Translations under genes and position numbers: made by a program
The notes under the pieces: generated by a model
Databases searched by the model: none
What the model saw: the letters and a program-made list of their open reading frames with translations, nothing else
Told to the model about the DNA's origin: nothing
IMG/VR virus record: IMGVR_UViG_2690316161_000025
Direction: 5' to 3' (one strand)
Source: a virus
Lineage: Duplodnaviria; Heunggongvirae; Uroviricota; Caudoviricetes
Length of the DNA: 44,064 nucleotides
Shown here: one piece after another, positions 1 to 44,064 of the stretch
How the letters are laid out: every line of letters starts with the position of its first letter
Position numbering within the stretch: position 1 is the first letter of the stretch

Positions 1-228
1 ATGTGTTCCAACGAAAAGGCCCGTGATTGGCATCGTGCGGATGTGATTGCGGGACTTAAGAAAAGAAAGCTCTCTTTATCAGCTCTTTCCCGGCAGTTTG
101 GTTATGCGCCAACTACATTAGCTAATGCGCTAGAACGACACTGGCCAAAGGGTGAGCAGATTATTGCTAACGCCTTAGAAACTAAACCGGAAGTAATCTG
201 GCCTAGCCGATATCAAGCAGGTGAGTAA
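1..228 (+). CDS. ner: Ner, small DNA-binding negative regulator of early transcription (75 aa)
   Basis: [40 protein letters not shown]...; sits immediately upstream of the transposase gene as in Mu. Confidence 0.9.
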
Positions 229-229
229 C

Positions 230-2221
230 ATGGAACTTTGGGTATCACCGAAAGAGTGTGCGAATCTTCCTGGTTTGCCGAAAACATCGGCTGGTGTGAT
301 TTATGTTGCTAAAAAGCAAGGATGGCAAAACCGCACTAGAGCAGGTGTCAAAGGTGGTAAAGCAATTGAATACAATGCGAACTCTTTACCTGTTGAAGCG
401 AAAGCGGCGTTATTGCTGAGACAAGGAGAGATTGAAACAAGCCTGGGGTATTTTGAAATCGCCCGCCCCACGCTGGAAGCCCATGATTATGATCGTGAGG
501 CACTGTGGAGCAAATGGGATAACGCCAGCGATTCCCAGCGCAGACTTGCTGAAAAATGGTTGCCTGCGGTTCAGGCTGCAGACGAAATGCTGAACCAGGG
601 GATTTCAACGAAAACGGCTTTTGCGACCGTTGCAGGGCATTACCAGGTCAGCGCATCCACTTTGCGGGACAAGTATTACCAGGTACAGAAGTTTGCGAAG
701 CCTGACTGGGCGGCTGCACTTGTTGATGGACGTGGAGCATCCCGTCGCAATGTTCACAAAAGTGAATTTGACGAGGATGCCTGGCAGTTTCTGATTGCAG
801 ATTATCTGCGACCGGAAAAACCCGCTTTCCGCAAATGTTATGAGCGTCTGGAACTGGCAGCCCGCGAGCATGGCTGGAGTATTCCCTCCCGTGCCACGGC
901 CTTTCGCCGGATTCAGCAACTGGACGAGGCAATGGTTGTTGCCTGTCGTGAAGGTGAACATGCACTGATGCATCTGATACCGGCACAGCAGCGAACTGTG
1001 GAACACCTGGACGCCATGCAGTGGATCAACGGCGACGGTTATCTGCATAACGTCTTTGTACGCTGGTTTAACGGTGATGTGATCCGTCCGAAAACATGGT
1101 TCTGGCAGGATGTGAAAACCCGAAAAATTCTGGGCTGGCGCTGCGATGTGAGCGAGAACATTGATTCAATTCGCCTCTCGTTCATGGATGTTGTGACTCG
1201 CTACGGTATCCCGGAGGATTTTCACATCACCATTGATAACACCCGTGGTGCTGCGAATAAATGGCTGACGGGAGGCGCGCCCAATCGCTACCGCTTTAAG
1301 GTAAAAGAGGACGATCCAAAAGGGCTGTTTTTACTGATGGGTGCGAAAATGCACTGGACAAGCGTTGTTGCTGGTAAAGGCTGGGGCCAGGCAAAACCTG
1401 TTGAACGTGCTTTCGGTGTTGGTGGGCTTGAGGAATACGTTGATAAGCATCCGGCACTGGCTGGCGCATATACGGGGCCTAATCCGCAGGCAAAACCTGA
1501 TAACTATGGCGACCGCGCTGTTGATGCAGAGCTGTTTCTGAAAACCCTTGCCGAAGGTGTGGCGATGTTCAATGCCAGAACAGGCCGTGAAACAGAAATG
1601 TGCGGAGGCAAACTTTCGTTTGATGACGTTTTTGAGCGTGAATACGCCAGAACGATTGTGCGTAAGCCTACCGAAGAGCAAAAACGGATGCTGTTACTGC
1701 CTGCCGAGGCGGTGAACGTTTCACGCAAAGGCGAGTTTACGCTTAAAGTTGGCGGCTCCCTTAAAGGCGCGAAAAACGTTTATTACAACATGGCGTTAAT
1801 GAATGCCGGAGTGAAAAAAGTTGTGGTCAGATTTGATCCACAGCAGTTACACAGCACGGTTTATTGCTACACCCTGGACGGTCGGTTTATCTGTGAAGCG
1901 GAATGTCTGGCACCTGTTGCGTTTAATGATGCTGCGGCAGGTCGTGAATATCGCCGCCGCCAGAAACAACTGAAATCTGCGACGAAAGCAGCGATTAAGG
2001 CACAGAAACAAATGGATGCACTGGAAGTGGCAGAGCTGCTGCCGCAGATAGCCGAACCTGAAGCACCAGAATCACGAATTGTCGGCATTTTCCGGCCTTC
2101 CGGTAATACGGAACGAGTGAAGAATCAGGAGCGTGATGATGAATACGAAACTGAGCGTGATGAATATCTGAATCATTCGCTGGATATTCTGGAACAGAAC
2201 AGACGTAAAAAAGCCATTTAA
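230..2221 (+). CDS. A: MuA DDE transposase (663 aa)
   Basis: ATG at 230 one base after ner stop, SD aggtgag upstream; 663-aa product [17 protein letters not shown]...; size and position match MuA. Confidence 0.95.
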
Positions 2222-2259
2222 TTAACGTTTAAACAAAATTTAATTACGAGGTTATTCAG

Positions 2260-3198
2260 ATGAATATTTCCGATATTCGCGCAGGACTGCGCACGCTTGT
2301 AGAAAATGAAGAAACCACCTTTAAACAAATTGCTCTTGAGAGCGGACTTTCTACCGGAACTATCAGTAGTTTTATCAATGATAAGTACAACGGGGATAAC
2401 GAGCGTGTTTCACAAATGCTGCAACGCTGGCTGGAAAAATATCATGCAGTTGCAGAACTACCTGAACCGCCCCGCTTTGTGGAAACGCAGACGGTAAAAC
2501 AAATCTGGACAAGTATGCGTTTTGCCAGCCTGACTGAAAGTATTGCTGTTGTATGTGGCAATCCTGGTGTGGGCAAAACCGAAGCGGCCCGTGAATATCG
2601 CCGCACCAATAACAATGTCTGGATGATCACCATTACGCCATCCTGTGCCAGCGTTCTGGAATGTCTTACTGAACTGGCGTTTGAGCTGGGAATGAATGAC
2701 GCACCACGCCGTAAAGGGCCGCTCTCCCGCGCCCTGCGACGTCGCCTTGAAGGTACACAGGGGCTGGTTATCATCGACGAAGCTGATCATCTTGGTGCCG
2801 AAGTTCTGGAAGAACTCCGCCTGTTACAGGAATCAACCCGTATTGGCCTTGTGCTGATGGGAAATCACCGGGTTTATTCAAATATGACGGGGGGTAACAG
2901 AACGGTTGAATTTGCCCGTCTGTTTTCCCGTATTGCAAAGCGCACTGCAATTAATAAAACCAAAAAAGCCGATGTAAAAGCTATTGCGGATGCCTGGCAG
3001 ATTAACGGCGAAAAAGAACTGGAGTTATTACAGCAGATTGCGCAGAAACCAGGTGCGCTTCGCATTCTGAATCATTCACTTCGCCTTGCAGCCATGACGG
3101 CTCACGGTAAAGGTGAGCGTGTTAACGAAGATTATCTGCGTCAGGCTTTCCGTGAATTAGACCTGGACGTTGATATTTCAACGCTGCTGCGTAATTAA
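2260..3198 (+). CDS. B: MuB ATP-dependent target DNA activator (AAA+ ATPase, 312 aa)
   Basis: 312-aa ORF with Walker A GNPGVGKT, directly downstream of A; SD acgagg upstream. Confidence 0.95.
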   Translation: MNISDIRAGLRTLVENEETTFKQIALESGLSTGTISSFINDKYNGDNERVSQMLQRWLEKYHAVAELPEPPRFVETQTVKQIWTSMRFASLTESIAVVCGNPGVGKTEAAREYRRTNNNVWMITITPSCASVLECLTELAFELGMNDAPRRKGPLSRALRRRLEGTQGLVIIDEADHLGAEVLEELRLLQESTRIGLVLMGNHRVYSNMTGGNRTVEFARLFSRIAKRTAINKTKKADVKAIADAWQINGEKELELLQQIAQKPGALRILNHSLRLAAMTAHGKGERVNEDYLRQAFRELDLDVDISTLLRN

Positions 3199-3213
3199 GA
3201 AGGAGAAGAAATT

Positions 3214-3441
3214 ATGATGGCCCGAAATATAAAAATGGCAACGGATGCGCAGAACTGGTTACAGGCGCGCGGGAGTCATGTAAATGAATCATATCTCGGC
3301 GTGGCGCGTCCGATTCTTGAAATCACTTACCCACCGGTGGAACTGGTAAAAAACGCGGTCAGAATTATGGAGCATAAATCCGGAGTTGCCCGTTCTGTAT
3401 GGACGGCCCGTCTTAATGGTTGCCAGATTATCTGGAGATAA
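3214..3441 (+). CDS. kil: Kil, host killing/cell-division inhibitor (74-75 aa; alternative ATG at 3217)
   Basis: First small ORF after B, SD aggagaag upstream; position matches Mu kil. Confidence 0.6.
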
Positions 3442-3443
3442 CG

Positions 3444-3674
3444 ATGTGTATTAAAGCTGAAAAATATATTGAATGGGTTAAACACTGTCAGTGCCACGGG
3501 GTGCCGCTGACGACATATAAATGCCCCGGATGTGGTGAACAGATTATGACGCAATGCTCACCCGAAAAGGAAATTCGGGATTCCATGACATGTTGTCCGT
3601 GGTGCAGCGCAGTTTTCTTTAAACAGGTAAAAGGCGCGAAGGTAAAAGCCAGCGCGGTTATTCAGAATCAATAA
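3444..3674 (+). CDS. Early-region small Cys-rich (zinc-ribbon-like) protein, unknown function
   Basis: ATG 3444 with SD ggag; product has CQCHG...CPGCGEQ...CCPWC cysteine pairs; ORF track gives longer 3420 start overlapping kil. Confidence 0.5.
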   Translation: MCIKAEKYIEWVKHCQCHGVPLTTYKCPGCGEQIMTQCSPEKEIRDSMTCCPWCSAVFFKQVKGAKVKASAVIQNQ

Positions 3675-3685
3675 GGTGAAACAAA

Positions 3686-3949
3686 ATGGCAAAAGTAATT
3701 ATTGAAATTAAAAATACAGTATCTGGAATTAAAGGACGGAATTTGCGCACCAGCATTGCGGTGGACGGTAGTGCGGAACTGGACGGTGATGAGGGTACAC
3801 TTGCTGGCATGGTGGCGTTACTGGTGCTTAATAAAAGCCAGAAAGTAATTAATGAGTCAGCCCATGAAGCTATTGAGATTTTGAAAAACGATGGTGTCAT
3901 CACCGGTGGCCGTGTCACTGAAATGGCTGTTGAAAAAACATGCCACTGA
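3686..3949 (+). CDS. Early-region hypothetical protein (87 aa)
   Basis: ORF with SD aaggtga upstream of ATG 3686; tightly packed in the Mu semi-essential early operon. Confidence 0.5.
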   Translation: MAKVIIEIKNTVSGIKGRNLRTSIAVDGSAELDGDEGTLAGMVALLVLNKSQKVINESAHEAIEILKNDGVITGGRVTEMAVEKTCH

Positions 3950-4383
3950 AAGGAACGCTGACAATGAACGTCAAAATCCGAAATGAAATTCAGGCATTAA
4001 TCCGAATTCAGGAACGCAATAACAACGGTGGTGAATTACGCGAGTTTATTTGCGCCCGGAAAGTTGATGGTTATGGTGAAAAGACTTACCTAATTACTTT
4101 CGACCATTACAGCATCTGTGCGCGTTATTGTGGCGAAAGCATATCCCGCGCCATTGCGTCTGGCGATGCGTTTAACGTGGATTTATGGGAGTACGTCATG
4201 GACCGTGAATACATCTGTGTATCAGACCCGAAAGCCCGTGATATGTGGCAGCGTATCTGGCGCGATTACCGGTTAATGGCAAAAGGCTGGGCGCGCTGCT
4301 GTTATTCCTCGCTTGCCCTGAAAGCAGTTCAGTTATCGCTGCGGCATATTCCGGCATCACTGCGCGAGCCTCTGTTGTACTGA
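3940..4383 (+). CDS. Early-region hypothetical protein (147 aa; alternative start ATG 3964 with SD aaggaa)
   Basis: ORF in operon context; start ambiguous between 3940 and 3964. Confidence 0.5.
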   Translation: MPLKGTLTMNVKIRNEIQALIRIQERNNNGGELREFICARKVDGYGEKTYLITFDHYSICARYCGESISRAIASGDAFNVDLWEYVMDREYICVSDPKARDMWQRIWRDYRLMAKGWARCCYSSLALKAVQLSLRHIPASLREPLLY

Positions 4384-4683
4384 ATGGTGGCTGACATGAA
4401 GTGTAATCGTAAGCGCTGGTCACGCGAAGACCGGGAATTTATCGAAGCCAACGTCGGGAAAATGACCGTTGAAGAAATGGCGGAAAAACTGAAAGTCGCC
4501 ACAACCGCCCTCCGGGCACATGCCAGAAGGCACGGAATATCATTGTGTATATACCGAATCAGTGAGCACGACAAATATTTGTGTCGTGAACTTTATAAAG
4601 AAGGGCTGGATATTCATGTCATTGCCCGAAAGATGGAATTAAGCAATCGTGCTGTATCCAGCATTGTATACAGCGGATATTAA
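4384..4683 (+). CDS. Early-region hypothetical protein (99 aa; alternative start 4396)
   Basis: ORF abutting previous stop (TGAATG); weak SD. Confidence 0.4.
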   Translation: MVADMKCNRKRWSREDREFIEANVGKMTVEEMAEKLKVATTALRAHARRHGISLCIYRISEHDKYLCRELYKEGLDIHVIARKMELSNRAVSSIVYSGY

Positions 4684-4702
4684 TTAACAGGAGCTTTAAT
4701 TT

Positions 4703-5227
4703 ATGGCTAAACCAGCAAAACGCATCAAAAGTGCCGCAGCGGCTTATGTGCCACAAAACCGCGATGCGGTGATTACCGATATTAAACGCATCGGGGATTT
4801 ACAGCGCGAAGCATCACGTCTGGAAACGGAAATGAATGATGCCATCGCGGAAATTACGGAGAAATTTGCGGCCCGGATTGCACCGATTAAAACCGATATT
4901 GAAACCCTTTCAAAAGGCGTTCAGGGATGGTGTGAAGCGAACCGCGACGAACTGACGAACGGCGGCAAAGTGAAGACGGCAAATCTTGTCACCGGCGATG
5001 TGTCATGGCGTCAACGCCCGCCATCAGTGAGTATTCGCGGCGTGGATGCCGTAATGGAAACGCTGGAGCGTCTTGGCCTGCAACGCTTTATTCGCACGAA
5101 GCAGGAAATCAACAAGGAGGCGATTTTACTGGAACCAAAAGCCGTCGCAGGTGTTGCCGGAATTACGGTTAAATCGGGAATTGAAGATTTTTCCATTATT
5201 CCGTTTGAACAGGAAGCAGGTATTTAA
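4703..5227 (+). CDS. gam: Gam, host-nuclease inhibitor / DNA-end binding protein (174 aa)
   Basis: ORF MAKPAKRIKSAAAAYVPQNRDAVITDIKRIGDLQREASRLE..., SD aggag upstream; matches Mu Gam. Confidence 0.9.
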   Translation: MAKPAKRIKSAAAAYVPQNRDAVITDIKRIGDLQREASRLETEMNDAIAEITEKFAARIAPIKTDIETLSKGVQGWCEANRDELTNGGKVKTANLVTGDVSWRQRPPSVSIRGVDAVMETLERLGLQRFIRTKQEINKEAILLEPKAVAGVAGITVKSGIEDFSIIPFEQEAGI

Positions 5228-5325
5228 TACCACCATTAATATTTAATTAATTCACATTCTTTTAATTATGGCGCGATGCGTCAGGGGATTGCTCGCGCCT
5301 GAAACAGATTACTGAGGAATAAAAC

Positions 5326-5856
5326 ATGGTTGATGCAAAAATTCTGAATGGTGTCAGCACATTATTACGGGCTTACGGACGCCTGACCTGCGGGGTTCTG
5401 GCTGAAAAAATGCAGATGCCATCCTCCGCAATGGTGTACTTCCTGCGTGATGCGGTTGATGCCGGAATGCTGACTGAACTTAATGGTTTTTACGACGTAC
5501 CGCGTCCCCGTACAGAGCAGCCTGTAAGACGAAACGCAACTGAGCAGTCTGCTGTTGATGATGCCGCGTGGTGTTCCTTCCGCCGCCCATTGCCCTGGCT
5601 GGAAGGCAATGCCATTCCGGCACTGGCAAAAGAATTTGCAACAGGCGTGCTGACCTGTGAATCCGTTCACATCGTTGCAGAAGTGGACAACAGAATGTGC
5701 GAACAGGGAATGCCCCGTTTTGTGATGGCTTATATCGATATCCGGCTGGGGCGTTTTATTTGCAGTTCCAGCGCCTGGAATATCACCGACCATGTACTGC
5801 GTTATCTCATTCTTGATTGTTCTCCGGCTCCCGCAGCGGTGCAGGAGGTGGCGTGA
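5326..5856 (+). CDS. Early-region hypothetical protein (176 aa)
   Basis: ORF with SD gagga upstream; operon context. Confidence 0.55.
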   Translation: MVDAKILNGVSTLLRAYGRLTCGVLAEKMQMPSSAMVYFLRDAVDAGMLTELNGFYDVPRPRTEQPVRRNATEQSAVDDAAWCSFRRPLPWLEGNAIPALAKEFATGVLTCESVHIVAEVDNRMCEQGMPRFVMAYIDIRLGRFICSSSAWNITDHVLRYLILDCSPAPAAVQEVA

Positions 5857-6386
5857 TGTTTTTTAAAACGTCAAATCCCACAGCACTGCTGGCATGGGAC
5901 CAGTTTATGGCGGACTGCCTGAAACTACGCGAAGAAGCCCGCCATCTTGATAAGGTTCTGGACTGTGGTTGCCGGTCAGTATTCAGTACAGGTATTGGTG
6001 GGCGTCATTTTCATGGTGTGAATTTTCCGGGGAATGAGCGCCCCTTCTCGCGGGAGCTGTGGACCGTACAACGGCCCGCATCAGGTAACAGTTGCAGGCC
6101 CAGAACTTCGTGGATACCTGCTCATCTCAGGGGGCAGGCAAGAGAGCTGGCGAAAATATGGCAGGAGAATATTCCGGTCACTTACGCCCGCACAGACGCT
6201 CTTTTACCCGCACTGGGACTGGATTTCAGCGCAACAATATTCGGGCCGCTCCAGTGGTTCCGTGTTGGTGATGTGATTTACGTCATGACGGGGATGACAC
6301 CCGCGCAAGGCCGCATGACTGAAATCCTTTCTGACGAATTTATCCGGGCGCAAAAACAGGCGGAGGTAACTAATGGAAAACAGTGA
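5856..6386 (+). CDS. Early-region hypothetical protein (about 176 aa from ATG 5856)
   Basis: ATG 5856 overlaps the upstream stop (TGATG) and has a strong SD gcaggaggtg; ORF track lists a longer 5817 start. Confidence 0.5.
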   Translation: MFFKTSNPTALLAWDQFMADCLKLREEARHLDKVLDCGCRSVFSTGIGGRHFHGVNFPGNERPFSRELWTVQRPASGNSCRPRTSWIPAHLRGQARELAKIWQENIPVTYARTDALLPALGLDFSATIFGPLQWFRVGDVIYVMTGMTPAQGRMTEILSDEFIRAQKQAEVTNGKQ

Positions 6387-6555
6387 AACATCGTATTCGT
6401 GGCTGGGGAAATTTACCACGGTGAAACAGGAATGCCCGACCTGCGGTAATGAATCCCCTGAATATCTGAAAGAGTGCCCTCATTGTGGCGGGCAGAAATG
6501 CAACCACTGTGATATGGGCGATGACACGGCGTGCATGAATTGTGAAGGTGAGTGA
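6373..6555 (+). CDS. Small zinc-ribbon protein (60 aa, CxxC x2 plus CxxC)
   Basis: ORF with CPTCGN...CPHCGG...CNHC...CMNC; SD ggagg upstream. Confidence 0.45.
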   Translation: MENSETSYSWLGKFTTVKQECPTCGNESPEYLKECPHCGGQKCNHCDMGDDTACMNCEGE

Positions 6556-6556
6556 T

Positions 6557-6865
6557 ATGAATAATGGTGTATTTTCAAAATCAGAAGAGCTTGCCGCCCT
6601 GCTGATTGCCGGTGGTTTGCCGAAAAAAGAAGTGCATGACTTTGTGAATTTTGTATATGAGACGTCTCATGAAAAAGCTATTGATGAGGTCATGGCGTAC
6701 CGGTTTGGCATTATTGCTGAGTCACTGAGTCCTCACTGGATTATTGAAAATCTCCGCGCTATTGCTGATGGCAACGATAAATCAGCAGCCGTTGCTGCAC
6801 TGGATGTGTTACGGCAAATGAGTCTGAAATTTTATCCTGAATTTATTCTGAGGGCCGCAAAATGA
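6557..6865 (+). CDS. Early-region hypothetical protein (102 aa)
   Basis: ATG 6557 just after upstream stop, SD gaaggtgag. Confidence 0.5.
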   Translation: MNNGVFSKSEELAALLIAGGLPKKEVHDFVNFVYETSHEKAIDEVMAYRFGIIAESLSPHWIIENLRAIADGNDKSAAVAALDVLRQMSLKFYPEFILRAAK

Positions 6866-7164
6866 ACAATGAAGATAAATTTACTCCCCTTAATATTGAT
6901 AACGTCATGGCTGAAAAAGGGATGCTGGAACGTGTTCGCGCTATCGTTGAATATGGTATTAAGCATAATCTCACCGCCAGAGAAGTCCGTGACATTATCA
7001 ACCGCGAAATGAATCGTCTGGAAACAGTAGTGGCACTGCAAAATGAAACAGCCCGCGAGGAGTACATCCGCCGCAGGCTGGGGTTATCAGACCAGGATAT
7101 TGTTACTGACGCTCATGTGTTTGAGGCTTTTGAGATCCGTCAGCATCTGGGTCTAACGAACTGA
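6862..7164 (+). CDS. Early-region hypothetical protein (100 aa)
   Basis: ATGA start-stop overlap with the upstream gene (translational coupling). Confidence 0.5.
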   Translation: MNNEDKFTPLNIDNVMAEKGMLERVRAIVEYGIKHNLTAREVRDIINREMNRLETVVALQNETAREEYIRRRLGLSDQDIVTDAHVFEAFEIRQHLGLTN

Positions 7165-7369
7165 TAATGTCTTCCATGATCTTTGACAGTTGCATGTTTT
7201 CGCGGCGGCTTGTTCTTATTGCAGGCGCATCTTTTAAAATCTCTGCTGAAGAGCTGAAAATGGCCTGGCCCTCTTCTGCGGTGATGATCGCCTTCTTCAC
7301 CAGAAGGCGCACCAGTGCTGATGCAATCGCATAACCTGCAACATCATAAGGTTGTACATTATTTTCCAT
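7103..7369 (-). CDS. Candidate antisense-oriented small protein (88 aa) in the gap between early genes and gemA
   Basis: Minus-strand ORF MENNVQPYDVAGYAIASALVRLLVKK... with good SD (gagagga, 5 nt spacer) before ATG at 7369; fills a 275-bp region with no plus-strand ORF. Confidence 0.3.
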   Translation of the reverse strand: MENNVQPYDVAGYAIASALVRLLVKKAIITAEEGQAIFSSSAEILKDAPAIRTSRRENMQLSKIMEDIISSLDPDADGSQKPQTHERQ

Positions 7370-7438
7370 AAAATCCTCTCTGATTGATGTGTAAATTCAG
7401 GCGGTGTTGCAGCACCGCCTCTTTCCGGAGGTACGATC

Positions 7439-7990
7439 ATGAATCGCACATCCCTGATTAAATTAATCCATGTCGCCCGTCGGGAGCTACAACTCGACGA
7501 CGACACTTACCGAGCTTTTCTGATGCAGAAAACGGGCAAAATCAGTTGCCGCGAGCTGACGGTTACGCAACTGGAACAGGTGCTCGATGCCATGAAAGAA
7601 CGCGGCTTTAAGAAGCTGAATAAACATCCACGTCGCCGCTTTAAGGGGCATGTCACGCCCCGCGAGAAGGTATACAAAGTCTGGCAGCAGATGGCAGAAG
7701 ACGGTTTTATTACCGATGGCGGTGATGTGGCGCTGGATAAATATGTTCAGCGCCTGACGGCGAAACGTAATGGCGGACAGGGTGTTTCCACGCTGGCGTG
7801 GTGTCATGGCGACACCCTGTTGATTGTTCTCGAAACTCTCAAGCAGTGGCATATCCGCTGTATTCGTGAAGCCTTTTCCCGTCACGGGCTTCCGTTGCCA
7901 GTCAGTCCGTCCGGGCGTGAACTGCGCGGCTATGATGCCATGACGGCGGCTTATGCCCATGCCAGAAAGACACGGAGGATGGCACAATGA
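7439..7990 (+). CDS. gemA: GemA (183 aa)
   Basis: 183-aa ORF immediately upstream of and overlapping mor (ATGA), SD ggagg; matches Mu GemA position and size. Confidence 0.8.
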   Translation: MNRTSLIKLIHVARRELQLDDDTYRAFLMQKTGKISCRELTVTQLEQVLDAMKERGFKKLNKHPRRRFKGHVTPREKVYKVWQQMAEDGFITDGGDVALDKYVQRLTAKRNGGQGVSTLAWCHGDTLLIVLETLKQWHIRCIREAFSRHGLPLPVSPSGRELRGYDAMTAAYAHARKTRRMAQ

Positions 7991-8376
7991 CGGAAGATTT
8001 ATTTGGTGATTTGCAGGATGACACCATCCTGGCACATCTTGACAATCCCGCAGAGGATACGTCACGCTTTCCGGCACTGCTGGCGGAGCTGAACGATTTA
8101 CTGCGCGGGGAATTGTCCCGGCTGGGTGTTGATCCTGCCCATTCACTGGAGATTGTTGTGGCTATCTGTAAGCATCTGGGCGGCGGTCAGGTCTACATTC
8201 CACGCGGTCAGGTTCTGGACTCGCTGATTCGGGATTTGCGTATCTGGAATGATTTTAACGGTCGCAACGTCAGCGAACTGACCACCCGTTATGGTGTCAC
8301 TTTCAATACGGTTTACAAGGCCATTCGCCGGATGCGACGGCTGAAATACCGCCAGTACCAGCCCTCACTTCTGTAA
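7987..8376 (+). CDS. mor: Mor, middle operon regulator (129 aa)
   Basis: 129-aa ORF; C-terminal region similar to the C protein encoded at 9169 (Mor/C family). Confidence 0.9.
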   Translation: MTEDLFGDLQDDTILAHLDNPAEDTSRFPALLAELNDLLRGELSRLGVDPAHSLEIVVAICKHLGGGQVYIPRGQVLDSLIRDLRIWNDFNGRNVSELTTRYGVTFNTVYKAIRRMRRLKYRQYQPSLL

Positions 8377-8383
8377 ACAGTAA

Positions 8384-8406
8384 AGCCGGTTAATCCGGCT
8401 TTTTTT
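8384..8406 (+). terminator. Rho-independent terminator after mor (end of early transcript)
   Basis: Hairpin agccggttaatccggct followed by tttttt. Confidence 0.6.
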
Positions 8407-8453
8407 ACGTCCTCAATATCCTGTGATGAATAACCGTACCGGGGGAAATCATC

Positions 8454-8672
8454 ATGGGTAAAGGCTGGAATGCATCCTTTCATCTTGGCAGACGTGAGCG
8501 GCTGCGTCAGGAGGTTTTGCACCGTGTCGCCGGTGGGCCACGGCCTGCGCCCCGCGACTATACCGGTCATGATGGCACCCACGGCAGTTATTACATGAAA
8601 GGCTGGCAGTCAGTTGATATGCCGGAAATTCTTCATCATTGCCTGCTTTACAGGGAGAAACATTATGTCTGA
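8454..8672 (+). CDS. Middle-operon hypothetical protein (72 aa)
   Basis: ORF with SD gggggaaa; lies between mor terminator and C. Confidence 0.4.
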   Translation: MGKGWNASFHLGRRERLRQEVLHRVAGGPRPAPRDYTGHDGTHGSYYMKGWQSVDMPEILHHCLLYREKHYV

Positions 8673-9027
8673 GCGTTCTGCTCGTCAGTGGCCTGATTTT
8701 TTATCGGTGGTATTACTGGCGCTGTTATTGTGGATAAGTCTGTTTTGTGGCTGGCGCGCGCTGATGTTTTGCTGTGCCTCGGTTTTCAGTGTTGCTTTAT
8801 GTGTTGCCGCTGATTGTCTGGATGCGCTGATAATGAGCTGCCGGGTGCCTGAACATTTTGCCCGGTTCGTCTGGCCTCTGACCTGGCTGGGGAGTCTGTC
8901 CGGGCTGGGATTAGCCGTGATGGCAACGTCTCAACTGAAAACGGGTCCTGAGCATGTCATCTGGGCGCTGGCCGGATTGCTGACGTTCTGGCTCTCCTTT
9001 CGTTTTCGCGCTCGTCTGTTCGGGTAA
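8665..9027 (+). CDS. Middle-operon predicted multi-pass membrane protein (120 aa from ATG 8665)
   Basis: SD gggag upstream of ATG 8665; hydrophobic segments LSVVLLALLLWISLFCGW, VFSVALCVAA, LGLAVMATS. Confidence 0.45.
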   Translation: MSERSARQWPDFLSVVLLALLLWISLFCGWRALMFCCASVFSVALCVAADCLDALIMSCRVPEHFARFVWPLTWLGSLSGLGLAVMATSQLKTGPEHVIWALAGLLTFWLSFRFRARLFG

Positions 9028-9036
9028 AGGGGCACC

Positions 9037-9156
9037 ATGTACAGAAAATTCAGTGATGAATGTTTCGGGCCGTCCACGCTGATGAGTGCGATAAAAGTGA
9101 TTGCCCTTGTGGTTCTGATAACCATCAGTGCCGTGGTGTATCTTTCTGTCTGTTAA
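9037..9156 (+). CDS. Candidate 39-aa single-pass membrane peptide (not in ORF track)
   Basis: ATG 9037 with SD aagggg; MYRKFSDECFGPSTLMSAIKVIALVVLITISAVVYLSVC then TAA at 9154-9156. Confidence 0.3.
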   Translation: MYRKFSDECFGPSTLMSAIKVIALVVLITISAVVYLSVC

Positions 9157-9168
9157 CCGGGGGAAAAT

Positions 9169-9591
9169 ATGCAGCATGATTTATTTGAACACGATCCGGC
9201 AATTCGCCAGTTAATCGGACATATTGATAACATCCCGGCCCCGGAACTGGAATCACGCTGGCCCCGTTCGGTGGTTGATCTGATTGATGTTCTGGAAAAC
9301 GAACTGAAACGCCAGAACGTCAGCAATCCCCGTGAGCTTGCCCGTAAACAGGCCGTTGCCCTGTCCTGTTTTCTGGGCGGGCGGCAGTTTTACATCCCCT
9401 GCGGCGATACGATCCTGACCGCGTTACGCGACGATTTGCTTTACTGCCAGTTCAATGGTTGTAACATGGAAGAACTGCGTCGCCAGTATCGCCTGTCCCA
9501 GCCGCAGATCTACCAGATTATTGCCCGCCAGAGAAAGCTGCATACACGACGTCATCAGCCTGATCTGTTCTCACCTGAAAGCCAGAAATAA
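9169..9591 (+). CDS. C: C, late-gene transcriptional activator (140 aa)
   Basis: 140-aa ORF MQHDLFEHDPAIRQLIGHIDN...; paralogous to Mor; last gene of the middle operon. Confidence 0.9.
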   Translation: MQHDLFEHDPAIRQLIGHIDNIPAPELESRWPRSVVDLIDVLENELKRQNVSNPRELARKQAVALSCFLGGRQFYIPCGDTILTALRDDLLYCQFNGCNMEELRRQYRLSQPQIYQIIARQRKLHTRRHQPDLFSPESQK

Positions 9592-9614
9592 CCGGCATCC
9601 TGCCGGTTATTTCC
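9591..9614 (+). terminator. Probable terminator after C
   Basis: Hairpin accggca-tcc-tgccggt followed by T-rich tatttcc. Confidence 0.45.
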
Positions 9615-9682
9615 TGTCACCATAATCCCGCACCTGCCATCTGATTTTTTAGACTGCCATCAGAGCATTTTTTCAGGGAAGC
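9615..9682 (+). promoter_or_regulatory. Plys late promoter region (C-dependent), approximate
   Basis: Intergenic between C terminator and lys; contains tcccgcacct motif (9626-9635) shared with the I upstream region. Confidence 0.4.
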
Positions 9683-10201
9683 ATGATGGCGGGGATACCC
9701 AAAAAACTGAAAGCCGCACTGCTGGCGGCAACGATTGCCGGTGGCGGTGTGGGTGGTTATCAGGAAATGACCCGTCAGTCTCTGATCCATCTGGAAAATA
9801 TCGCTTATATGCCTTACCGCGATATTGCCGGTGTGCTTACGGTCTGTGTGGGACATACCGGGCCGGATATCGAAATGCGCCGTTACAGCCATGCGGAGTG
9901 TATGGCTCTTCTCGACGGTGATTTAAAACCGGTTTATGCGGCAATCGATCGTCTTGTCAGGGTGCCGCTGACGCCATATCAGAAAACGGCGCTGGCAACG
10001 TTTATTTTCAACACCGGTGTTACCGCATTCAGTAAATCAACGCTGCTGAAAAAACTCAATGCCGGTGATTACGCCGGAGCGCGTGACCAGATGGCCCGCT
10101 GGGTGTTTGCCGCAGGCCATAAATGGAAAGGACTGATGAACCGTCGCGAAGTGGAAATGGCTATCTGGAATATCAGGGGGGCGGATGACCTTCGCCAGTA
10201 A
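9683..10201 (+). CDS. lys: Endolysin with N-terminal signal-anchor-release (SAR) domain
   Basis: 172-aa ORF; N-terminal weakly hydrophobic Gly/Ala-rich segment LKAALLAATIAGGGVGGY, then lysozyme-like domain. Confidence 0.85.
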   Translation: MMAGIPKKLKAALLAATIAGGGVGGYQEMTRQSLIHLENIAYMPYRDIAGVLTVCVGHTGPDIEMRRYSHAECMALLDGDLKPVYAAIDRLVRVPLTPYQKTALATFIFNTGVTAFSKSTLLKKLNAGDYAGARDQMARWVFAAGHKWKGLMNRREVEMAIWNIRGADDLRQ

Positions 10202-10571
10202 AAGTTTACTGCTGGCAGCCGTGTTTGCCGCCGTTCTGTCCGGGGTGTTGTGGCACAGGCTGGACAGCACCCGCCACGATAACCAGACGCTGCGCCGTGA
10301 ATTACAGACGGAGCAACAGGCCCGCAACACGGCTGAATGGTTGTTACACGGTCAGGAACAGACGATGCAGGTATTTTCCACTATCCGTGCCGCAAATCGT
10401 GCCGCGCGGCTGGCAGACGAGACAGAACATCATGATGCAAAACAAAAAATTACAACCGCCATTACCGGTGACAATTGCAGCACTCGTCCTGTGCCTGCCG
10501 TTGCTGCTGACAGGTTGCGGGAACTCGAAAAACGCACCCGTGCCATCGGTGGTGATCCTGCCCGAAACTGA
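10185..10571 (+). CDS. Inner-membrane spanin component (i-spanin) candidate
   Basis: N-terminal TM segment SLLLAAVFAAVLSGVLW then charged, helical periplasmic region; located right after endolysin. Confidence 0.55.
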   Translation: MTFASKSLLLAAVFAAVLSGVLWHRLDSTRHDNQTLRRELQTEQQARNTAEWLLHGQEQTMQVFSTIRAANRAARLADETEHHDAKQKITTAITGDNCSTRPVPAVAADRLRELEKRTRAIGGDPARN

Positions 10572-10773
10572 TGCAGAACTGACGGAAGCAACGCCCGTTC
10601 CGCCCATGCCACAGCCCCTGACGTGGGGAGCATCCCTTCTCTGGAATGCTGACCTGTTGATGGCGCTCGGGCAGTGCAACCGCGACAAGGCATCAGTCCG
10701 GGAACAGGAGACCCGAAGGAAAGAAATTTATGAACGAAGACCAGAACCGGGCGGTGGCGCTGCTGCTCGCTGA
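10432..10773 (+). CDS. Outer-membrane lipoprotein spanin component (o-spanin) candidate, overlapping i-spanin in another frame
   Basis: Internal ATG 10432; signal peptide MMQNKKLQPPLPVTIAALVLCLPLLLTGC with lipobox LLTGC; Pro-rich mature part. Confidence 0.5.
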   Translation: MMQNKKLQPPLPVTIAALVLCLPLLLTGCGNSKNAPVPSVVILPETDAELTEATPVPPMPQPLTWGASLLWNADLLMALGQCNRDKASVREQETRRKEIYERRPEPGGGAAAR

Positions 10774-10924
10774 ACTCTGGCAGGGGGATACCCGTGATAT
10801 TCCCCGCCCGGCGGCGTATGACCCGCCTGTATTGTGTGCCGGTTGCGGTCGTGAGCTGCGGCCTGATGTGCTGAGACAGCAGCCGATGGCGAACTACTGC
10901 CACTGGTGCCGTGGAGCAGAATAA
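10730..10924 (+). CDS. Small Cys-containing protein (64 aa, CAGCG...CHWC)
   Basis: ORF with SD gaaggaaag; two Cys pairs suggest zinc ribbon. Confidence 0.4.
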   Translation: MNEDQNRAVALLLAELWQGDTRDIPRPAAYDPPVLCAGCGRELRPDVLRQQPMANYCHWCRGAE

Positions 10925-11223
10925 TGGATTTGATTTCAGTTTTAGCGTTATGGCCTTACCTGTTGCCTGTTGTGGCCGGTGGGGCCGTCTGGGCAATGCG
11001 TCGTAGTTTTGCCAGCACTGAGCGTGTGGAGCGTCTTGAAAACCGGATGACCGAAATGGAAACCCGCTACGCCAGCATCCCTGGCACAGAAGATGTACAC
11101 GAAATGCGCCTGCGAATTGCAGAGCTGTCCGGCGATATCCGGGTGCTGTCCCAGCGGGTGCAGTCATTTTCCCATCAACTGGAGCTGCTGCTTGAAAACG
11201 CAGTAAACCGGAGTAATTCATGA
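10924..11223 (+). CDS. Membrane-anchored coiled-coil protein, lysis-cassette associated
   Basis: ATG 10924 overlapping upstream stop; N-terminal TM MDLISVLALWPYLLPVVAGGAVWA then heptad-like helix. Confidence 0.45.
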   Translation: MDLISVLALWPYLLPVVAGGAVWAMRRSFASTERVERLENRMTEMETRYASIPGTEDVHEMRLRIAELSGDIRVLSQRVQSFSHQLELLLENAVNRSNS

Positions 11224-11510
11224 TTAACGATATTCTGACCGAAGACCGTCGTCTGGTCATCCTGCGTTCCCTGATGGACTGCAATAACGAAGCAAACGAA
11301 TCCATTCTTCAGGACTGTCTGGATGCATACGGACACAACGTTTCCCGCGATGTGGTTCGCGGCCAGATTGACTGGCTGGCAGAGCAGCAACTGGTCACCG
11401 TGGAAAACCTGCGCGGCTTTTATGTCGTAACGCTGACCTCCCGAGGTCAGGATGTGGCAGAAGGTCGTGCCCGCGTTGCCGGTGTCAAGCGTCCTCGTCC
11501 CCGTGCATGA
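11220..11510 (+). CDS. Hypothetical protein (96 aa), possibly winged-helix
   Basis: ORF with SD ccggag; immediately upstream of terminase genes. Confidence 0.45.
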   Translation: MINDILTEDRRLVILRSLMDCNNEANESILQDCLDAYGHNVSRDVVRGQIDWLAEQQLVTVENLRGFYVVTLTSRGQDVAEGRARVAGVKRPRPRA

Positions 11511-11521
11511 CAGGAGGCGTG

Positions 11522-12097
11522 ATGGACAGGAAAACACGGGGCCGGGCTTCAAAAGTGGATTTATTGCCGGAAAACGTACGTAAAACGCTGCATGAAATGC
11601 TGCGTGATAAAGCGATCCCACAGGCCCGCATTCTGGAAGAAATTAACGCACTGATTGAAGACGCTGGCCTGCCGGATGAGATGAAACTCTCCCGTTCCGG
11701 TCTGAACCGTTACGCGACGAACGTCGAGCAGGTAGGCCATAACCTGCGACAGATGCGTGAAATGACGTCAGCACTGACCGCAGAACTTGGCGACAAGCCA
11801 ATGGGAGAAACCACAAAGCTGATTCTGGAAATGGCCCGCAGCCAGCTTTTTAAGGCCATGATGCGGCAAATCGAAAACCCGGAATCTGACGTGGATATTG
11901 ACCTGCTGAAAAATGCCATGCTGGCGGCACAGCGTCTGGAATCCACGGCAATGTCCAGCCACCGGCGCGAGAAAGAAATCCGCCAGGCATTCGCAGAAGA
12001 AGCGGCAAACGCCGTCAGTGAAGAACTGCGCGGGCAGGATGGCATCAGCGAAGAGCTGGAGCAGCGTATCCGTGATGTGCTGCTGGGTAAGGCATGA
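11522..12097 (+). CDS. D: Terminase small subunit candidate (Mu D)
   Basis: ATG 11522 with strong SD caggaggcg (ORF track start 11507); position directly upstream of large terminase. Confidence 0.6.
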   Translation: MDRKTRGRASKVDLLPENVRKTLHEMLRDKAIPQARILEEINALIEDAGLPDEMKLSRSGLNRYATNVEQVGHNLRQMREMTSALTAELGDKPMGETTKLILEMARSQLFKAMMRQIENPESDVDIDLLKNAMLAAQRLESTAMSSHRREKEIRQAFAEEAANAVSEELRGQDGISEELEQRIRDVLLGKA

Positions 12098-12104
12098 GAG
12101 GGTT

Positions 12105-13760
12105 ATGAACACCAGAGAAAACAACCTTAAAGCCCTTCATGCGCCCCGCAAAATCAACCTGCGTGAGGAAGCCGAACTGCTCGGCGTGAATATCGTGACC
12201 GATATCGGTGAAGCACAGCCCCGCAATGAACCGGTTTTCCTGGGTTATCAGCGCCGCTGGTTTGAGGATGAAAGCCAGATTTGCATCGCTGAAAAATCCC
12301 GTCGTACCGGTCTGACATGGGCCGAAGCGGGCCGCAATGTCATGACGGCAGCAAAGCCGCGCCGCCGTGGCGGTCGCAACGTCTTTTATGTGGGTTCCCG
12401 TCAGGAAATGGCGCTGGAATATATCGCCGCCTGTGCCCTGTTTGCCCGCGCCTTTAACCAGCTGGCAAAGGCTGATGTCTGGGAGCAGACCTTCTGGGAC
12501 AGCGACAAAAAAGAAGAAATCCTCACTTATATGATCCGTTTCCCTAACAGCGGATTTAAGGTGCAGGCGCTGTCAAGCCGTCCGTCTAACCTGCGTGGTT
12601 TGCAGGGGGACGTGGTGATTGATGAGGCGGCATTTCATGAAGCCCTGGACGAACTCCTGAAAGCGGCTTTTGCTCTCACCATGTGGGGTGCCAACGTGCG
12701 GATCATATCGACACATAACGGCGTCGATAACCTGTTTAACCAGTACATTCAGGATGCGCGCGAGGGGCGCAAGGATTACAGCGTTCACCGCATCACGCTG
12801 GATGATGCCATCGCTGACGGGTTGTACCGACGTATCTGTTACGTCACGAATCAGCCGTGGTCGCCGGAAGCGGAAAAAGCCTGGCGTGATGGCCTGTACC
12901 GGAATGCGCCGAATAAAGAGAGTGCCGACGAGGAATACGGCTGCATTCCTAAAAAATCCGGGGGCGCTTATCTGTCACGCGTGCTGATTGAAGCCGCCAT
13001 GACGCCAGCGCGGGATATCCCGATTCTGCGTTTTGAAGCCCCGGACGATTTTGAATCGCTGACACCACAAATGCGCCACGGCATCGTTCAGGACTGGTGT
13101 GAACAGGAGCTGCTCCCGTTGCTCGATGCGCTGTCGCCGCTCAATAAACACGTACTGGGCGAAGACTTTGCACGCCGTGGCGACCTGTCGGTGTTTGTGC
13201 CGCTTGCCATCACTCCTGACTTACGCAAACGCGAATGTTTCCGCGTGGAGCTGCGTAATGTGACCTATGACCAGCAGCGACAAATCCTTTTATTCATTCT
13301 GTCCCGTTTGCCCCGTTTTACCGGCGCTGCATTTGATGCCACCGGTAACGGCGGTTATCTGGCAGAAGCCGCCCGTCTGATTTATGGCCCGGAGATGATC
13401 GACTGTGTGAATCTGACCGCATCCTGGTATCAGGAGTGGATGCCAAAACTGAAAGGCGAGTTTGAAGCGCAGAACATCACGATTGCCCGGCACCAGACCA
13501 CACTTGATGACCTGCTCCACATCAAGGTGGACAAAGGTATTCCGCAGATTGATAAGGGGCGCACAAAAGATGAAGGCGGTAAAGGCCGACGACATGGCGA
13601 CTTTGCCGTGGCGCTCTGTATGGCTGTCAGGGCGTCTTATATGAATGGTTTTGTTATCGACGAGGACAGCATACAGGCGCTGCCACCACGCCACCGTGGT
13701 GATGATGTTGATAACGATGATTTTGATGATTATCACCAGTTTGAACGAGGGGGCTGGTAA
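12105..13760 (+). CDS. E: Terminase large subunit (Mu E), about 551 aa
   Basis: ATG 12105 (MNTRENNLKAL...) with SD gagaggg; large ORF preceding the portal gene; ORF track extends upstream to 11913 in the same frame. Confidence 0.8.
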   Translation: MNTRENNLKALHAPRKINLREEAELLGVNIVTDIGEAQPRNEPVFLGYQRRWFEDESQICIAEKSRRTGLTWAEAGRNVMTAAKPRRRGGRNVFYVGSRQEMALEYIAACALFARAFNQLAKADVWEQTFWDSDKKEEILTYMIRFPNSGFKVQALSSRPSNLRGLQGDVVIDEAAFHEALDELLKAAFALTMWGANVRIISTHNGVDNLFNQYIQDAREGRKDYSVHRITLDDAIADGLYRRICYVTNQPWSPEAEKAWRDGLYRNAPNKESADEEYGCIPKKSGGAYLSRVLIEAAMTPARDIPILRFEAPDDFESLTPQMRHGIVQDWCEQELLPLLDALSPLNKHVLGEDFARRGDLSVFVPLAITPDLRKRECFRVELRNVTYDQQRQILLFILSRLPRFTGAAFDATGNGGYLAEAARLIYGPEMIDCVNLTASWYQEWMPKLKGEFEAQNITIARHQTTLDDLLHIKVDKGIPQIDKGRTKDEGGKGRRHGDFAVALCMAVRASYMNGFVIDEDSIQALPPRHRGDDVDNDDFDDYHQFERGGW

Positions 13761-15298
13761 TGGGCCGTATTCTGGATATTTCCGGGCAGCCGTTTGATTT
13801 TGACGATGAAATGCAGACCCGCAGCGATGAGCTGGCAATGGTCATGAAGCGCACGCAGGAGCATCCTTCCAGTGGTGTGACGCCAAACCGGGCCGCGCAG
13901 ATGCTGCGTGATGCCGAACGCGGTGATCTGACAGCACAGGCTGACCTGGCCTTTGATATGGAAGAAAAGGACACCCACCTTTTTTCCGAACTGAGCAAAC
14001 GCCGCCTTGCCATTCAGGCGCTGGAATGGCGCATCGCTCCGGCACGTGATGCCAGCGCACAGGAGAAAAAAGACGCTGACATGCTGAATGAATATCTGCA
14101 TGATGCGGCGTGGTTTGAAGATGCCCTGTTTGATGCCGGTGATGCCATTCTCAAGGGTTATTCCATGCAGGAGATTGAATGGGGCTGGCTGGGAAAAATG
14201 CGCGTGCCGGTGGCGCTGCATCATCGCGATCCGGCGCTGTTCTGCGCGAACCCCGATAATCTGAACGAATTACGTTTGCGTGATACGTCTTATCACGGGC
14301 TGGAGCTGCAACCATTCGGCTGGTTTATGCACCGGGCCAAATCCCGCACCGGGTACGTTGGCACCAATGGCCTTGTGCGCACGCTTATCTGGCCTTTTAT
14401 TTTTAAAAACTATTCCGTGCGTGATTTTGCGGAGTTCCTGGAAATTTACGGACTCCCCATGCGCGTCGGTAAATATCCGACCGGCTCCACAAACCGCGAA
14501 AAAGCCACGCTGATGCAGGCCGTGATGGATATCGGGCGACGTGCCGGTGGCATTATTCCGATGGGGATGACGCTGGATTTTCAGAGCGCCGCAGATGGTC
14601 AGTCTGATCCCTTTATGGCGATGATTGGCTGGGCAGAAAAAGCGATTTCAAAAGCCATTCTGGGCGGCACCCTGACCACAGAGGCTGGCGATAAAGGTGC
14701 ACGGTCGCTGGGTGAAGTGCATGATGAGGTTCGCCGGGAAATCCGTAACGCGGATGTGGGCCAGCTTGCCCGCAGTATTAACCGTGACCTGATTTATCCC
14801 CTGCTGGCACTGAACAGTGACAGCACCATTGATATTAACCGCCTGCCGGGCATTGTATTTGATACCAGTGAAGCGGGTGATATTACGGCACTGTCTGACG
14901 CCATTCCGAAACTGGCGGCGGGAATGCGTATTCCGGTCTCCTGGATACAGGAAAAACTTCATATTCCACAGCCGGTCGGTGATGAAGCCGTGTTTACTGC
15001 TCAACCGGTCGTCATGGATAACGGTCCGCAGAAAGAGGCCGCATTATCCGCTGAAGATATCCCGCAGGAGGATGATATCGACCGGATGGGCGTCTCACCG
15101 GAAGACTGGCAGCGTTCGGTTGATCCCCTGCTGAAACCCGTCATTTTTTCTGTGCTGAAAGATGGCCCGGAAGCCGCCATGAACAAAGCTGCTTCATTAT
15201 ATCCGCAGATGGATGATGCAGAACTTATCGACATGCTGACCCGTGCCATTTTTGTTGCCGATATATGGGGGCGTCTGGATGCCGCAGCAGACCATTGA
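13760..15298 (+). CDS. H: Portal protein (Mu H), 512 aa
   Basis: Large ORF following terminase with ATGA-type overlap; size and position match Mu portal. Confidence 0.85.
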   Translation: MGRILDISGQPFDFDDEMQTRSDELAMVMKRTQEHPSSGVTPNRAAQMLRDAERGDLTAQADLAFDMEEKDTHLFSELSKRRLAIQALEWRIAPARDASAQEKKDADMLNEYLHDAAWFEDALFDAGDAILKGYSMQEIEWGWLGKMRVPVALHHRDPALFCANPDNLNELRLRDTSYHGLELQPFGWFMHRAKSRTGYVGTNGLVRTLIWPFIFKNYSVRDFAEFLEIYGLPMRVGKYPTGSTNREKATLMQAVMDIGRRAGGIIPMGMTLDFQSAADGQSDPFMAMIGWAEKAISKAILGGTLTTEAGDKGARSLGEVHDEVRREIRNADVGQLARSINRDLIYPLLALNSDSTIDINRLPGIVFDTSEAGDITALSDAIPKLAAGMRIPVSWIQEKLHIPQPVGDEAVFTAQPVVMDNGPQKEAALSAEDIPQEDDIDRMGVSPEDWQRSVDPLLKPVIFSVLKDGPEAAMNKAASLYPQMDDAELIDMLTRAIFVADIWGRLDAAADH

Positions 15299-16598
15299 TC
15301 TGGCGTATGCCGCACGCCTCCCGCCAAAGGAGGCTGTCGCGTATTTCCGCGCCAAAGGCTACAATATCACCTGGAACTGGTACGAACAACTGGCAGACGC
15401 GCACGCACGCGCCTTTACCGTTGCCAAAGCCACCCGGATGGATGTACTGACCACAATCCGTGAGGAAGTGGAGCGGGCTGTCAGTGAAGGCATCACCCGT
15501 GAGGAATTTACCCGCACACTGGCCCCCCGGCTGCAAAAACTCGGATGGTGGGGAAAACAAATCATCGTGGATGCAGACGGAAACGCAAAGGTAATCGAGC
15601 TGGGCAGTCCGCGTCGTCTGGCAACCATTTATAACGTCAATACCCGTACGGCGTATGGGGCAGGACGTTATGCGCAGATGATGAATACCGCCGATTTGTA
15701 CCCGTACTGGCAGTACATTGCCGTTATGGATGGCAGAACACGCCCGGAACATGCGCGGCTGCACAATATGGTTTTCCGGTATGACGACATTTTCTGGCAG
15801 ACGCATTACCCGCCCAATGGCTGGAACTGCCGCTGTCGCGTCCGGGCGCTGTCTGCGGCCCGCATGAAAGAACTGGGGTTACAGGTCAGTTATGGTGCGT
15901 CATTCATGAATACCCGCGAAGTGGATGCCGGTACGGATGAAAGCACCGGCGAGATTTTCCGCACATCGTCAACCACGTTTGACAACGGTCGGGTAAAAAT
16001 GACGCCGGATGTGGGCTGGTCATATAACCCCGGTTCGGCGGCATTTGGTACGGATCAGGCACTGATTCGAAAACTGGTGGAAATTCGCGACGCGCAGTTG
16101 CGTGAGCAGGTTGTTCAGACGCTGAATAACAGCCGGGAGCGTCAGCTTGCTTTTTCCCTCTGGCTTAAACGCCTGGCAGGATTACGTCAGACCGGTCATG
16201 AAATCCGGGCACTGGGTTTTATGACGGAATCGGTAGCTGAAGCCGTACATCAGCGCACCGGGAATATGCCAGCCCGTCTGCTTGTGATGAACGGGAAAAG
16301 TCTGGCGACCACTGCTGATGCCGCCCTGAAACCGGAAGATTTACAGCGTCTGCCGTCGCTGATGGCAAAACCACAGGCGGTATTGTGGGACAGGGAGAAC
16401 CACCAGTTGCTGTATGTTGTGGCAACCCGTGACGGCATGGCCCGGATTGTGGTCAGAACATCACAGACAGTCGGCAGGCAGAATGACCGTGCGGATGTGC
16501 TGGTCAGTATCAGCCGCGTATCTGCACAGTCGCTTGAAGCCGCGATTGCTGACGGGATGATTGACGTACTGGAGGGGCATGTGGAGGTGAATAAGTGA
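15279..16598 (+). CDS. F: Head morphogenesis protein (Mu F), virion protein
   Basis: ATG 15279 (MPQQTIDLAYAARL...); follows portal as in Mu. Confidence 0.75.
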   Translation: MPQQTIDLAYAARLPPKEAVAYFRAKGYNITWNWYEQLADAHARAFTVAKATRMDVLTTIREEVERAVSEGITREEFTRTLAPRLQKLGWWGKQIIVDADGNAKVIELGSPRRLATIYNVNTRTAYGAGRYAQMMNTADLYPYWQYIAVMDGRTRPEHARLHNMVFRYDDIFWQTHYPPNGWNCRCRVRALSAARMKELGLQVSYGASFMNTREVDAGTDESTGEIFRTSSTTFDNGRVKMTPDVGWSYNPGSAAFGTDQALIRKLVEIRDAQLREQVVQTLNNSRERQLAFSLWLKRLAGLRQTGHEIRALGFMTESVAEAVHQRTGNMPARLLVMNGKSLATTADAALKPEDLQRLPSLMAKPQAVLWDRENHQLLYVVATRDGMARIVVRTSQTVGRQNDRADVLVSISRVSAQSLEAAIADGMIDVLEGHVEVNK

Positions 16599-16606
16599 GT
16601 CTTGAT

Positions 16607-17065
16607 ATGAACGTTGCCGTGGATGTGCGACGTATTCAGCTTGCACTGGATGAACTGGGAACCGTTACACGTGACCGCGCCATTCCCCGTGTGATGGCTG
16701 CGGCGCTGCTGTCATCCACGGAACAGGCATTTGAACGGCAGGCAGACCCGGATACAGGGAAAGGCTGGGAAGCGTGGAGCGATTCGTGGCTGGCATGGCG
16801 TCAGGATCATGGTTTTGTTCCGGGCAGTATCCTTACCCTGCATGGCGATCTGGCACGCAGCATTACCACCGATTATGGACAGGATTATGCCCTGATTGGT
16901 TCGCCAAAAATTTATGCTGCCATTCATCAGTGGGGCGGTACACCCGATATGGCACCCCGCCCGGCAGGCGTTCCTGCTCGTCCTTATATGGGGCTGGATA
17001 AGACCGGGGAACAGGAAATTTTTGATGCCATCAGAAAACGCGTCAGCGTCGCTCTGAGGCAATAA
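16607..17065 (+). CDS. G: Virion morphogenesis protein (Mu G / gp31)
   Basis: ORF MNVAVDVRRIQLALDELG...; ATG 16607 (GTG 16595 alternative). Confidence 0.7.
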   Translation: MNVAVDVRRIQLALDELGTVTRDRAIPRVMAAALLSSTEQAFERQADPDTGKGWEAWSDSWLAWRQDHGFVPGSILTLHGDLARSITTDYGQDYALIGSPKIYAAIHQWGGTPDMAPRPAGVPARPYMGLDKTGEQEIFDAIRKRVSVALRQ

Positions 17066-17261
17066 ACAGAATCAGGCATAAAATCAGCCGCACAGATTTT
17101 TTAAAACGCGCCACGGGATTTTTAAACCGGTATTTAACGGTGTATGAATCCCGTTTTATCTTCCTTCCACTTTCTTTCTCCATTACTCAAATAGCATAAC
17201 CCCAGATTTTCCCGCACCTCCCGCAAACTGACTGCTCACAAACCATGATGAGCAGCAGGAC
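17066..17261. other. G-I intergenic region: probable location of the Mu strong gyrase site (SGS) and the C-dependent PI promoter
   Basis: 196-bp non-coding gap near the centre of the Mu genome; contains cccgcacct motif at 17211-17219. Confidence 0.4.
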
Positions 17262-18347
17262 ATGAAAAAACACGCGATTGGCATTGCCGCATTGAGTGCG
17301 CTGTCCATTGACGATGACGGCTGGTGCCAGCTATTGCCTGCCGGTCATTTCAGTGCCCGTGATGGTCGTCCGTTTGATGTGACAGGTGGTCAGGGGTGGT
17401 TCATCGACGGTGAGATTGCCGGGCGTCTGGTTGAAGGCGTTCGCGCGCTCAACCAGGACGTGCTGATTGATTACGAGCATAACCAGCTACGTAAGGACAA
17501 AGGATTACCCCCGGAACAACTCGTCGCGGCTGGCTGGTTTAACGCCGATGAAATGCAGTGGCGTGAAGGTGAAGGATTATTTATCCACCCACGCTGGACG
17601 GCGGCGGCACAGCAGCGCATCGATGACGGTGAATTTGGTTATCTCTCTGCGGTTTTTCCGTATGACACCGCCACCGGTGCGGTGCTGCAAATCCGCCTTG
17701 CTGCGCTGACCAATGACCCCGGTGCCACCGGCATGAAAAAGCTGACCGCACTGGCGGCAGACCTTCCCGACATCCTTCAACAGGAGAACAAACCCATGAA
17801 TGAAACGCTGCGCAAGCTGCTTGCGCGTCTTGGGGTGACGGTCCCCGAAAATGCAGACATCACCGATGAACAGGCCAGCGCGGCCCTGAGTGCGCTTGAT
17901 GCGCTCGAAACAGATGCCGGAAAAGTGGCGTCGTTATCCGCCGAACTGGAAAAGGCACAGAAAGCCGCCGTTGACCTGACGAAATACGTCCCGGTGGAAA
18001 GCTACAACGCCCTGCGTGATGAACTGGCACAGGCGACTGCACAAAGCGCCACAGCCAGCCTGAGCGCCGTTCTGGACAAGGCGGAACAGGAAGGCCGCAT
18101 TTTCAAAAGCGAACGTGCCTATCTGGAACAGCTTGGCGGTCAGATTGGCGTGGCGGCACTGTCGGCACAGCTTGAGAAAAAACAGCCCATCGCTGCGTTA
18201 TCTGCCATGCAGACCACCACAGCGAAAATCCCGTCGCAGGAAAAAACGGCTGTGGCGGTGCTGTCTGCTGATGAACAGGCAGCAGTGAAGGCGCTCGGCA
18301 TTACAGAGGCTGAGTATCTGAAAATGAAACAGGAACAAGAAAAATGA
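17262..18347 (+). CDS. I: Prohead protease/scaffold (Mu I; internally initiated scaffold Z shares the C-terminal part)
   Basis: 361-aa ORF; Ala/Gln-rich helical C-terminal half typical of scaffold; directly upstream of major capsid gene. Confidence 0.8.
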   Translation: MKKHAIGIAALSALSIDDDGWCQLLPAGHFSARDGRPFDVTGGQGWFIDGEIAGRLVEGVRALNQDVLIDYEHNQLRKDKGLPPEQLVAAGWFNADEMQWREGEGLFIHPRWTAAAQQRIDDGEFGYLSAVFPYDTATGAVLQIRLAALTNDPGATGMKKLTALAADLPDILQQENKPMNETLRKLLARLGVTVPENADITDEQASAALSALDALETDAGKVASLSAELEKAQKAAVDLTKYVPVESYNALRDELAQATAQSATASLSAVLDKAEQEGRIFKSERAYLEQLGGQIGVAALSAQLEKKQPIAALSAMQTTTAKIPSQEKTAVAVLSADEQAAVKALGITEAEYLKMKQEQEK

Positions 18348-19261
18348 TTGTCACCCCGGCATCCATTAAAGCCCTGATGACCTCCTGGCGTAAGGATTTT
18401 CAGGGCGGTCTTGAAGACGCCCCGTCGCAGTACAGCAAAATTGCAATGGTGGTGAACTCTTCCACCCGCAGTAATACCTATGGCTGGCTGGGTAAATTCC
18501 CGACCCTGAAAGAATGGGTGGGTAAGCGAACCATTCAGCAAATGGAAGCGCATGGCTACTCCATCGCCAATAAAACGTTTGAAGGCACCGTGGGTATTTC
18601 CCGTGATGACTTCGAGGATGACAATCTGGGTATTTATGCGCCGATTTTTCAGGAGATGGGCCGTTCTGCGGCAGTTCAGCCGGATGAGCTGATTTTTAAA
18701 CTTCTGAAAGATGGCTTTACCCAGCCCTGCTATGACGGTCAGAACTTCTTCGACAAGGAGCATCCGGTATATCCGAATGTGGACGGCACGGGCAGCGCGG
18801 TTAATACCTCCAACATCGTTGAGCAGGACAGCTTCAGCGGTCTGCCATTCTATCTGCTGGACTGCTCCCGCGCAGTCAAACCGCTGATTTTCCAGGAGCG
18901 CCGCAAACCGGAACTGGTCGCACGTACCCGTATCGATGACGACCACGTTTTTATGGATAACGAGTTCCTGTTTGGTGCCAGCGCCCGCCGTGCTGCCGGT
19001 TACGGCTTCTGGCAGATGGCTGTCGCGGTAAAAGGCGATCTGACGCTGGATAACCTCTGGAAGGGCTGGCAACTGATGCGATCTTTTGAAGGTGATGGCG
19101 GTAAGAAGCTGGGCCTGAAGCCGACGCATATCGTTGTACCGGTCGGGCTGGAAAAAGCCGCAGAGCAACTGCTTAACCGTGAACTGTTCGCGGATGGCAA
19201 TACCACCGTCTCCAACGAGATGAAGGGCAAGCTGCAACTGGTTGTCGCTGACTACCTGTAA
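18344..19261 (+). CDS. T: Major capsid protein (Mu T), 305 aa
   Basis: ATGA overlap with I; 305-aa ORF followed by a strong terminator. Confidence 0.85.
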   Translation: MIVTPASIKALMTSWRKDFQGGLEDAPSQYSKIAMVVNSSTRSNTYGWLGKFPTLKEWVGKRTIQQMEAHGYSIANKTFEGTVGISRDDFEDDNLGIYAPIFQEMGRSAAVQPDELIFKLLKDGFTQPCYDGQNFFDKEHPVYPNVDGTGSAVNTSNIVEQDSFSGLPFYLLDCSRAVKPLIFQERRKPELVARTRIDDDHVFMDNEFLFGASARRAAGYGFWQMAVAVKGDLTLDNLWKGWQLMRSFEGDGGKKLGLKPTHIVVPVGLEKAAEQLLNRELFADGNTTVSNEMKGKLQLVVADYL

Positions 19262-19270
19262 CCGTCATTA

Positions 19271-19294
19271 AAAGGCGGTTCAGACCGCCTTTTA
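19271..19294 (+). terminator. Rho-independent terminator after T
   Basis: aaaaggcggt-tcag-accgcctttt perfect hairpin with flanking A/T runs (bidirectional-capable). Confidence 0.6.
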
Positions 19295-19327
19295 ACCTGA
19301 TTTAAAGGAAAAGGAGGAGCATGTGTT

Positions 19328-19738
19328 ATGTCAGGCACTTCGCTTAATTCACAATGGCTGGACACTTCTCGCATCACTTGCACGGCGATTATTAAATGCC
19401 TTCGTCCGGTCTACCGCCGCGCCGGAATCGCCTTTACACGTGGCGAAAACACCGTGGAAGTCACCGAAGAACAACTGGCGATCATTCGTGCCGACAGCGT
19501 GCTGTCTGTGGTATCTGCATCGTCAGCAGAAACGCTCGCTGAGGCTGGGGGGCTGGACGTTCTGGGTGTGGGCGATCTGAACGCCCGTATCCGTGCGACC
19601 GTTGCCGGTCTGGATAAGGCAAACCCGGAACACTTTACCGCAGGAGGAGAACCCAAAGTGAAAGCCCTCAGTGCGGCGCTGGGGGAACCGGTAAGCAGCG
19701 CGCAAATCAAAGCGGCGCTGGCTGAGGCGGATGCATGA
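19328..19738 (+). CDS. Head-associated hypothetical protein (136 aa)
   Basis: ATG 19328 ten nt after SD aaggaggag. Confidence 0.55.
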   Translation: MSGTSLNSQWLDTSRITCTAIIKCLRPVYRRAGIAFTRGENTVEVTEEQLAIIRADSVLSVVSASSAETLAEAGGLDVLGVGDLNARIRATVAGLDKANPEHFTAGGEPKVKALSAALGEPVSSAQIKAALAEADA

Positions 19739-20160
19739 ATTACGCGACGGTAAATGACCTGTGCGCCCGCTATACACGTACGCGGCTGGATATTCTCACC
19801 CGCCCTAAAACAGCGGACGGGCAGCCGGATGATGCCGTGGCAGAACAGGCACTGGCAGATGCTTCGGCCTTTATTGATGGCTATCTCGCCGCGCGCTTTG
19901 TTCTGCCGCTTACCGTCGTCCCCTCACTGCTGAAACGGCAGTGTTGCGTGGTGGCCTGGTTTTATCTGAATGAATCACAACCCACCGAGCAGATCACCGC
20001 TGCCTACAGGGACACAGTGCGCTGGCTGGAACAGGTGCGCGATGGCAAAACAGATCCCGGCGTGGAAAGCAGGACGGCAGCCTCGCCGGATGGTGAAAAC
20101 CTTGTGCAGGTGCAGTCTGACGCGCCGGTCTTCTCACGAAAACAGAAGGGGTTTATCTGA
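19735..20160 (+). CDS. J: Head-tail connector/completion protein candidate (Mu J)
   Basis: 141-aa ORF, ATGA overlap with upstream gene. Confidence 0.6.
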   Translation: MNYATVNDLCARYTRTRLDILTRPKTADGQPDDAVAEQALADASAFIDGYLAARFVLPLTVVPSLLKRQCCVVAWFYLNESQPTEQITAAYRDTVRWLEQVRDGKTDPGVESRTAASPDGENLVQVQSDAPVFSRKQKGFI

Positions 20161-20708
20161 TGCTGGAAGAAACCGAAGCCGCACTGCTGGCGCGCGTTCG
20201 TGAGTTGTTTGGGGCAACCCTGCGGCAGGTGGAACCCCTTACCGGCACATGGACTAACGAGGATGTGCACCGTCTCTTTCTGGCCCCTCCATCGGTATTT
20301 CTGGCATGGATGGGCTGTGGTGAGGGGCGTACGCGTCGGGAAGTTGAAAGTCGCTGGGCATTTTTTGTCGTGGCGGAGTTGCTGAACGGGGAACCGGTAA
20401 ACCGGCCCGGTATTTATCAGATTGTGGAGCGACTGATTGCCGGTGTTAACGGTCAGACGTTTGGCCCGACCACCGGGATGAGACTGACGCAGGTCAGAAA
20501 TCTTTGTGACGACAACCGTATTAATGCCGGTGTGGTGCTTTACGGCGTTCTGTTCAGTGGCACTACCCCGCTGCCGTCCGTGGTGGACATGGATTCGCTG
20601 GATGATTACGAGCGTCACTGGCAGACCTGGAAATTCCCGGACGAAACCCCGGAATTTGCCGCACATATCAATGTGAATCAGGAAAAGGATCATGATGCTG
20701 AAAATTAA
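20160..20708 (+). CDS. K: Mu K (gp37) virion protein, 182 aa
   Basis: ORF in conserved position between J and sheath; start overlaps J stop. Confidence 0.6.
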   Translation: MLEETEAALLARVRELFGATLRQVEPLTGTWTNEDVHRLFLAPPSVFLAWMGCGEGRTRREVESRWAFFVVAELLNGEPVNRPGIYQIVERLIAGVNGQTFGPTTGMRLTQVRNLCDDNRINAGVVLYGVLFSGTTPLPSVVDMDSLDDYERHWQTWKFPDETPEFAAHINVNQEKDHDAEN

Positions 20709-20898
20709 ACCCGCAGCGGGAAAAGCCATCCGTGACCCGCTCACGATGAAATTACTGGCTCCGGAGGGAGAAGAAAAGCCCCGTAACAGTTTCTGGATAC
20801 GTCGCCTTGCAGCCGGTGATGTGGTTGAAGTCGGGAGCACCGAAAACACGGCGGATGATACCGACGCTGCGCCGAAAAAACGGAGTAAATCGAAATGA
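20692..20898 (+). CDS. Small hypothetical protein (68 aa) upstream of sheath
   Basis: ORF with SD aggaaaagga; basic C-terminus. Confidence 0.5.
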
Positions 20899-22382
20899 GC
20901 GATATTTCATTTAACGCGATCCCGTCAGATGTTCGCGTTCCTCTGACGTATATCGAATTTGATAACAGCAATGCCGTCAGCGGAACACCGGCTCCCCGCC
21001 AGCGCGTGCTGATGTTCGGGCAAAGCGGAAGTAAAGCCAGTGCCGCACCGAACGTGCCTGTCCGTATCCGTTCCGGCTCACAGGCCAGTGCGGCGTTTGG
21101 TCAGGGTTCCATGCTGGCACTGATGGCAGATGCATTCCTGAACGCTAACCGCGTGGCGGAGCTGTGGTGTATCCCGCAGGGAAACGGCACCGGTAATGCT
21201 GCTGTCGGTGAAATCTCACTGTCAGGAACGGCAGGCGAAAACGGCTCGCTTGTGACCTATATTGCCGGTCAGCGACTGGCGGTATCCGTCGCAGCAGGTA
21301 CAAAAGGGGCTGCGCTGGCTGACCTGCTGGTTGCCCGAATCAAAGGCCAGCCGGATTTACCGGTGACGGCAGAAGTTCGCGCAGACAGCGGAGATGATGA
21401 CACCTATGCAGATGTGGTTCTGAGTGCAAAATTTACGGGTGCATTATCTGCCGTGGATGTGCGCTGGAACTATTACGCGGGTGAAACCACCCCTTACGGG
21501 ATTATCACGGCATTCAAAGCCGCCTCCGGTAAAAATGGCAACCCGGATATCAGCGCAAGTATCGCGGGAATGGGCGATCTGCAATACAAATATATTGTGA
21601 TGCCCTATACCGATGAACCGAACCTGAATCTGTTACGCACTGAATTGCAGGAACGCTGGGGACCGGTCAATCAGGCTGATGGCTTTGCTGTGACAGTGCT
21701 GTCCGGCACGTATGGGGATATTTCCACGTTTGGTGTCAGTCGTAATGATCATCTGATCTCCTGTATGGGGATTGCCGGTGCACCGGAACCGTCATATCTG
21801 TACGCCGCCACACTGTGTGCCGTTGCCAGCCAGGCGCTTTCCATCGACCCGGCGCGTCCTCTCCAGACGCTGACGTTGCCCGGAAGAATGCCGCCTGCGG
21901 TGGGGGATCGTTTCACCTGGTCAGAACGTAATGCGCTGCTGTTTGACGGCATCTCCACGTTTAACGTGAATGATGGTGGTGAAATGCAGATTGAACGCAT
22001 GATCACGATGTACCGCACAAACAAGTACGGTGACAGTGATCCGTCTTATCTGAACGTGAATACCATCGCCACGCTGAGTTATCTGCGTTATTCACTGCGA
22101 ACCCGCATCACGCAGAAATTCCCGAACTACAAGCTGGCAAGTGATGGCACCCGCTTTGCCACCGGTCAGGCCGTGGTGACGCCATCCGTGATCAAAACGG
22201 AGCTGCTGGCACTGTTTGAAGAATGGGAAAACGCCGGACTGGTCGAGGATTTCGACACGTTCAAAGAGGAGCTGTATGTGGCACGTAACAAGGACGACAA
22301 AGACCGTCTTGATGTGCTTTGCGGCCCGAATCTGATTAACCAGTTCCGCATTTTCGCGGCACAAGTTCAGTTCATTCTGTAA
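20895..22382 (+). CDS. L: Contractile tail sheath protein (Mu L), 495 aa
   Basis: 495-aa ORF immediately upstream of the tube gene. Confidence 0.9.
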
Positions 22383-22391
22383 GGAGCATTT

Positions 22392-22748
22392 ATGGCTGGA
22401 AATCAGCGTCAGGGGGTGGCGTTCATCCGTGTCAATGGCATGGAGCTTGAAACGATGGAAGGTGCCTCCTTCACGCCTTCCGGTATCACCCGTGAAGAAG
22501 TGACCGGCTCGCGGGTTTATGGCTGGAAAGGTAAACCACGTGCCGCAAAGCTGGAATGCAAAATTCCGGGCGGTGGTGATATCGGTCTGGATGAAATCAT
22601 CGGCTGGGAAAACATCACGGCAGAGTTTCAGGCAGACACCGGTGAAACCTGGATGATGGCGAATGCCTGGCAGGCAGATGAACCGAAAAACGACGGCGGC
22701 GAAATTTCGCTGGTACTGATGGCAAAACAAAGCAAACGCATTGCATAA
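22392..22748 (+). CDS. M: Tail tube protein (Mu M), 118 aa
   Basis: 118-aa ORF after sheath, SD taaggagc. Confidence 0.85.
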   Translation: MAGNQRQGVAFIRVNGMELETMEGASFTPSGITREEVTGSRVYGWKGKPRAAKLECKIPGGGDIGLDEIIGWENITAEFQADTGETWMMANAWQADEPKNDGGEISLVLMAKQSKRIA

Positions 22749-22757
22749 GGGGAAACA

Positions 22758-23192
22758 ATGGACGAAATGAATTTAGGTCCTGAAGCACAGGAACTGCATG
22801 ACAGCATTGTGGCAGAAATTCAGTCCGGCGTGCTGAAACTGAAAGACGGCCTGCCGTTCGGCACCGGTGACGAGACTGAAATGCAGTATGACGTGACGCT
22901 GCGTGAACTGACCGCAGGCGATCTGATTGATGCCCAGGCGGCTGCTGAAAAGCTGGTAATGAGCAAGGAAGGCCCGGTGCTGGTCAGTTCCCCGTCCCGG
23001 ATGGGACTGGAAATGCTGCGCCGACAGATTGCCAGCGTGGGTTGCATCAAAGGCCCGTTATCGCTGGCGCTGATGCGCAAGCTGTCTGTTGATGACTTCC
23101 AGCGTCTGTCGCTGGCTACAGAAATGTACGACATGGCTGTGGCGGCATCGCTGACACAAGAACGGGGGCGAGTGGCTGCGGTGCCGGAATGA
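22758..23192 (+). CDS. Tail assembly chaperone candidate (gp41), 144 aa
   Basis: Acidic 144-aa ORF between tube and tape-measure genes. Confidence 0.55.
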   Translation: MDEMNLGPEAQELHDSIVAEIQSGVLKLKDGLPFGTGDETEMQYDVTLRELTAGDLIDAQAAAEKLVMSKEGPVLVSSPSRMGLEMLRRQIASVGCIKGPLSLALMRKLSVDDFQRLSLATEMYDMAVAASLTQERGRVAAVPE

Positions 23193-23336
23193 TATTGAGA
23201 AAGCGGCGACAGCGATTGGCGTTATTCTGAAAAGTGGCCCGGAATGGGCCTTATCCCTCCCGCTGTCCCGCTTTTTCCGGCACTGCCAGCAGGCTAAAAC
23301 CCTCTCTCAATATCACCGTTAAATCAGGAAATCTCT

Positions 23337-25412
23337 ATGACCGGGAAACGCTTAAAGGCGTCTGTCATTATTGATCTTAATGGCAATCTTTCCCGGCGTT
23401 CCCGCCAGTATTCGAACCAGATAAACGCCCTGTCCCGTAGCGGACAAAGTTCCCTTCGTGCCCTGCGTATGGAGGTTGTGCGCGTTTCTGGTGCCATTGA
23501 CAGAATGGGTTCACTGTCAACCCGTACATTCCGAATGCTGTCAGCCGGGGCGCTGGGTATCGCTGGTGTGGGTTACACCGCCAATAAACTGTTTATTGGT
23601 GCAGCCGCCCAGCGTGAGCAGCAAATTATCGCCATGAACTCGCTGTATCACGGCGATAAGGTCAGAGCGCAGGCCATGATGGCCTGGGCAAAGCAGAACG
23701 CGAAGGACACCACGTGGGGGCTGAGTGGTGTTCTGGATGAGATCCGTTCGTCGAAAGGCTTCGGCATGACGGATGAACAGACGAAACAGTTCATCACCAT
23801 GTTGCAGGATCAGGGGGCCATGCACGGCTGGGATTTACCCACTGCACAGGGTGCCTCACTGCAACTGAAACAGATGTTTGCCCGCCAGCAAATCACGGCG
23901 GCGGATGCCAACCTGCTGACCGGTTACGGTATTAACGTTTACCAGACGCTGGCGGATGCACTGGGTAAAGAAGACGTTAAGGATATCCGCAAACAAGGTG
24001 AAAAAGGCAAGCTGGGTCTGAAATCCATTCTGACGGTATTCAGAACGCTGTCAGAACAGTCAAAAGGTGCACAGGCCAGTGCGATGAACTCCTGGGACGG
24101 GATGTTCGCCCAGATGGAAGCTAACCTGCTTGAATTTCGCATAAAGGTGGCAAACAGCGGCCCCTTTGAAGAAATCAAGAACGAGATGCGCCGGGTGCTT
24201 AACTGGCACGACATGGCGGATAAATCCGGGGAACTTGACGCACTGGCAGAAAACATTGGTCAGAAATTTCTGACCACGTTCAGAACGGTAAAAATCGCGG
24301 CGCAGGAATTATGGCGCTGGCTGAAACCGGGTAAAGATGCGCTGGCATGGGTTGACCAGAATATTGTCAGCCTGAAAAAACTGGCTGCTGTTCTGGTGTC
24401 TGTCTGGCTTGCCAATAAAGCCCTGAGAGCAGGCTGGGCCGTGGCAAAACCCTCATGGCAGGTTGCCAGTTATCCGTTTAAAACCGGGCGTCGTATGTGG
24501 CGCTGGATGCGAAACCGCAAACGTGGGCAGGCAGGTCTGCCGGTCCCGGATGCCATGACGTCTGAGACGCTGTTGCAGGGTATCGGCATTCAGCGTGTGT
24601 TTGTCATCAACTGGCCCCGTGGATTTGGTGGCTACGGGAGTGGCGGCGGTCGTCGCGGACGGAGCGGCGGAAGAATGGCCCCGCTGTTACCCCGCCAGCC
24701 GTTATTGCTGTCCGGGCCACAGCCGCTGGCATTACCTGCACCACGCCCTGTACTGGCATTACCCCCACCCGGCGTACCGGTAACAGCACGGCCTGCACCA
24801 TTACCTTTACCCGGTAAATCCGGTCTTCTGAGCAGGCTTGCAGGCAGTGCTGCCGGGCAACTGGTTACGGGAACGGTCGGAAAGCTGGCTGATGCCGGGC
24901 GTGCTGTTGGCGGGTGGTTTTCCGGTATCGGAAACAAACTTGCAGGCAGTGCGATCGGTCGGGTTGTGACAAAAGGTGCCGGGGCGCTGGGCTGGATGGG
25001 GAAAGGTGCCGGTCGTGTGTTGTCACGTCTGGGTGGCCCAGTAATGGGGGCACTCCAGCTTGCCCCCGTCCTGATGGATGAGCAGGCGTCAACCCATGAA
25101 AAAGCAGGCGCAATTGGCAGTACAGCCGGTGCATGGCTCGGCGGTGCCGTTGGCAGCCTTGCCGGACCGCTGGGTACGGTTGCCGGTGCCACGCTGGGCA
25201 GTGTCGCCGGGGAGTATCTGGGCGGTTTTGTAACCGACCTGTATCAGAAATGGACGGCCCCGGATAAGGAACCGCAGGAACAAAAAGTGAATGCGGAAGC
25301 CTCGCTGCGCGTCGAACTTGCCGAGGGGTTACGTCTGACCAGTTCCCGCGTCACCGAGGACGGTATGGGGCTGAATATTTACGCGGGCGATAACTACATT
25401 ACAGGCTGGTAA
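23337..25412 (+). CDS. Y: Tail tape measure protein (Mu Y), 691 aa
   Basis: Long ORF with helical N-terminal two-thirds and Gly/Ala/Pro-rich C-terminal repeats (GxxxG-like). Confidence 0.85.
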
Positions 25413-25416
25413 AACC

Positions 25417-26904
25417 ATGTTTGAAGATGCTTTAAATGCCGTTAATGCTGTCCGGGATAAAATCAGCGGTGGTAAGAAAACAACCGGCAAAGGCACGTTT
25501 CGTAACGTGCCGTTTCTCGTCATCGAGGAGCAAAAACAGGCTGGCGGACGTCGCCTGGTTAAACGCGAGTACCCGTTACGTGATACCGGCGGCGTCAATG
25601 ACCTGGGGAAAAAGCTTCGCTCCCGTACATTCAGCGCCTGCATTCTGAACAGCAACGCAGAAACAGCCAGAGATGAAGCGGGTGCGCTGATGGATGCTCT
25701 TGATGCTCCGGGTAGCGGTGAGCTGGTACATCCTGATTTCGGCACTGTGGACGTCATGGTGGATTCATGGGAATGCCGCACTAAAGCGGATGAACTGAAT
25801 TATTACGCGTTCACCGTTACCGTTTATCCGTCGTTGCAGGATACTGCCCCGGACTCAGAGACAGACACCAGTGCAGCCGTACCGGCACAGGCCGTTGCTG
25901 TAACCGGTTCTCTGGGAGATACGCTGTCCTCTGTCTGGCAGACCGTAAAAGATGGCACTGCGGCGGCAACCGCCGTGATGGAAGCTGTAACCGGTGTCAT
26001 CGATGATATCAGTGATGCGGTGGACAATCTGGGGGTTACGCAGACTGTCAGCGGTCTGATGGGATCGCTTTCTGCGATGAAAGGCTCTGTGACCAGCCTG
26101 ATTAACCAGCCTGCCATGCTGGCCTCCTCGCTGATGGGGGCGCTGTCCGGCGTTTCATCGTTATGCGATACCCGGACAGCATTTTCCACATGGAACCGTC
26201 TGGCGCAGCGATTCGAACGTCGCCATGCCGCCACCGCAGGCAGACAGGGGACAATCACAACCTCGTACAACAGTCCGGTTGCAGAAAAAAATATTGCCAC
26301 ACTGAACTACGTCATGCTGGCAGCAGCACAGACATACCGGGCGGAGGCAGCAAGCCAGGCACTGACTGCGGCACTGGATTTCAGTCGCCGGATGGATAAT
26401 GCCGCCCGTGCACCTGTACTGGATGCCCCGTCCACCACAACCGGCACAGCCAGCGGGGCCAGCAGCACATCCGCTACCGTCACACAGGGACAGTTACAGT
26501 TAACTGCCATAACCCCGGACGGCGGCTTTTCACAGGTATCCTTTTCAGACAGTGGTACAGCCACGCCCCCGGTATTTGAAAGTGTGTCCGATATCGGAAA
26601 AACAGCCGCCATGCTGGGGGCAGCGCTGGATACCGTCATTCTGACGGCATCTGAGCAGGGCTTTTCGACAGACAGCGTTCAGCTTACGCAACTGCGTCTG
26701 CTGGTTGTTGCCGACCTGGAAAAACGCGGGCTGCAACTGGCAGGCAGTGAAACGCACCGCCTGCCGGAGACGATGCCTGCAATGGTGGCTCTGTACCGTT
26801 ACACAGGAAACAGCCGGAACTGGCAACGGCTGGCCCGCAGGAACGGTATCAGCAACCCGTTGTTTGTTCCCGGTGGTGTCAGTATTGAGGTGATTAATGA
26901 GTAA
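25417..26904 (+). CDS. N: DNA circularisation protein (Mu N), 495 aa
   Basis: 495-aa ORF following tape measure; Ser/Thr/Ala-rich. Confidence 0.75.
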
Positions 26905-28036
26905 TACCGTCACGCTGCGAACGGATGGCAGGCTTTTTACCGGCTGGACGTCAGTCTCTGTCACCCGCTCCATTGAATCCGTAGCCGGATATTTTGAGCT
27001 GGGGGTGAATGTGCCACCGGGTACAGATTTATCCGGGCTGGCACCGGGGAAGGCGTTCACGCTGGAAATCGACGGGCAGATTGTCTGCACCGGTTATATC
27101 GATTCGCGGCGACGCCAGATGACCGCTGACAGCATGAAAATCACTATCGCCGGACGTGACAAAACGGCTGACCTGATTGACTGTGCTGCCGTTTACAGTG
27201 GCGGACAGTGGAAAAACCGCACACTGGAGCAGATTGCGCGTGACCTGTGCGCTCCTTATGGCGTTACCGTTCGCTGGGAGCTTTCCGATAAGGAAAGTTC
27301 GGCAGCTTTTCCCGGCTTCACGCTGGACCATTCAGAAACCGTTTATGAGGCGCTGGTGCGTGCCTCCCGCGCACGCGGTGTACTGATGACCAGCAATGCC
27401 GCAGGAGAGCTGGTATTCAGCCGGGCTGCCAGCACAGCCACTGATGAGCTGGTTCTCGGAGAAAATCTGCTGACACTGGATTTTGAGGAAGACTTCCGCG
27501 ACCGGTTCAGCGAATACACCGTCAAGGGGTATGCCCGCGCAAACGGTGCTGAGGGTGATGATATTGATGCGAAAAGTATCGTCTCCCGGAAAGGGACCGC
27601 CACTGACAGTGATGTAACCCGTTACAGACCGATGATCATCATTGCTGACAGCAAAATTACGGCGAAGGATGCACAGGCCCGCGCCCTGCGTGAGCAACGC
27701 CGCAGACTGGCAAAATCCATCACCTTTGAGGCTGAAATTGACGGATGGACTCGCAAGGACGGGCAACTCTGGATGCCGAACCTGCTGGTCACTATTGATG
27801 CCTCGAAATATGCCATCAAAACCACGGAATTACTGGTCAGCAAAGTCACCCTGATACTGAATGACCAGGACGGGCTGAAAACCCGCGTCAGCCTTGCACC
27901 ACGCGAAGGCTTTCTGGTGCCGGTTGAAAGCGACCGTAAAAACAGGAAAGGCGGCGACAGTAACGGCGGTATTGATGCGCTGGTTGAAGATTATTATCGC
28001 AGACACCCGGAGAAAACGCCGCCGTGGAAAGAGTAA
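26897..28036 (+). CDS. P: Baseplate hub protein (Mu P), 379 aa
   Basis: ORF overlapping N end; position in baseplate cluster. Confidence 0.75.
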
Positions 28037-28617
28037 ATGATTTCGCCCTGAACCGCCTGCTGACGCCGCTGATGCGTCGTGTGCGCCTGATGCTTGCGCG
28101 CGCTGTTGTTAACGTGATTAACGACGGGCGAAAGGTTCAGAACCTGCAGGTCGGCCTGCTGGATGATGAGGAATCTGATGAAGTGGAGCGCCTGCAAAAT
28201 TACGGGCATTTCAGCGTTCCCCTGCCGGGAGCAGAGGCGCTGATTGCCTGTGTAGGCGCACAACGTGATCAGGGGATTGCCGTTGTGGTGGAAGACCGCC
28301 GCTACCGCCCGACAAATCTTGAACCGGGTGATGCAGGCATTTACCACCACGAGGGGCATCGTATCAGGCTGACAAAGGACGGACGCTGCATCATTACCTG
28401 TAAAACGGTTGAGGTTTACGCTGATGAAAGTATGACCGTTGACACACCCAGAACCACGTTTACCGGCGACGTTGAGATCCAGAAAGGTCTGGGCGTTAAA
28501 GGTAAAAGCCAGTTCGACAGCAATATTACTGCCCCGGATGCCATCATCAATGGCAAATCGACGGATAAGCATATCCACCGTGGCGACAGCGGCGGAACCA
28601 CGGGGCCAATGCAATGA
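28024..28617 (+). CDS. Q: Baseplate central spike protein (Mu Q)
   Basis: GTG start 28024 overlapping P; 197 aa. Confidence 0.7.
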   Translation: MERVNDFALNRLLTPLMRRVRLMLARAVVNVINDGRKVQNLQVGLLDDEESDEVERLQNYGHFSVPLPGAEALIACVGAQRDQGIAVVVEDRRYRPTNLEPGDAGIYHHEGHRIRLTKDGRCIITCKTVEVYADESMTVDTPRTTFTGDVEIQKGLGVKGKSQFDSNITAPDAIINGKSTDKHIHRGDSGGTTGPMQ

Positions 28618-29051
28618 CCGATTTAGCCATTATCTGGACGAACGGACGCGGCGATATTGCACAGGATGGCATTGATATGCTGACCGACGACAGCCTGACA
28701 ACCGATGTGACAATCTCCCTGTTTACAGACCGGCGCGCGCTGGATTCTGACACGCTGCCGGATGGTTCAGATGATCGCCGTGGATGGTGGGGTGACAGTT
28801 ACCGCGACCGCCCCATCGGTTCGCGGTTGTGGCTGTTATCACGTGAAAAAGCCACACCGGATACGCTGGAACGCGCCAGAGGGTATGCCGAAGAGGCGCT
28901 GGAATGGCTGAAAACAGCGGGCCGGGTAAGTGCGATTAACGTCAGAGCGGAACAGTTACATCAGGGCTGGTTATACCTCTACATTGCACTGACATTACCG
29001 GATGGTTCCGTTATTCCTTATGAGTTTAAAGCAGCATTTAACGGGGTTTAA
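28614..29051 (+). CDS. V: Baseplate wedge protein, gp25/GPW-like (Mu V), 145 aa
   Basis: ATGA overlap; 145-aa product in baseplate cluster. Confidence 0.75.
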   Translation: MTDLAIIWTNGRGDIAQDGIDMLTDDSLTTDVTISLFTDRRALDSDTLPDGSDDRRGWWGDSYRDRPIGSRLWLLSREKATPDTLERARGYAEEALEWLKTAGRVSAINVRAEQLHQGWLYLYIALTLPDGSVIPYEFKAAFNGV

Positions 29052-30134
29052 ATGGCTTATTCACCACCGACATTATCATCGCTGATTGCCCGTACAGAAC
29101 AGAATATTGAACAGCGCCTGCCGGGTAGCTGGCCTCAGGCCCGTGAAAAAACGCTGAGTGCCATTGCTTATGCTCAGGCGGGCCTTGCTGCCGGTTGTCA
29201 CGAGCATATTTCATGGGTTGGACGGCAGATTATCCCGTCGACAGCAGATGAAGATGAGTTGCTGGAGCACTGCCGGTTCTGGGGCGTGCGCCGCAAACAG
29301 GCGACAGCCGCCAGCGGCCCGCTGACTGTCACCACATCGGCAGCGACCACCATTCCTGCCGGTACACGCTGGCAGCGTGCTGATGGTGTGGTTTACAGCC
29401 TGGCTGATGCCATTGTGATTGACCGTGCAGGAACGACGGAAATTACCGTTACCGCACTGGCTGCCGGTGAAGCAGGAAATACCGGTGAGAATACCCTTTT
29501 AACGTTGATCACCCCGGTTGCCTGTGTTGTTTCCGATGCCATCACTGTAAAAGGGTTTTCCGGTGGGGCTGATATTGAGAGTGCAGCGGAGCTGCTGTCA
29601 CGGCTGGAATATCGTGTCCAGTATCCTCCGTTCGGCGGTAATCAGTTTGATTATGTTCGCTGGGCGCGTGAAGTCAGCGGCGTTACCCGTGCCTGGTGTT
29701 TTCCGACATGGAAAGGCGGTGGCACAGTCGGGGTGACGTTTGTTATGGATAACCGGAGCAATATTTTTCCACAACCGGCAGACGTGGAACGCGTGGCGGA
29801 TTATATCGCCGGTCATACTGACCCGATCACCGGTCTGATTGTCGGACAGCCTGACGGTGTAAATGTCACTGTATTTGCGCCAAAGGCAAAGCCGGTAAAT
29901 CCACGGATTTATATATCACCGAAGACAGCCGAACTGAAACAGGCTATTACCCACGCCATTAATACCATGTTTTTTAATGAGGTGACGCCGGGCGGCGCAC
30001 TTGCCCCCTCCCGTATTATCCGTGCGGTGGCAGGTGTTACCGGTCTGGATGATTTTGAAGTGCGTTTCCCGACAGAGATCCAGCGTTCGGAGAATACGGA
30101 ACTGTTAACACCGGGGACAATTGAATGGCTGTAA
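29052..30134 (+). CDS. W: Baseplate J-like protein (Mu W), 360 aa
   Basis: 360-aa ORF in baseplate cluster. Confidence 0.8.
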   Translation: MAYSPPTLSSLIARTEQNIEQRLPGSWPQAREKTLSAIAYAQAGLAAGCHEHISWVGRQIIPSTADEDELLEHCRFWGVRRKQATAASGPLTVTTSAATTIPAGTRWQRADGVVYSLADAIVIDRAGTTEITVTALAAGEAGNTGENTLLTLITPVACVVSDAITVKGFSGGADIESAAELLSRLEYRVQYPPFGGNQFDYVRWAREVSGVTRAWCFPTWKGGGTVGVTFVMDNRSNIFPQPADVERVADYIAGHTDPITGLIVGQPDGVNVTVFAPKAKPVNPRIYISPKTAELKQAITHAINTMFFNEVTPGGALAPSRIIRAVAGVTGLDDFEVRFPTEIQRSENTELLTPGTIEWL

Positions 30135-30667
30135 CACCCTATCAGACGGCCTTTCTGCAATTACTGCCGTCAGGGCTTGCCTGGAATAAAAGCCCCGACA
30201 GCAAATTATCTGCGCTGGCGCAGGCCATCAGCGACGTGATTGCCACTGCGGCGGATGATGCGCGGCAAATGCTGCGGGAGCGTTTCCCGTCCACATCCCG
30301 CTGGTATCTGGGGGGGTGGGAATCATTTCTGGGGTTGCCGGACTGTACCAGCGAAAACGGCACCCTGTCCGAACGCCAGCGGGCTGCCGCGAATAAAATG
30401 CGTATGACCGGCAATCTGAGTCGGCGCTTTTATGAATGGCTGGCTGCGCAGTACGGTTTTACCGTCAGGCTGACGGATTCCACAGAAGGCCAGTGGGTTA
30501 CGCAGGTCAATATTTACGGTATTAAAAATTATCGCAACGCAACGGTGCTGGATAATGTTCTGACGCCGTTACGTGTTTATGAATCGGGTGCGCTGGAATG
30601 TTTACTGGAGAAATATAAACCCGCGCATCAGATTTATAAATTTGTTTACCATGACGGAGATAACTAA
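30125..30667 (+). CDS. R: Baseplate/tail protein (Mu R), 180 aa
   Basis: ORF overlapping W end and abutting S start. Confidence 0.7.
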   Translation: MAVTPYQTAFLQLLPSGLAWNKSPDSKLSALAQAISDVIATAADDARQMLRERFPSTSRWYLGGWESFLGLPDCTSENGTLSERQRAAANKMRMTGNLSRRFYEWLAAQYGFTVRLTDSTEGQWVTQVNIYGIKNYRNATVLDNVLTPLRVYESGALECLLEKYKPAHQIYKFVYHDGDN

Positions 30668-32022
30668 TGTTTTATATTGATAACGACAGCGGCGTAACCG
30701 TCATGCCGCCCGTATCCGCCCAGCGTAGTGCTATCGTTCGCTGGTTTTCAGAAGGTGACGGGAATAATGTTATCACATGGCCCGGCATGGACTGGTTTAA
30801 TATTGTGCAGGCGGAGTTATTAAACACGCTGGAAGAAGCCGGTATTCAACCGGATAAAACAAAATTAAACCAGCTTGCACTATCCATTAAAGCCATTATG
30901 AGCAATAACGCACTGCTGATAAAAAATAACCTCAGCGAAATTAAAACTGCCGGGGCATCAGCACAGCGTACAGCACGTGAAAATCTGGATATTTATGATG
31001 CCAGCCTGAACAAAAAAGGACTCGTTCAGCTAACCAGTGCCACTGACAGCCCCAGTGAAACGCTGGCAGCCACCGCAAAAGCGGTGAAAATTGCGATGGA
31101 TAATGCCAGTGCCCGTCTGGCAAAAGACCGGAACGGAGCAGATATTCCCAATAAGCCGCTGTTTATCCAAAACCTCGGTTTACAGGAAACGGTAAACAAG
31201 GCTGGTAACGCTGTTCAGCGTTCTGGCGATACAATGACCGGAAAACTGAATCTACCACAGACATCTGCATTCGGCGTTGATACCGATAATGCACTGGGTG
31301 GTAATTCCATTACTCTCGGAGATAACGACACTGGTATTAAACAGGGCGGAGACGGTGTCCTTTTATTCTATTCAAATGGACAACTGGCATTTGGGCTTCA
31401 ACCCGCATCTGCTGATTTTTATAAGCGGGTTGCATACATTCCTCAGGGAATAATTCCTGATGGAAGTGGCGCATTTGCAGACCAGTTGAATAATGCCACC
31501 GCGCCTTTTGTTCAGACGCAGTTTGCCTGGAATCCCACTCCTGGTGGTCATTACGTGCCGATAGTTAAGGGCTTGTCCATTCGCAATGGACAGGGCTATC
31601 CCGGCGCGGTCAGCTTTGGTTATTTGCTGACAGAACAGTATGGATTTCCGGTTCCATGTATTCATATGCGTGGCGATGGCGGTAATGATGCTTTATGGCA
31701 GTTTAACCCGAACGATAAATCTTTTATTTCACCGGGTGCTCTTGTTGCGGGTGGCATCATTTATAACACCGATGGAAATATATTTGGCGGGTGTTGGGGT
31801 TCAAATTTAGCTGATTATCTCAATAGCACATATGTAAGAGACATTCGACTTGGTAGCGCAGAATCAATATCAGCATGGCGAGGCCCTGGTTACTGGGATA
31901 CTTCTGGATATGTTCTGACCGCAGCCGGAAACAGCAACACCGATGAATTTATTGATACATTAACCAGAAGGCCTATTCAGAAGTTGATTGGTGGGACATA
32001 TTATAACGTTGTGAGTATTTGA
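30667..32022 (+). CDS. S: Tail fibre protein S (constant part Sc 30667-~31176 fused in frame to variable part Sv inside the G segment)
   Basis: 451-aa ORF; gixL lies inside the coding sequence at codons FIQNLGLQE. Confidence 0.85.
31163..31188. other. gixL, left Gin recombination site
   Basis: ttatccaaaacc-tc-ggtttacaggaa; inverted copy at 34355-34380. Confidence 0.8.
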
Positions 32023-32023
32023 C

Positions 32024-32551
32024 ATGATGCATTTAAAAAACATTAAAGCAGGGAACCCCAAAACACCTGAACAATACCAGTTAACCAAAAAAGCTGGAGT
32101 GGTCTGGCTTTATACTGAAGATGGTAAAAACTGGTACGAAGAACAAAAAAACTTTCAACCAGATACTATAAAAATTGCATACGATAAAAATAATGTGATT
32201 GTTACCGTAAGCAAAGATGTTTCAACTATTAACCCGGAAGGTTTAAGTGTTGTTGAAGTATCCGATATTACGGCAAATCGTCGCGCAGACAATAACGGAA
32301 ACTGGATGTTTCTGGATGGTAAAGTAGTAAAGCGGGAATATACAAAACAGGAGCTGCAACAGCAGGCAGAGTTACAAAAAGCCGCTTTGCTTTCCGAAGC
32401 GGAGTCTGTGATTCAACCGCTGGAACGTGCTGTCAGGCTGAATATGGCAACTAATGAGGAACGCGCACGACTGGAGTCATGGGAACGCTACAGTGTTCTG
32501 GTCAGCCGTGTGGATACGGCAAATCCTGAATGGCCACAAAAGCCTGAATAA
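32024..32551 (+). CDS. U: Tail fibre assembly protein U, 175 aa
   Basis: ATG one base after S stop; paralogue of minus-strand U'. Confidence 0.85.
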
Positions 32552-32556
32552 AAATT

Positions 32557-32576
32557 AAGGCCCGATAGCGGGCCTT
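32557..32576. terminator. Bidirectional hairpin between convergent U and U'
   Basis: aaggccc-gatagc-gggcctt; A/T run on the U' side. Confidence 0.45.
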
Positions 32577-32579
32577 GTC

Positions 32580-33113
32580 TCATTCTGGTTGTTCCGGGAA
32601 TGTTACAGGAAGAACAGAGGTATCTGTGGCATCAACCTGCTGCATGTATAACATCCAGTTAATGAGTCTTTGCCTGTCTGAATCGCTGATAATTCCCAGC
32701 GCAAGCTGTGTTTGCCAGCACTGCGTTTCCTCTCTGGCCTGTCGCAGCAAAATCTGTTTCTGAATTTCAGCCAGTTGACGTAGTTCTTCATCAGTCCGGG
32801 GGCGTTTCATGACCTTGCCATCCTGAAACACCCAGTCACCGAGAATATCGGCCCGGCGATTCGCTGTCGTGTCGGGTAATTCGACAACGCTCATTCCTTC
32901 CGGGTTAATAGACGACACATCTTTTTCAATATAGCGAATGATACCTCTGTCATCGTAAGCGATTTTTAGTGTGTCTGCCTGAAAGGCTTTTTGTGCCTCA
33001 TACCAGTTCTTACCATCTTCAGCGTAAAGCCAGATAACTCCGTGTTTCTTTGTTAACTCATACTGTTCCAGTGTTTTAGCGTTACCCGCTTTTATGTTCT
33101 TTAAGTGCATCAT
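32580..33113 (-). CDS. U': Alternative tail fibre assembly protein U' (177 aa), silent in this orientation
   Basis: Minus-strand [26 protein letters not shown]... paralogous to U. Confidence 0.85.
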   Translation of the reverse strand: MMHLKNIKAGNAKTLEQYELTKKHGVIWLYAEDGKNWYEAQKAFQADTLKIAYDDRGIIRYIEKDVSSINPEGMSVVELPDTTANRRADILGDWVFQDGKVMKRPRTDEELRQLAEIQKQILLRQAREETQCWQTQLALGIISDSDRQRLINWMLYMQQVDATDTSVLPVTFPEQPE

Positions 33114-33114
33114 A

Positions 33115-34362
33115 TTAAACGCTCGCTACATTATACCAGGTGCCATTTATATACTTTTGAACGGGTCTGTAATAAACGCCCGCTATATTATCGGCAGAGT
33201 TGGACCCTGTATCCTGAACATTAATACCAGACAATACATGACCTGACGGGCACTGGAAATTCCATGTTTGCCAGTTGTTCACACCATGATATTGCTGTGA
33301 ACCAAGACGAACATCTTTCACATAGCGGGAATCAAAATTCCCCCAGTTGCTGGGTTGTATCTGACCGTTAACAGCAAATATCACCGAGTTATCTGTATTT
33401 CGCTGACTATAGAAATGCCAGCCTGAATCATCACCAAGCTCTGCAACAGTTGGTCTTGACGAATTTCCCCACAAGCTAAATGATGCATTACGGGCAGCGG
33501 TATTTGCACTTGAAAGTGTGAAGAACTTACTTTCCCCAGCCTGAATACCCTTTAATGATCTTGCTGAACCATTTATAAAGCGGAATACATGCACACCATT
33601 AGCATAAGCATCCAGCACCCCATCACCATTTTGTTTAAACCCGGTATCGTTATCTCCTAAAACTATTGAATTTCCACCCAGGGCATTAGCCGTTCCAATC
33701 CCCAGATTTCCGCTAAAAATGGCATTAATACCGAGTATTGAGTGAGAACAATAAAACCCTCGCCCATTGTTAAAATCCAGAATGGCTTGTGCGTTCGTGC
33801 TTTCTGTCGCGGGATTAGTTGCTCCCCACTTATATGTTGTTTGACCGACAGTATAATCCTGAGTTGGAACAATAACCGTTAGCCCTTCTTCAGCAGAAAC
33901 CCGCACAGGAAAAGCCCTGCCTTCAACGTAAAAAACGCTGCATACATCATCTTCTTTAAGGCTTGTTACAATGGAATGGATTGCGCGCTCATTAGTCTGA
34001 TACGTCGAAAAATAACCTGCCGCATATGAACCACGATCAGTCCAGCCACCAGGCATTACCATTCCATTGAATTCGCAGTTATTCATTGCGTAATCACTAC
34101 TGGCACATGTGGTCGTTATAATCACTCTGGAAGCCAGCTCGCCAGTGCCGCCTGTGGAACGCCGGAAAATAACTGGATACCACTTTCCACCAATTGCATT
34201 AGACGGCGCATTAAATGCGTACTGCCGCATTCCTTTTTTCTTATCCACCTCGCCTTTGCTGTAAACATTAATGTTACTCAGGAAGCGATCCTTATCAGGA
34301 ATATCCGCGCCGTTCTGGTTTTTCTGTAATGCGCCAGAAGCCTGATTTACCGTTTCCTGCAA
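33115..34362 (-). CDS. S': S' variable part (S'v): promoterless, start-less alternative tail-fibre C-terminal module, expressed only after G inversion
   Basis: Minus-strand frame is open across gixR and would be in frame with Sc after inversion (..LQETVN.. shared at the gix site). Confidence 0.8.
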   Translation of the reverse strand: MQETVNQASGALQKNQNGADIPDKDRFLSNINVYSKGEVDKKKGMRQYAFNAPSNAIGGKWYPVIFRRSTGGTGELASRVIITTTCASSDYAMNNCEFNGMVMPGGWTDRGSYAAGYFSTYQTNERAIHSIVTSLKEDDVCSVFYVEGRAFPVRVSAEEGLTVIVPTQDYTVGQTTYKWGATNPATESTNAQAILDFNNGRGFYCSHSILGINAIFSGNLGIGTANALGGNSIVLGDNDTGFKQNGDGVLDAYANGVHVFRFINGSARSLKGIQAGESKFFTLSSANTAARNASFSLWGNSSRPTVAELGDDSGWHFYSQRNTDNSVIFAVNGQIQPSNWGNFDSRYVKDVRLGSQQYHGVNNWQTWNFQCPSGHVLSGINVQDTGSNSADNIAGVYYRPVQKYINGTWYNVASV

Positions 34363-34380
34363 ACCGAGGTTTTAGATAAT
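34355..34380. other. gixR, right Gin recombination site
   Basis: Reverse complement reads ttatctaaaacc-tc-ggtttgcaggaa. Confidence 0.8.
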
Positions 34381-34433
34381 GGCTGTTTCCGGCCTGCATG
34401 GCATGATTTGCGCTTTTAAACGGGAGATCCAGA

Positions 34434-35027
34434 GTGCTGATTGGCTATGTAAGGGTATCAACAAATGACCAGAATACAGACCTGCAACGAAACGCTCTTG
34501 TTTGTGCAGGATGTGAACAAATATTTGAAGATAAATTAAGCGGAACAAGGACAGACAGACCTGGATTAAAACGCGCTTTAAAGCGCCTTCAAAAAGGTGA
34601 CACACTTGTTGTCTGGAAACTGGATCGCCTCGGGCGAAGCATGAAACATTTGATTTCTCTCGTAGGGGAATTACGAGAGCGAGGGATTAATTTTCGCAGT
34701 CTTACTGACAGTATTGATACGTCATCTCCAATGGGGCGTTTTTTCTTCCACGTTATGGGTGCCCTGGCTGAGATGGAACGAGAACTAATCATCGAGCGAA
34801 CGATGGCTGGACTTGCTGCCGCCAGAAATAAAGGCCGTATTGGTGGGCGACCACCTAAACTAACCAAAGCGGAATGGGAGCAGGCCGGGCGTTTATTAGC
34901 ACAAGGAATCCCCCGCAAGCAGGTTGCATTGATCTACGATGTGGCCCTGTCAACTCTGTATAAAAAACACCCCGCGAAACGAACGCATATAGAAAACGAC
35001 GATCGAATCAATCAAATCGATCGGTAA
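34434..35027 (+). CDS. gin: Gin serine recombinase (DNA invertase)
   Basis: GTG start 34434 with SD gggag; product MLIGYVRVSTNDQNTDLQRNAL... with catalytic Ser at YVRVS; resolvase/invertase family. Confidence 0.95.
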   Translation: MLIGYVRVSTNDQNTDLQRNALVCAGCEQIFEDKLSGTRTDRPGLKRALKRLQKGDTLVVWKLDRLGRSMKHLISLVGELRERGINFRSLTDSIDTSSPMGRFFFHVMGALAEMERELIIERTMAGLAAARNKGRIGGRPPKLTKAEWEQAGRLLAQGIPRKQVALIYDVALSTLYKKHPAKRTHIENDDRINQIDR

Positions 35028-35035
35028 TACAGATC
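35001..35035. promoter_or_regulatory. Three clustered Dam GATC sites upstream of the mom promoter (methylation-sensitive regulatory region)
   Basis: GATC at 35001, 35019, 35032 spanning the gin stop codon. Confidence 0.6.
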
Positions 35036-35039
35036 GATT

Positions 35040-35109
35040 ATGTCTCAATAACCACACTCAACCCATGATGTTTTTTAAGATAGTGGCGAATTGATGCAAA
35101 GGAGGTGAG
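35040..35109 (+). promoter_or_regulatory. Pmom promoter / C-activator binding region, approximate
   Basis: Intergenic between gin and com; precedes SD aaggaggtgag of com. Confidence 0.45.
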
Positions 35110-35298
35110 ATGAAATCAATTCGCTGTAAAAACTGCAACAAACTGTTATTTAAGGCGGATTCCTTTGATCACATTGAAATCAGGTGTCCGCGTTGCAAAC
35201 GTCACATCATAATGCTGAATGCCTGCGAGCATCCCATGGAGAAACATTGTGGGAAAAGAGAAAAAATCACGCATTCTGACGAAACCGTGCGTTATTGA
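35110..35298 (+). CDS. com: Com, zinc-finger translational activator of mom (62 aa)
   Basis: [32 protein letters not shown]... with CxxC...CxxC; overlaps mom 5' end. Confidence 0.9.
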
Positions 35299-35944
35299 GT
35301 ATGAAGGCCAGATTGTTGGCTATGGTTCAAAGGAGCTGCGCGTTGAAACCATATCTTGCTGGCTGGCCCGCACAATTATTCAGACAAAGCACTATTCCCG
35401 CCGTTTTGTGAATAACTCTTACCTCCACCTGGGAGTATTCAGCGGACGCGATCTGGTTGGCGTTCTCCAGTGGGGATATGCCCTTAACCCCAACTCAGGT
35501 CGTCGTGTCGTGCTTGAAACGGATAACCGGGGCTATATGGAGTTGAACCGCATGTGGCTACACGACGACATGCCCCGCAACTCTGAATCACGGGCCATCA
35601 GTTATGCACTGAAAACCATAAGGTTACTGTATCCGTCAGTGGAGTGGGTTCAGTCTTTTGCAGACGAACGCTGCGGACGTGCTGGCGTTGTGTATCAGGC
35701 GTCAAATTTTGATTTTATTGGCAGCCATGAAAGCACGTTCTACGAGCTGGATGGTGAGTGGTATCACGAGATAACGATGAACGCGATTAAACGCGGTGGA
35801 CAACGAGGCGTGTATTTACGGGCTAATAAAGAGCGTGCCGTGGTGCACAAATTTAATCAGTATCGCTACATCAGGTTCCTGAACAAGCGAGCAAGGAAGC
35901 GACTAAATACCAAGCTATTCAAGGTTCAGCCATACCCTAAGTGA
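35219..35944 (+). CDS. mom: Mom DNA modification protein (adenine modification); true start may be GTG at 35249
   Basis: ORF overlapping the com 3' end in another frame; last gene before the Mu right end. Confidence 0.85.
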
Positions 35945-35964
35945 TCCCCATGTAATGAATAAAA

Positions 35965-35990
35965 AGCAGTAATTAATACTGCTGTTTCAT
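35965..35990 (+). terminator. Terminator hairpin after mom
   Basis: agcagt-aattaat-actgct followed by gtttcattt. Confidence 0.45.
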
Positions 35991-36059
35991 TTGAAGCGCG
36001 AAAGCTAAAGTTTTCGCATTTATCGTGAAACGCTTTCGCGTTTTTCGTGCGCCGCTTCA
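35990..36059. other. Mu right end (attR) with MuA end-binding sites; terminus at 36059
   Basis: Sequence tgaagcgcgaaagctaaagttttcgcatttatcgtgaaacgctttcgcgtttttcgtgcgccgcttca ends with the canonical Mu right-end terminus. Confidence 0.85.
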
Positions 36060-36157
36060 TGCGCAAAATTCACGCCACTGTCATATTTGTGAGCTACACG
36101 GGCATGTCGGTTGTACAAAAAATGTGAAGAGGAACAAATTTTTCCGCACGTTAGAGA

Positions 36158-36192
36158 CAAAAAAACCGCCTCAGGCAACATACCGGAGACGG
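36158..36192 (-). terminator. Probable rho-independent terminator downstream of pqiC
   Basis: On the minus strand, imperfect hairpin ccgtctccgg...cctgaggcgg followed by ttttttt. Confidence 0.45.
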
Positions 36193-36214
36193 TTATATTT
36201 ACAAATCTTTATAA

Positions 36215-36778
36215 TTAAGGTAGACGCTTTATCTCTTGTGCAATAGAAGCGGCTTCCTGACTCCAGACACCGGCCAGCACTTTAACCATCTCATCGTAAC
36301 CATCCTGAGTTTGCACTCCTTCCAGACGGAACGGACGTTTGATCAGTTGTCCCTGGTGGTTCAACAGCCACTCACCACTGACAATGACCTTGCCATCATA
36401 GCGACCGTTAAACTCCGTTACGGTAACATTGAGCGTGTCCTGGGCGCTTCCCAGAGGCTGGGAGGCAACCACCCAGCCGGGCAGTTGCGTACTCAGGTTG
36501 GCAACCAGGGTGTTGCGCAACTGTTGATCCAACGGGCTGGCCCACAAGTTGTTGTTGGCAATCACATACTTCACATCACTGGTTTGATAAACCACACCAT
36601 TCCCCGCCAGATAGTCAGGAACAGTGATCTGCTCTACCCATAACAGACGATTGCCCTGGCTGGCGGTACTTTGTGTACCGCTCTGCACCACAGGTAACTG
36701 GTAATAGTTTTTATTAATTTCGCCGGAGCTGCATCCGGCCAGCCACAGTGCTGCAATCGTCACTAGCCACTTTTTCAT
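36215..36778 (-). CDS. pqiC: PqiC (YmbA) lipoprotein of the Pqi intermembrane transport system, 187 aa
   Basis: MKKWLVTIAALWLAGCSSG... with lipobox LAGC; ATGA overlap with pqiB stop. Confidence 0.85.
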   Translation of the reverse strand: MKKWLVTIAALWLAGCSSGEINKNYYQLPVVQSGTQSTASQGNRLLWVEQITVPDYLAGNGVVYQTSDVKYVIANNNLWASPLDQQLRNTLVANLSTQLPGWVVASQPLGSAQDTLNVTVTEFNGRYDGKVIVSGEWLLNHQGQLIKRPFRLEGVQTQDGYDEMVKVLAGVWSQEAASIAQEIKRLP

Positions 36779-38415
36779 TGTTTCGCCCTCTTCGGCTCTG
36801 GATCTTTTTTGTCCTTCGCTTCAAATACCAGCGCGTTACTCTTCTCATTGAGCGTTTTCAGCACCGGTTGCAGTTCTCGCAACACCTGATCAAGGCGCTG
36901 CATATCCGCCACCATCTTGTTGTAGGCTGCGGAGCCAGGCTGGAAGCCCTGCATGCTGCGATTCAATTCACGCAACGTTGACTGCATATCCGTCGGCAAC
37001 TGCTGCATCGACTGGCTAGCGAGGATCTTGTTCATGCTATCCAGCGTCGTTTGCAGGTTTTTCATTGTGCGCTGACTTTCAGAAAGCGTACTGGTTGCCT
37101 GTTCAATCATCGGATTCAATGGCAGTTTGTTGATCTTATCCAACGCTTCCATCAGTCGTTGCTGGATTTGCGCCAGGCCGCCGCTAACGGTCGGGATAAT
37201 CTGATAACCATTAAATTCACGAATACCGGTTATTGCAGGCGTATTTGGATAGAAATCGAGATCAACATACAGTGCACCAGTGACCAGGTTTCCGGTTTTC
37301 AGCGATCCGCGTAAACCACGTTTCAACAATTCGCCAAGGTGCTCAACAACATCCGCATTTTCGCCAAGCTGCATTTTCAGCCGCTCTGGCTCGATACGAA
37401 TCAGTACCGGAATACGGTAATCATCGTTAAATGTCTGACGCATATTCGGCGCAAAGAATGGCACTTTGCTTACGGTACCCAGGCGAATACCCCGGAACTC
37501 TACCGGAGCTCCCGGTTGCAGACCGCGTACCGAATCTTTAAAGAACATCAGATAATCAATGTGATCGGTGTACAACGAATCCTGAATGCTCTTCTGATCA
37601 TCATACAAAACGAAAGCTGTTTTCGGTGCCACTGGCTGCCCTAAATCCAGACCTTCCGGCACATCAAAGCTGACACCGCCACTCAGCAGCGTTGTCAATG
37701 AGCCCATCTCCACACGCATCCCTGCTGACGTCAGATCAACCGCAATGCCACTATCTTTCCAGAAGCGAACATTGTTGGTCACCAGTCGGTCATAAGGTGC
37801 ATTGATGAACAGTTGATAGCTGATATTGCGTTTTTGTGTATCGAAGGTGCTGGTTTCAACCGAACCTACCCGATAGCCACGGAACAGCACCGGATCTCCT
37901 GGCGAGAGCTGCCCGGCTTTTTTGCTATCGAGAATCACACGGATACCTTTCGCATCAGGCGGGGCCAACGGTGGCGAGTCCAGCAAATCGTATTTATCCA
38001 TTTTGCTGCCTTTCGCGCCTGGCTGCAGTTCGATATAAACTCCAGACAGCAGCGTTCCCAGGCCGCTAATCCCTTCGCGACCAATCTGCGGTTTCACCAC
38101 CCAAAAGACGGTGTCTTTATGCAGCAATTTTTCCATACCGGAATTCAGCCGCGCTTTGATTTCAACGTGCGTCAAATCATCAGCCAGTGTGGCGCTTTCA
38201 ACCACGCCGACGTCAACGCTACGGCTTTTAATGGTGGTTTTGCCACCTTCAATTCCTTCCGCATTCGCGGTGATCAGGGTCACTTCCGGTCCCTGATGGC
38301 TGTAATGATAAAAAAGAACCCAGGCCCCAATGAGCGCCGTGACGATAGGAAATATCCACACGGGAGACCAGTTCTTCACTTTCTGGATTTTGGCTTCCCC
38401 ATTATTAGATTCCAT
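36775..38415 (-). CDS. pqiB: PqiB, MCE-domain periplasm-spanning protein (546 aa from MESNNGEAK...)
   Basis: Large minus-strand ORF with N-terminal TM segment and repeated MCE-like regions; ORF track start 38475 is an upstream extension. Confidence 0.85.
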   Translation of the reverse strand: MESNNGEAKIQKVKNWSPVWIFPIVTALIGAWVLFYHYSHQGPEVTLITANAEGIEGGKTTIKSRSVDVGVVESATLADDLTHVEIKARLNSGMEKLLHKDTVFWVVKPQIGREGISGLGTLLSGVYIELQPGAKGSKMDKYDLLDSPPLAPPDAKGIRVILDSKKAGQLSPGDPVLFRGYRVGSVETSTFDTQKRNISYQLFINAPYDRLVTNNVRFWKDSGIAVDLTSAGMRVEMGSLTTLLSGGVSFDVPEGLDLGQPVAPKTAFVLYDDQKSIQDSLYTDHIDYLMFFKDSVRGLQPGAPVEFRGIRLGTVSKVPFFAPNMRQTFNDDYRIPVLIRIEPERLKMQLGENADVVEHLGELLKRGLRGSLKTGNLVTGALYVDLDFYPNTPAITGIREFNGYQIIPTVSGGLAQIQQRLMEALDKINKLPLNPMIEQATSTLSESQRTMKNLQTTLDSMNKILASQSMQQLPTDMQSTLRELNRSMQGFQPGSAAYNKMVADMQRLDQVLRELQPVLKTLNEKSNALVFEAKDKKDPEPKRAKQ

Positions 38416-38419
38416 ACTG

Positions 38420-39288
38420 TCAGGACTCCTCATGCTCTGATTCAGGTTGACGATCCCACGACAAACGCGGGTCAAACGTCATAGCAGAAAACATTGTCAT
38501 TATGACGACTAAAGCAAACATTAATGCACCCATTGCCGGATAAATACTCATTAAACCTCCCATACGCACCAGCGCCGAGAGCACCGCGATAACGAAAACG
38601 TCAATCATCGACCAGCGGCCTACAAACTCAACAACTTCATAAATCAAATGCATTCTTTCACTGTCGCGCTTGCCATGCCCTTTGGCATCCCAACACAGCC
38701 ACGCGATGGCGATCATCTTTAACGTTGGCACCATAATACTGGCCAGAAAGATCACCGCAGCGACGGGATAAGAGCCTTCGCTCCATAACAGAATGACCCC
38801 AGCGAGAATCGTCGACGGCATCTTCGAGCCTAATAAATCCGTCACCATGATGGGCAAAATATTAGCCGGAAGATACAGCATGATGGACGTTACAAGCAGC
38901 GCGAGTGTCCACTGCAGGCTGTTTCTACGCCGAACGTACCCTTTGGTACTACAACGCGGGCACACGGGTTCATCAGCAGGAAGGATTGCCGTACAACAGG
39001 AGCACGAACGCAGCCCCTGACGTATCCCCGTGACGCCTGGTTTTAGCGGCTGGCGCAGTTCTGGCATCGGGGCGATGTCGTCCCATAACCAGCGACGATC
39101 AACGCACTGAAAAGCGCGCAGTTGCAGGACACAAAATAAACACCAGGGGAGAAAGCTGCTGCCTACCCCAATGCTGCCGTAAGCCATCAGTTTAACGAAA
39201 CTGACCAGCACACCAGCGAGGAAAATCTCCGCCATTCCCCAGGTTTTGAGTTGAAAAAGCACCCGTGCCAGTTGCTCTTTTAAACGGA
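38420..39288 (-). pseudogene. pqiA: pqiA, 3' portion only (about 289 C-terminal codons); 5' end replaced by Mu-derived sequence
   Basis: Minus-strand frame encodes multi-pass membrane protein with CxxC...CxxC (CSCCTA...CPRCS); the first 10 codons of the apparent ORF ([11 protein letters not shown]) are read from Mu gix/S sequence. Confidence 0.8.
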
Positions 39289-39308
39289 AAAACCTCGGTT
39301 TACAGGAA
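39283..39308. other. Chimeric gix-like site: pqiA-derived left half (aacggaaaaacc) joined to gixL core and right half
   Basis: Identity to 31169 onward begins at 39289; central tc and right half ggtttacaggaa identical to gixL. Confidence 0.75.
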
Positions 39309-40142
39309 ACGGTAAACAAGGCTGGTAACGCTGTTCAGCGTTCTGGCGATACAATGACCGGAAAACTGAATCTACCACAGACATCTGCATTCGGCGTTGA
39401 TACCGATAATGCACTGGGTGGTAATTCCATTACTCTCGGAGATAACGACACTGGTATTAAACAGGGCGGAGACGGTGTCCTTTTATTCTATTCAAATGGA
39501 CAACTGGCATTTGGGCTTCAACCCGCATCTGCTGATTTTTATAAGCGGGTTGCATACATTCCTCAGGGAATAATTCCTGATGGAAGTGGCGCATTTGCAG
39601 ACCAGTTGAATAATGCCACCGCGCCTTTTGTTCAGACGCAGTTTGCCTGGAATCCCACTCCTGGTGGTCATTACGTGCCGATAGTTAAGGGCTTGTCCAT
39701 TCGCAATGGACAGGGCTATCCCGGCGCGGTCAGCTTTGGTTATTTGCTGACAGAACAGTATGGATTTCCGGTTCCATGTATTCATATGCGTGGCGATGGC
39801 GGTAATGATGCTTTATGGCAGTTTAACCCGAACGATAAATCTTTTATTTCACCGGGTGCTCTTGTTGCGGGTGGCATCATTTATAACACCGATGGAAATA
39901 TATTTGGCGGGTGTTGGGGTTCAAATTTAGCTGATTATCTCAATAGCACATATGTAAGAGACATTCGACTTGGTAGCGCAGAATCAATATCAGCATGGCG
40001 AGGCCCTGGTTACTGGGATACTTCTGGATATGTTCTGACCGCAGCCGGAAACAGCAACACCGATGAATTTATTGATACATTAACCAGAAGGCCTATTCAG
40101 AAGTTGATTGGTGGGACATATTATAACGTTGTGAGTATTTGA
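39289..40142 (+). CDS. S: Sv variable part of tail fibre S (copy 2), no upstream constant part or start
   Basis: Identical to 31169-32022; frame enters from pqiA-antisense sequence. Confidence 0.7.
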
Positions 40143-40143
40143 C

Positions 40144-40671
40144 ATGATGCATTTAAAAAACATTAAAGCAGGGAACCCCAAAACACCTGAACAATACCAG
40201 TTAACCAAAAAAGCTGGAGTGGTCTGGCTTTATACTGAAGATGGTAAAAACTGGTACGAAGAACAAAAAAACTTTCAACCAGATACTATAAAAATTGCAT
40301 ACGATAAAAATAATGTGATTGTTACCGTAAGCAAAGATGTTTCAACTATTAACCCGGAAGGTTTAAGTGTTGTTGAAGTATCCGATATTACGGCAAATCG
40401 TCGCGCAGACAATAACGGAAACTGGATGTTTCTGGATGGTAAAGTAGTAAAGCGGGAATATACAAAACAGGAGCTGCAACAGCAGGCAGAGTTACAAAAA
40501 GCCGCTTTGCTTTCCGAAGCGGAGTCTGTGATTCAACCGCTGGAACGTGCTGTCAGGCTGAATATGGCAACTAATGAGGAACGCGCACGACTGGAGTCAT
40601 GGGAACGCTACAGTGTTCTGGTCAGCCGTGTGGATACGGCAAATCCTGAATGGCCACAAAAGCCTGAATAA
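40144..40671 (+). CDS. U: Tail fibre assembly protein U (copy 2)
   Basis: Identical to 32024-32551. Confidence 0.85.
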
Positions 40672-40699
40672 AAATTAAGGCCCGATAGCGGGCCTTGTC

Positions 40700-41233
40700 T
40701 CATTCTGGTTGTTCCGGGAATGTTACAGGAAGAACAGAGGTATCTGTGGCATCAACCTGCTGCATGTATAACATCCAGTTAATGAGTCTTTGCCTGTCTG
40801 AATCGCTGATAATTCCCAGCGCAAGCTGTGTTTGCCAGCACTGCGTTTCCTCTCTGGCCTGTCGCAGCAAAATCTGTTTCTGAATTTCAGCCAGTTGACG
40901 TAGTTCTTCATCAGTCCGGGGGCGTTTCATGACCTTGCCATCCTGAAACACCCAGTCACCGAGAATATCGGCCCGGCGATTCGCTGTCGTGTCGGGTAAT
41001 TCGACAACGCTCATTCCTTCCGGGTTAATAGACGACACATCTTTTTCAATATAGCGAATGATACCTCTGTCATCGTAAGCGATTTTTAGTGTGTCTGCCT
41101 GAAAGGCTTTTTGTGCCTCATACCAGTTCTTACCATCTTCAGCGTAAAGCCAGATAACTCCGTGTTTCTTTGTTAACTCATACTGTTCCAGTGTTTTAGC
41201 GTTACCCGCTTTTATGTTCTTTAAGTGCATCAT
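40700..41233 (-). CDS. U': U' (copy 2)
   Basis: Identical to 32580-33113. Confidence 0.85.
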   Translation of the reverse strand: MMHLKNIKAGNAKTLEQYELTKKHGVIWLYAEDGKNWYEAQKAFQADTLKIAYDDRGIIRYIEKDVSSINPEGMSVVELPDTTANRRADILGDWVFQDGKVMKRPRTDEELRQLAEIQKQILLRQAREETQCWQTQLALGIISDSDRQRLINWMLYMQQVDATDTSVLPVTFPEQPE

Positions 41234-41234
41234 A

Positions 41235-42482
41235 TTAAACGCTCGCTACATTATACCAGGTGCCATTTATATACTTTTGAACGGGTCTGTAATAAACGCC
41301 CGCTATATTATCGGCAGAGTTGGACCCTGTATCCTGAACATTAATACCAGACAATACATGACCTGACGGGCACTGGAAATTCCATGTTTGCCAGTTGTTC
41401 ACACCATGATATTGCTGTGAACCAAGACGAACATCTTTCACATAGCGGGAATCAAAATTCCCCCAGTTGCTGGGTTGTATCTGACCGTTAACAGCAAATA
41501 TCACCGAGTTATCTGTATTTCGCTGACTATAGAAATGCCAGCCTGAATCATCACCAAGCTCTGCAACAGTTGGTCTTGACGAATTTCCCCACAAGCTAAA
41601 TGATGCATTACGGGCAGCGGTATTTGCACTTGAAAGTGTGAAGAACTTACTTTCCCCAGCCTGAATACCCTTTAATGATCTTGCTGAACCATTTATAAAG
41701 CGGAATACATGCACACCATTAGCATAAGCATCCAGCACCCCATCACCATTTTGTTTAAACCCGGTATCGTTATCTCCTAAAACTATTGAATTTCCACCCA
41801 GGGCATTAGCCGTTCCAATCCCCAGATTTCCGCTAAAAATGGCATTAATACCGAGTATTGAGTGAGAACAATAAAACCCTCGCCCATTGTTAAAATCCAG
41901 AATGGCTTGTGCGTTCGTGCTTTCTGTCGCGGGATTAGTTGCTCCCCACTTATATGTTGTTTGACCGACAGTATAATCCTGAGTTGGAACAATAACCGTT
42001 AGCCCTTCTTCAGCAGAAACCCGCACAGGAAAAGCCCTGCCTTCAACGTAAAAAACGCTGCATACATCATCTTCTTTAAGGCTTGTTACAATGGAATGGA
42101 TTGCGCGCTCATTAGTCTGATACGTCGAAAAATAACCTGCCGCATATGAACCACGATCAGTCCAGCCACCAGGCATTACCATTCCATTGAATTCGCAGTT
42201 ATTCATTGCGTAATCACTACTGGCACATGTGGTCGTTATAATCACTCTGGAAGCCAGCTCGCCAGTGCCGCCTGTGGAACGCCGGAAAATAACTGGATAC
42301 CACTTTCCACCAATTGCATTAGACGGCGCATTAAATGCGTACTGCCGCATTCCTTTTTTCTTATCCACCTCGCCTTTGCTGTAAACATTAATGTTACTCA
42401 GGAAGCGATCCTTATCAGGAATATCCGCGCCGTTCTGGTTTTTCTGTAATGCGCCAGAAGCCTGATTTACCGTTTCCTGCAA
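41235..42482 (-). CDS. S': S'v (copy 2)
   Basis: Identical to 33115-34362. Confidence 0.8.
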   Translation of the reverse strand: MQETVNQASGALQKNQNGADIPDKDRFLSNINVYSKGEVDKKKGMRQYAFNAPSNAIGGKWYPVIFRRSTGGTGELASRVIITTTCASSDYAMNNCEFNGMVMPGGWTDRGSYAAGYFSTYQTNERAIHSIVTSLKEDDVCSVFYVEGRAFPVRVSAEEGLTVIVPTQDYTVGQTTYKWGATNPATESTNAQAILDFNNGRGFYCSHSILGINAIFSGNLGIGTANALGGNSIVLGDNDTGFKQNGDGVLDAYANGVHVFRFINGSARSLKGIQAGESKFFTLSSANTAARNASFSLWGNSSRPTVAELGDDSGWHFYSQRNTDNSVIFAVNGQIQPSNWGNFDSRYVKDVRLGSQQYHGVNNWQTWNFQCPSGHVLSGINVQDTGSNSADNIAGVYYRPVQKYINGTWYNVASV

Positions 42483-42500
42483 ACCGAGGTTTTAGATAAT
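42475..42500. other. gixR (copy 2)
   Basis: Identical to 34355-34380. Confidence 0.8.
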
Positions 42501-42553
42501 GGCTGTTTCCGGCCTGCATGGCATGATTTGCGCTTTTAAACGGGAGATCCAGA

Positions 42554-43147
42554 GTGCTGATTGGCTATGTAAGGGTATCAACAAATGACCAGAATACAGA
42601 CCTGCAACGAAACGCTCTTGTTTGTGCAGGATGTGAACAAATATTTGAAGATAAATTAAGCGGAACAAGGACAGACAGACCTGGATTAAAACGCGCTTTA
42701 AAGCGCCTTCAAAAAGGTGACACACTTGTTGTCTGGAAACTGGATCGCCTCGGGCGAAGCATGAAACATTTGATTTCTCTCGTAGGGGAATTACGAGAGC
42801 GAGGGATTAATTTTCGCAGTCTTACTGACAGTATTGATACGTCATCTCCAATGGGGCGTTTTTTCTTCCACGTTATGGGTGCCCTGGCTGAGATGGAACG
42901 AGAACTAATCATCGAGCGAACGATGGCTGGACTTGCTGCCGCCAGAAATAAAGGCCGTATTGGTGGGCGACCACCTAAACTAACCAAAGCGGAATGGGAG
43001 CAGGCCGGGCGTTTATTAGCACAAGGAATCCCCCGCAAGCAGGTTGCATTGATCTACGATGTGGCCCTGTCAACTCTGTATAAAAAACACCCCGCGAAAC
43101 GAACGCATATAGAAAACGACGATCGAATCAATCAAATCGATCGGTAA
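42554..43147 (+). CDS. gin: Gin serine recombinase (copy 2)
   Basis: Identical to 34434-35027. Confidence 0.95.
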   Translation: MLIGYVRVSTNDQNTDLQRNALVCAGCEQIFEDKLSGTRTDRPGLKRALKRLQKGDTLVVWKLDRLGRSMKHLISLVGELRERGINFRSLTDSIDTSSPMGRFFFHVMGALAEMERELIIERTMAGLAAARNKGRIGGRPPKLTKAEWEQAGRLLAQGIPRKQVALIYDVALSTLYKKHPAKRTHIENDDRINQIDR

Positions 43148-43229
43148 TACAGATCGATTATGTCTCAATAACCACACTCAACCCATGATGTTTTTTAAGA
43201 TAGTGGCGAATTGATGCAAAGGAGGTGAG

Positions 43230-43418
43230 ATGAAATCAATTCGCTGTAAAAACTGCAACAAACTGTTATTTAAGGCGGATTCCTTTGATCACATTGAAAT
43301 CAGGTGTCCGCGTTGCAAACGTCACATCATAATGCTGAATGCCTGCGAGCATCCCATGGAGAAACATTGTGGGAAAAGAGAAAAAATCACGCATTCTGAC
43401 GAAACCGTGCGTTATTGA
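43230..43418 (+). CDS. com: Com (copy 2)
   Basis: Identical to 35110-35298. Confidence 0.9.
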
Positions 43419-44064
43419 GTATGAAGGCCAGATTGTTGGCTATGGTTCAAAGGAGCTGCGCGTTGAAACCATATCTTGCTGGCTGGCCCGCACAATTATT
43501 CAGACAAAGCACTATTCCCGCCGTTTTGTGAATAACTCTTACCTCCACCTGGGAGTATTCAGCGGACGCGATCTGGTTGGCGTTCTCCAGTGGGGATATG
43601 CCCTTAACCCCAACTCAGGTCGTCGTGTCGTGCTTGAAACGGATAACCGGGGCTATATGGAGTTGAACCGCATGTGGCTACACGACGACATGCCCCGCAA
43701 CTCTGAATCACGGGCCATCAGTTATGCACTGAAAACCATAAGGTTACTGTATCCGTCAGTGGAGTGGGTTCAGTCTTTTGCAGACGAACGCTGCGGACGT
43801 GCTGGCGTTGTGTATCAGGCGTCAAATTTTGATTTTATTGGCAGCCATGAAAGCACGTTCTACGAGCTGGATGGTGAGTGGTATCACGAGATAACGATGA
43901 ACGCGATTAAACGCGGTGGACAACGAGGCGTGTATTTACGGGCTAATAAAGAGCGTGCCGTGGTGCACAAATTTAATCAGTATCGCTACATCAGGTTCCT
44001 GAACAAGCGAGCAAGGAAGCGACTAAATACCAAGCTATTCAAGGTTCAGCCATACCCTAAGTGA
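43339..44064 (+). CDS. mom: Mom (copy 2); window ends at its stop codon
   Basis: Identical to 35219-35944. Confidence 0.85.

What the first reader, a model, noticed from the sequence alone, without database searches (positions are those of the whole stretch)
5262..5300. Stable hairpin in the gam-downstream intergenic region
ggcgcga-(16 nt)-tcgcgcc (5271-5300) forms a gc-rich 7-bp stem between gam and the next early gene, without a following T-run. It could be an RNA stability or processing element or a pause site within the long early transcript rather than a terminator.
Basis: seen in the sequence. Interest (0 to 1): 0.2.

Follow-up and report, generated by a model that had tools for sequence, protein, structure and literature searches.

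The report
Conserved RNA hairpin after Mu gam
A small GC-rich hairpin, preceded by a G-free AU-rich stretch, lies between gam and the next gene of this Mu/D108-type phage and stays almost unchanged in Mu-like phages even where the genes on either side are swapped; it is a real, unannotated signal, most likely an mRNA processing or stability mark rather than a terminator, but its function is untested.

Summary
The hairpin is real, but it lies at 5270-5276/5293-5299, one base left of the stated coordinates. It has a 16-nt interior that folds into a second small stem with an AGGG loop, and no T-run follows on either strand. A 7-bp GC-rich stem alone is not significant: the window has 28, against 15.8±4.7 in shuffles. 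Conservation is what makes it notable.

An element of about 80 nt (G-free AU-rich spacer 5228-5269, hairpin, UGAAACAG) is present once, in the same place and strand, in Mu, D108, SfMu, Yersinia Mu-like phages, Sp18-like prophages, and Kluyvera and Klebsiella Mu-like phages. It is more conserved than gam third-codon positions. It persists where the downstream gene is replaced (at least 12 different genes) and where gam itself is replaced by a DUF3164 gene.

The stem shows compensatory changes (C-G/U-A/U·G; G-C/A-U) and plus-strand-only G·U pairs, which points to RNA. It is not an intrinsic terminator, Rfam family, REP, ops, boxA, micro-ORF or conserved promoter.

The best reading, an inference, is an intercistronic processing or stability element of the early transcript. 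It is a new member of a known kind, of modest interest.

The parts
4703..5227 (+). gam (host-nuclease inhibitor), the gene upstream of the element
   Evidence: It is a 174-aa ORF matching Pfam PF07352 with E 2.2e-42. It is 98% identical to D108 gam at the DNA level.
5228..5269 (+). G-free, AU-rich single-stranded spacer between the gam stop codon and the hairpin
   Evidence: The spacer has 0 G, 7 C, 15 A and 20 T in 42 nt. It lies within the longest G-free run on the + strand of the whole window (49 nt from 5221). Over 18 variants from all clades the composition is G 4.4% against C 17.6%. The sequence is conserved between clades.
5270..5276 (+). 5' arm of the basal stem (GGCGCGA)
   Evidence: The arm is read directly. 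GGCG is kept in 29-30 of 30 variants. The fifth pair is C-G, U-A or U·G, and the sixth is G-C or A-U.
5277..5292 (+). interior of the hairpin: bulged U5277; inner stem 5278-5282 paired with 5287-5288 and 5290-5292 (U5289 bulged); apical loop AGGG at 5283-5286
   Evidence: RNAfold gives this structure. Inner pairs 22-36, 23-35 and 24-34 of alignment A4 are kept in 22-28 of 30 variants, with G·U pairs that form only on the + strand. A GGG run in the loop is present in almost every variant (two of 30 carry a G-to-A change within it).
5293..5299 (+). 3' arm of the basal stem (TCGCGCC)
   Evidence: The arm is read directly, and the pair counts are.
5300..5307 (+). conserved 3' flank UGAAACAG, the last conserved bases before the mosaic joint
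   Evidence: A GAAnnCAG-like motif is kept in most clades. Homology to SfMu, YpM_3 and others ends just after it.
5258..5309 (+). extent of the covariance-model match (core of the element)
   Evidence: Model R1 scores 75.8 bits (E 4e-17) here, and this is the only copy in the window. The next best hit scores 13.6 bits.
5315..5319 (+). Shine-Dalgarno sequence (GAGGA) of the downstream gene
   Evidence: It lies 6 nt before the ATG at 5326. The equivalent site is annotated as a ribosome binding site in Mu record AF083977.
5326..5856 (+). Mu gp11 homologue, the gene downstream of the element in this phage
   Evidence: It is a 176-aa ORF matching Pfam PF25754 Gp11_C with E 1.3e-39.

Best explanation
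The hairpin is the core of a roughly 80-nt cis-acting RNA element in the long early (Pe) polycistronic transcript of Mu-type phages. The element is an unstructured, G-free AU-rich spacer, then a stable two-tier GC-rich stem-loop, then a short A-rich flank.

It most likely works as intercistronic 'punctuation' for mRNA decay. An endonuclease of the RNase E type would cut in the single-stranded AU-rich sequence next to the hairpin. The hairpin would then block exonucleolytic or 5'-end-dependent decay of the adjoining segment. The stability and yield of the conserved transposition/gam part of the operon would thus be uncoupled from the variable accessory genes downstream. It does not terminate transcription.

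Shown here: the structure, its conservation, its independence from both flanking genes, the strand-specific pairing, and the absence of terminator or promoter features. Inferred: cleavage and stabilisation, and which side is protected.
For: - **Position and copy number.** There is one copy per phage, always on the sense strand, 22-46 nt after the upstream stop codon and 13-28 nt before the next start codon. The model found it in 68 of 100 Gam-related loci and once in the window.
- **Stronger conservation than neutral sites.** Identity of the element to the window, against gam third-codon identity, is 0.97 vs 0.85 for Mu, 0.93 vs 0.72 for L082, and 0.75-0.79 vs 0.44-0.45 for Sp18-like prophages. 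In the weakest class of E. coli hits (229 records at 60-80% identity), every listed record aligns only to about 5201-5308 of a 251-nt query.
- **Independence from both neighbours.** The downstream gene is one of at least 12 unrelated genes. The upstream gene is gam, a DUF3164 gene (Pfam E 3e-89) or a 62-aa ORF.
- **Pairing is maintained.** 81.8% of cells are paired, against 31-49% when the partner is slid. Pair 18-39 is C-G 23, U-A 6, U·G 1. Pair 19-38 is G-C 10, A-U 1 (Klebsiella Kp4852-3). Pair 20-37 is A-U, C-G or G·U. Pair 11-45 is C-G or U-A. All variants fold as the same two-tier hairpin, -10.5 to -21.9 kcal/mol.
- **The RNA is the + strand.** G·U pairs in the inner stem, U·G in L239 and G·U in L088 would be A·C mismatches on the other strand. 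The spacer is G-depleted but not C-depleted.
- **Not a terminator.** No U-run follows on either strand.
- **Analogous hairpins elsewhere.** Unrelated GC-rich hairpins without U-runs sit at the same place after gam in Haemophilus Mu-like prophages and after DUF3164 in L242.
- **Precedent, from established knowledge.** AU-rich single-stranded RNA next to a stem-loop is the classical RNase E context. Intercistronic hairpins stabilise operon segments in malEFG, puf, pap and T7 early mRNAs.
Against: - No RNA-end, half-life or nuclease data for Mu could be found or produced here, so cleavage and stabilisation are pure inference.
- A plain exonuclease barrier would not need a conserved loop (GCGUCAGGG, GGG in almost every variant) or a conserved spacer sequence. 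These hint at sequence-specific recognition.
- Four of the five universal basal pairs barely vary (one is invariant), so they say little for or against pairing. The compensatory changes come from few independent events. The measure 'pairs with a change on both sides' is no better than shuffles (330 of 500 shuffles reach it).
- Three single sequences carry A·C mismatches in the basal stem.
- The direction of protection, upstream or downstream segment, is undetermined.
Confidence: 0.4

Rival explanations
1. The element controls translation of whatever gene lies downstream. The AU-rich G-free spacer would serve as a 30S/S1 landing (standby) platform. The hairpin would either insulate the ribosome binding site from upstream structure, or clamp the upstream pyrimidine tract (UUCUUUU) onto the purine-rich Shine-Dalgarno sequence to repress it.
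For: - The hairpin always ends 13-28 nt before the next start codon, 5-15 nt before its Shine-Dalgarno sequence, whichever gene follows.
- In several variants the predicted fold pairs the upstream U/C tract with the Shine-Dalgarno region, with the hairpin nested inside. This is seen in L040, L066, L078, L091, L104 and L109 and in the 98-nt fold of the window.
- The spacer is selected to be unstructured.
Against: - The pairing of the flanks is not found in the longer fold of the window or of Mu.
- Any U-rich tract will pair with any Shine-Dalgarno sequence in such predictions.
- No covariation for that outer helix beyond pairs 9-11 with 45-47 was seen.
- The downstream sequences are not homologous, so no alignment-based test is possible.
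Confidence: 0.15
2. The element controls transcription elongation and resembles lambda nutR/tR1. The G-free C-containing spacer would load Rho (or the hairpin would pause RNA polymerase). The hairpin would bind a phage or host factor that decides how much transcription continues into the accessory genes and the distal activator gene mor.
For: - The element contains the longest G-free run in 44 kb, in an untranslated 98-nt gap of an operon of about 8 kb. The C:G ratio in the spacer is 4:1 across clades.
- The loop sequence is conserved beyond what pairing requires.
- The layout of unstructured RNA, hairpin and more RNA recalls rutA-boxB-rutB of lambda tR1 (established knowledge).
Against: - C is only about 17% of the spacer, which is 22-46 nt long. 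Both values are low for a rut site.
- No boxA-like sequence lies in 5228-5310 at up to 2 mismatches.
- No N-like protein is known in Mu.
- There is a single copy per genome.
- No paper on Rho or antitermination in the Mu early operon was found.
Confidence: 0.12
3. The hairpin is a binding site for a sequence-specific RNA-binding protein, for example host CsrA. CsrA recognises GGA presented in a hairpin loop and often also a second GGA in the Shine-Dalgarno sequence.
For: - The loops read UCAGGGGAUU (Mu type), UCAGGAGAUU (Mu) and UCAGGGAUU (Kluyvera type). They resemble the CsrA SELEX consensus RUACARGGAUGU, which is recalled from memory.
- A second GGA lies in the downstream Shine-Dalgarno sequence about 30 nt away.
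Against: GGA is absent from the loop in clades C and D and several B/F variants (GGGGUU, GGGCUU). CsrA binding therefore cannot be the conserved function. Only the GGG run is near-universal.
Confidence: 0.08
4. The element is read as DNA. It could be a dyad-symmetric site (GGCGC-N19/20-GCGCC) for a dimeric DNA-binding protein. Or it could be a conserved 'linker' kept similar because homologous recombination between Mu-like phages swaps modules there.
For: - Compensatory changes also preserve a DNA palindrome.
- The element sits exactly at a mosaic joint on its 3' side, and in some phages on its 5' side as well.
- Sp18-like prophages share the element at 75-79% identity although their gam DNA is only 65% identical, which could reflect exchange.
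- gp11, just downstream in Mu, has an N-terminal region that looks like a winged helix. This was judged by eye and not tested.
Against: - U·G, G·U and the many G·U pairs of the inner stem have no meaning in duplex DNA and exist only on the + strand.
- The G-versus-C asymmetry of the spacer is a single-strand property.
- The half-sites are 24-25 bp apart centre to centre.
- L233 keeps the element but has no gp11 homologue in 5.5 kb.
- No conserved promoter lies there for an operator to control.
- Recombination alone does not explain conservation above synonymous sites in clades that do not share flanks.
Confidence: 0.1
5. The site has no function of its own. It would be a chance hairpin, a 15-codon micro-ORF (ATG 5268 to TGA 5313-5315), or an antisense promoter (CTGACG-17-AAGAAT on the minus strand).
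For: - Seven-bp GC stems are common.
- An ATG abuts the stem in Mu-type and Sp18-type phages, and the micro-ORF ends in the Shine-Dalgarno sequence of gp11.
- The best minus-strand promoter-like score is 6.3-6.8 bits in three clades.
Against: - Conservation across clades and flank swaps excludes chance.
- The ATG is absent in clades B, C, D and F. The reading frame across the conserved core also differs between Mu-type and Sp18-type phages, so no peptide is conserved.
- No Shine-Dalgarno sequence precedes the ATG.
- The putative -10 hexamer is not conserved, and the consensus scan finds no promoter there.
Confidence: 0.05

Closest known systems
Intercistronic mRNA stabiliser or processing hairpins in polycistronic operons (REP hairpins in malE-malF, puf and pap intercistronic stem-loops, T7 early RNase III sites)
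   Same: It is a stable GC-rich stem-loop in an untranslated gap inside a long operon, with no U-run, flanked by AU-rich single-stranded RNA, and it separates genes likely needed in different amounts.
   Different: - It is not a dispersed repeat like REP. It occurs once per phage and only in Mu-like prophage context in 318 E. coli genomes.
- At 12-16 bp it is shorter than typical RNase III substrates.
- Its loop and spacer are sequence-conserved.
- No cleavage or stabilisation has been shown.
Lambda nutR / tR1 region (boxA, boxB hairpin, rutA/rutB)
   Same: A small hairpin is embedded in G-poor unstructured RNA directly after an early gene and ahead of a variable gene block. The hairpin loop is conserved.
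   Different: There is no boxA, no GNRA-like pentaloop, no known N-type protein in Mu, a single copy per genome, and a low C content.
Intrinsic (Rho-independent) terminator
   Same: It has a GC-rich stem-loop of similar size and stability.
   Different: No U-tract follows the stem on either strand. U residues lie 5' and A residues 3' of the stem, and in clades B, D and F they simply extend the helix.
CsrA-binding hairpin
   Same: In Mu-type and some Kluyvera-type variants a GGA lies in the loop of a short hairpin, with a second GGA in the nearby Shine-Dalgarno sequence.
   Different: GGA is missing from the loop in about 40% of variants, including whole clades.
RfaH ops / JUMPStart element
   Same: There is a superficial resemblance between GGCGCTAGCGTC (L087) and GGCGGTAGNNTG, and both lie in long operons.
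   Different: The window sequence does not match ops at up to 2 mismatches. The G5 position, critical for RfaH according to established knowledge, is C in all variants.

Membership tests
Intrinsic terminator | GC-rich stem-loop followed at once by a run of U | tested here: not met
   The stem is followed by UGAAACAG. The reverse strand reads AUAAUUAAAA after the stem. The site is absent from the terminator scan.
Any curated Rfam family | Covariance-model match at or near the gathering score | tested here: not met
   A search of 5000-5600 at E up to 10 gave only two chance-level eukaryotic snRNA/snoRNA hits, 12-16 bits against cut-offs of 53-60.
REP/BIME dispersed palindromes | Many copies scattered through host intergenic regions | tested here: not met
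   The median is one place per E. coli genome that has any. All listed places lie next to a Gam family gene. There is a single copy in the window.
Lambda-type nut site | boxA (YGCUCUUUA-like) a few nt upstream of the hairpin | tested here: not met
   None of the listed matches at up to 2 mismatches falls within 5228-5310, and the next listed + strand match is at 5484 (the table left 23 of its 223 matches unshown).
Lambda-type nut site | Cognate N-like arginine-rich antiterminator protein that binds the loop | not testable with these tools
   No such protein is known for Mu, and none was sought systematically here.
RfaH ops | GGCGGTAGNNTG in the non-template strand | tested here: not met
   No match at up to 2 mismatches overlaps 5228-5310.
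CsrA binding site | GGA in the loop of a hairpin, conserved among homologous sites | tested here: inconclusive
   GGA is present in the window, Mu, clade E and part of clade B. It is absent in clades C and D and in several B/F variants.
Intercistronic mRNA stabiliser or processing hairpin | Conserved base-paired stem in the sense transcript within an intercistronic gap | tested here: met
   81.8% of cells are paired against 31-49% when slid. Compensatory C-G/U-A/U·G and G-C/A-U changes occur, and the G·U pairs form on the + strand only. The gap lies between gam and gp11.
Intercistronic mRNA stabiliser or processing hairpin | RNA 5' or 3' ends at the hairpin, and a change in segment half-life when the stem is disrupted | not testable with these tools
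   No transcript-end data for Mu were found in the library.
Sigma-70 promoter (either strand) | -35 and -10 hexamers at 16-18 bp spacing, conserved among relatives | tested here: not met
   The consensus scan finds none in 5200-5330. The best weight-matrix hits score 1.5-6.8 bits, with -10 hexamers that are not conserved.
Small ORF / leader peptide | Start codon and reading frame conserved among relatives | tested here: not met
   The ATG at 5268 is absent in clades B, C, D and F, and the frame is shifted in Sp18-type phages.

The most novel reading that the evidence does not exclude
The spacer plus hairpin is a previously unrecognised elongation checkpoint of transposable phages, analogous to nut/rut. 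The G-free spacer would load Rho (or the hairpin would pause RNA polymerase), and the conserved GGG-containing loop would be read by a phage or host factor. That would set how much of the early transcript reaches the accessory genes and the middle-gene activator mor, and so time the lytic programme.
Probability: 0.1. Interest if true: 0.6.

Novelty: new member of a known kind. Interest (0 to 1): 0.3.

Why it matters
Mu is a classical model phage, and no regulatory feature is annotated inside its early operon between Pe and the gem promoter. None of the 17 phage records holding this sequence annotates anything there, including the richly annotated Mu record AF083977.

A conserved RNA element at this spot would give three things:
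- a handle on how the long early transcript is partitioned between the essential transposition/gam genes and the variable accessory genes;
- a precise marker of a gene-insertion hot spot in Mu-like phages, where at least 12 different genes follow it, a region where accessory functions could be sought;
- a compact, well-defined hairpin with natural compensatory variants that is easy to test.

If it proves to be only an exonuclease barrier, it is an ordinary example of a known device.

Tried and rejected
- **Intrinsic terminator on either strand.** Rejected: no U-run.
- **Rfam family.** None matched.
- **Micro-ORF ATG 5268 to TGA 5315.** Rejected: the start codon and frame are not conserved and there is no Shine-Dalgarno sequence.
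- **Upstream in-frame start for gp11.** Rejected: it is out of frame and has a stop.
- **Sigma-70 promoter on the + or - strand.** Rejected. This includes the minus-strand CTGACG -35-like hexamer formed by the conserved loop.
- **RfaH ops and boxA.** Rejected by pattern search.
- **REP-like dispersed repeat or second copy in the phage.** Rejected.
- **Element in non-Mu contexts.** The pattern GGCGC-N2-3-GCGTCAGGG matched 119 viral contigs. Only about 9 have the closing arm, and all of these are in Mu-like early-operon context (gam upstream in 7, a DUF3164-type gene in 2). The rest are chance matches in GC-rich DNA.
- **Operator for gp11.** Weakened: L233 keeps the element without a gp11 homologue.
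- **CsrA site as the conserved function.** Rejected as universal.
- **Pseudoknot between the GGG loop and the CC motif after the stop codon.** Inspected by eye only; it is inconsistent between clades and was not pursued.
- **Literature.** Six searches found nothing on this element or on processing of the Mu early transcript.

Full report
**Context.** The window is a Mu/D108-type transposable phage. The stretch 4703-5856 is 98.4% identical to D108 and 92.5% identical to Mu. gam is 4703-5227 and the Mu gp11 homologue is 5326-5856. Most neighbouring early genes in this stretch abut or overlap, and this 98-nt gap is among the largest in it.

**The observation.** GGCGCGA (5270-5276) pairs perfectly with TCGCGCC (5293-5299) across 16 nt. 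RNAfold adds an inner 5-bp stem (GCGUC with GA-UGC, one bulged U) capped by an AGGG loop, giving -16.2 kcal/mol and z = -2.8. The stem is followed by UGAAACAG, and on the other strand by AUAAUUAAAA. It is therefore not an intrinsic terminator in either direction, and the scan does not list it. Such a stem is not remarkable by itself: the window has 28 comparable perfect 7-bp GC-rich stems, against 15.8 ± 4.7 in shuffles.

**Conservation in close relatives.** In Mu, D108, PhiR68_1, Mu_3F6 and Yersinia YpM_5 the whole intergenic region is nearly invariant. In SfMu and YpM_3 it stays invariant up to just past the hairpin, and then homology stops because a different gene follows. I collected Gam relatives from GTDB genomes and IMG/VR and read the sequence after each gam stop codon.

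**Clades that carry the element.**
- Clade A: Mu/D108 type.
- Clade B: Kluyvera-like, Gam 74-80% identical.
- Clades C and D: Gam 80% and 62% identical.
- Clade E: Sp18-like prophages of EHEC, Gam 57% identical.

More distant Mu-like phages lack it. In Gilliamella, Brenneria, Symbiopectobacterium and the beta-proteobacteria the next gene abuts gam. A covariance model built from 22 variants finds exactly one copy in the window (75.8 bits; next best 13.6). It also finds one copy, on the sense strand, in 68 of 100 Gam-related loci. Many of those loci were training sequences, so they match by construction.

**Conservation exceeds neutral expectation.** Against the window, the 80-nt element compares with gam third-codon positions as follows: 0.97 vs 0.85 in Mu, 0.93 vs 0.72 in L082, and 0.75-0.79 vs 0.44-0.45 in Sp18-like prophages. 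A 251-nt query centred on the gap matched 318 of 5426 complete E. coli genomes. In the weakest class (229 records at 60-80% identity), every listed record aligns only over about 5201-5308, that is, the element itself.

**Independence from both neighbours.** The conserved sequence ends a few bases 3' of the hairpin. After it come at least 12 unrelated genes, including gp11, a DUF5420-type gene and several others. The element also occurs after a DUF3164 gene instead of gam in L233, L121, L239 and L240 (Pfam E 3e-89 for L233). In Klebsiella phage Kp4852-3 it follows a 62-aa ORF that follows DUF3164. It is therefore an autonomous module at a mosaic joint, not an appendage of gam. L233 keeps it without any gp11 homologue.

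**Structure.** All variants fold into the same two-tier hairpin, -10.5 to -21.9 kcal/mol. On a 30-sequence alignment, 81.8% of cells are paired, against 31-49% when the 3' partners are slid.
- The four outer pairs of GGCG/CGCC barely vary (one is invariant), so they are uninformative.
- The fifth pair is C-G (23), U-A (6, in clades C/D and in Kp4852-3) or U·G (1, L239).
- The sixth pair is G-C or A-U (Kp4852-3).
- Pair 20-37 is A-U, C-G or G·U.
- The flanking pair 11-45 is C-G or U-A.
- In clade A, loop substitutions rebuild the inner stem: UUG to CUA or CGA gives GUC/GAC or CGUC/GACG.

The independent events are few, and the count of pairs with double changes is no better than shuffles, so the covariation evidence is moderate rather than strong.

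**Which strand and which molecule.** The G·U pairs of the inner stem (18 and 10 sequences at two positions), U·G in L239 and G·U in L088 would be A·C mismatches on the opposite strand, and they are meaningless in duplex DNA. The spacer is strand-asymmetric. The window has 0 G in 42 nt, within the longest G-free run (49 nt) of the 44-kb window. Across all clades the spacer has G 4.4% against C 17.6%. Both observations point to the sense (early) transcript, with a spacer selected to stay single-stranded.

**What it is not.**
- There is no Rfam match.
- No conserved promoter lies on either strand.
- The ATG at 5268 opens a 15-codon ORF that ends in the Shine-Dalgarno sequence of gp11. However, the ATG is missing in clades B, C, D and F, and the frame shifts in Sp18-type phages, so no peptide is conserved.
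- ops and boxA patterns do not match.
- It is not a dispersed repeat.
- A CsrA-like GGA sits in the loop in many variants but not all.
- Nothing is annotated there in any of 17 phage records, and six literature searches found nothing.

**Analogous hairpins elsewhere.** Haemophilus Mu-like prophages (L028, L037) and contig L242 carry unrelated, strong hairpins without U-runs in a similar gap after gam or DUF3164. A structured RNA at this boundary has apparently arisen more than once.

**Interpretation.** The best-supported reading is a cis-acting RNA element of the early polycistronic transcript. Its anatomy is single-stranded AU-rich RNA next to a stable stem-loop, inside an operon, with no terminator tail. 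I give that mechanism about 0.4. I give about 0.85 that the element is functional at all and about 0.7 that it acts as plus-strand RNA.

**What does not fit a plain barrier.** The conserved loop and spacer sequences are not needed for a simple exonuclease block. They keep three alternatives open: control of downstream translation, a Rho- or nut-like elongation checkpoint, and a specific RNA-binding protein. None of these can be separated without RNA-end mapping and compensatory mutagenesis.

**Verdict.** This is a new, unannotated member of a known kind of element, and its interest is modest.

Noticed in passing
window 31164-35944 and 39284-44064: A 4.8-kb stretch is repeated directly at 99.9% identity with a spacing of 8120 bp, and the second copy runs to the end of the window. 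This could be a tandem duplication of the right part of the phage or an assembly artefact.
   Followed up: partly
window 5300-5326, and the same point in L004, L005, L061, L066, L068, L086-L091, L104, L121, L171, L233, L239, L240, L243: The few bases after the hairpin are a gene-insertion or replacement hot spot. At least 12 unrelated genes follow the element in different Mu-like phages. In SfMu and YpM_3 an extra gene of about 550 bp is inserted ahead of gp11.
   Followed up: partly
L233:273-890, L121:120-398, L238-L240, L243:64-714: In some enterobacterial Mu-like phages a DUF3164 gene (PF11363) occupies the position of gam, followed by the same intergenic element.
   Followed up: partly
L028 about 1962-2080, L037 about 287-400, L242 about 1818-1920: Unrelated strong hairpins without U-runs (-35 and -40 kcal/mol for the gap) fill a similar intergenic gap after gam or DUF3164 in Haemophilus Mu-like prophages and in one metagenomic phage.
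   Followed up: partly
window 8382-8402 (+): This is the best terminator-like site in the first 12 kb: AAAGCCGG-TTAAT-CCGGCTTT followed by TTTT. It corresponds to about 9.4-9.5 kb in Mu/D108 coordinates, so it is probably the end of the early operon.
   Followed up: no
window 5326-5856: gp11 matches Pfam Gp11_C only in its C-terminal half (residues 90-167). The N-terminal 60 residues look like a winged-helix DNA-binding domain by eye, but no family matched them.
   Followed up: no
window 32213-32334 / 32803-32924 (and the duplicated copies at 40333-40454 / 40923-41044): These are 122-nt inverted repeats, 74% complementary, 468 nt apart, in the tail-fibre/invertible-segment part of the phage.
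   Followed up: no

Follow-up and report, generated by a model that had tools for sequence, protein, structure and literature searches.

The early region of the textbook phage Mu is taught as one rightward operon, and the reference records of Mu conflict over the interval between gp14 and gemA, where RefSeq places a minus-strand gene (gp15) and GenBank a plus-strand one (Mu_54). Which of the two is the gene, and of what kind would it be? We addressed this question in a window of 44,064 nt (the whole stretch of DNA analyzed), a Mu/SfMu-type prophage whose start corresponds to Mu coordinate 1099. The 88-aa minus-strand open reading frame (ORF) that the initial annotation reported at positions 7103 to 7369 is present in the sequence (ATG at 7369-7367 and stop at 7105-7103 in the ORF list). 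It is preceded by the Shine-Dalgarno (SD) sequence GAGAGGA (7374 to 7380, reading 7380-7374 on the minus strand), which was also described correctly except for its spacer to the ATG, TTTT, of 4 nt rather than 5 nt. The convergent partner of this ORF is gp14 (100 aa; 6862 to 7164, plus strand; ORF list and Mu RefSeq annotation), the final 62 nt of which cover the gp15 3′ end, and its divergent right neighbor is gemA (7439 to 7990, plus strand), with an ATG 69 nt from that of gp15 and a Pfam GemA match at the equivalent position in relatives. These surroundings are 99.8 to 99.9% identical to SfMu and Yersinia phage vB_YpM_5 and 97% identical to Mu. The 275-bp plus-strand gap without ORFs that was initially described at this site does not exist as such, since the 274-nt gp14-gemA interval has a 55-aa ATG ORF at 7167 to 7334 (plus strand), the equivalent of Mu_54 in the AF083977.1 annotation, which we judge to be a shadow ORF for the reasons given below.

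Antisense ORFs of 69 to 219 aa sit within neighboring genuine genes, so the length of the gp15 ORF alone is not beyond chance, and its above-chance status is a matter of the comparative sequence evidence. The longest of these antisense ORFs (7487 to 8146, minus strand) lies in gemA, encodes 219 aa, and appears as D-196 in record M64097. It is open in several close relatives, is cut to 106 to 132 aa in clade B, and is probably a shadow ORF.

The minus-strand ORF had been considered a possible unannotated convergent gene. The convergent coding gene withstood comparison, as detailed below, but the gene is not new to annotation, where it has figured since the Mu genome paper. RefSeq NC_000929 lists it as Mup15/gp15 (NP_050619.1) at 7896-8162, and the 1991 left-end record M64097 lists it as F-134. 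It is also called in SfMu (as gp16), vB_YpM_5, and vB_YpM_Tongde, and by PGAP in E. coli chromosomes, where the WP_021578945.1 copy is 100% identical to that of the window. The window protein matched phrog_8747 with an E value of 1.3e-60, residues 1 to 88 aligning on profile positions 1 to 88, and shares 95% amino acid identity with Mup15 (4 substitutions), the window copy being the SfMu/vB_YpM_5 allele. There is no substantive difference from Mu gp15 (Mup15; PHROG 8747), which has an identical slot between gp14 and gemA, strand, and 88-aa length. The annotated records of Mu, SfMu, vB_YpM_5, and Tongde, as well as E. coli prophages and contigs of clade C, all have the gene in this slot, oriented against the early operon. 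The revised GenBank record AF083977.1, on the other hand, has no gp15 and places a plus-strand CDS, Mu_54, at 7960-8127 (window 7167-7334). It further annotates a plus-strand "semi-early promoter" at 8151-8217, which spans the gp15 5′ end and a hairpin at 7400-7419 of the window. The paper accompanying this revision thanks the curators for the annotation update and does not discuss the gp14-gemA locus.

To choose between the two strands we turned to diverged relatives. An exhaustive HMMER search retrieved full-length gp15 relatives with 51%, 49%, and 45% identity, and E. coli genomes held prophages with ∼73% DNA identity over the region. The minus-strand frame was intact (86 to 88 aa), with its ATG and SD-like run kept, in clades A (Mu/SfMu), B, and C, and thus in clades at 52% and 45% amino acid identity. 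An N-terminal motif, YDVAGY...L..LV.KG.IT.EEG, was invariant among the gp15 clades down to ∼45% identity. Over the 66 codons outside the gp14 overlap, the gp15 dN/dS between clades was 0.25 to 0.37 at a dS of >1, with synonymous sites changed ∼3 to 4 times more often than nonsynonymous ones (p = 2e-5 to 6e-4). Within clade A, the window and Mu differ by 4 nonsynonymous and 1 synonymous changes, which carry no short-range constraint signal. One further hit (P0005, 1438 aa) was discarded, since it summed matches over 12 tandem repeats in an unrelated, adhesin-like protein. Two of the checks suggested in the initial annotation, a homology search of relatives and an analysis of synonymous-site constraint, thus came out in favor of a gene, and the conserved frame, start, and SD in diverged relatives, together with purifying selection, speak against its alternative of a simply spurious ORF.

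These data bear directly on the possibility that Mu_54 is the real gene and gp15 its antisense shadow. Mu_54 was the choice of the AF083977.1 curators, it is compatible with the picture of a unidirectional operon, and its frame also has a dN/dS of <1 (0.25 to 0.49), while the other four frames were near 1. However, gp15 and Mu_54 have their third codon positions in common, and a low dN/dS is therefore expected of a shadow frame. Since both frames scored <1, the wobble-position/dN/dS test was dropped as a discriminator, and the shared third positions led us to base the strand call on stops, start codons, and amino acid similarity scores. The gp15 frame was the only one free of stops across all lineages. 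In clade C, in contrast, the Mu_54 frame is interrupted by a stop and lacks the ATG, and in lineages E, F, D108, and H its equivalents contain 1 or 2 stops. Its translations were clearly less similar than those of the gp15 frame (BLOSUM scores of 101 to 132 versus 162 to 177), and its annotated RBS is just 3 nt. We thus hold a genuine Mu_54 to be highly improbable; as judged from this comparison, gp15 is the coding frame and Mu_54 its shadow. Scarcely credible either is a non-coding regulatory spacer carrying gemA-mor promoter or terminator elements in which the 88-aa ORF arose by chance, for although antisense ORFs of such length are common nearby, the annotated semi-early promoter lies across the gp15 5′ end and the hairpin, and the region is deletable, dS far exceeds dN, and length, N-terminal motif, start codon, and SD are all conserved.

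The region is indeed lost in nature. A clean 223-bp deletion (7162 to 7384) was found in the plaque-forming phages vB_YpM_3 (L007) and vB_YpM_23 and in one E. coli prophage (L011, OZ040490); it sits at a TGAT microhomology, regenerates the gp14 stop, and leaves gp14 and gemA intact. A larger deletion in another locus, L033 (window ∼6880 to 7354), removed most of gp14 and gp15, and occasional gp15 copies are frameshifted or interrupted by insertion sequences (IS). The natural deletions indicate that gp15 is dispensable. In contig L017, an IS with a Transposase_mut (IS256-type) domain at 5236 to 6444 lies in the 3′ end of the clade C gp15 homologue and separates it from gp14, resulting in an aberrant 90-aa protein (P0007).

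Beyond these clades, the gp15 superfamily comprises at least eight lineages and is limited to Enterobacteriaceae. In every lineage, the gene is flanked by a gp14 homologue and gemA, runs on the strand opposite to theirs, and shares 20 to 62 nt with the gp14 3′ end. An SD-like purine run occurs 5 to 9 nt before the ATG in all eight lineages, despite diverged flanking sequence. The N-termini of all lineages have the motif (Y/L/F)D(V/I)A(G/A)(Y/F)..A..L...L..KG.I..EE...I in common, the C-terminal halves differ, and the segment that overlaps gp14 is the least conserved portion of the protein family. A search of IMG/VR with gp14 homologues added lineages E, F, and G and returned 33 loci, with a leftward ORF that runs into the gp14 3′ end at each locus examined; among the Mu-like prophages examined, those without a gp14 homologue also lacked the leftward gene. 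The family profile search yielded 23 clusters from E. coli, Salmonella, and Citrobacter, none of them named, and the species-representative genomes searched contained no gp15 or gp14 relatives. In the searches made here, the family occurred only in Mu-like prophages of E. coli, Shigella, Salmonella, and Citrobacter.

One of the lineages is represented by phage D108, whose gp14-gemA "gap" of 376 nt bears no annotation and houses a leftward ORF of 119 aa with a good SD (NC_013594 7853-8212, minus strand; L031 1111-1470; PHROG 38610). An E. coli/Citrobacter relative shares 49% identity with it. The D108 ORF resembles gp15 in slot, strand, overlap with the gp14 3′ end, kind of embedded terminator, upstream hairpin, and N-terminal helical motif, and the gp15 and D108/L035 types both match phrog_32893 across one and the same profile region. 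It differs from gp15 in a direct identity of only ∼15 to 20%, in its C-terminal half, and in its N-terminal extension, which is longer and very acidic (net charge of −15). Taken together, profile and positional evidence identifies the D108 ORF as a remote gp15 relative and an overlooked counterpart.

The terminator shared by these loci is embedded in the gp14 coding sequence. On the minus strand, a stem-loop at 7080-7049, starting 22 nt beyond the gp15 stop, is followed by TTTCATTTT at 7048-7040; the whole element (window 7040 to 7080) corresponds to Mu ∼7835 to 7875, the place where AF083977.1 has a TransTermHP terminator (7839-7873). Folding of nine sequences revealed the same arrangement at equivalent gp14 codons in 8 of 8 lineages, with different stem sequences. 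Paired cells amounted to 88.9%, versus 36 to 47% in slid-partner controls, and three pairs were changed on both sides. The stems have 9 to 13 pairs and free energies of −10.8 to −21.3 kcal/mol on the minus strand, where the hairpin is the more stable RNA in 7 of the 9 sequences because of G-U pairs. T occupies 6 to 8 of the 9 bases after the stem, and this T-run is found only on the minus strand. Folding, covariation, and T-run thus mark 7040-7080 as a predicted intrinsic (Rho-independent) terminator that would end the leftward transcript and is part of the gp14 CDS. The gp14 residues encoded at this site vary (ARE..RRRL versus AHN..CREL) while the terminator persists in the eight lineages.

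A leftward RNA, or the act of its transcription, might itself be the main function, acting on the gp14 3′ end and on read-through into gemA-mor, with the protein being secondary. The conserved convergent overlap with gp14, the placement of the terminator such that the transcript would end within gp14, and the fixed position directly upstream of the gemA-mor regulators are all compatible with such a role. However, an RNA-only role does not explain purifying selection on the nonoverlapping two-thirds of the protein, the gp14-overlapping segment is the one that is least conserved, phages without gp15 make plaques, and Rfam had no match at the locus. We consider it quite unlikely. Assignment to the class of cis-antisense regulatory RNAs was rejected as well, given the protein-coding evolution and the lack of an Rfam match, although the overlap with the gp14 3′ end may bring about an antisense effect of secondary importance.

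At the loci examined, every leftward gene is accompanied by a gp14 homologue. The comparison of loci indicates that gp14 and gp15 form a single convergent cassette, open to exchange, that lies in the interval from gp13 to gemA in enterobacterial Mu-like prophages, and the conserved gp15 terminator and 3′ overlap inside gp14 provide a physical reason for this co-travel. Clade C gp14 is nearer to D108 gp14 (54%) than to Mu gp14 (46%), with a Mu-type 3′ end and leftward partner; this mixed affinity points to a joint within gp14, close to the embedded terminator, that arose by recombination. To the left of the cassette, the window shares with SfMu and the Yersinia phages an extra 107-aa early gene (6542 to 6865, plus strand; PHROG 1988) that Mu lacks, the similarity to Mu picking up again at ∼6859. 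It is another mosaic cassette of the semi-essential region. The adjacent gp13 (60 aa; 6373 to 6555, plus strand) has CxxC pairs (CPTCG...CPHCGG..CNHC...CMNC), which suggest a small zinc-binding protein.

Co-travel may also be read as function, in that gp14 and gp15 would form a two-protein module, e.g., an inhibitor/partner or toxin-antitoxin (TA)-like pair. Their co-occurrence is strict, since a leftward gp15-type gene accompanies gp14 at all 33 IMG/VR gp14 loci and in all lineages examined, and the leftward gene is missing from prophages without gp14. Physical linkage nonetheless suffices to account for this pattern, because the gp15 terminator and 3′ end are inside gp14. Moreover, gp15 has been lost alone in natural deletions, the two phylogenies differ (the clade C gp14 leans toward D108, whereas its leftward gene is gp15-type), and neither protein hit a defense or TA model. 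A dedicated two-protein module is thus unlikely.

On the other side of gp15, the inverted repeat GGCGGTG/CACCGCC noted in the initial annotation is present; it occupies 7400-7419, in the stretch that separates the ORF start from the SD and ATG of gemA. The connection then drawn between this repeat and gp15 was not borne out, as Mu-like prophages without the leftward gene have also kept it. The hairpin occurs in all gp15-type lineages and at the gp15-less loci L032 and L034, with compensatory stem changes (GGCGGCT/AGCCGCC in L035/L068 and AGCGGTG/CACCGCT in L034), and it was therefore rejected as a gp15-specific element. DNA similarity with D108 commences exactly at 7400. The presence in gp15-less prophages and this boundary make the hairpin an element of the gemA upstream region and a mosaic joint. 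On the plus strand it is followed by a T-run (TCTTTCC), just ahead of and directly 5′ of the gemA SD, and hairpin plus T-run persist even in prophages whose upstream genes are unrelated. The sequence at 7400 to 7426 looks like a plus-strand attenuator or mRNA-end structure for gemA-mor.

What the gp15 protein does was approached through its predicted properties. Its pI is 5.0, and pIs of 4.3 to 6.0 across lineages make it an acidic protein throughout. The highest 19-residue Kyte-Doolittle mean was 0.9 to 1.5 in all lineages, below the cutoff of 1.6 for a transmembrane segment, and none was thus called. AlphaFold2 (AF2) models place helices at residues ∼7 to 25, 31 to 45, and 61 to 71 at moderate confidence, with pLDDT values of 66 to 69. 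By these predictions, gp15 is apparently a small, acidic, helical, cytoplasmic protein. A membrane superinfection-exclusion protein of the Sie type was rejected because there is no transmembrane segment and the conserved helix carries R, K, or D. A known antiphage defense or TA protein was likewise rejected, as Pfam, NCBIfam, and PADLOC had no match for gp15, gp14, or the D108 ORF. The profile search of the PDB with gp15 returned noise only (E of >0.5), and the sole Foldseek match in the PDB and BFVD was the Mu protein itself. The searchable literature contained no gp15 transcript, ribosome-footprint, or proteomic evidence and no published gp15 function.

Consensus scans upstream of gp15 found no leftward sigma-70 promoter. 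A position weight matrix (PWM) scan of the 400 nt upstream in eight lineages likewise revealed none above the background median of 6.6 and no shared workable position. A weak promoter candidate with its −35 in the loop of the 7400-7419 hairpin recurred, but its −10 ends 13 to 16 nt before the ATG, so the conserved SD would be lost from the mRNA, and this candidate was rejected.

The explanation that we regard as likely, taken as a whole, is that gp15 is a real, dispensable accessory gene read leftward, with its own SD and terminator and autonomous, moron-like transcription. Purifying selection, the conserved RBS, and the conserved predicted minus-strand terminator come from direct sequence comparison, and dispensability is indicated by the natural deletions. 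The gene may be transcribed alone, and its leftward promoter, weak or dependent on a factor, would be located at the gemA start or to the right of it; the embedded terminator would prevent antisense read-through of this transcript into the early operon. After induction, strong rightward early transcription would collide with leftward transcription, in which case the gp15 protein would mainly be made when the early operon is quiet, i.e., in the lysogen or upon entry. Expression varying inversely with early transcription would be moron behavior. Most likely, the protein would act by binding another protein.

The closest analogies for gp15, as far as likeness in arrangement goes, are phage morons and the opposite-strand genes of phage Fc02. 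Morons, such as HK97 gp15 (PMC9936078), are accessory genes within prophage operons that are transcribed independently, each flanked by a promoter and a terminator of its own. Like them, Mu gp15 is small, dispensable, patchy among close relatives, lies between conserved genes, is exchanged as a cassette, and has its own SD and predicted terminator; the factor-independent terminator directly downstream of a moron has its counterpart in the predicted element at 7040-7080, found in eight lineages. Unlike typical morons, Mu gp15 has a convergent and overlapping neighbor, with the terminator inside the CDS of this neighbor, and no promoter match by sigma-70 consensus or PWM scans. Its place in the moron class would hinge on such a promoter, which may be weak or activator dependent. 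In the Pseudomonas transposable phage Fc02, the early genes olg1 and gene 10 overlap on opposite strands; one of them is active in the lysogen, the lytic operon drives the other, and experiments demonstrated superinfection exclusion (PMC9936078). As with gp14/gp15, these are small opposite-strand genes that overlap in the early region of a Mu-type phage. The Fc02 pair has no sequence similarity to gp14/gp15, however, and it lies next to the repressor and ner instead of gemA; gp15 has no defense-model match.

A more far-reaching version of this explanation treats the gp14/gp15-type cassette as a strand-switch device common to enterobacterial Mu-like phages. The leftward gene would encode an acidic protein-binding factor, anti-defense or host-modulating, expressed only while the early operon is silent; convergent early transcription would shut the gene off, with its terminator written into the CDS of the opposing gene; and the hairpins at 7040-7080 and 7400-7419 would be recombination joints for swaps of cassette alleles. 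This reading is speculative, and we regard it as rather doubtful.

For Mu itself, the comparison decides the conflict between the reference records in favor of gp15. This amounts to an annotation correction, revealing no new kind of system and no function. What it adds for the phage and its enterobacterial relatives is the support for gp15 over Mu_54, the predicted terminator embedded in gp14, the counterpart in D108, and the definition of the family to which they belong.

Follow-up and report, generated by a model that had tools for sequence, protein, structure and literature searches.

Results

Gene 20 lies between gene 19 and C in a Mu-type middle operon

The window, by which we mean the whole stretch of 44,064 nucleotides analysed here, comes from a virus of the Caudoviricetes (IMG/VR record IMGVR_UViG_2690316161_000025). 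On its plus strand, an ATG at position 9037 opens a reading frame of 39 codons which closes with a TAA at 9154-9156 and specifies the peptide MYRKFSDECFGPSTLMSAIKVIALVVLITISAVVYLSVC. Sequence comparison identifies this frame (9037-9156) as the ortholog of bacteriophage Mu gene 20, which encodes Mup20 or gp20 (Mu_20, AAF01097.1, NP_050624, UniProt VG20_BPMU, PHROG 19823) and whose product is listed in UniProt as 'Uncharacterized protein gp20'. The region from 8300 to 9700 shares 98.6% DNA identity with Mu (AF083977) and 98.7% with D108, and positions 1-9000 are 97.5% identical to Mu, starting from Mu coordinate 1099. These alignments show the window to be a Mu-type phage or prophage with 97-98% identity to Mu. 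At the protein level (tblastn), the encoded peptide is 95-100% identical to the annotated gene 20 products of Mu, D108 and the Yersinia vB_YpM phages and 90% identical to that of SfMu. It differs from Mu gp20 at two of 39 residues (M16I and S17N) and is the same as the peptide of four plaque-forming Yersinia Mu-like phages, vB_YpM_3/5/6/23. An hmmscan search aligned residues 1-39 with the 39-position profile of PHROG 19823 (E=1.8e-29), a PHROG of unknown function, while gp20 had no match in Pfam, NCBIfam or PADLOC.

The first-pass annotation had described the ORF as unlisted and as the kind of small membrane peptide that is frequently missed. The former holds for the ORF track used in that annotation and for E. 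coli prophages annotated by NCBI PGAP, but not for the records of Mu, D108 and SfMu: the curated Mu record places Mu_20 at the colinear position and with an RBS, and gene 20 is annotated in D108 and in SfMu (SfMu_20) as well. The gene is probably genuine, as had been supposed, but it was not overlooked, having been catalogued since the Mu genome sequence, annotated as Mu gene 20 and tested experimentally. PGAP leaves it uncalled in the four Mu-type E. coli prophages that we inspected, even where the sequence equals that of the window, and a gap of about 140 nt then precedes C; the homolog of the SE11-type clade described below is, by contrast, called. Since PGAP misses gene 20 in nearly all E. 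coli Mu-type prophages, the general point about missed micro-proteins holds.

The gene order is colinear with Mu_18-Mu_19-Mu_20-Mu_21. According to the Mu annotation, the Mor-dependent middle promoter Pm transcribes 18-19-20-C, in which gene 20 is the third cistron and the last small one before C. Pm maps to 8369-8439 on the plus strand by offset from the Mu record (promoter 9163-9233; Mu coordinate minus 794 gives the window position), a hairpin of the early-transcript terminator is located at 8382-8402, and no sigma-70 consensus promoter was detected on either strand within 8300-9750. Rfam gave a hit to sroD at 8349-8407 that stayed below threshold (E=0.46; 20 bits against a gathering threshold of 50); it covers the mor-Pm terminator hairpin and is almost certainly due to chance. 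The operon begins with gene 18 (gp18; 8454-8672, plus strand; Mu_18 annotation; PHROG 2121), followed by gene 19 (8665-9027, plus strand; Mu_19 annotation; PHROG 4975), an optional upstream neighbour of gene 20 which encodes a membrane protein of 120 aa. The preceding gene had been taken to encode a predicted membrane protein, in agreement with the four transmembrane domains (TMDs) given for gp19 in the curated Mu record; comparison of gp19 with Pfam, NCBIfam and PADLOC returned sub-threshold noise only (DUF4190, E=0.51; 2TM_IV, E=0.034). Downstream, the gene for the late transcription activator C, a member of the Mor family (9169-9591, plus strand; Pfam PF08765 Mor, E=5.7e-33; Mu_21 annotation), starts 12 nt after the stop of gene 20, which bears out the position just upstream of C in the middle operon assigned to the ORF by the first-pass annotation. 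The Shine-Dalgarno (SD) sequence of C, CGGGGG (9158-9163, plus strand; -8.6 kcal/mol), starts 2 nt after the gene 20 stop and is given as an RBS in the Mu record.

Two further observations concern the neighbourhood. Genes 19, 20 and C (8665-9591) share one reading frame and are separated by TAA plus 9 nt and TAA plus 12 nt, such that readthrough of the stops would fuse all three; a same-frame arrangement of this kind is expected by chance in about 1 of 9 cases. In addition, a gene of 186 codons is found between mor and gene 18 in SE11-type prophages, in E. coli WS1933D and in Yersinia vB_YpM_6 (L004 363-923; L007 740-1300; L073 1037-1597). PGAP names its product glycoside hydrolase family 108 (GH108) in two E. 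coli records, and it is hypothetical in the Yersinia record; the gene is absent from the window and from Mu. If the 186-aa protein is a muramidase, it would be a second peptidoglycan hydrolase, encoded in the middle operon, besides the late SAR endolysin.

gp20 is predicted to be a tail-anchored peptide with a conserved N-terminal motif

Gene 20 is preceded by the SD sequence AAGGGG (9027-9032, plus strand), located 4 nt before the ATG, the first base of which is the last base of the gene 19 stop TAA (9025-9027). Its predicted duplex with the 3' end of 16S rRNA has an energy of -7.0 kcal/mol, a value reached by about 5% of plus-strand ATG/GTG codons in the window. The C-terminal 20-24 residues of the peptide are strongly hydrophobic, with a maximum Kyte-Doolittle 19-residue mean (KD19) of 2.77, and a C-terminal transmembrane helix, or tail anchor, is predicted for residues 15-38 (9079-9150, plus strand), beyond which lies Cys39 alone. 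A single-sequence AlphaFold2 model contains a short N-terminal turn and one helix spanning residues 12-38, with a pLDDT of 94-96 over the last 20 residues. These data agree with the earlier description of a 39-aa ORF with an aagggg SD and one predicted transmembrane helix. Phobius and TMHMM, as cited in the curated Mu record, predict one transmembrane domain with the N-terminus in and the C-terminus out, and the positions of R3, K4 and K20 on the N-terminal side fit the positive-inside rule for an N-in orientation. With a single TMD at the extreme C-terminus and a cytosolic N-terminal part, gp20 is thus predicted to belong to the tail-anchored proteins.

Codons 1-11 (9037-9069, plus strand) specify the predicted cytoplasmic N-terminal motif MYRKFSDECFG, which is conserved between the two clades described in the next section and unaltered in all common alleles. 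Columns M1, Y2, R3, F5, S6, E8, C9 and G11 are invariant in both clades. The DNA of codons 4-8 (9047-9060) can also be drawn as a mini-hairpin, AUUCA-GUGA-UGAAU, that has the form AUUCA-GUAA-UGAAU in the SE11-type clade and so has a GNRA loop there too. The G-to-A change in this loop retains a stop in the +2 frame (TGA/TAA), at which the gene-18-like ORF of SfMu-type and Yersinia-type phages ends. We dropped the notion of nucleotide-level constraint on codons 1-11, where Nei-Gojobori counting gave 4.8 synonymous sites with one synonymous and three nonsynonymous changes and no significant deficit.

Gene 20 occurs in two clades of Mu-like phages

Homologs of gp20 fall into two clades. The Mu-type clade comprises Mu, D108, SfMu, the Yersinia vB_YpM phages and many prophages of E. 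coli and Shigella, and the SE11-type clade consists of prophages of E. coli and Salmonella enterica serovar Adelaide. A word-indexed search of 5.8 billion protein clusters with Mu-type and SE11-type queries found no homologs outside these two clades, nor did an index-free HMMER scan of 1.84 billion representatives, IMG/VR and JGI metagenomes reveal a third clade, and gene 20 was absent from 185,579 GTDB species-representative genomes. The SE11-type peptide, MYRRFSNECSGMATLLMVMKGITVIALLAVVTGICLLVFR (WP_254901872.1; E. coli SE11 ECSE_RS29585), is encoded between a gene-19-like gene for a protein with four TMDs and a C homolog of 71-75% amino-acid identity. A GGAGG SD precedes its ORF by 4 nt, and its start codon shares bases with the stop of the gene before it (ATGA); the SE11-type operon carries a GH108 hydrolase gene. 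The peptide resembles gp20 in its slot, its length of 40-41 codons, the motif MYR(K/R)FS(D/N)EC and a single C-terminal transmembrane helix, but its amino-acid identity is 35-38%, the sequence of the helix is unrelated and it ends in Arg, not Cys. The similarity of the DNA is unevenly distributed: over 9040-9069, 26 of 30 nt are identical between the clades, compared with about 50% in the remainder of the gene, which includes the helix. The SE11-type helix is as hydrophobic as that of the window (KD19 2.75) despite differences at 48% of the nucleotide sites that follow codon 11.

Conservation of the frame in Mu-like phages, which the first-pass annotation had named as a check on the ORF, was found in every Mu-type genome examined and extends to the diverged SE11-type clade. 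It does not reach more distant Mu-like phages: where IMG/VR and GTDB loci encode a C homolog of 54-73% identity (Kluyvera, Erwinia and other Enterobacteriaceae), no gene 20 was found upstream of C, the place being taken by an unrelated secreted protein of 119-153 aa or by nothing.

Upstream modules are exchanged at the gene 20 start codon while the linkage to C is kept

Gene 20 lies directly upstream of every Mu-type or SE11-type C gene that we found, at 20/20 IMG/VR loci and in 44 complete E. coli genomes, and this pairing holds with or without gene 19 and includes the plaque-forming Yersinia phages. What precedes gene 20 varies among four contexts: gene 19, as in Mu; the SfMu type, in which a gene-18-like ORF overlaps the start of gene 20 by 20 nt and the start codon is GTG; class B, which has the GH108 gene, includes the Yersinia phages and shows the same 20-nt ORF overlap as SfMu but an ATG start; and the SE11 arrangement. 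SD-like sites are present in three of the four (-7.0 kcal/mol in Mu, -6.2 in the SfMu type and -9.5 in the SE11 type), whereas in class B, the SD reaches only -2.9 kcal/mol and an overlapping upstream ORF is found instead. Across alleles, the start codon is always ATG or GTG.

Three different upstream modules join the conserved 20-C block at the start codon of gene 20, which therefore marks mosaic breakpoints. In 24 of the 44 E. coli genomes, the alignment with the window starts no more than 3 nt from the first codon of gene 20 (9034-9038; query 85-89). Upstream genes have been exchanged at this point, and recombination has consequently not separated gene 20 from C. Gene 19 is replaced, and hence missing upstream of gene 20, in 24/44 gene-20-bearing E. 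coli genomes, from which we conclude that gene 20 is independent of gp19.

Sequence comparison favours a genuine but weakly constrained micro-protein gene

A first alternative to a functional peptide is that the frame is open by chance in the leader of C, that it gives rise to no functional product and that its conservation reflects recent ancestry and linkage to C. Several findings could be read in this way. Within the Mu-type clade, gene 20 shows one synonymous and five nonsynonymous segregating changes, compared with 17 and seven in C of the same genomes (Fisher p=0.026), a near-neutral pattern. A frameshift allele circulates in six complete E. coli genomes of the E148 type and is thus tolerated; it has a 2-nt deletion in codon 35 (equivalent to window 9139-9141), by which the last five residues change from YLSVC to SFCLLTGGKYAA and the ORF is extended 11 nt into C. 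Moreover, the gene is dispensable in Mu (PMC9239132), its phyletic range is tiny, with two clades among 5.8 billion clusters, and antisense frame -2 opposite gene 20 is likewise stop-free in all alleles.

Other evidence argues for a coding function. Among the forward frames, that of gene 20 alone stays open in all 14 DNA alleles. Shuffling the nucleotides of the ORF gave sequences that were both open and reached a KD19 of at least 2.0 in only 0.3% of cases, and when the Mu allele was subjected to simulated neutral divergence to a difference of 48%, an open ORF with a KD19 of at least 2.0 was kept in 3% of trials, whereas the SE11-type clade has kept the ORF, SD, length, motif and helix together. 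Codon position 2 is T at 58-64% in both clades. Between Mu and SE11, gene 20 has a dN of 0.51 and a dS of 1.08, which corresponds to a dN/dS of about 0.5; the respective values are 0.14 and 1.2 for C and 0.09 and 1.8 for gene 18, and gene 19 has a dN of 0.54 with saturated dS. Translation signals have been rebuilt in the four upstream contexts, with ATG or GTG as the only starts, and neither the motif nor any part of the helix is lost in the frameshift allele. We therefore consider a chance frame improbable and gene 20 to be, on sequence grounds, a genuine but weakly constrained micro-protein gene.

The distribution of changes points to what selection retains. Common Mu-type alleles vary at residues 16, 17, 23 and 37 only, and the sole indel seen in the SE11-type clade is an in-frame duplication of 6 nt. 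Taken together, these patterns suggest that selection maintains the ORF with its start signals, the N-terminal motif and a hydrophobic anchor, and hardly the sequence of that anchor or the last residues. The frameshift allele also has 11 substitutions, which cluster in codons 12-29 with none in codons 2-11. One protein of 83 aa (P0005) has a chimeric look: the frameshift gp20 allele runs into the beginning of C, after which the alternative frame is repeated. It probably arose through an artefact of assembly or duplication in a single metagenome.

Other frames at the locus were rejected. An alternative-frame ORF of 39 codons (9060-9179, plus strand), which overlaps gene 20 and the start of C, is attributed to chance, with a TAA in the Mu, D108 and SfMu alleles. 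Antisense ORFs at 8911-9177 (minus strand, 88 aa) and 8931-9125 (minus strand, 64 aa) have boundaries and starts that are not conserved and no promoter-like site.

A predicted hairpin pairs the end of gene 20 with the start of C

The stop of gene 20 and the AUG of C are 12 nt apart in Mu-type alleles and 10 nt apart in SE11. Local folding predicts an RNA hairpin at 9132-9178 (plus strand), a hypothetical coupling element in which the SD and AUG of C are paired to gene 20 codons 33-38, a textbook arrangement for translational coupling. Its energy is -15.2 kcal/mol in the window (z -1.7) and -17.6 kcal/mol in the SfMu allele (z -3.1). This geometry raises a second alternative, namely that gene 20 is a cis-acting ORF whose product is irrelevant, and that ribosomes arriving at its stop melt the hairpin and thereby tie the output of toxic C to upstream translation. 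In favour of such an ORF, gene 20 ends so near the C start in both clades and always adjoins C while the preceding genes swap, with breakpoints no more than 3 nt from its start; all four one-sided stem substitutions among alleles (4/4) keep the pairing; and the peptide sequence is nearly unconstrained within the clade. Tight control would also be sensible given that overexpression of MuC is described as lethal (PMC12867686).

The structural support is, however, incomplete. The stem shows no compensatory double changes, and the corresponding shuffle control had no power. In a 270-nt context, the RBS of C in the window pairs elsewhere than in the 9132-9178 hairpin, and SE11 forms a different hairpin that covers part of the SD only and leaves the AUG free. 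The 186-nt gene 20 region as a whole is no more structured than its shuffles (z -0.46 in the window and -0.14 in SE11), and the accessibility of the C RBS, 0.36, is the seventh lowest among 31 genes of this phage. Rfam searches of 9037-9156 returned no family match on either strand. In addition, C has its own strong SD, a cis-acting ORF has no need for a transmembrane helix and an N-terminal motif that are kept across 48% DNA divergence, and the C homologs of other Mu-like phages lack an upstream coupled ORF. The hairpin over the C RBS hints at translational coupling, which is possible, but beyond the geometry of the predicted fold we found no support for it. Of the three alternatives considered in this study, the cis-acting ORF is the most probable, followed by the chance frame and then by the holin pair discussed below, yet we still regard it as unlikely that coupling accounts for gene 20 without its product.

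It is also conceivable that gene 20 has two roles, in which its translation would gate toxic C via the hairpin and the middle mRNA would become anchored to the membrane as the nascent peptide is inserted co-translationally. We consider this combination rather unlikely as well. Gating of C via the hairpin, if true, would explain why every upstream gene has been swapped without splitting gene 20 from C, and the two-role reading would represent a translational checkpoint, not described before, at the passage of Mu from middle to late development.

Published experiments argue against a role of gp20 as a holin, an antiholin or a toxin

Only four coding sequences of Mu, 19, 20, 23 and 25, encode proteins with TMDs (Chamblee et al., 2022, mBio, PMC9239132). 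According to the account given in PMC9239132, Samanta et al. (2021) proposed that gp19 and gp20 are a holin-antiholin pair. In this third alternative, the two proteins would be the missing pair of Mu, with gp20 regulating or forming the lesion that releases the endolysin. The proposal draws on the adjacency of a protein with four TMDs and one with a single TMD near the endolysin gene, which is reminiscent of holin and antiholin topology classes. The position of the genes speaks against it: holins are expected to be expressed late and co-transcribed with the endolysin, whereas gene 20 lies upstream of C in the middle operon and is set apart from lys by C itself and, in the Mu record, by a terminator and the C-dependent promoter Plys. 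Gene 19 is furthermore missing in 24 of the 44 E. coli prophages that keep gene 20.

The published experiments were carried out with Mu gp20, which is 95% identical to the peptide of the window. Arabinose-induced (pBAD) expression of gp19, gp20 or both, followed by dinitrophenol (DNP), left viability unimpaired, whereas the same induction and DNP treatment killed cells expressing lambda S105 or phage 21 S68 (PMC9239132). A construct with genes 18-21 deleted (gp22-gp25) served as a lysis-competent construct, and lysis by Mu was found to need no holin and to use the releasin gp25 (PMC9239132). In the summary given by PMC9239132, which cites Mathee & Howe (1993), gene 20 of Mu is dispensable, non-toxic on expression, neither holin nor antiholin and not needed for lysis. 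The holin-antiholin proposal has thus been refuted experimentally for Mu, and we give it hardly any credence for the window. We also rejected a type I toxin-like peptide of the Hok/TisB/Ibs kind, for which there was no Rfam match and no minus-strand promoter-like site, and the published pBAD expression was non-toxic.

Discussion

Our comparative analysis adds four points to what is known of this gene: the SE11-type sister clade, the pattern of selection, the finding that gene 20 is strictly linked to C and that breakpoints fall at its start codon, and the hairpin prediction. We think it likely that the window carries an ortholog of Mu gene 20 which belongs to the Pm operon and is translated into a tail-anchored, motif-bearing peptide of the inner membrane, and that it is a dispensable accessory gene. 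Following the annotation, gene 20 is transcribed from the Mor-dependent Pm as the third cistron of 18-19-20-C. Translation from its own SD would then yield a peptide of 39 residues that is inserted into the inner membrane by its tail anchor, with a cytoplasmic N-terminus of 14-19 residues that bears the sole sequence-conserved part, MYR(K/R)FS(D/N)EC-G, and one membrane-spanning helix which reaches to residue 38 and leaves only Cys39 outside (N-in, C-out). The pattern of conservation suggests that the anchor is interchangeable and that the N-terminal motif, held at the membrane, is the functional determinant. We believe that the anchored motif may act at the inner face of the membrane on a host or phage partner between middle and late expression. 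With its stop 12 nt from the C AUG, gene 20 when translated probably also supplies C with ribosomes, which we would regard as a secondary effect. Counting against the explanation as a whole are the near-neutral evolution in the Mu-type clade, the frameshift allele in six genomes and the absence of gene 20 upstream of the C homologs of 54-73% identity.

As a discovery, the ORF is of small value, given that the gene has been annotated for decades and the sole functional proposal for it has been refuted experimentally. The comparative data nevertheless point to where gp20 should be mutated, namely in the motif and in the hydrophobicity of the anchor and not in the sequence of the anchor or the C-terminal residues. 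Moreover, the invariable linkage of gene 20 to C, together with the predicted hairpin over the C start, provides a testable idea on the control of an activator that is lethal when overproduced.

Compared with known systems, gp20 resembles the holins and antiholins of phages lambda (S105/S107) and 21 (S68/S71) in being a small phage membrane protein encoded near the endolysin gene, but it differs from them in its middle instead of late promoter, in not being lethal upon depolarisation and in not being required for lysis. Translationally coupled upstream cistrons are short ORFs whose stops lie a few nucleotides ahead of the following start, with a hairpin masking the SD and AUG of the next gene, and in the com-mom operon of Mu translation is likewise controlled by a hairpin. 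Gene 20 is similar to these in that it ends just before the start of C, whose SD and AUG are covered by a predicted hairpin; unlike in these systems, the hairpin shows no covariation, is not conserved in SE11 and is not unusually occluding. The closest counterparts remain gp20 of Mu, gene 20 of D108 and SfMu_20, which likewise have 39 codons and occupy the slot between gene 19 and C in the Pm middle operon; from Mu gp20 there is no difference of substance, and the ORF of the window is an allelic variant of it.

Follow-up and report, generated by a model that had tools for sequence, protein, structure and literature searches.

Phage Mu offers, in its late promoters, a textbook case of activator-dependent transcription. 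The activator C recognizes an operator with the consensus TTAT-N5-6-ATAA (PMC12867686); its dyad is centred at -43.5, and the bases directly 3' of the dyad are critical (PMC2582627). Single-base mutagenesis of Plys (Chiang and Howe 1993) identified the -10 region and positions -52 to -34 as required, according to Jiang and Howe 2008 (PMC2582627), and C protects approximately -30 to -55 at both Plys and Pmom (PMC2582627). A cryo-EM preprint places a C tetramer over the dyad, immediately 5' of a -35 element that is non-optimal, in contact with the beta flap-tip helix, sigma-70 region 4 and the C-terminal domain of alpha (bioRxiv 10.1101/2025.05.02.651988). Dependence on C in vitro has been reported, and activation takes place at the isomerisation step for Plys, PI and PP but not for Pmom, a distinction that the authors attribute to promoter architecture (Swapna, Kumari and Nagaraja 2015, PMC4461284). 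The legend to Fig. 1B of that study notes an underlined 10-bp match and gives it no function. At the Mu middle promoter Pm, the paralogous activator Mor binds a 16-bp dyad likewise centred at -43.5, and the bases directly downstream of this dyad are important (Artsimovitch and Howe 1996; PMC2582627; PMC4390567). The Mor operator differs in sequence from that of C, and Mor requires the C-terminal domains of both alpha and sigma.

We examined a stretch of 44,064 nucleotides (IMG/VR record IMGVR_UViG_2690316161_000025; hereafter the window) that holds a Mu-type prophage. Between positions 9000 and 18000 it is 99.2% identical to the Shigella phage SfMu, 98.7% to D108 and 97.9% to Mu. Window position 1 corresponds to approximately Mu 1099, and the right end of Mu falls at approximately 36059. 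GenBank AF083977 annotates the four late promoters of Mu as 67-bp regulatory features, citing PMID 2522923 (Margolin, Rao and Howe 1989), and we mapped these onto the window (Table 1). The prophage promoters match those of Mu at 65 to 67 of the 67 positions, with two substitutions in Plys, one in PI and two in the Pmom operator spacer.

Table 1. Late promoter features and copies of the 10-base word in the window. Positions relative to the start carry an uncertainty of about 1-2 nucleotides; index is the position within the 67-bp feature.
Feature	Window	Mu (AF083977)	Strand	Remarks
Plys, C-dependent late promoter	9609-9675	10403-10469	+	AF083977 feature mapped, 2 mismatches; about -53 to +14
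Plys C operator, imperfect 16 bp	9611-9626		+	-51 to -36; right half-site ATAA at 9622-9625
TCCCGCACCT, copy 1	9626-9635		+	Plys -36 to -27; index 18-27
Plys -10 hexamer TAGACT	9650-9655		+	inferred start near 9662
PI, C-dependent late promoter	17183-17249	17977-18043	+	AF083977 feature mapped
PI half-site ATAA	17196-17199		+	
PI flank CCCC	17200-17203		+	
TCCCGCACCT, copy 2	17210-17219		+	PI -26 to -17; index 28-37; spacer
PI -10 hexamer CAAACT	17224-17229		+	inferred start near 17236
PP, P-operon late promoter	26496-26562	27287-27353	+	within gene N; identical to Mu
PP half-site ATAA	26509-26512		+	
PP -10 hexamer TATCCT	26537-26542		+	start near 26549
Pmom	35035-35101	35693-35759	+	AF083977 feature mapped
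Pmom TTAT-N6-ATAA	35038-35051		+	
Pmom -10 hexamer TAAGAT			+	
Second Pmom, exact copy	43155-43221			

A gapless alignment of the four features brings CATAA (AATAA in Pmom) together at index 13-17 and the -10 hexamers at index 42-47. We set index 47 as -7, a numbering based on secondary descriptions and the GenBank features. It recovers the published centre of the 16-bp C dyad at -43.5, with the Pmom TTAT-N6-ATAA at index 4-17, and also the published 19-bp gap between the proposed Pmom -35 element, ACCACA, and TAAGAT. In this register ATAA, the right half-site, occupies -40 to -37 in each of the four; Pmom has a complete dyad, and Plys, PI and PP each have a degenerate left half. Common to all four is (c)ATAA-yCCC at -41 to -33, placed 24 nucleotides ahead of a -10 hexamer, and none has a consensus -35. 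A consensus scan of the Plys and PI regions found no sigma-70 consensus promoter. With their -10 hexamers, the lack of a consensus -35, the C operator centred at -43.5 and ATAA-yCCC, the prophage promoters show no essential difference from the C-dependent late promoters of Mu. The yCCC flank is analogous to the important bases downstream of the Mor dyad at Pm.

When the window was searched for this architecture, we recovered Plys, PI, PP, Pmom, the Pmom duplicate and one further match, at 20218-20284 (GGAA-CCCC ... GAGGAT), inside a head-tail connector gene. The last is probably spurious, because about 1.2 matches are expected by chance. At Plys, the hairpin that follows gene C (9592-9612, AACCGGCA..TGCCGGTT) is a terminator by Mu annotation; a simple terminator scan made no call at this hairpin. 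Its T-rich tail, TTATTTCC, reaches into the left part of the C operator at Plys, so that terminator and operator overlap.

The original prediction was that a CCCGCA(CCT) word lies where C-dependent late promoters are expected upstream of lys, I and P, and may be part of the C-binding or -35-proximal element. Two exact copies of the 10-mer TCCCGCACCT are indeed present, and the distances given for them, 56 bp to the lys ATG and 51 bp to the I ATG, are correct within a few bases (lys starts at 9683 if the first ATG is taken or at 9686 as annotated in Mu; the I ATG is at 17262). Both copies fall within AF083977 promoter features, and neither has changed relative to Mu. The third copy, GCCCGCAGG at 26832-26840 (+ strand), exists 64 bp before the P ATG (26897), but it has only CCCGCA in common with the 10-mer and is located at about +284 to +292 of the PP transcript, within the part of gene N that encodes protein and outside any promoter. 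PP had been assumed to adjoin the P ATG, which was mistaken: the promoter is about 335 bp further up. A second word, ACC(C)ATGATG, proposed as common to mom and I, is real in the form of the 7-bp CCATGAT, but occupies -28 to -18 in Pmom and +5 to +15 in PI; common words of 7 bp are the norm in promoter shuffles.

Measured from the operator and from the -10 hexamer, the two copies of the 10-mer occupy different places, exactly 10 bp out of register between Plys and PI. The Plys copy directly abuts the ATAA half-site, so that TCCC (9626-9629) forms the operator flank and CCCGCA, at -35 to -30, fills the -35 hexamer slot 17 bp from TAGACT. Compared with activator-dependent sigma-70 promoters, CCCGCA of Plys stands in a non-consensus -35 slot, matching TTGACA at two of six positions, whereas the PI copy lies inside the 17-bp spacer. 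There it makes up the first repeat of a 9-bp tandem, TCCCGCACC / TCCCGCAAA (17210-17227), that runs into the -10 hexamer. At the position corresponding to the Plys copy (-36 to -27), PI has CCCCAGATTT, PP has CCCCGGACGG and Pmom has CCACACTCAA; the 10-mer is absent from PP and Pmom altogether.

Judged by the published limits, the Plys copy overlaps the C footprint by seven bases and the required region by three, and the PI copy overlaps neither, all with a numbering uncertainty of about 1-2 nucleotides. Only T-36, C-35 and C-34 of the Plys copy lie in the required region, since that region spans -52 to -34. The proposed role as a C-binding or -35-proximal element is supported in part, at Plys, where the word directly follows the operator half-site and its first bases are among those reported as required, but not at PI, where the copy also falls outside the -30 to -60 interval in which the element had been expected.

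Window-wide, the 10-mer with at most one mismatch is not enriched (4 matches versus 2.95 expected), and CCCGCA occurs at background frequency (41 versus 35 +/- 6.7 expected); TCCCGCA is marginal (12 versus 7.2 expected). Within the promoters, TCCCGCACCT is the sole 10-bp word common to Plys and PI, and the similarity around it extends to 14 of 17 positions (ATAATCCCGCACCTGCC versus ATTTTCCCGCACCTCCC). A shared word of at least 10 bp arose among the four 67-bp promoters in 3.1% of dinucleotide shuffles, among the 24-nucleotide spacers only in 0.25%, and for the Plys-PI pair alone in 0.1%. The match between Plys and PI is thus nominally unusual, in a test made post hoc.

That match is already known and in print, as it appears to be the feature underlined in Fig. 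1B of PMC4461284. To the published figure we add the placement of the word at -36 to -27 in one promoter and -26 to -17 in the other, and its lack of conservation in relatives.

For comparison, loci were collected as homologues of C, I and Lys in IMG/VR and of I in GTDB genomes (individual loci are given L numbers). The GTDB scan contributed seven loci, from Kluyvera, Erwinia, Apirhabdus, Edwardsiella and an Enterobacteriaceae isolate. The comparative set is modest, with about nine Plys lineages, seven PI lineages and four PP lineages. Identity to the window's proteins is 52-73% for C and 50-77% for I. All recognisable orthologues of Plys, PI and PP keep an NNAA half-site, yCCC (or a lineage-specific variant) and exactly 24 nucleotides to the -10 hexamer; orthologous PP sites were found in register in L061, L063, L064 and L066.

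Although C and the promoter architecture are retained in these orthologues, the 10-mer is not. At Plys, TCCC at -36 to -33 is kept in eight of nine lineages and the remainder of the word varies: Mu-type sequences have TCCCGCACCT at -36 to -27, and the other lineages have TCCCAAAGCC, TCCCCGATAC, TCCCCGCCAG, TCACCTCTCT, ACCCACACCC, TCCCCTGAGT, TCCCACCGTT and TCCCTTTCTA. PI orthologues match the word at only one to five of ten positions at -26 to -17. Information content across 16 promoters follows the same division, at 1.31 bits per position for -40 to -33, 0.17 for -32 to -27, 0.21 for -26 to -17 and 0.89 for the -10 hexamer. Comparison across the four late promoters and their relatives, which the original prediction had proposed as a check, accordingly finds no conservation of the word beyond TCCC; the element truly in common is ATAA-yCCC.

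Relatives that carry both promoters are informative about register. In the seven other lineages with both Plys and PI known, we found no out-of-register word of more than 6 bp common to the two spacers; four of these lineages have their longest common word in register, at -36/-35. Such in-register words include TCACCT in Kluyvera and TCCCCG(AT) in the Erwinia-type lineage, and in the Kluyvera lineage GGAA-TCACC occurs in Plys, PI and PP alike. The flank at -36 to -31 co-varies with lineage in this manner across about nine lineages, which supports the published view that the functional operator takes in the bases just 3' of the dyad. Judging from these alignments, the flank from -36 to -31 behaves as part of the operator because it is conserved in register and lineage by lineage, and the rest of the spacer, which is not so conserved, does not.

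Operator variants are themselves lineage-specific, and recur in register across the late promoters of one phage: CAGATACC-GGAA-TCACC and CAGATACC-GGAA-TCCCCG, in L062/L063/L066 (Kluyvera), L067, and L022 with L051, take the place of (C)C-ATAA-yCCC in Mu. The comparative sequences suggest that operator and flank have co-evolved with the C protein of each lineage. The downstream ends of the spacers (-17 to -13) also differ, in that a T-run usually precedes the -10 hexamer in Plys orthologues, as it does in Pmom, and PI orthologues are C/G-rich and CCGC-like there.

We consider it probable that the late promoters do not share the 10-mer as a regulatory element in its own right, and that it is instead a peculiarity of the Mu-type lineage without a common positional role in C binding or in contacts with RNA polymerase. 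All four promoters share one architecture, namely an imperfect TTAT-N6-ATAA-type C operator at -43.5 followed by yCCC at -36 to -33, with the -10 hexamer exactly 24 nucleotides past the half-site and no consensus -35. In Plys, the first three to five bases of the word (TCCC, perhaps TCCCG) would serve as the operator-proximal flank and a weak -35 slot, adjoining the site of C and sigma-70 region 4, and the remaining bases would be unconstrained, pyrimidine-rich spacer. In PI, the whole word lies one helical turn further downstream, as half of the local 9-bp tandem, in spacer that would be unconstrained. The identity of the two copies could have arisen by chance in two C-rich spacers, or through a historical short sequence transfer or slippage. 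The positions of the copies, their register, the pattern of conservation and the earlier publication are shown directly, and from these we infer that neither -32 to -27 of Plys nor -26 to -17 of PI has a function. Several observations sit less easily with this account: the probability of the spacer-only match, about 0.001-0.0025, makes pure chance uncomfortable; the 10-bp offset preserves the helical face; and TCCCGCA occurs three times in Plys and PI together, at Plys -36 and at PI -26 and -17. The Plys copy is also invariant in 20 Mu-type sequences, with only three variable sites in 95 bp, but this says little because those sequences are about 99% identical overall.

That historical transfer or slippage alone produced the match has, in our estimation, a small chance of being the whole explanation. 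A short patch would have moved between Plys and PI by gene conversion or template switching, or local slippage would have acted, in the latter case also making the PI tandem, and no regulatory role would be involved. The spacer shuffles, the restriction of the match to the Mu-type lineage (absent in the seven others), the tandem itself and the similarity of the flanks are all in keeping with such an event. However, 10 bp is very short for homologous exchange, and the PI promoter of the nearest outgroup, L031, already has a related spacer (TC-CCCG...CCCCGCA), so that point substitution from a C-rich ancestor would suffice; no direction from donor to recipient emerges.

It is improbable that the word functions as an auxiliary element for which a shift of 10 bp along one helical face makes no difference, read through a secondary contact of the C tetramer or RNA polymerase, or by some other host or phage factor, and tuning Plys and PI differently from PP and Pmom. 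An offset of exactly 10 bp and the nominal significance in the shuffles would fit such an element, as would the activation of Plys, PI and PP, and not Pmom, at isomerisation (PMC4461284); yet PP lacks the word and behaves like Plys and PI (PMC4461284). The required region of Plys ends at -34 (PMC2582627), before most of the word. Position-tolerant function is unlikely because PP and the relatives lack the word, because the near-identical L039 carries a mutated PI copy, and because RNA polymerase contacts depend strictly on position, so that the same sequence at -36 and at -26 cannot make the same contact. Over 700 positions L039 is 98.7% identical to the window, and two of its nine differences there, at 17210 and 17216, fall inside that copy. 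The more specific proposal, that TCCCGCA(CCT) is an auxiliary element confined to the Mu-type lineage and read by a component of the C-RNA polymerase complex or by another factor, is quite improbable; if true, the element would govern how strongly, or when, the lysis and head operons are expressed relative to each other.

That the word is part of a shared C-binding or -35-proximal element is highly improbable: it would hold at Plys only, where the word adjoins the operator and overlaps -36 to -34, and the annotated positions of the promoters refute it at PI and at P, the PI copy being out of register and the P copy outside PP, while PP and Pmom carry other sequences at the Plys word position and CCCGCA is at background frequency.

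The 10-bp match is of low importance and was already drawn in a published figure. The analysis corrects the position of PP, and identifies the in-register ATAA-yCCC, 24 nucleotides before the -10 hexamer, as the real common element.

Two other derivations of the PI copy were considered and rejected. If PI had another C operator 10 bp away from the first, bringing the word into register, it would occupy index 13-28, but CATAACCCCAGATTTT at this position has no TTAT/ATAA dyad, and the corresponding -10 slot, GCTCAC, holds no hexamer. Paralogy of the two promoters, with a 10-bp insertion in PI, would extend beyond the word, but the sequences 3' of it are unrelated.

The I leader region contains an inverted repeat at 17230-17264, with one arm just after the PI -10 hexamer and the other just before the I start codon (CTGCTCA/TGAGCAG in the window). 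In the I leaders of L041-L061 the arm after the -10 hexamer is GGCC, GACC or GGTCCG, forming inverted repeats such as GGCC...GGCC with apparent compensatory changes. The 5' arm lies at about -6 to -1 and so may not be transcribed. RNAalifold gave only four pairs, one of them covarying, which is weak support. From +1, the window I-leader RNA folds no better than shuffled sequences (z = 0.41). An RNA hairpin in the I leader was considered and rejected as an explanation of ACCATGATG; its 5' arm lies upstream of the inferred start.

The second Pmom belongs to a stretch of 4,776 bp that is present twice in direct orientation without a single mismatch (31169-35944 and 39289-44064) and covers the G segment from the left gix site, gin, com and mom; the second copy reaches the window end. 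Between the right end of Mu and the second G-segment copy, positions 36060-39288 carry E. coli pqiC-pqiB-pqiA', which many E. coli chromosomes match at 100% identity. The pqiA gene is truncated at 39288, exactly at the gix sequence AAACCTCGGTTTACAGGAA, a junction found in none of 5,426 complete E. coli genomes. Possible origins of this junction are a rearrangement mediated by Gin or Mu, an incomplete second copy of Mu, or an artefact of assembly.

Among the relatives, the SAR-endolysin gene of an Erwinia-type Mu relative has approximately eight tandem copies of CCCCAAAAG at its 5' end (L023, approximately 2030-2100; L067, approximately 2230-2300). The tandem adds in-frame repeats to the N-terminus of the SAR-endolysin, and the close relatives L022 and L024 have one or two copies only.

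Follow-up and report, generated by a model that had tools for sequence, protein, structure and literature searches.

The cassette at positions 9683–11223 of the window, the 44,064-nt stretch of viral DNA that we analysed (IMG/VR record IMGVR_UViG_2690316161_000025), corresponds by sequence to genes 22, 23, 23.1, 24 and 25 of phage Mu, an already-known lysis cluster. It is almost certainly the late lysis cassette of a Mu variant and operates in the way demonstrated experimentally for Mu. The DNA is 98.5% identical to Mu genes 22–25, and the cassette is therefore not a chance pattern. The cassette itself brings nothing new, the holin-less, releasin-dependent mechanism having been published in 2022. 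The one addition to what is known about it concerns gp24, which looks like a diverged zinc finger of the TraR/DksA type rather than a lysis protein.

Positions 1–36059 of the window belong to a Mu-type phage, Mu-like throughout and ~98% identical to Mu itself. All five ORFs lie at the coordinates given in the initial annotation, and the GenBank record of Mu (AF083977.1) names them, in order, SAR endolysin, i-spanin, o-spanin, hypothetical protein and releasin. Identical residues number 169 of 171 in gp22, 123 of 128 in gp23 and 108 of 113 in gp23.1; gp24 and gp25 are 100% identical to their Mu counterparts. Genes, gene order, overlaps and promoter are those of the Mu cassette (AF083977.1; Chamblee et al., 2022, mBio, PMC9239132), from which the window differs by point substitutions only: V15A and S78G in gp22, five per protein in the spanins gp23 and gp23.1, and two base changes in the promoter Plys. 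Among database records, Escherichia phage PhiR68_1 comes closest (99.6%). None of the functional residues of gp22 or gp23.1 is altered, and the substitutions in the endolysin and the two spanin proteins would be expected to leave their behaviour unchanged. Nothing in the sequence of the cassette speaks against the core holin-less mechanism. Automatic annotation of related records leaves most of these genes "hypothetical", and the correct names can be transferred to them. Long ORFs on the opposite strand of the cassette (291, 114, 97 and 91 aa) had no Pfam or PHROG match and were taken as shadow ORFs. The features of the region are listed in Table 1.

Elsewhere in the window, at 39288/39289, is a host/Mu junction. 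Its origin by a clean Gin (gix) crossover is unsupported: the native pqiA sequence diverges 6–7 nt left of the gix centre. An apparent tandem duplication of 8.1 kb, to which this junction and the one at 36059/36060 are relevant, may be genuine or may have arisen in assembly.

Table 1. Features of the lysis region and of the genes and control elements upstream of it (window coordinates).
Feature	Position	Strand	Basis
gp19, membrane protein with four TMDs	8665–9027		
gp20, membrane protein with one TMD	9037–9156		
C, late-gene activator (Mor/C family)	9169–9591	+	Pfam Mor, E 5.7e-33; three residues differ from Mu C; Mu annotation
Terminator hairpin that closes the middle operon (aaccggcatcctgccggtt plus T-run)	9589–9612	+	Position transferred from Mu (TransTermHP feature of its annotation)
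Plys, C-dependent late promoter	9609–9675	+	Position transferred from Mu (PMID 2522923 feature of its annotation)
gp22 (Lys), SAR endolysin, GH24-type muramidase	9686–10201	+	PF00959, E 2.3e-37
gp23, i-spanin	10185–10571	+	PHROG 214, E 6.4e-35; TMD with KD 1.93; five residues differ from Mu gp23
gp23.1, o-spanin, outer-membrane lipoprotein	10432–10773	+	PF23793 LysC, E 7.7e-15; lipobox; five residues differ from Mu
gp24, C4 zinc-ribbon protein, probably a degenerate TraR/DksA-type zinc finger	10730–10924	+	100% identical to Mu gp24; CxxC-x17-CxxC; gene position; hhalign
gp25, releasin (DUF2730), predicted N-out/C-in single TMD and cytoplasmic helical hairpin	10924–11223	+	100% identical to Mu gp25; PF10805

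The control region upstream of the cassette is likewise that of Mu. The terminator closing the middle operon is identical in sequence, and Plys differs at two nucleotides (9640 and 9666). Plys has no sigma-70 consensus site, as expected for an activator-dependent promoter. The activator C would switch on Plys, whereupon genes 22-23-23.1-24-25, which open the first late operon, would be transcribed.

The first gene of the cassette encodes a protein with the Phage_lysozyme domain (PF00959; 128.5 bits against a cut-off of 22.3) and the catalytic triad E-x8-D-x5-T of the muramidases (E37, D46 and T52); a PHROG endolysin family was also matched in the cassette. The initial annotation started gp22 at 9683, the first of two tandem ATG codons. 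In Mu the protein is annotated from the second of them, at 9686, a start that yields the published numbering of the lysines K6 and K7. Both are kept in the window, as is K9. Residues 6–26 (KKLKAALLAATIAGGGVGGYQ) include five glycines, five alanines and one threonine (11 of 21 residues), and the best 17-residue Kyte-Doolittle (KD) mean in this segment is 1.32, under the usual threshold for a TMD. Such weak hydrophobicity is what a SAR domain should show. One of the two substitutions relative to Mu, V15A, falls inside it and lowers its hydrophobicity slightly (KD of 1.32 versus 1.46). Gp22 therefore combines the hallmarks by which we assessed SAR endolysins, a muralytic domain with its triad and a weakly hydrophobic N-terminal segment, rich in Gly, Ala and Thr, that follows basic residues. 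The reading of the cassette as having a SAR-type endolysin and no obvious holin gene agrees with the annotation of AF083977.1 and with the experiments of Chamblee et al. (2022). In these, Mu gp22 had a membrane-tethered form that could be released by membrane depolarisation, a pinholin or chloroform, and 22::cam and 25::cam Mu lysogens failed to lyse on time (PMC9239132).

The next two genes have the features of a two-component spanin. Gp23, which had been read as an i-spanin-like transmembrane protein following the endolysin, has an N-terminal TMD (residues 4–22, over a 19-residue KD window), matches the PHROG "Rz-like spanin" family and is the i-spanin of AF083977.1. The lipoprotein ORF reported at 10432, in another frame and extending past the gp23 stop, is borne out as the o-spanin. 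It matches PF23793 ("Rz1-like LysC"; 55 bits, cut-off 27), is so named in AF083977.1, and carries an LTGC lipobox with Cys29 as the lipidated position (the LLTGC noted initially spans residues 25–29) and a glycine, not an aspartate, at +2. Its mature part is short (85 residues) and rich in proline (10 residues). The gene begins inside gp23, overlaps it out of frame for 140 nt and continues for 202 nt beyond its stop. An i-spanin with a TMD, an o-spanin with a lipobox and a short Pro-rich mature protein, and an out-of-frame overlap are together what we looked for in the overlapped class of spanins. Spanin architectures are classed as overlapped (P2) or embedded (lambda). Gp23 and gp23.1 resemble both lambda Rz/Rz1 and P2 LysB/LysC in pairing an inner-membrane TMD protein with a small lipoprotein of the outer membrane that is rich in proline and encoded in a different frame; the helical periplasmic domain of the inner-membrane member in those systems was also counted as shared with gp23. 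The overlapped arrangement of LysB/LysC is that of gp23/gp23.1, whereas the embedded arrangement of Rz/Rz1 differs from it, the o-spanin gene here running past the i-spanin stop. In Mu, a 23.1 amber mutant yields spherical cells that stay unlysed when Mg2+ stabilises the outer membrane and are rescued by lambda RzRz1 (PMC9239132).

The last gene encodes gp25, a 99-residue protein with all 99 residues as in Mu and a full-length match to DUF2730 (PF10805; E 2.5e-13, 50.4 bits, cut-off 24.9). It has one TMD at about residues 4–22, followed by M-R-R at 24–26 with the RR junction at 25–26, and the positive-inside rule predicts an N-out/C-in topology. The AlphaFold model consists of two long helices (10–49 and 56–97), and the predicted cytoplasmic part (73 residues) contains 12 acidic residues, nine serines and two histidines. 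[quoted passage not shown] Releasins of this type are further marked, in transposable phages, by a gene that lies no more than five genes after that of the endolysin and by a SAR endolysin whose positions 6 and 7 are basic; gp25 is encoded by the fourth gene after lys, and its gp22 partner has K6 and K7. Furthermore, gp22 and gp25 alone are sufficient for lysis, at ~50 min and without gp24, and substituting K6A or K7A in gp22 abolishes the dependence on gp25 (PMC9239132).

Sequence identity, domain content and sequence hallmarks come from the present analysis; the mechanism that follows transcription comes from the literature on near-identical proteins. Gp22 would be exported and held at the inner membrane by its weakly hydrophobic SAR domain, and the two cytoplasmic lysines K6 and K7 would lock it there. 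With no holin involved, escape of the SAR domain would be promoted by gp25, a type I membrane protein whose helical domain lies in the cytoplasm. The freed gp22 would refold into an active muramidase (E37/D46/T52) and degrade the peptidoglycan, after which the gp23/gp23.1 spanin complex would disrupt the outer membrane.

The initial annotation proposed that the 10924–11223 product could act as a holin or a lysis regulator. The second of these roles is the one borne out, as the releasin (PMC9239132), and the first falls on the lack of DNP-triggered lethality. A holin function is suggested by the small size and single TMD of gp25 and by the location of its gene, in a late lysis cassette that also encodes a SAR endolysin close by. 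Indeed, the SAR endolysin of phage 21 is released by a pinholin, and the S21-68 pinholin can release Mu gp22 (PMC9239132). That gp25 is itself a holin or pinholin depolarising the membrane to free the endolysin, as in phage 21 or P1, is nevertheless highly improbable, and we reject it on published experiments. DNP triggered no lethality with the identical Mu gp25, singly or combined with gp19 and gp20; it delayed Mu lysis instead of triggering it, and gp25 had no effect on growth (PMC9239132). Moreover, the gp25 dependence maps to the cytoplasmic K6 and K7 of gp22 and not to membrane energisation (PMC9239132).

The same DNP experiments bear on the proposal of Samanta et al. (as cited in PMC9239132) that gp19 and gp20 are a holin-antiholin pair, which would make the cassette a conventional one. 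Both proteins are small and strongly hydrophobic and are encoded just upstream of the endolysin, gp19 being identical to that of Mu and gp20 differing at two residues. Against the proposal, neither was lethal on DNP triggering, alone or together (PMC9239132), both are middle rather than late genes, and the published data show none of the delay or loss of lysis that the proposal would predict for a clean double deletion of 19–20. We reject the pair on this published evidence and give it only the slimmest chance of being correct. The cassette also resembles the phage 21 (R21/S21-68) and P1 (Lyz) systems, whose endolysin is likewise exported and anchored through an N-terminal SAR domain of weak hydrophobicity. 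Unlike in those systems, there is no pinholin here, release depends on a membrane protein with a cytoplasmic domain, the releasin, and on K6/K7 of the endolysin, and depolarisation is not the trigger of lysis.

The fourth gene encodes gp24, a protein of 64 aa that is annotated as hypothetical in GenBank and for which a literature search found no publication. It had been listed as a Cys-pair protein of the cassette; the ORF is confirmed, with two Cys pairs, and gp24 is dispensable for lysis in reconstitution experiments, in which gp22 and gp25 lyse cells by themselves (PMC9239132). The pairs, C36xxC39 and C57xxC60, form a CxxC-x17-CxxC motif with the spacing of TraR. Most likely, gp24 derives, by divergence and shortening, from the zinc-finger protein of TraR/DksA type whose gene lies directly upstream of DUF2730 in most Mu-like phages.

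The bridge between gp24 and TraR comes from gene context and not from homologue searches. In 72 of 80 DUF2730 loci from IMG/VR, the end of a C4 ORF abuts the start of DUF2730 and often overlaps it, and the finger sequences form a graded series. Forms like gp24 accompany relatives of gp25 at 63–100% identity, and canonical TraR-like forms accompany relatives at ≤42%. E. coli Mu-like prophages are collinear with the cassette gene for gene and have a PF01258 protein in the gp24 slot, and phage HS6 encodes a "DksA-like zinc-finger protein" immediately upstream of DUF2730. Alignment of gp24-like with PF01258-positive proteins in hhalign (83%, E 8.9e-6) placed the fingers in register, with a score (30.9) above those of all 200 column shuffles in which the Cys columns were kept fixed (mean 15.8, maximum 27.8). 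A Foldseek search with a single-sequence model of gp24 ranked TraR first (E 0.25) and many DksA chains high; none of these matches was significant, and they lend weak support. A profile search of the PDB also retrieved a DksA protein, at a non-significant E of 0.12.

Direct searches of protein families with gp24 were uninformative, whether in Pfam at E up to 10, in NCBIfam, in PHROGs (which returned only a family of unknown function) or with phmmer against the PDB. PF01258 itself gave no match to gp24 even at E up to 10; it matched one of nine gp24-like sequences (E 0.035) versus all 11 canonical neighbours. A word-indexed homologue search found five relatives of gp24, and an exhaustive one, over 1.8 billion representatives, yielded just three genuine short relatives, the other matches being long repetitive proteins. 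On these results, the gp24-like form is confined to close relatives of Mu. The search seeded with a Mu-like TraR protein returned close relatives only and no bridge to gp24. C4 zinc ribbons can also converge, which counts against a TraR ancestry.

Like the members of the TraR/DksA family (F TraR, lambda Orf73 and P2 Orf82; PF01258), gp24 is small, has an N-terminal helix (residues 3–17 in the model) that begins with acidic sequence, and carries the CxxC-x17-CxxC motif with a conserved proline in the same place; its gene also occupies the slot that PF01258 genes fill in other Mu-like phages. Unlike the members of the family, it fails PF01258, has a valine in place of the conserved arginine of the finger and has a degenerate DxxDxA motif, the equivalent position reading E3-D4-Q5-N6-R7-A8 (ExxNxA). 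The substitutions D3N and D6N weaken lambda Orf73, and D6N, which corresponds to the asparagine of gp24, cripples it. It also lacks the C-terminal helix that contacts beta-Si1: four residues follow Cys60, and the model has no helix there. Because of these differences, gp24 should not be filed as a functional TraR.

The recurrent adjacency of a C4 zinc-finger ORF and the DUF2730 start across divergent Mu-like phages, and the co-divergence of the gp24-like/TraR-like and DUF2730 families, could also be read as a sign that the two form a functional lysis module in which gp24 works together with the releasin, for instance as a zinc-ribbon protein that regulates gp25 or the timing of lysis. Such a role would fit a protein that has lost the TraR features needed to regulate RNA polymerase and that is absent from the published account of Mu lysis, which contains no mention of gp24 (PMC9239132). 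We consider it unlikely. Lysis at ~50 min did not need gp24, tight adjacency of genes is normal in phage late operons, and the interaction is conjectured from indirect evidence.

Reading gp24 as a degenerate TraR/DksA-type descendant, paired with the releasin gene across transposable phages, we raise as a speculative and rather doubtful extension that it no longer reprograms RNA polymerase and has acquired another role, possibly in tuning the releasin or lysis timing, or in merely occupying RNA polymerase's secondary channel. If this were true, gp24 would be an unrecognised fifth player in the holin-less lysis of Mu or in its late-gene programme. The link of gp24 to TraR/DksA, together with the widespread zinc-finger/DUF2730 gene pair, provides a small, testable lead that concerns a Mu gene still lacking annotation as well as the mechanism or context of releasins.

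The lysis genes 22, 23, 23.1, 24 and 25 constitute an already characterised lysis system, carried here by a phage nearly identical to Mu. Five tightly packed plus-strand genes (ORF list and sequence) lie where the initial annotation had placed an endolysin, an overlapping spanin pair and two extra small proteins, and its overall interpretation was supported. A purine-rich ribosome-binding stretch precedes all five starts. In a megablast search of phage records, the region 9100-11600 matched 15 records (14 over most of the query), all of them Mu-type, including Escherichia phage PhiR68_1 (99.6% identity), D108 (98.6%) and Mu (98.6%). Mu positions 1099-36717 are collinear with window positions 1-36059. 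Across the 1538 nt of the cassette there are 23 differences from Mu, and two bases differ in the intergenic stretch that carries the terminator downstream of C and the C-dependent late promoter Plys. Only V15A and S78G distinguish gp22 from its Mu counterpart; gp23 and gp23.1 differ at five residues each, and gp24 and gp25 at none.

Lysis cassette and other features of the window (TMD, transmembrane segment)
Feature	Position	Strand	Mu GenBank name	Remarks
gp19	8665-9027			Middle-operon membrane protein, four TMDs; identical to Mu; just upstream of cassette
gp20	9037-9156			Middle-operon membrane protein, one TMD; 2 aa differ from Mu
C	9169-9591			Late activator; R98C, T138S, P139Q relative to Mu C
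gp22	9683/9686-10201	+	SAR endolysin	172/171 aa
gp23	10185-10571	+	i-spanin	128 aa; 17-nt overlap with preceding gene
gp23.1	10432-10773	+	o-spanin (locus Mu_55)	113 aa; other frame; 140-nt overlap with gp23 gene, 202 nt past gp23 stop
gp24	10730-10924	+	hypothetical protein	64 aa; Cys-pair protein
gp25	10924-11223	+	releasin	99 aa; ATG shares 1 base with gp24 stop codon
Antisense ORF	10430-11305	-		291 aa, Arg/Ser/Pro-rich; across gp23.1, gp24 and gp25
G-segment	31212-34297			Invertible; variable parts of tail-fibre genes S/U and S'/U'
Repeat, first copy	31169-35944			4776 bp
Host DNA	36060-39288	-		About 3230 bp; E. coli pqiC-pqiB-pqiA'; right after Mu right end (36059)
Repeat, second copy	39289-44064			100% identical direct repeat of first copy

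The protein hallmarks agree with these names. The endolysin gp22 matches Pfam Phage_lysozyme (E 2.3e-37) and has the catalytic residues E37, D46 and T52. At its N-terminus (MAGIPKKLKAALLAATIAGGGVGGYQ), three lysines precede a Gly/Ala-rich stretch whose best 17-residue Kyte-Doolittle mean is 1.32, below the normal TMD threshold; judged from the sequence, this is the signature of a signal-anchor-release (SAR) domain. V15A falls inside the segment and slightly lowers its hydrophobicity. A real TMD (residues 4-22) is present in gp23, which matches the PHROG 'Rz-like spanin' family (E 6e-35). The o-spanin gp23.1 has the lipobox LTGC (Cys29, Gly at +2) and a Pro-rich mature part of 85 residues, and matches Pfam 'Rz1-like LysC'. 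Above threshold, gp25 matches DUF2730; its TMD (residues 4-22) is followed by Arg-Arg and a predicted cytoplasmic part of 73 residues, 12 of them acidic and 9 Ser. Because a single-sequence AlphaFold model (pLDDT 79) shows two helices, 10-49 and 56-97, with a short loop between them, the initial description of this protein as a TM plus coiled-coil is fair. Long antisense ORFs opposite the cassette have no Pfam or PHROG match, and the 291-aa ORF is therefore taken as a shadow ORF.

Since the proteins are identical or nearly so to those of Mu and keep every residue singled out experimentally (PMC9239132), we have high confidence that the releasin-dependent mechanism would apply to this cassette as well. 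In Mu, deletion of gene 25 abolishes timely lysis, chloroform still releases active gp22, and gp22 and gp25 expressed together are sufficient for cell lysis (PMC9239132). Replacing K6 or K7 of gp22 by Ala removes the need for gp25, and K9A does not; gp25 also aids the release of unrelated SAR endolysins (PMC9239132). The authors of that study named gp25 a 'releasin' and left the biochemistry open, discussing protease, charge-shielding, transient-channel and host-factor models (PMC9239132). Amber mutants in 23.1 show the spherical-cell spanin phenotype and are rescued by lambda RzRz1 (Chamblee et al. 2022, PMC9239132). Dinitrophenol delays Mu lysis, and triggering with it caused no lethality with gp19, gp20 or gp25, none of which acts as a holin; an earlier proposal of gp19/gp20 as a holin-antiholin pair is thus unsupported by experiments (PMC9239132). 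The C protein of the window keeps both sliding-clamp-binding motifs (QHDLF, residues 2-6; QPDLF, residues 130-134) reported in 2026 (PMC12867686).

The G-segment is strongly diverged from Mu: its only megablast match there is a 636-bp piece at 79%, whereas the flanking regions are 97-98% identical. This sequence divergence suggests a different host-range cassette. The repeat begins at the left boundary of the G-segment and takes in gin, com and mom, and together with the host DNA forms an apparent 8.1-kb tandem duplication cut by the window end. Either a genuine rearrangement or an assembly artefact could account for the duplication. A search of 5426 complete E. coli genomes did not find the pqiA/Mu junction. 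This junction lies 6-7 nt left of the gix centre, so a clean Gin crossover was rejected as its origin. Window position 1 corresponds to Mu position 1099 and falls at an ATG, and position 44064 closes the mom stop codon in the second repeat copy; the Mu left end and repressor gene c therefore lie outside the window. We take the ATG to be the ner start codon.

The remaining protein, gp24, is absent from the text of the Mu lysis paper and is dispensable for reconstituted lysis, for which gp22 and gp25 suffice (PMC9239132). Direct searches of Pfam, NCBIfam, PHROGs (a family of unknown function only) and, by phmmer, PDB were uninformative, and the family is tiny (about 3 clusters among 1.8 billion representatives). 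Its four cysteines (CxxC-x17-CxxC) have the spacing of TraR/DksA zinc fingers (TraR sequence checked against PDB 5W1S/6N57). Profiles of gp24-like proteins (n=9) and of PF01258-positive proteins (n=11) aligned with their fingers in register (83% probability, E 8.9e-6), and the score of 30.9 exceeded those of all 200 shuffles of the non-Cys finger columns (mean 15.8, maximum 27.8). TraR was the top Foldseek hit and several DksA chains also ranked high, but none of these hits was significant. Shared ancestry with TraR/DksA zinc-finger proteins is therefore probable. We propose that gp24 not be filed as a functional TraR, because it has no PF01258 match in Pfam, lacks the C-terminal helix and carries ExxNxA at the position of the DxxDxA motif, which TraR homologues require for function (PMC9239242).

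The strongest evidence for the link is gene context. In E. coli Mu-like prophages whose genes run Mor/C, SAR lysozyme, i-spanin, o-spanin (LysC), X, DUF2730, gp26-like and Gp27, X is a 75-aa PF01258 protein. Similarly, an annotated 'DksA-like zinc-finger protein' lies immediately 5' of the DUF2730 gene in Pseudoalteromonas phage HS6, and a dksA/traR gene sits between endolysin and small terminase in Burkholderia phage KS10 (PMC2628397). Scanning a DUF2730 alignment against IMG/VR yielded 80 Mu-like loci (L011-L090), 72 of which have a plus-strand CxxC-x16/17-CxxC ORF ending at the DUF2730 start (x16 in L026-L032; motif missing in L041/42, L074 and L077-L081). The short gp24-like form accompanies DUF2730 proteins 63-100% identical to gp25, and canonical PF01258 TraR-like proteins accompany those at most 42% identical. 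The finger sequences grade from the Mu form (CAGCGRELRPDVLRQQPMANYCHWC) through loci L039 (CAGCGRPIAPSVLAVQPMATHCHYC) and L043 (CEDCRHRIAPARLAVLPQARCCVAC) to the canonical form (CADCGGEIPAARLVAVPDAIRCVNC). The small remaining interest of the cassette lies in gp24 and the conserved zinc-finger/DUF2730 gene pair.

What the first reader, a model, noticed from the sequence alone, without database searches (positions are those of the whole stretch)
17066..17261. Central non-coding gap between G and I: candidate strong gyrase site plus late promoter
This is the longest intergenic stretch among the structural genes and lies near the geometric centre of the prophage. Mu is known to carry a strong gyrase-binding site at its centre that promotes synapsis of the distant ends during replicative transposition; this gap is the likely location. 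The same gap must also house the I-operon promoter.
Basis: partly seen in the sequence, partly recalled or inferred. Interest (0 to 1): 0.35.

Follow-up and report, generated by a model that had tools for sequence, protein, structure and literature searches.

The report
Phage Mu gyrase site and I promoter

Summary
The gap is real. G stops at 17065, I starts at 17262, and the 196 nt between them are the longest intergenic stretch in the late region. It is 194/196 identical to phage Mu and 100% identical to Shigella phage SfMu. The Mu GenBank record annotates three features in this interval: the gyrase cut site (window 17085^17086), a predicted terminator (17114-17159) and the late promoter P_I (17183-17249).

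A published 133-bp Mu SGS fragment maps to 17018-17150 (131/133). A published 87-bp I-promoter template that gives C-dependent transcription in vitro maps to 17170-17256 (86/87).

Using the published SGS anatomy, the cleavage centre lies between 17083 and 17084:
- Dispensable left arm: 17019-17058, inside the G coding sequence.
- Core: 17059-17108.
- Right arm: 17109-17168 (essential part 17109-17148). It is identical to Mu except at 17167.

The SGS and P_I together fill the gap. The site lies at about 48.9% of an estimated 37.2-kb prophage.

About 47 bp of the roughly 150-bp SGS lie inside G. The essential right arm also forms a terminator-like hairpin.

Nothing here is new: already known, low interest.

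The parts
17019..17058 (.). SGS left arm (-65..-26 from the cleavage centre). It lies inside the 3' end of gene G and is reported to be dispensable.
   Evidence: Anatomy from PMC6463007 section 4.3, mapped onto the window through the GC dinucleotides at -8/-7 and +7/+8 (sequence, mapping). One difference from Mu, at 17049.
17059..17108 (.). SGS core, the gate (G) segment (-25..+25). The cleavage centre is between 17083 and 17084, with a 4-bp stagger AATC at 17082-17085. The GenBank 'cut site' falls at 17085^17086.
   Evidence: Mu annotation. The centring of the published 133-mer agrees. Only this centre places GC at top-strand -8/-7 (17076-77) and +7/+8 (17090-91), as described. The segment is 100% identical to Mu.
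17109..17168 (.). SGS right arm (+26..+85). The first 40 nt (17109-17148) are the essential part, with phased bending signals; this is the arm that wraps a GyrA C-terminal domain and presents the T segment.
   Evidence: literature. Identical to Mu except at 17167. No variable site at 17090-17166 among 10 close relatives. Three phased T-tract/A-tract/G blocks are conserved in 8 diverged lineages.
17113..17162 (+). Terminator-like RNA hairpin (17113-17154) followed by UUUUAUCU. It is the presumed end of the lys-to-G late transcript and overlaps the essential SGS right arm.
   Evidence: TransTermHP terminator annotated in AF083977 at the equivalent 17114-17159. Folds at -19.8 kcal/mol, z -3.25 and -2.82 in two different frames. 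A hairpin plus U-tract is also present in two diverged relatives. A simple terminator scan missed it because its limit on loop length is exceeded. Prediction only.
17170..17256 (+). Late promoter P_I, dependent on the Mu C activator. C-binding region about 17185-17203 (ACTCAAATAGCATAACCCC), -10 hexamer CAAACT at 17224-17229, no -35 hexamer, inferred transcription start about 17236, and leader with ribosome-binding site at 17250-17259.
   Evidence: AF083977 'late promoter, PMID 2522923' maps to 17183-17249. The I-promoter oligonucleotide of PMC4461284 maps to 17170-17256 at 86/87. The CATAACCCC box and the -10 hexamer line up with Plys, PP and Pmom of the same window. No sigma-70 consensus promoter was found, as expected for an activator-dependent promoter.
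16595..17065 (+). Gene G (virion morphogenesis / neck protein). Its last 47 nt overlap the SGS.
17262..18347 (+). Gene I (head maturation protease, with the nested scaffold gene Z), the first gene of the P_I transcript.

Best explanation
The interval is the ortholog of the phage Mu G-I intergenic region and carries two known cis-acting elements placed back to back.

(a) The strong gyrase site (SGS). It spans about 150 bp (window 17019-17168) and is cleaved around 17082-17086. Host DNA gyrase binds it with unusually high affinity. The right arm (17109-17168) wraps around a GyrA C-terminal domain and supplies the T segment, which makes supercoiling highly processive. Because the site sits at the centre of the 37-kb prophage, the supercoiled loop that grows from it brings the two Mu ends together. 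This promotes transpososome assembly and rapid replicative transposition after induction. It also keeps the prophage as a separate chromosomal domain.

(b) The C-dependent late promoter P_I (17170-17256). Host sigma-70 RNA polymerase binds here but needs a dimer of the Mu C protein, bound around -43.5 at the ..CATAACCCC.. element, to form an open complex and transcribe I and the following head genes.

A hairpin within the right arm probably also terminates the upstream lys-to-G late transcript.

Shown here: sequence identity, coordinates, conservation, and the predicted RNA fold of the hairpin. Inferred from published work on Mu: gyrase binding and cleavage, the effect on end synapsis, and C dependence. 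Predicted only: termination.
For: - The gap is 194/196 identical to Mu and 100% identical to SfMu over 17030-17261.
- GenBank Mu annotates a gyrase cut site, a terminator and a late promoter in the same 196 nt.
- The published 133-bp Mu SGS maps to 17018-17150 at 131/133.
- The published I-promoter template maps to 17170-17256 at 86/87.
- The SGS anatomy and the essential right arm are described.
- Among 10 close relatives, 10 of the 196 gap positions vary, but none of the 77 positions at 17090-17166 does.
- Relatives in other genera, whose I proteins are 51-71% identical, still keep a gap of about 200 nt (691 nt in Edwardsiella). It carries three T-tract/A-tract/G blocks spaced about 21 and about 11 nt apart, aligned with window 17099-17141.
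- The four late promoters of the window share the CATAACCCC box and aligned -10 hexamers.
- The region corresponding to the C activator gene (9169-9591) lies in the stretch that is 98% identical to Mu.
- The site lies at 48.9% of the estimated prophage length.
Against: - No experiment exists on this particular prophage, so function rests on near-identity to Mu.
- Two sequence-only tests of my own did not single the site out. A GC/AT-pattern correlation with the published gyrase consensus ranked it 342nd of 87,864 placements (z 2.7). A 10-11-nt AT periodicity score put the right arm at the 86th percentile. The real position weight matrix was not available.
- The prophage left end is outside the window, so centrality is an estimate.
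- The single promoter difference from Mu (17183, G to T, about -53) and the right-arm difference (17167, +84) are untested. Both lie outside the parts reported as essential.
Confidence: 0.95

Rival explanations
1. The gap is not non-coding. It would encode a small protein: either the + strand frame annotated as '31.5' in phage D108 (window 17071-17199), or the - strand ORF annotated in Mu_3F6 (window 17043-17183, 46 aa).
For: D108 annotates a 42-aa CDS '31.5' here and Mu_3F6 annotates a 46-aa antisense CDS. Both frames are open in the window.
Against: The '31.5' frame begins with ATC in both D108 and the window and has no ATG, GTG or TTG start. Neither peptide matches a PHROG family; the best E-value is 0.27. 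The 82%-identical relative PEC422 has a 1-nt insertion opposite window 17144/17145, which shifts both frames. The fully curated Mu record annotates no CDS here. The antisense ORF would also overlap the end of G.
Confidence: 0.03
2. The sequence is the SGS by descent, but it does not act as a synapsis aid in this host. Possible reasons are that the prophage is defective or rearranged, or that the site now serves only as terminator and promoter spacer.
For: The window shows an unusual 8,120-bp direct duplication that starts inside the invertible G segment boundary and includes host DNA, so this locus has either been rearranged or been misassembled. The left end and the repressor region are not visible. 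One search shows that the SGS alone is not sufficient, because Mu ends, MuB and host proteins are also needed.
Against: The first prophage copy is collinear with Mu from ner to attR, at 97-99% identity with intact ORFs. The duplication lies to the right of the gixL site of that copy and does not move the SGS relative to its attR. The core and the essential right arm are identical to Mu.
Confidence: 0.08
3. The conserved right-arm sequence is maintained mainly as an RNA terminator hairpin for the lys-to-G operon, and gyrase binding is secondary.
For: The hairpin at 17113-17154 folds at -19.8 kcal/mol (z -3.25 and -2.82) and is followed by UUUUAUCU. A terminator is predicted there in AF083977. 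Hairpins followed by U-tracts occur at the same place in PEC422 and the O157 Sp18-like prophage, with different sequences.
Against: Genetic and biochemical work shows that the right arm is essential for gyrase binding, cleavage and Mu replication. Cryo-EM shows it wrapped on the GyrA C-terminal domain. What is conserved across eight lineages is the phased T/A-tract blocks, not a common stem. The PEC422 fold is no better than shuffled sequence (z -0.86). The two roles are not mutually exclusive.
Confidence: 0.05

Closest known systems
Phage Mu strong gyrase site (SGS; Pato, Howe and Higgins 1990; Oram et al. 2006)
   Same: Same location (G-I junction, centre of the genome) and the same sequence: 148/150 over the defined left arm, core and right arm, with the core and the essential right arm identical. 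The annotated cut site is the same.
   Different: Two substitutions: 17049 in the dispensable left arm and 17167 at +84. The host prophage is a Mu/SfMu mosaic rather than Mu itself.
Mu late promoter P_I (C-dependent; Margolin et al. 1989; Swapna et al. 2015)
   Same: Same position upstream of I, the same -10 hexamer and CATAACCCC box, and 86/87 identity with the fragment shown to give C-dependent transcription in vitro.
   Different: A G to T change at 17183 (about -53), just outside the -52..-34 region shown to matter in Plys. SfMu and several other relatives share the T.
SGS of Mu-like prophages (for example Sp18 of E. coli O157:H7 Sakai, the only heterologous site reported to support Mu replication)
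   Same: An O157:H7 Mu-like prophage keeps a 176-nt G-I gap with a recognisable right-arm core, GATTTTCTAACCTGTATTTAACGG, matching window 17117-17140. The review reports that the Sakai site is functional.
   Different: The rest of that gap cannot be aligned to the window by BLAST. The window's site is the Mu type proper.
Other strong gyrase sites (pSC101 par, pBR322 site, REP/BIME elements)
   Same: All are preferred gyrase binding and cleavage sites that match a long degenerate motif with periodic GC/AT arms.
   Different: They have unrelated sequences, and none could replace the Mu SGS for Mu replication. The Mu site stands out by its extended right arm.

Membership tests
Mu strong gyrase site (SGS) | Sequence correspondence to the experimentally defined roughly 150-bp site (left arm, core, right arm) | tested here: met
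   131/133 to the published 133-mer. 148/150 to GenBank Mu over 17019-17168, and identical from 17050 to 17166.
Mu strong gyrase site (SGS) | Location between genes G and I, at the centre of the Mu genome | tested here: met
   The cut centre is 18 nt after the G stop codon. It lies at 48.9% of an estimated 37,157-bp prophage. The left end is inferred, because it is not in the window.
Mu strong gyrase site (SGS) | Right arm with an extended set of phased anisotropic bending signals | tested here: met
   The essential right arm is identical to Mu. T-tract/A-tract/G blocks spaced about 21 and about 11 nt apart are conserved in 8 lineages. My own generic periodicity and consensus-pattern scores were not discriminating.
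Mu strong gyrase site (SGS) | A single strong quinolone-induced gyrase cleavage with a 4-bp stagger at the site | not testable with these tools
   Known for Mu in vitro and in vivo. It needs an experiment on this DNA.
Mu strong gyrase site (SGS) | Deletion delays Mu replication and end synapsis after induction | not testable with these tools
   Known for Mu.
C-dependent Mu late promoter (P_I) | A recognisable -10 hexamer without a -35 hexamer | tested here: met
   CAATCT-type hexamer CAAACT at 17224-17229 aligns with TAGACT, TATCCT and TAAGAT of Plys, PP and Pmom. No sigma-70 consensus promoter was found in 16500-17800. Family definition.
C-dependent Mu late promoter (P_I) | A C-binding element centred near -43.5 (the -52..-34 region) | tested here: met
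   GCATAACCCC at 17194-17203 aligns with the same box in the other three late promoters. It is also conserved in the 82%-identical relative PEC422.
C-dependent Mu late promoter (P_I) | The activator gene C is present in the same element | tested here: met
   ORF at 9169-9591 (140 aa), at the position of Mu C (9963-10385), within the stretch that is 98% identical to Mu. The protein was not compared separately.
C-dependent Mu late promoter (P_I) | C-dependent transcription start upstream of I | not testable with these tools
   Shown for Mu by S1 mapping and by in vitro transcription from a fragment that is 86/87 identical to the window.
Intrinsic (Rho-independent) terminator | A stable G+C-containing hairpin immediately followed by a U-tract | tested here: inconclusive
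   Hairpin of -19.8 kcal/mol, z about -3, followed by UUUUAUCU, and predicted by TransTermHP in the Mu record. The stem is long and interrupted. The simple scan missed it. No 3'-end data were found.

The most novel reading that the evidence does not exclude
The essential right arm of the SGS is a dual-use sequence. As double-stranded DNA it is the gyrase-wrapping arm. As RNA it is the intrinsic terminator of the lys-to-G late operon. The two constraints together would explain why this 77-nt stretch is invariant among close relatives, and why diverged Mu-like prophages keep a hairpin plus U-tract at the same place. I found no discussion of this overlap in the papers read; the Mu record only lists both features side by side.
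Probability: 0.35. Interest if true: 0.3.

Novelty: already known. Interest (0 to 1): 0.1.

Why it matters
The Mu SGS is the strongest gyrase site known and a standard substrate for single-molecule and cryo-EM work on gyrase. It is also the model for how a mobile element uses host supercoiling to pair ends that lie 37 kb apart. Finding it intact in this prophage mainly confirms that the element is a Mu-type transposable phage with its cis-acting replication aid and its late promoter in place. It adds no new biology. The modest extra value is a precise coordinate map for this window, and a view of natural variation: the right arm is invariant in close relatives, and phased blocks are conserved across genera.

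Tried and rejected
- The position weight matrix of the Topo-Seq gyrase motif (Sutormin 2018, table DS10) was cut off in the stored supplement, so the published scoring could not be reproduced.
- As a substitute I correlated the GC/AT pattern of every 133-nt placement in the window with the published consensus. The SGS scored z 2.7 but ranked only 342nd of 87,864. This is too crude to be evidence either way.
- A Fourier score for 10-11-nt AT periodicity put the right arm at the 86th percentile, which is also not discriminating.
- The primary SGS papers (PMC55030, PMC94100, PMC438558, PMC1347280) are not held. The anatomy was therefore taken from later open-access papers that summarise them.
- Searching the paper library for the site's sequence string found nothing.
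- I first read the C at window-equivalent 17087 in the published 133-mer as a nuB up-mutation. The description of nuB1 and nuB103 (transitions at +/-3) does not match a G to C change at +4, so that reading was dropped and the difference is unexplained.
- The exact scissile bonds: candidate 4-bp staggers within 17082-17090 were weighed. The one centred at 17083|17084 is the only one that fits the GC bend positions and the centring of the 133-mer. GenBank's 17085^17086 is then the right-hand cut.
- Small-ORF readings of the gap were rejected.
- The Rfam search found nothing.

Full report
**Observation**

The sequence and the ORF list show a + strand ORF at 16595-17065 and another at 17262-18347, with 196 nt (17066-17261) between them. 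A megablast of 16600-17700 against phage genomes returned 13 Mu-type phages at 98.4-99.9% identity. Shigella phage SfMu was the best hit and Mu itself scored 98.7%. The two ORFs are therefore Mu genes G and I. In the fully annotated Mu record the G-I gap (17860-18055, also 196 nt) is the longest interval between annotated coding sequences in the whole genome.

**What is annotated there in Mu**

Record AF083977 lists four features in these 196 nt:
- a 'gyrase cut site' at 17879^17880;
- a TransTermHP terminator at 17908-17953;
- a 'late promoter, PMID 2522923' at 17977-18043;
- the ribosome-binding site of I.

In this region the Mu coordinate equals the window coordinate plus 794. These features therefore fall at window 17085^17086, 17114-17159, 17183-17249 and 17250-17252. 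The pairwise alignment shows two differences from Mu within the gap, at 17167 (C for T) and 17183 (T for G). There is one more difference just upstream, in G, at 17049. SfMu is 100% identical over 17030-17261.

**Direct comparison with published experimental fragments**

The 133-bp 'Mu SGS' DNA used for gyrase binding and supercoiling assays by Sutormin et al. (PMC6379681, supplementary table S2) aligns without gaps to window 17018-17150, with 131/133 matches. One mismatch is the 17049 substitution. The other is at 17087, where the published oligonucleotide has C while both GenBank Mu and the window have G.

The I-promoter insert used by Swapna et al. for C-dependent in vitro transcription (PMC4461284, Table 1) aligns to 17170-17256 with 86/87 matches. 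The only difference is at 17183.

**Anatomy of the gyrase site in window coordinates**

Rovinskiy et al. (PMC6463007, section 4.3) summarise the Pato laboratory's dissection, with the centre of cleavage set to 0:
- The left arm spans -65 to -26 and can be replaced.
- The gate segment spans -25 to +25. It has two sharp bends, at GC steps at +7/+8 on the top strand and -7/-8 on the bottom strand.
- The right arm is protected from +26 to +85, and its first 40 nt are essential.

In the window, GC steps 14 nt apart occur at 17076-77 and 17090-91. This fixes the centre between 17083 and 17084 and the 4-bp stagger at 17082-17085 (AATC). The same register follows from the centring of the 133-mer against the 133-nt consensus in the same table. 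GenBank's 17085^17086 is then the right-hand scission.

It follows that the left arm is 17019-17058, the core is 17059-17108 and the right arm is 17109-17168 (essential part 17109-17148). The left arm and the first 7 nt of the core lie inside gene G. Everything reported as essential lies in the gap and is identical to Mu. The SGS ends at 17168 and the tested promoter fragment starts at 17170, so the gap is completely filled by the two elements.

**How it works (from the literature, not tested here)**

- Gyrase binds this site more tightly than any other known site and supercoils processively from it.
- Deleting it delays Mu replication by about 100 minutes. The block is at cleavage and strand transfer of the Mu ends, that is, at transpososome assembly.
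- The site works best at the centre of the genome.
- It is also needed to keep the prophage as a closed chromosomal domain with its ends close together. For this it requires other Mu sequences and MuB.
- Cryo-EM of gyrase on a 217-bp Mu SGS fragment shows the right arm wrapped around one GyrA C-terminal domain and presenting the T segment. AT steps face the protein and GC steps face outward.
- The right arm is the deformable arm, and removing it abolishes the preference.

**Centrality**

BLAST against Mu shows window 1 = Mu 1099 (the ner start) and window 36059 = Mu 36717 (the right end). The junction of the right end with host DNA is visible at 36059. If the missing left part is 1,098 bp as in Mu, the prophage is about 37,157 bp. 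The cut site is then at 48.9%, compared with 48.7% in Mu.

**Natural variation**

I aligned the window with nine close relatives: Mu, D108, Yersinia phage vB_YpM_5, Mu_3F6, PhiR68_1 and four E. coli prophages. I also included one relative at 82% identity, PEC422. Among the ten close sequences, 10 of the 196 gap positions vary. Five cluster at 17068-17089 around the cut site, and none falls in 17090-17166. If the 10 variable sites were spread evenly, a chosen 77-nt stretch would be free of them with probability about 0.007. This is a post hoc figure but is consistent with constraint on the right arm.

The site is rare in E. coli, occurring in 41 of 5,426 complete genomes at 97% identity or more. 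A more sensitive search found three genomes at 80-90% identity and 229 where only the G coding part aligns. The latter are the O157-type Mu-like prophages.

PEC422 keeps a 201-nt gap and the O157-type prophage keeps a 176-nt gap. The O157-type gap retains GATTTTCTAACCTGTATTTAACGG, which matches window 17117-17140. According to the review, the Sakai O157 Mu-like prophage site was the only heterologous site able to support Mu replication.

A search of one genome per species with the I protein found seven further loci. They are in Kluyvera, Erwinia, Apirhabdus, Edwardsiella and an unnamed enterobacterium, with 51-71% protein identity. Six have G-I gaps of about 207-286 nt by a rough measure, and the Edwardsiella gap is 691 nt. 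An alignment of eight lineages shows that almost nothing is conserved except three blocks of the form T-tract, A-tract, G. These align with window 17099-17108, 17119-17130 and 17132-17141, spaced about 21 and 11 nt apart, which is two helical turns and one. This matches the 'phased bending signals' described for the right arm.

**The promoter**

The four Mu late promoters were located in the window: Plys at 9609-9675, P_I at 17183-17249, PP at 26496-26562 and Pmom at 35035-35101. Without any gaps they line up on a CATAACCCC-like box and on -10 hexamers: TAGACT, CAAACT, TATCCT and TAAGAT.

Jiang and Howe define the class as follows:
- -10 hexamers are present and -35 hexamers are absent.
- C binds a 16-bp imperfect dyad centred at -43.5.
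- In Plys, the -52 to -34 region is required.

With the -10 hexamer at 17224-17229, the start is inferred near 17236 and the C site near 17185-17203. The substitution at 17183 then lies at about -53, just outside the required region. A consensus scan found no sigma-70 promoter in 16500-17800, as expected for an activator-dependent promoter. Swapna et al. found that at P_I the polymerase binds without C, and C acts at the isomerisation step. The region corresponding to the C gene lies at 9169-9591.

**The terminator**

The RNA of 17100-17175 folds into a hairpin at 17113-17154 (-19.8 kcal/mol; z -3.25 and z -2.82 in a different frame), followed by UUUUAUCU. The Mu record predicts a terminator at the same place. 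The simple scan missed it because its loop limit is exceeded.

Hairpins followed by U-rich runs also occur in the O157-type gap (z -2.2, with a GC-rich outer stem and UUUGUAUUUUU) and, weakly, in PEC422 (z -0.9). I found no 3'-end mapping, so termination remains a prediction. The hairpin lies almost exactly in the essential part of the SGS right arm. This overlap is the only mildly new point, and it is scored as the 'novel case'.

**Rivals**

Two phage records annotate small ORFs in the gap: D108 '31.5' on the + strand and an antisense ORF in Mu_3F6. The evidence against both is as follows:
- The first starts with ATC and has no canonical start codon.
- Neither has a family match.
- A 1-nt insertion in PEC422 shifts both frames.
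- The curated Mu record has no CDS here.

No Rfam family matches the region.

**Comparison and verdict**

This is the Mu SGS and P_I themselves, in a prophage that is a mosaic of Mu and SfMu. All membership features that can be tested by sequence are met. The biochemical and genetic features can only be carried over from Mu. Novelty: already known. Interest: low.

Noticed in passing
window 31169-35944 and 39289-44064: There is an exact 4,776-nt direct repeat with a period of 8,120 nt. The right part of the prophage (G segment, gin, com/mom) recurs after attR and 3.2 kb of host DNA (pqiC, pqiB, truncated pqiA). The pattern fits a tandem duplication of 31169-39288. The host|Mu junction at 39288/39289 lies inside the left half of the gixL inversion site (TTATCC|AAAACCTCGGTTT), 6 nt from the Gin crossover. 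Native pqiA shows no gix-like sequence there. It is either a real rearrangement or an assembly artefact at the invertible segment.
   Followed up: partly
window 36059: This is the junction of the Mu right end (..CGTGCGCCGCTTCA) with host DNA, between rmf and pqiC of E. coli/Shigella. The window begins at the ner start codon, so attL and the repressor gene are not included.
   Followed up: yes
window 1-36059: The prophage is a mosaic. It is about 97.4% identical to Mu over 1-6566 and 99.2% identical to SfMu over 9038-19738. The variable tail-fibre region (about 31200-34300) is only about 79-90% identical to either. Window 6567-6858 has no counterpart in Mu.
   Followed up: partly
window 17087: The 133-bp 'Mu SGS' oligonucleotide of Sutormin et al. 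2018 has C at this position (+4 from the cleavage centre). GenBank Mu, the window and all ten relatives aligned have G. The change does not match the nuB1 or nuB103 mutations as described in PMC6463007.
   Followed up: partly
L016-L022 (Kluyvera, Erwinia, Apirhabdus, Edwardsiella, unnamed Enterobacteriaceae), upstream of position 1201: Mu-like prophages of other genera keep a G-I gap of roughly 200-290 nt, with three phased T-tract/A-tract/G blocks. The Edwardsiella anguillarum gap is 691 nt, so something extra has been inserted between the SGS-like blocks and I.
   Followed up: partly
L005 1065-1145 (E. coli O157:H7 FRIK2533 Mu-like prophage): RefSeq annotates a 'tRNA-OTHER' on the minus strand between the F and G homologues of the O157-type Mu-like prophage.
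   Followed up: no
window 17071-17199 (+) and 17043-17183 (-): Some phage records annotate small ORFs inside the SGS and terminator region (D108 gene 31.5, with an ATC start; an antisense CDS in Mu_3F6). They look like over-annotation.
   Followed up: yes

Follow-up and report, generated by a model that had tools for sequence, protein, structure and literature searches.

A variable basic spacer and a conserved, predicted glycine-zipper hairpin in the C-terminal third of a Mu/D108-type tape measure protein

The C-terminal third of the tape measure protein gp42 in a Mu/D108-type prophage appears to join a variable basic spacer to a strictly conserved glycine-zipper hairpin. The chance that this hairpin works on the host membrane when DNA is injected is judged to be about even. 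The gene was studied in a window of 44,064 nt, which is the whole stretch of DNA that was analysed. An initial annotation had marked nt 24595-25260 as a Gly/Ala/Pro-rich region that may interact with the membrane or form a channel. These coordinates are right, though not codon-aligned, and correspond to aa 420-642. The stretch is composed of four distinct parts and is not one low-complexity tract. The feature is ordinary and was known already as the C-terminal part of the Mu/D108 tape measure protein. The elements that were mapped in and around it are as follows.

23337..25412, + strand: gp42 tape measure protein gene of a Mu/D108-type prophage, 691 aa, assigned from the ORF listing, Pfam TMP_3, and PDB 9ki1 chain g
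23652..24137, + strand: TMP_3 domain, aa 106-267, a Pfam match and the sole part that AlphaFold2 models confidently
24357..24443, + strand: hydrophobic helix, aa 341-369, broken by Lys/Arg (Kyte-Doolittle 19-aa maximum 1.29), outside the stretch first marked
24591..24617, + strand: conserved motif, aa 419-427, consensus VQxVFVTNWP (alignment A2, 14 sequences), which begins the flagged region
24618..24674, + strand: Gly/Arg-rich patch, aa 428-446 (composition, alignment)
24675..24815, + strand: segment rich in Pro and Leu, aa 447-493, where Pro reaches 35% per 40 aa and coil is predicted
24762..24947, + strand: 62-aa (186-nt) module in single copy, a Pro-rich part followed by a segment that runs to LADAGR (protein alignment)
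24816..25019, + strand: cationic amphipathic Gly/Ala helices, aa 494-561, with an internal repeat 34 aa apart (repeat score, hydrophobic moment)
25104..25232, + strand: double glycine zipper, a predicted helix-Pro-helix hairpin, aa 590-632 (GxxxG excess, invariant columns, Pfam, AlphaFold2 fragment)
25233..25409, + strand: acidic/charged C-terminal tail, aa 633-691, whose last 17 residues (25359-25409) match the modelled part of Mu gp42
24632..25192, - strand: spurious 186-aa antisense ORF within a 203-codon stop-free run, 24635-25243 (synonymous-shuffle test; without Pfam match)

Judged by its sequence matches, the product of the ORF at 23337..25412 is the tape measure protein gp42 (Mup42) of a D108/Mu-type prophage. 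At the nucleotide level, the gene is 99.6% identical to gene 42 of phage D108 and 97.8% identical to that of Mu. The product has about 98% amino acid identity to PDB 9ki1 chain g (“Probable tape measure protein”, Mu gp42) and matches phrog_973, “tail length tape measure protein” (E=1e-226). It also matches Pfam TMP_3 (PF20155) with 54.4 bits against a cutoff of 41. The original call of a tape measure protein thus holds. The label “Y product” that was given with it is doubtful, because the GenBank annotation of phage PhiR68_1 gives the letter Y to the Mup41 chaperone and not to Mup42. Sheath (20895-22382), tube (22392-22748), Gp41_Mu chaperone (22758-23192), tape measure (23337-25412), and DNA_circ_N protein (25417-26904) genes were found in a row. 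The tape measure gene therefore sits 3' of the sheath and tube genes, between those for the tail assembly chaperone and the baseplate hub, and relatives have an identical order. In the full-length AlphaFold2 model, pLDDT is 86-93 across about aa 100-250, everything outside the TMP_3 core is below 50, and the mean is 49; the model is usable as a secondary-structure hint only. A full-length PDB sequence search returned, apart from Mu gp42, only near-matches to CHCHD2/10 (E 0.025-0.8). These are compositional and were treated as low-complexity similarity.

The position of the protein in the virion can be inferred from Mu. Cryo-EM of Mu has located a gp42 trimer in the tail-tube lumen, of which only residues 674-690 were built, plugged between the hub gp44 and the spike gp45 (PMC11915804). 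Mu gp42 is ejected upon contraction, and the tube lumen is strongly negative (PMC11915804). By near-identity to Mu gp42 (PDB 9ki1), the protein described here lies in the tube lumen as well, with its C-terminus bound to hub and spike. None of 18 positions in the C-terminal tail vary among close relatives.

The Gly/Ala/Pro richness that was first reported is borne out. Residues 420-642 contain 21.1% G, 13.5% A, and 9.4% P. Together these make up 43.9%, compared with 21.8% in the remaining protein, and no other 223-aa segment in any ORF of 200 aa or more across the window has a higher value. The 17-residue string quoted in the initial annotation lies at aa 429-445. The repeated small-residue spacing that was also reported is present in strict GxxxG form and is local to aa 588-632, where 8 pairs were observed against 3.2±1.3 in composition-preserving shuffles (p=0.0014). 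In the same kind of shuffles, GxxxG is not enriched in aa 494-577 (6 against 4.8±1.7), and the looser [GAS]xxx[GAS] spacing is enriched nowhere. When G-G spacings of 1-11 were compared, spacing 4 alone stood out (z=2.9). The described switch from helical to low-complexity sequence is seen only in part. Coil is predicted at aa 396-510, but helices resume at 511-640 in the AlphaFold2 model, where confidence is low.

The zipper is made up of G594/G598/G602/G606, the turn proline P611, and G617/G621/G625/G629. The eight glycines and P611 do not vary even in relatives with about 25% identity, and an alignment of 13 zipper sequences has nine invariant columns. Zipper glycines also account for seven of the 16 invariant columns in a full-length alignment of 14 sequences (61% down to 18% identity). 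Each of the 13 zipper segments has a match to Gly-zipper_Omp of Pfam (PF13488) at E<=0.1, with a best E of 6.7e-7. “Glycine zipper 2TM” (PF05433) is matched by 7/13, and the P22 ejection protein gp7 family weakly by 3/13. The zipper of gp42 here scores 18.2 bits against Gly-zipper_Omp in the full-length protein and 24.7 bits as a fragment, where the gathering score is 25. AlphaFold2 predicts a helix at 586-607, a turn at 608-610, and a helix at 611-635 for the zipper fragment (mean pLDDT about 68). A Foldseek search of this fragment against the PDB gave no significant match, and the top hit was the glycine-zipper lipoprotein SlyB (E=1.6). A single-sequence homologue search with aa 559-691 returned, among the 70 candidates scored, only fragments of the same protein. 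No other stretch of gp42 is as hydrophobic as the zipper, which has the longest run without charge (36 aa) and the lowest windowed hydrophobicity sum. The zipper segment alone is common to a Pasteurella phage tape measure protein and other PHROG families, and it is also found in an Acinetobacter phage “tail tip lysozyme” with a Phage_lysozyme2 domain.

Residues 428-589, upstream of the zipper, appear from the alignments to be a basic Gly/Ala/Pro spacer that is free to vary in sequence and length, including in the copy number of the 62-aa module. This part of the protein is the most variable among close relatives. In 109-120 of them, 24-47% of its positions vary, compared with 7-9% in the zipper. 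From the NWP motif to the zipper, the spacer is 72-162 aa long in relatives. At the Gly/Arg-rich patch, 26-32% of positions are variable among close relatives, and the alignment places a basic Gly/Lys/Arg patch of different sequence there in relatives. The Pro/Leu-rich segment is mostly missing in more distant relatives. The initial annotation had looked to conservation among relatives, and here the two elements divide. The zipper is conserved in position and pattern, while the Gly/Ala/Pro spacer is conserved in neither length nor sequence.

The 62-aa module, which contributes to the length variation, aligns to aa 476-534, with every insertion falling after aa 489. It is present as a single copy here, and one or two more copies are found in close E. 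coli prophages. Close relatives with products of 766 aa and 814 aa have the module amplified in tandem, and this amplification adds 76 or 124 aa to the spacer. The 766-aa form is encoded in GCA_009681965.1, and the 814-aa form in GCA_902708925.2, NZ_CP107134.1, and NZ_CP184007.1. Tandem Repeats Finder detected an array with a 186-nt period in two relatives (2.6 copies at 93% in L001 and 1.8 copies at 82% in L002). The array is confined to these two, and none was found in nt 24300-25450 of the window. A different repeat is present in the amphipathic helices. Residues 495-525 and 529-559 align with a local score of 63, against 26.6±5.4 in shuffles, and the repeat can be seen in the DNA as a 32-nt repeat (D2) with a spacing of 102 nt. 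The hydrophobic moment is 0.32 (p=0.015) over aa 498-535 and 0.52 (p<0.001) over aa 539-562. Net charge is +9 over aa 494-579 and about +25 over aa 370-579, and basic charge is consistently kept in the spacers of relatives.

A canonical transmembrane helix was not found in gp42 by a simple Hessa-scale sum, where the scale is approximate and the best 19-mer gave +5.5 kcal/mol. On the same approximate scale, the minimum 19-aa sum is +2.6 to +8.2 in 12/13 Mu-type relatives, and it is at or below 2 in 71/112 of the others, where the median relative position is 0.67. At the site of the aa 341-369 helix, most TMP_3 relatives have an uncharged stretch of 50-65 aa that resembles a transmembrane hairpin (relative position about 0.65). 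Among 99 full-length TMP_3 relatives, a canonical hydrophobic 19-mer is absent in 13/15 that bear the zipper and present in 61/84 that lack it (Fisher p=2e-5). This association may reflect a single event, because the zipper-bearing proteins are essentially one clade and the comparison is phylogenetically confounded. Both kinds of relative are found in the same Mu-type contractile-tail gene module. It is possible, though doubtful, that in the Mu lineage the inner membrane is breached by the C-terminal zipper hairpin, which replaced the usual transmembrane hairpin at mid-protein, and that the copy number of the 62-aa module (690, 766, 814 aa) tunes tail length or periplasmic reach.

The zipper could instead be an assembly or packing element only, without a membrane role. 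Six helices from three hairpins would then be packed in the lumen of the tube initiator and hub, where they would nucleate the complex of tape measure protein, hub, and spike. The distance from the zipper to the C-terminal hub plug is about 40 residues, and stable baseplate assembly in Mu needs the tape measure protein, without which the spike binds weakly (PMC11915804). The zipper is also not hydrophobic enough for a canonical transmembrane helix. Tight helix packing predicts invariant glycines, and these are equally expected if the zipper merely packs helices inside a narrow lumen. However, the Pfam glycine-zipper families matched by all 13 segments are membrane-associated, a like motif is needed for the membrane translocation of Tde1 (PMC10240207), and the longest uncharged stretch of a protein that is ejected at infection is the zipper itself. 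A packing role alone is considered unlikely, and packing and membrane roles are not mutually exclusive. It is less likely still that the entire Gly/Ala/Pro-rich third is a low-constraint spacer whose sole function is to add length to a tail-length ruler. The range of spacer lengths, the residues gained by module amplification, and the variability among close relatives all favor such a ruler. In addition, 690 aa at 1.5 Å give 1035 Å, which is roughly equal to the 1050 Å of 30 rings at 35 Å, so that most of the chain may count toward length. This explanation fails at aa 590-632, where the glycine pattern and the turn proline stay unchanged down to about 25% identity. The spacer itself is not entirely free, because its basic charge and amphipathic helices are kept.

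The long antisense ORFs of this region had been explained as a by-product of its composition, and the shuffles agree with that explanation. When codons were shuffled synonymously, with the protein sequence kept fixed and the longest antisense open run scored, the run of 203 codons compared with 163±37 (p=0.21). The main open antisense frame can have stops only opposite Tyr, His, or Gln codons, and these residues make up 10/223 in the flagged region and 38/419 upstream. A real overlapping gene, for example the 186-aa ORF at 24632-25192, is exceedingly improbable. The 203-codon run is also open in Mu, SfMu, and PhiR68_1, and distant relatives have long antisense runs too. However, the synonymous shuffles yield runs of comparable length, the sense codons needed for stops in that frame are rare here, no Pfam match was found for the antisense ORFs, and the openness in Mu, SfMu, and PhiR68_1 only mirrors near-identical DNA across the tail module. 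SfMu and PhiR68_1 differ from the gene here at 3-4 of 669 nt in aa 420-642 and at 86-102 nt in aa 1-419. Constraint on synonymous sites, which would hint at an overlapping gene, was considered and rejected. In a sliding profile, identity is 97-100% along the whole tail module, and what stands out is a divergent patch at 23700-24300, within the TMP_3 domain.

It would be plausible for the zipper to insert into the membrane or form a channel, by analogy with membrane proteins that carry glycine zippers, with Tde1 of the T6SS, and with the tape measure protein of T4. Such a role seems reasonable for the 43-aa hairpin and perhaps for the cationic amphipathic helices, not for all 223 residues. The spacer could provide ruler length, line the negatively charged lumen, and, after ejection, lie on the anionic membrane surface. 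When the sheath contracts and the spike is lost, the C-terminal end of gp42 would exit the tube first. The moderately hydrophobic zipper hairpins of the three chains could then insert into the inner membrane, where they would pack face-to-face via their glycine ridges and help to open a conduit for DNA. The hairpin of the Mu lineage would in this way take the role of the mid-protein hydrophobic hairpin in most related tape measure proteins. Against this membrane reading are the lack of a canonical transmembrane helix by hydrophobicity sum, a Pfam score for the zipper that is below gathering, low AlphaFold2 confidence (pLDDT <50 in the full-length model and about 68 in the fragment), and a fold search that was not significant.

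The annotation of the gene is little changed, since gp42 of Mu/D108 was already recognised as a tape measure protein, and segments that are weakly hydrophobic or carry a glycine zipper had been noted in such proteins earlier. What is gained is a finer map of the part of gp42 that cryo-EM could not resolve. The map separates 43 strictly constrained residues from a variable spacer of roughly 160 residues. These 43 residues are mutation targets for asking how Mu DNA crosses the inner membrane. The natural series of 690, 766, and 814 aa is a ready-made test of whether the spacer counts toward the tail-length ruler.

The gp42 of Mu and D108 is essentially the same protein, and its neighborhood of sheath, tube, gp41 chaperone, gp42, gp43, and gp44 is shared. 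The protein here differs from all 690-aa relatives by one additional codon (E212). Glycine-zipper membrane modules (PF13488, PF05433; SlyB, PDB 7ojf) likewise have two G-x3-G-x3-G-x3-G helices and a short turn. SlyB-type proteins are resident outer-membrane lipoproteins, whereas the zipper of gp42 is inside a 691-aa virion protein that is ejected. Tde1 is a T6SS DNase effector whose N-terminal glycine zipper is required for membrane permeabilisation and for translocation across the inner membrane of the target; this zipper is similar to the C-terminal part of tape measure proteins from Burkholderia/Paraburkholderia (PMC10240207). Tde1 and gp42 are both delivered by contractile machines, and in both, repeated GxxxG motifs overlap a segment of weak hydrophobicity. 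The two are likened by motif, and the function in gp42 is putative. The T4 tape measure protein gp29 has been proposed to form an inner-membrane conduit (bioRxiv 10.64898/2026.03.06.709160). T4 gp29 and the siphophage tape measure proteins T5 pb2 and JBD30 gp46 (PMC11445458) are ejected, are proposed to form a trans-envelope or inner-membrane conduit, and have a C-terminus anchored at the distal tube or hub. In these proteins, amphipathic helical parts co-operate with a hydrophobic segment, a likeness to gp42 that is one of arrangement. In T4 gp29, a transmembrane segment is predicted at aa 207-246, ahead of a helical-bundle domain, whereas the Mu-type protein, without a canonical transmembrane segment, has its zipper hairpin near the C-terminus.

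The region at 24595-25260 encodes residues 420-642 of the tape measure protein gp42.

23337-25412, plus strand: gp42 tape measure gene, 691 aa

At the DNA level this gene shares 99.6% identity with D108 gene 42, 97.8% with Mu, and 94.7% with SfMu. Residues 106-267 of the protein match Pfam TMP_3 (54.4 bits, cutoff 41). The protein also matches PHROG 973 ("tail length tape measure protein") and aligns end to end with PDB 9ki1 chain g, the "Probable tape measure protein" of Mu. Its neighbors are Mu tail genes, with the sheath, tube, and Gp41_Mu chaperone upstream and a DNA_circ_N protein and the hub downstream. The initial annotation called the protein the Y product, which is probably a misnomer; in phage PhiR68_1 (PV340575.1, locus L011, 5984-6418) the letter Y is given to the Mup41 chaperone and Mup42 has no letter. 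Near aa 212 (about 23970-23972), gp42 reads ALGKEDVKD where D108 has ALGKDVKD, and this added residue accounts for the length of 691 aa. That length is absent among the 120 closest database proteins, which are 690, 694, 766, or 814 aa long.

The window contains a Mu-type prophage, of which positions 1-3000 are an early region (HTH protein, transposase, and AAA ATPase) matched in 89 of 5426 complete E. coli genomes. Since the window begins within this early region, a host flank, if any, must be at the right end. A patch at 23700-24300, in the TMP_3 domain of gp42, is only 80-93% identical to SfMu and PhiR68_1, while the remaining tail module is 97-100% identical to them; it is a mosaic segment within the tape measure gene. 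A further mosaic block is found downstream of the major head gene, at 19500-20700, where identity is 53-87% to SfMu and 97-100% to PhiR68_1. The 145-nt gap between gp41 (22758-23192) and gp42 (23337) is spanned by a 56-codon open frame on the plus strand (23152-23319), in the +1 frame relative to gp41. It may be a frameshift extension of the kind usual for such chaperones of tail assembly, and a 57-aa gene is called at the matching place in a distant relative (locus L005, 4835-5008). Beyond about 30 kb of the window, toward the right end, G+C falls to 42-50%.

The Gly/Ala/Pro richness of the region was confirmed. Residues 420-642 contain 21.1% Gly, 13.5% Ala, and 9.4% Pro, a sum of 43.9% compared with 21.8% in the rest of gp42, and no 223-aa window of the other long ORFs in the 44 kb has an equal value. 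However, the composition is uneven, and the region consists of several distinct segments. The 17-residue string originally quoted for it is aa 429-445.

Segments of gp42 in and after the region (plus strand)
aa 419-427: conserved NWP motif, at the start of the region
aa 428-446: Gly/Arg patch, Gly-rich and basic
aa 447-493: Pro/Leu-rich segment, Pro up to 35% per 40 aa
aa 494-561: Gly/Ala-rich segment with amphipathic helices
aa 562-589: linker, with an acidic LMDEQ motif at its end
aa 590-632: uncharged run, the double glycine zipper
aa 633-691: charged tail after the uncharged run

A little upstream of the region is an Arg/Trp-rich stretch, aa 379-398 (24471-24530), that resembles cationic peptides binding membrane interfaces; relatives keep its charge and not its sequence.

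The repeated small-residue spacing that had been proposed for the whole region holds in one part of it. Strict GxxxG pairs exceed composition-preserving shuffles in aa 588-632 only (8 compared with 3.2 ± 1.3, p = 0.0014). In aa 494-577 they do not, and small-xxx-small spacing is at expectation everywhere. A true internal duplication is present in aa 494-561, with copies 34 aa apart (alignment score 63 compared with 26.6 ± 5.4 in shuffles), and it appears in the DNA as a repeat spaced 102 nt.

The long antisense ORFs are artefacts of composition, as was first suggested. The two longest stop-free antisense runs of the gp42 gene (203 and 161 codons) are both inside the region, where G+C is 72% at first and 63% at second codon positions. 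When synonymous codons were permuted with the protein held fixed, the longest antisense run was 163 ± 37 codons, so that a run of 203 is unremarkable (p = 0.21). In the main open antisense frame, stops are possible only opposite Tyr, His, or Gln codons, and these residues number 10 of 223 in the region compared with 38 of 419 upstream. Antisense and alternative-frame ORFs of the region had no Pfam match, and long antisense runs are likewise found in relatives of quite different sequence.

Conservation divides the region into a strictly conserved zipper and, upstream of it, a Gly/Ala/Pro-rich spacer that is variable and modularly expanded. With HMMER, 1137 matches were obtained from 1.84 billion representative proteins. 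The Mu-type set comprises 14 full-length proteins including the query, each with at least 8 GxxxG pairs per 45-aa window at a relative position of 0.80-0.86, and identity to the query ranges from 61% down to 18%. Seven of the 16 invariant columns in the whole-protein alignment are zipper glycines. In an alignment of the zipper alone (13 proteins), G594, G598, G602, G606, P611, G617, G621, G625, and G629 are invariant; these are two four-glycine zippers with a proline turn between them. The distance from the NWP motif to the zipper is 72-162 aa, and the spacer aligns largely to gaps. Only basic character is common to the spacers (K+R 9-25%), with D+E at 2-8% in 12 of 13 relatives and 11% in P0171; P0202, whose alignment is doubtful, has 14%. 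Thus, the conservation of length and composition on which the original reading was staked is found in the zipper (position, length, and pattern) and not in the spacer. The close relatives vary in the same manner.

Variable positions among all 120 close relatives (without length variants in brackets)
Gly/Arg patch: 32% (26%)
Pro-rich segment: 47% (28%)
Gly/Ala segment: 34% (24%)
Linker: 32% (29%)
Zipper: 9% (7%)
Last 18 residues, the hub plug: 0% (0%)

Of these 120 proteins, eleven have 766 aa and one has 814. Their extra residues are all inserted after aa 489 and are added copies of a 62-aa module that the window has once; in this module, LAGSAAxQxVTGxxGxLADAGRxV... comes after a Pro-rich part.

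24762-24947, plus strand: single-copy 62-aa module, aa 476-537

The corresponding 186-nt tandem array has 2.6 copies at 93% identity in locus L001 (7450-7935) and 1.8 copies at 82% in L002 (7490-7825). Both variants are within complete Mu tail modules, and the sizes of neighboring genes are unchanged. The region is carried by 44 of 5426 complete E. coli genomes, and in at least two (NZ_CP107134.1 and NZ_CP184007.1) it spans 1038 nt instead of 666, an addition of 372 nt or 124 aa.

Confidence in the full-length AlphaFold2 model is confined to the TMP_3 core. At low confidence, aa 396-510 are coil and helices are placed at 511-535, 539-562, 566-579, 586-608, and 611-640. The zipper fragment, modeled with its own alignment, is predicted as a helix (586-607), a turn, and a second helix (611-635) with a pLDDT of about 68. 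Every one of the 13 zipper segments matched Pfam Gly-zipper_Omp, with E values down to 6.7e-7; the segment encoded in the window scored 24.7 bits (gathering score 25). Seven of them matched "Glycine zipper 2TM", and three weakly matched the P22 ejection protein gp7. Foldseek gave no significant match for the fragment, and its top entry was the glycine-zipper lipoprotein SlyB. No uncharged run of gp42 is longer than that of the zipper (36 aa), which also contains the lowest 19-residue hydrophobicity sum of the protein; at +5.5 kcal/mol (Hessa scale), this sum does not indicate a canonical transmembrane helix. Residues 370-579 have a net charge of +25, and helices 498-535 and 539-562 are significantly amphipathic.

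In the Mu virion structure, gp42 is a trimer in the tube lumen and only residues 674-690 are modeled, lodged between the gp44 hub and the gp45 spike (PMC11915804); the region is thus outside the structurally resolved part. The lumen is strongly negative, the tube has 30 rings, each rising about 35 Å, and on contraction the tape measure protein and the DNA are lost (PMC11915804). With the C-terminus at the hub, the zipper would likely be first out of the tube once the spike is released. The zipper hairpins, glycine-ridged and moderately hydrophobic, could then insert into the inner membrane and oligomerise there. The cationic amphipathic helices may bind the anionic membrane surface, or the negative lumen before ejection, and the Pro-rich segment could serve as an extended spacer. 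In the main rival reading, six helices are packed tightly in the narrow lumen at tail initiation, and this packing is the zipper's sole function. The packing and membrane roles are compatible. From this analysis, the membrane-interacting role initially suggested for the region appears reasonable for 43 of its 223 residues. The initial observation is correct but ordinary; the protein was already known and the phage is well studied. Two points are mildly new: the natural 690/766/814-aa series, and the definition of the invariant double-zipper hairpin as a target for mutation.

Other TMP_3 proteins differ from gp42. Most of those outside the Mu-type set have an uncharged stretch of 50-65 aa directly after the TMP_3 homology, at a relative position of about 0.65, and in 71 of 112 the hydrophobicity sum of at least one 19-mer does not exceed 2. 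At the equivalent position Mu has a shorter hydrophobic helix (aa 341-369), broken by Lys and Arg. In a comparison of 99 full-length relatives, a canonical hydrophobic segment was seldom found together with the zipper; it is lacking in 13 zipper-bearers and present in 2, compared with 23 and 61 of the others (Fisher p = 2e-5). Since the zipper-bearing proteins form what is essentially one clade, a single evolutionary event may account for the pattern. The Mu-type contractile tail module is home to both zipper-bearing and zipper-less proteins. Taken alone, the zipper is also found in a tape measure protein of a Pasteurella phage and in several further PHROG families, as well as in a "tail tip lysozyme" of an Acinetobacter phage, a protein that has a Phage_lysozyme2 domain. 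In T4, the tape measure protein is reported to form an inner-membrane conduit by means of a transmembrane segment and an amphipathic helical bundle (2026 preprint, bioRxiv 10.64898/2026.03.06.709160). The T6SS effector Tde1 needs a glycine zipper for membrane permeabilisation and translocation, and the same study notes that tape measure proteins of Burkholderia have similar zippers in their C-terminal region (PMC10240207).
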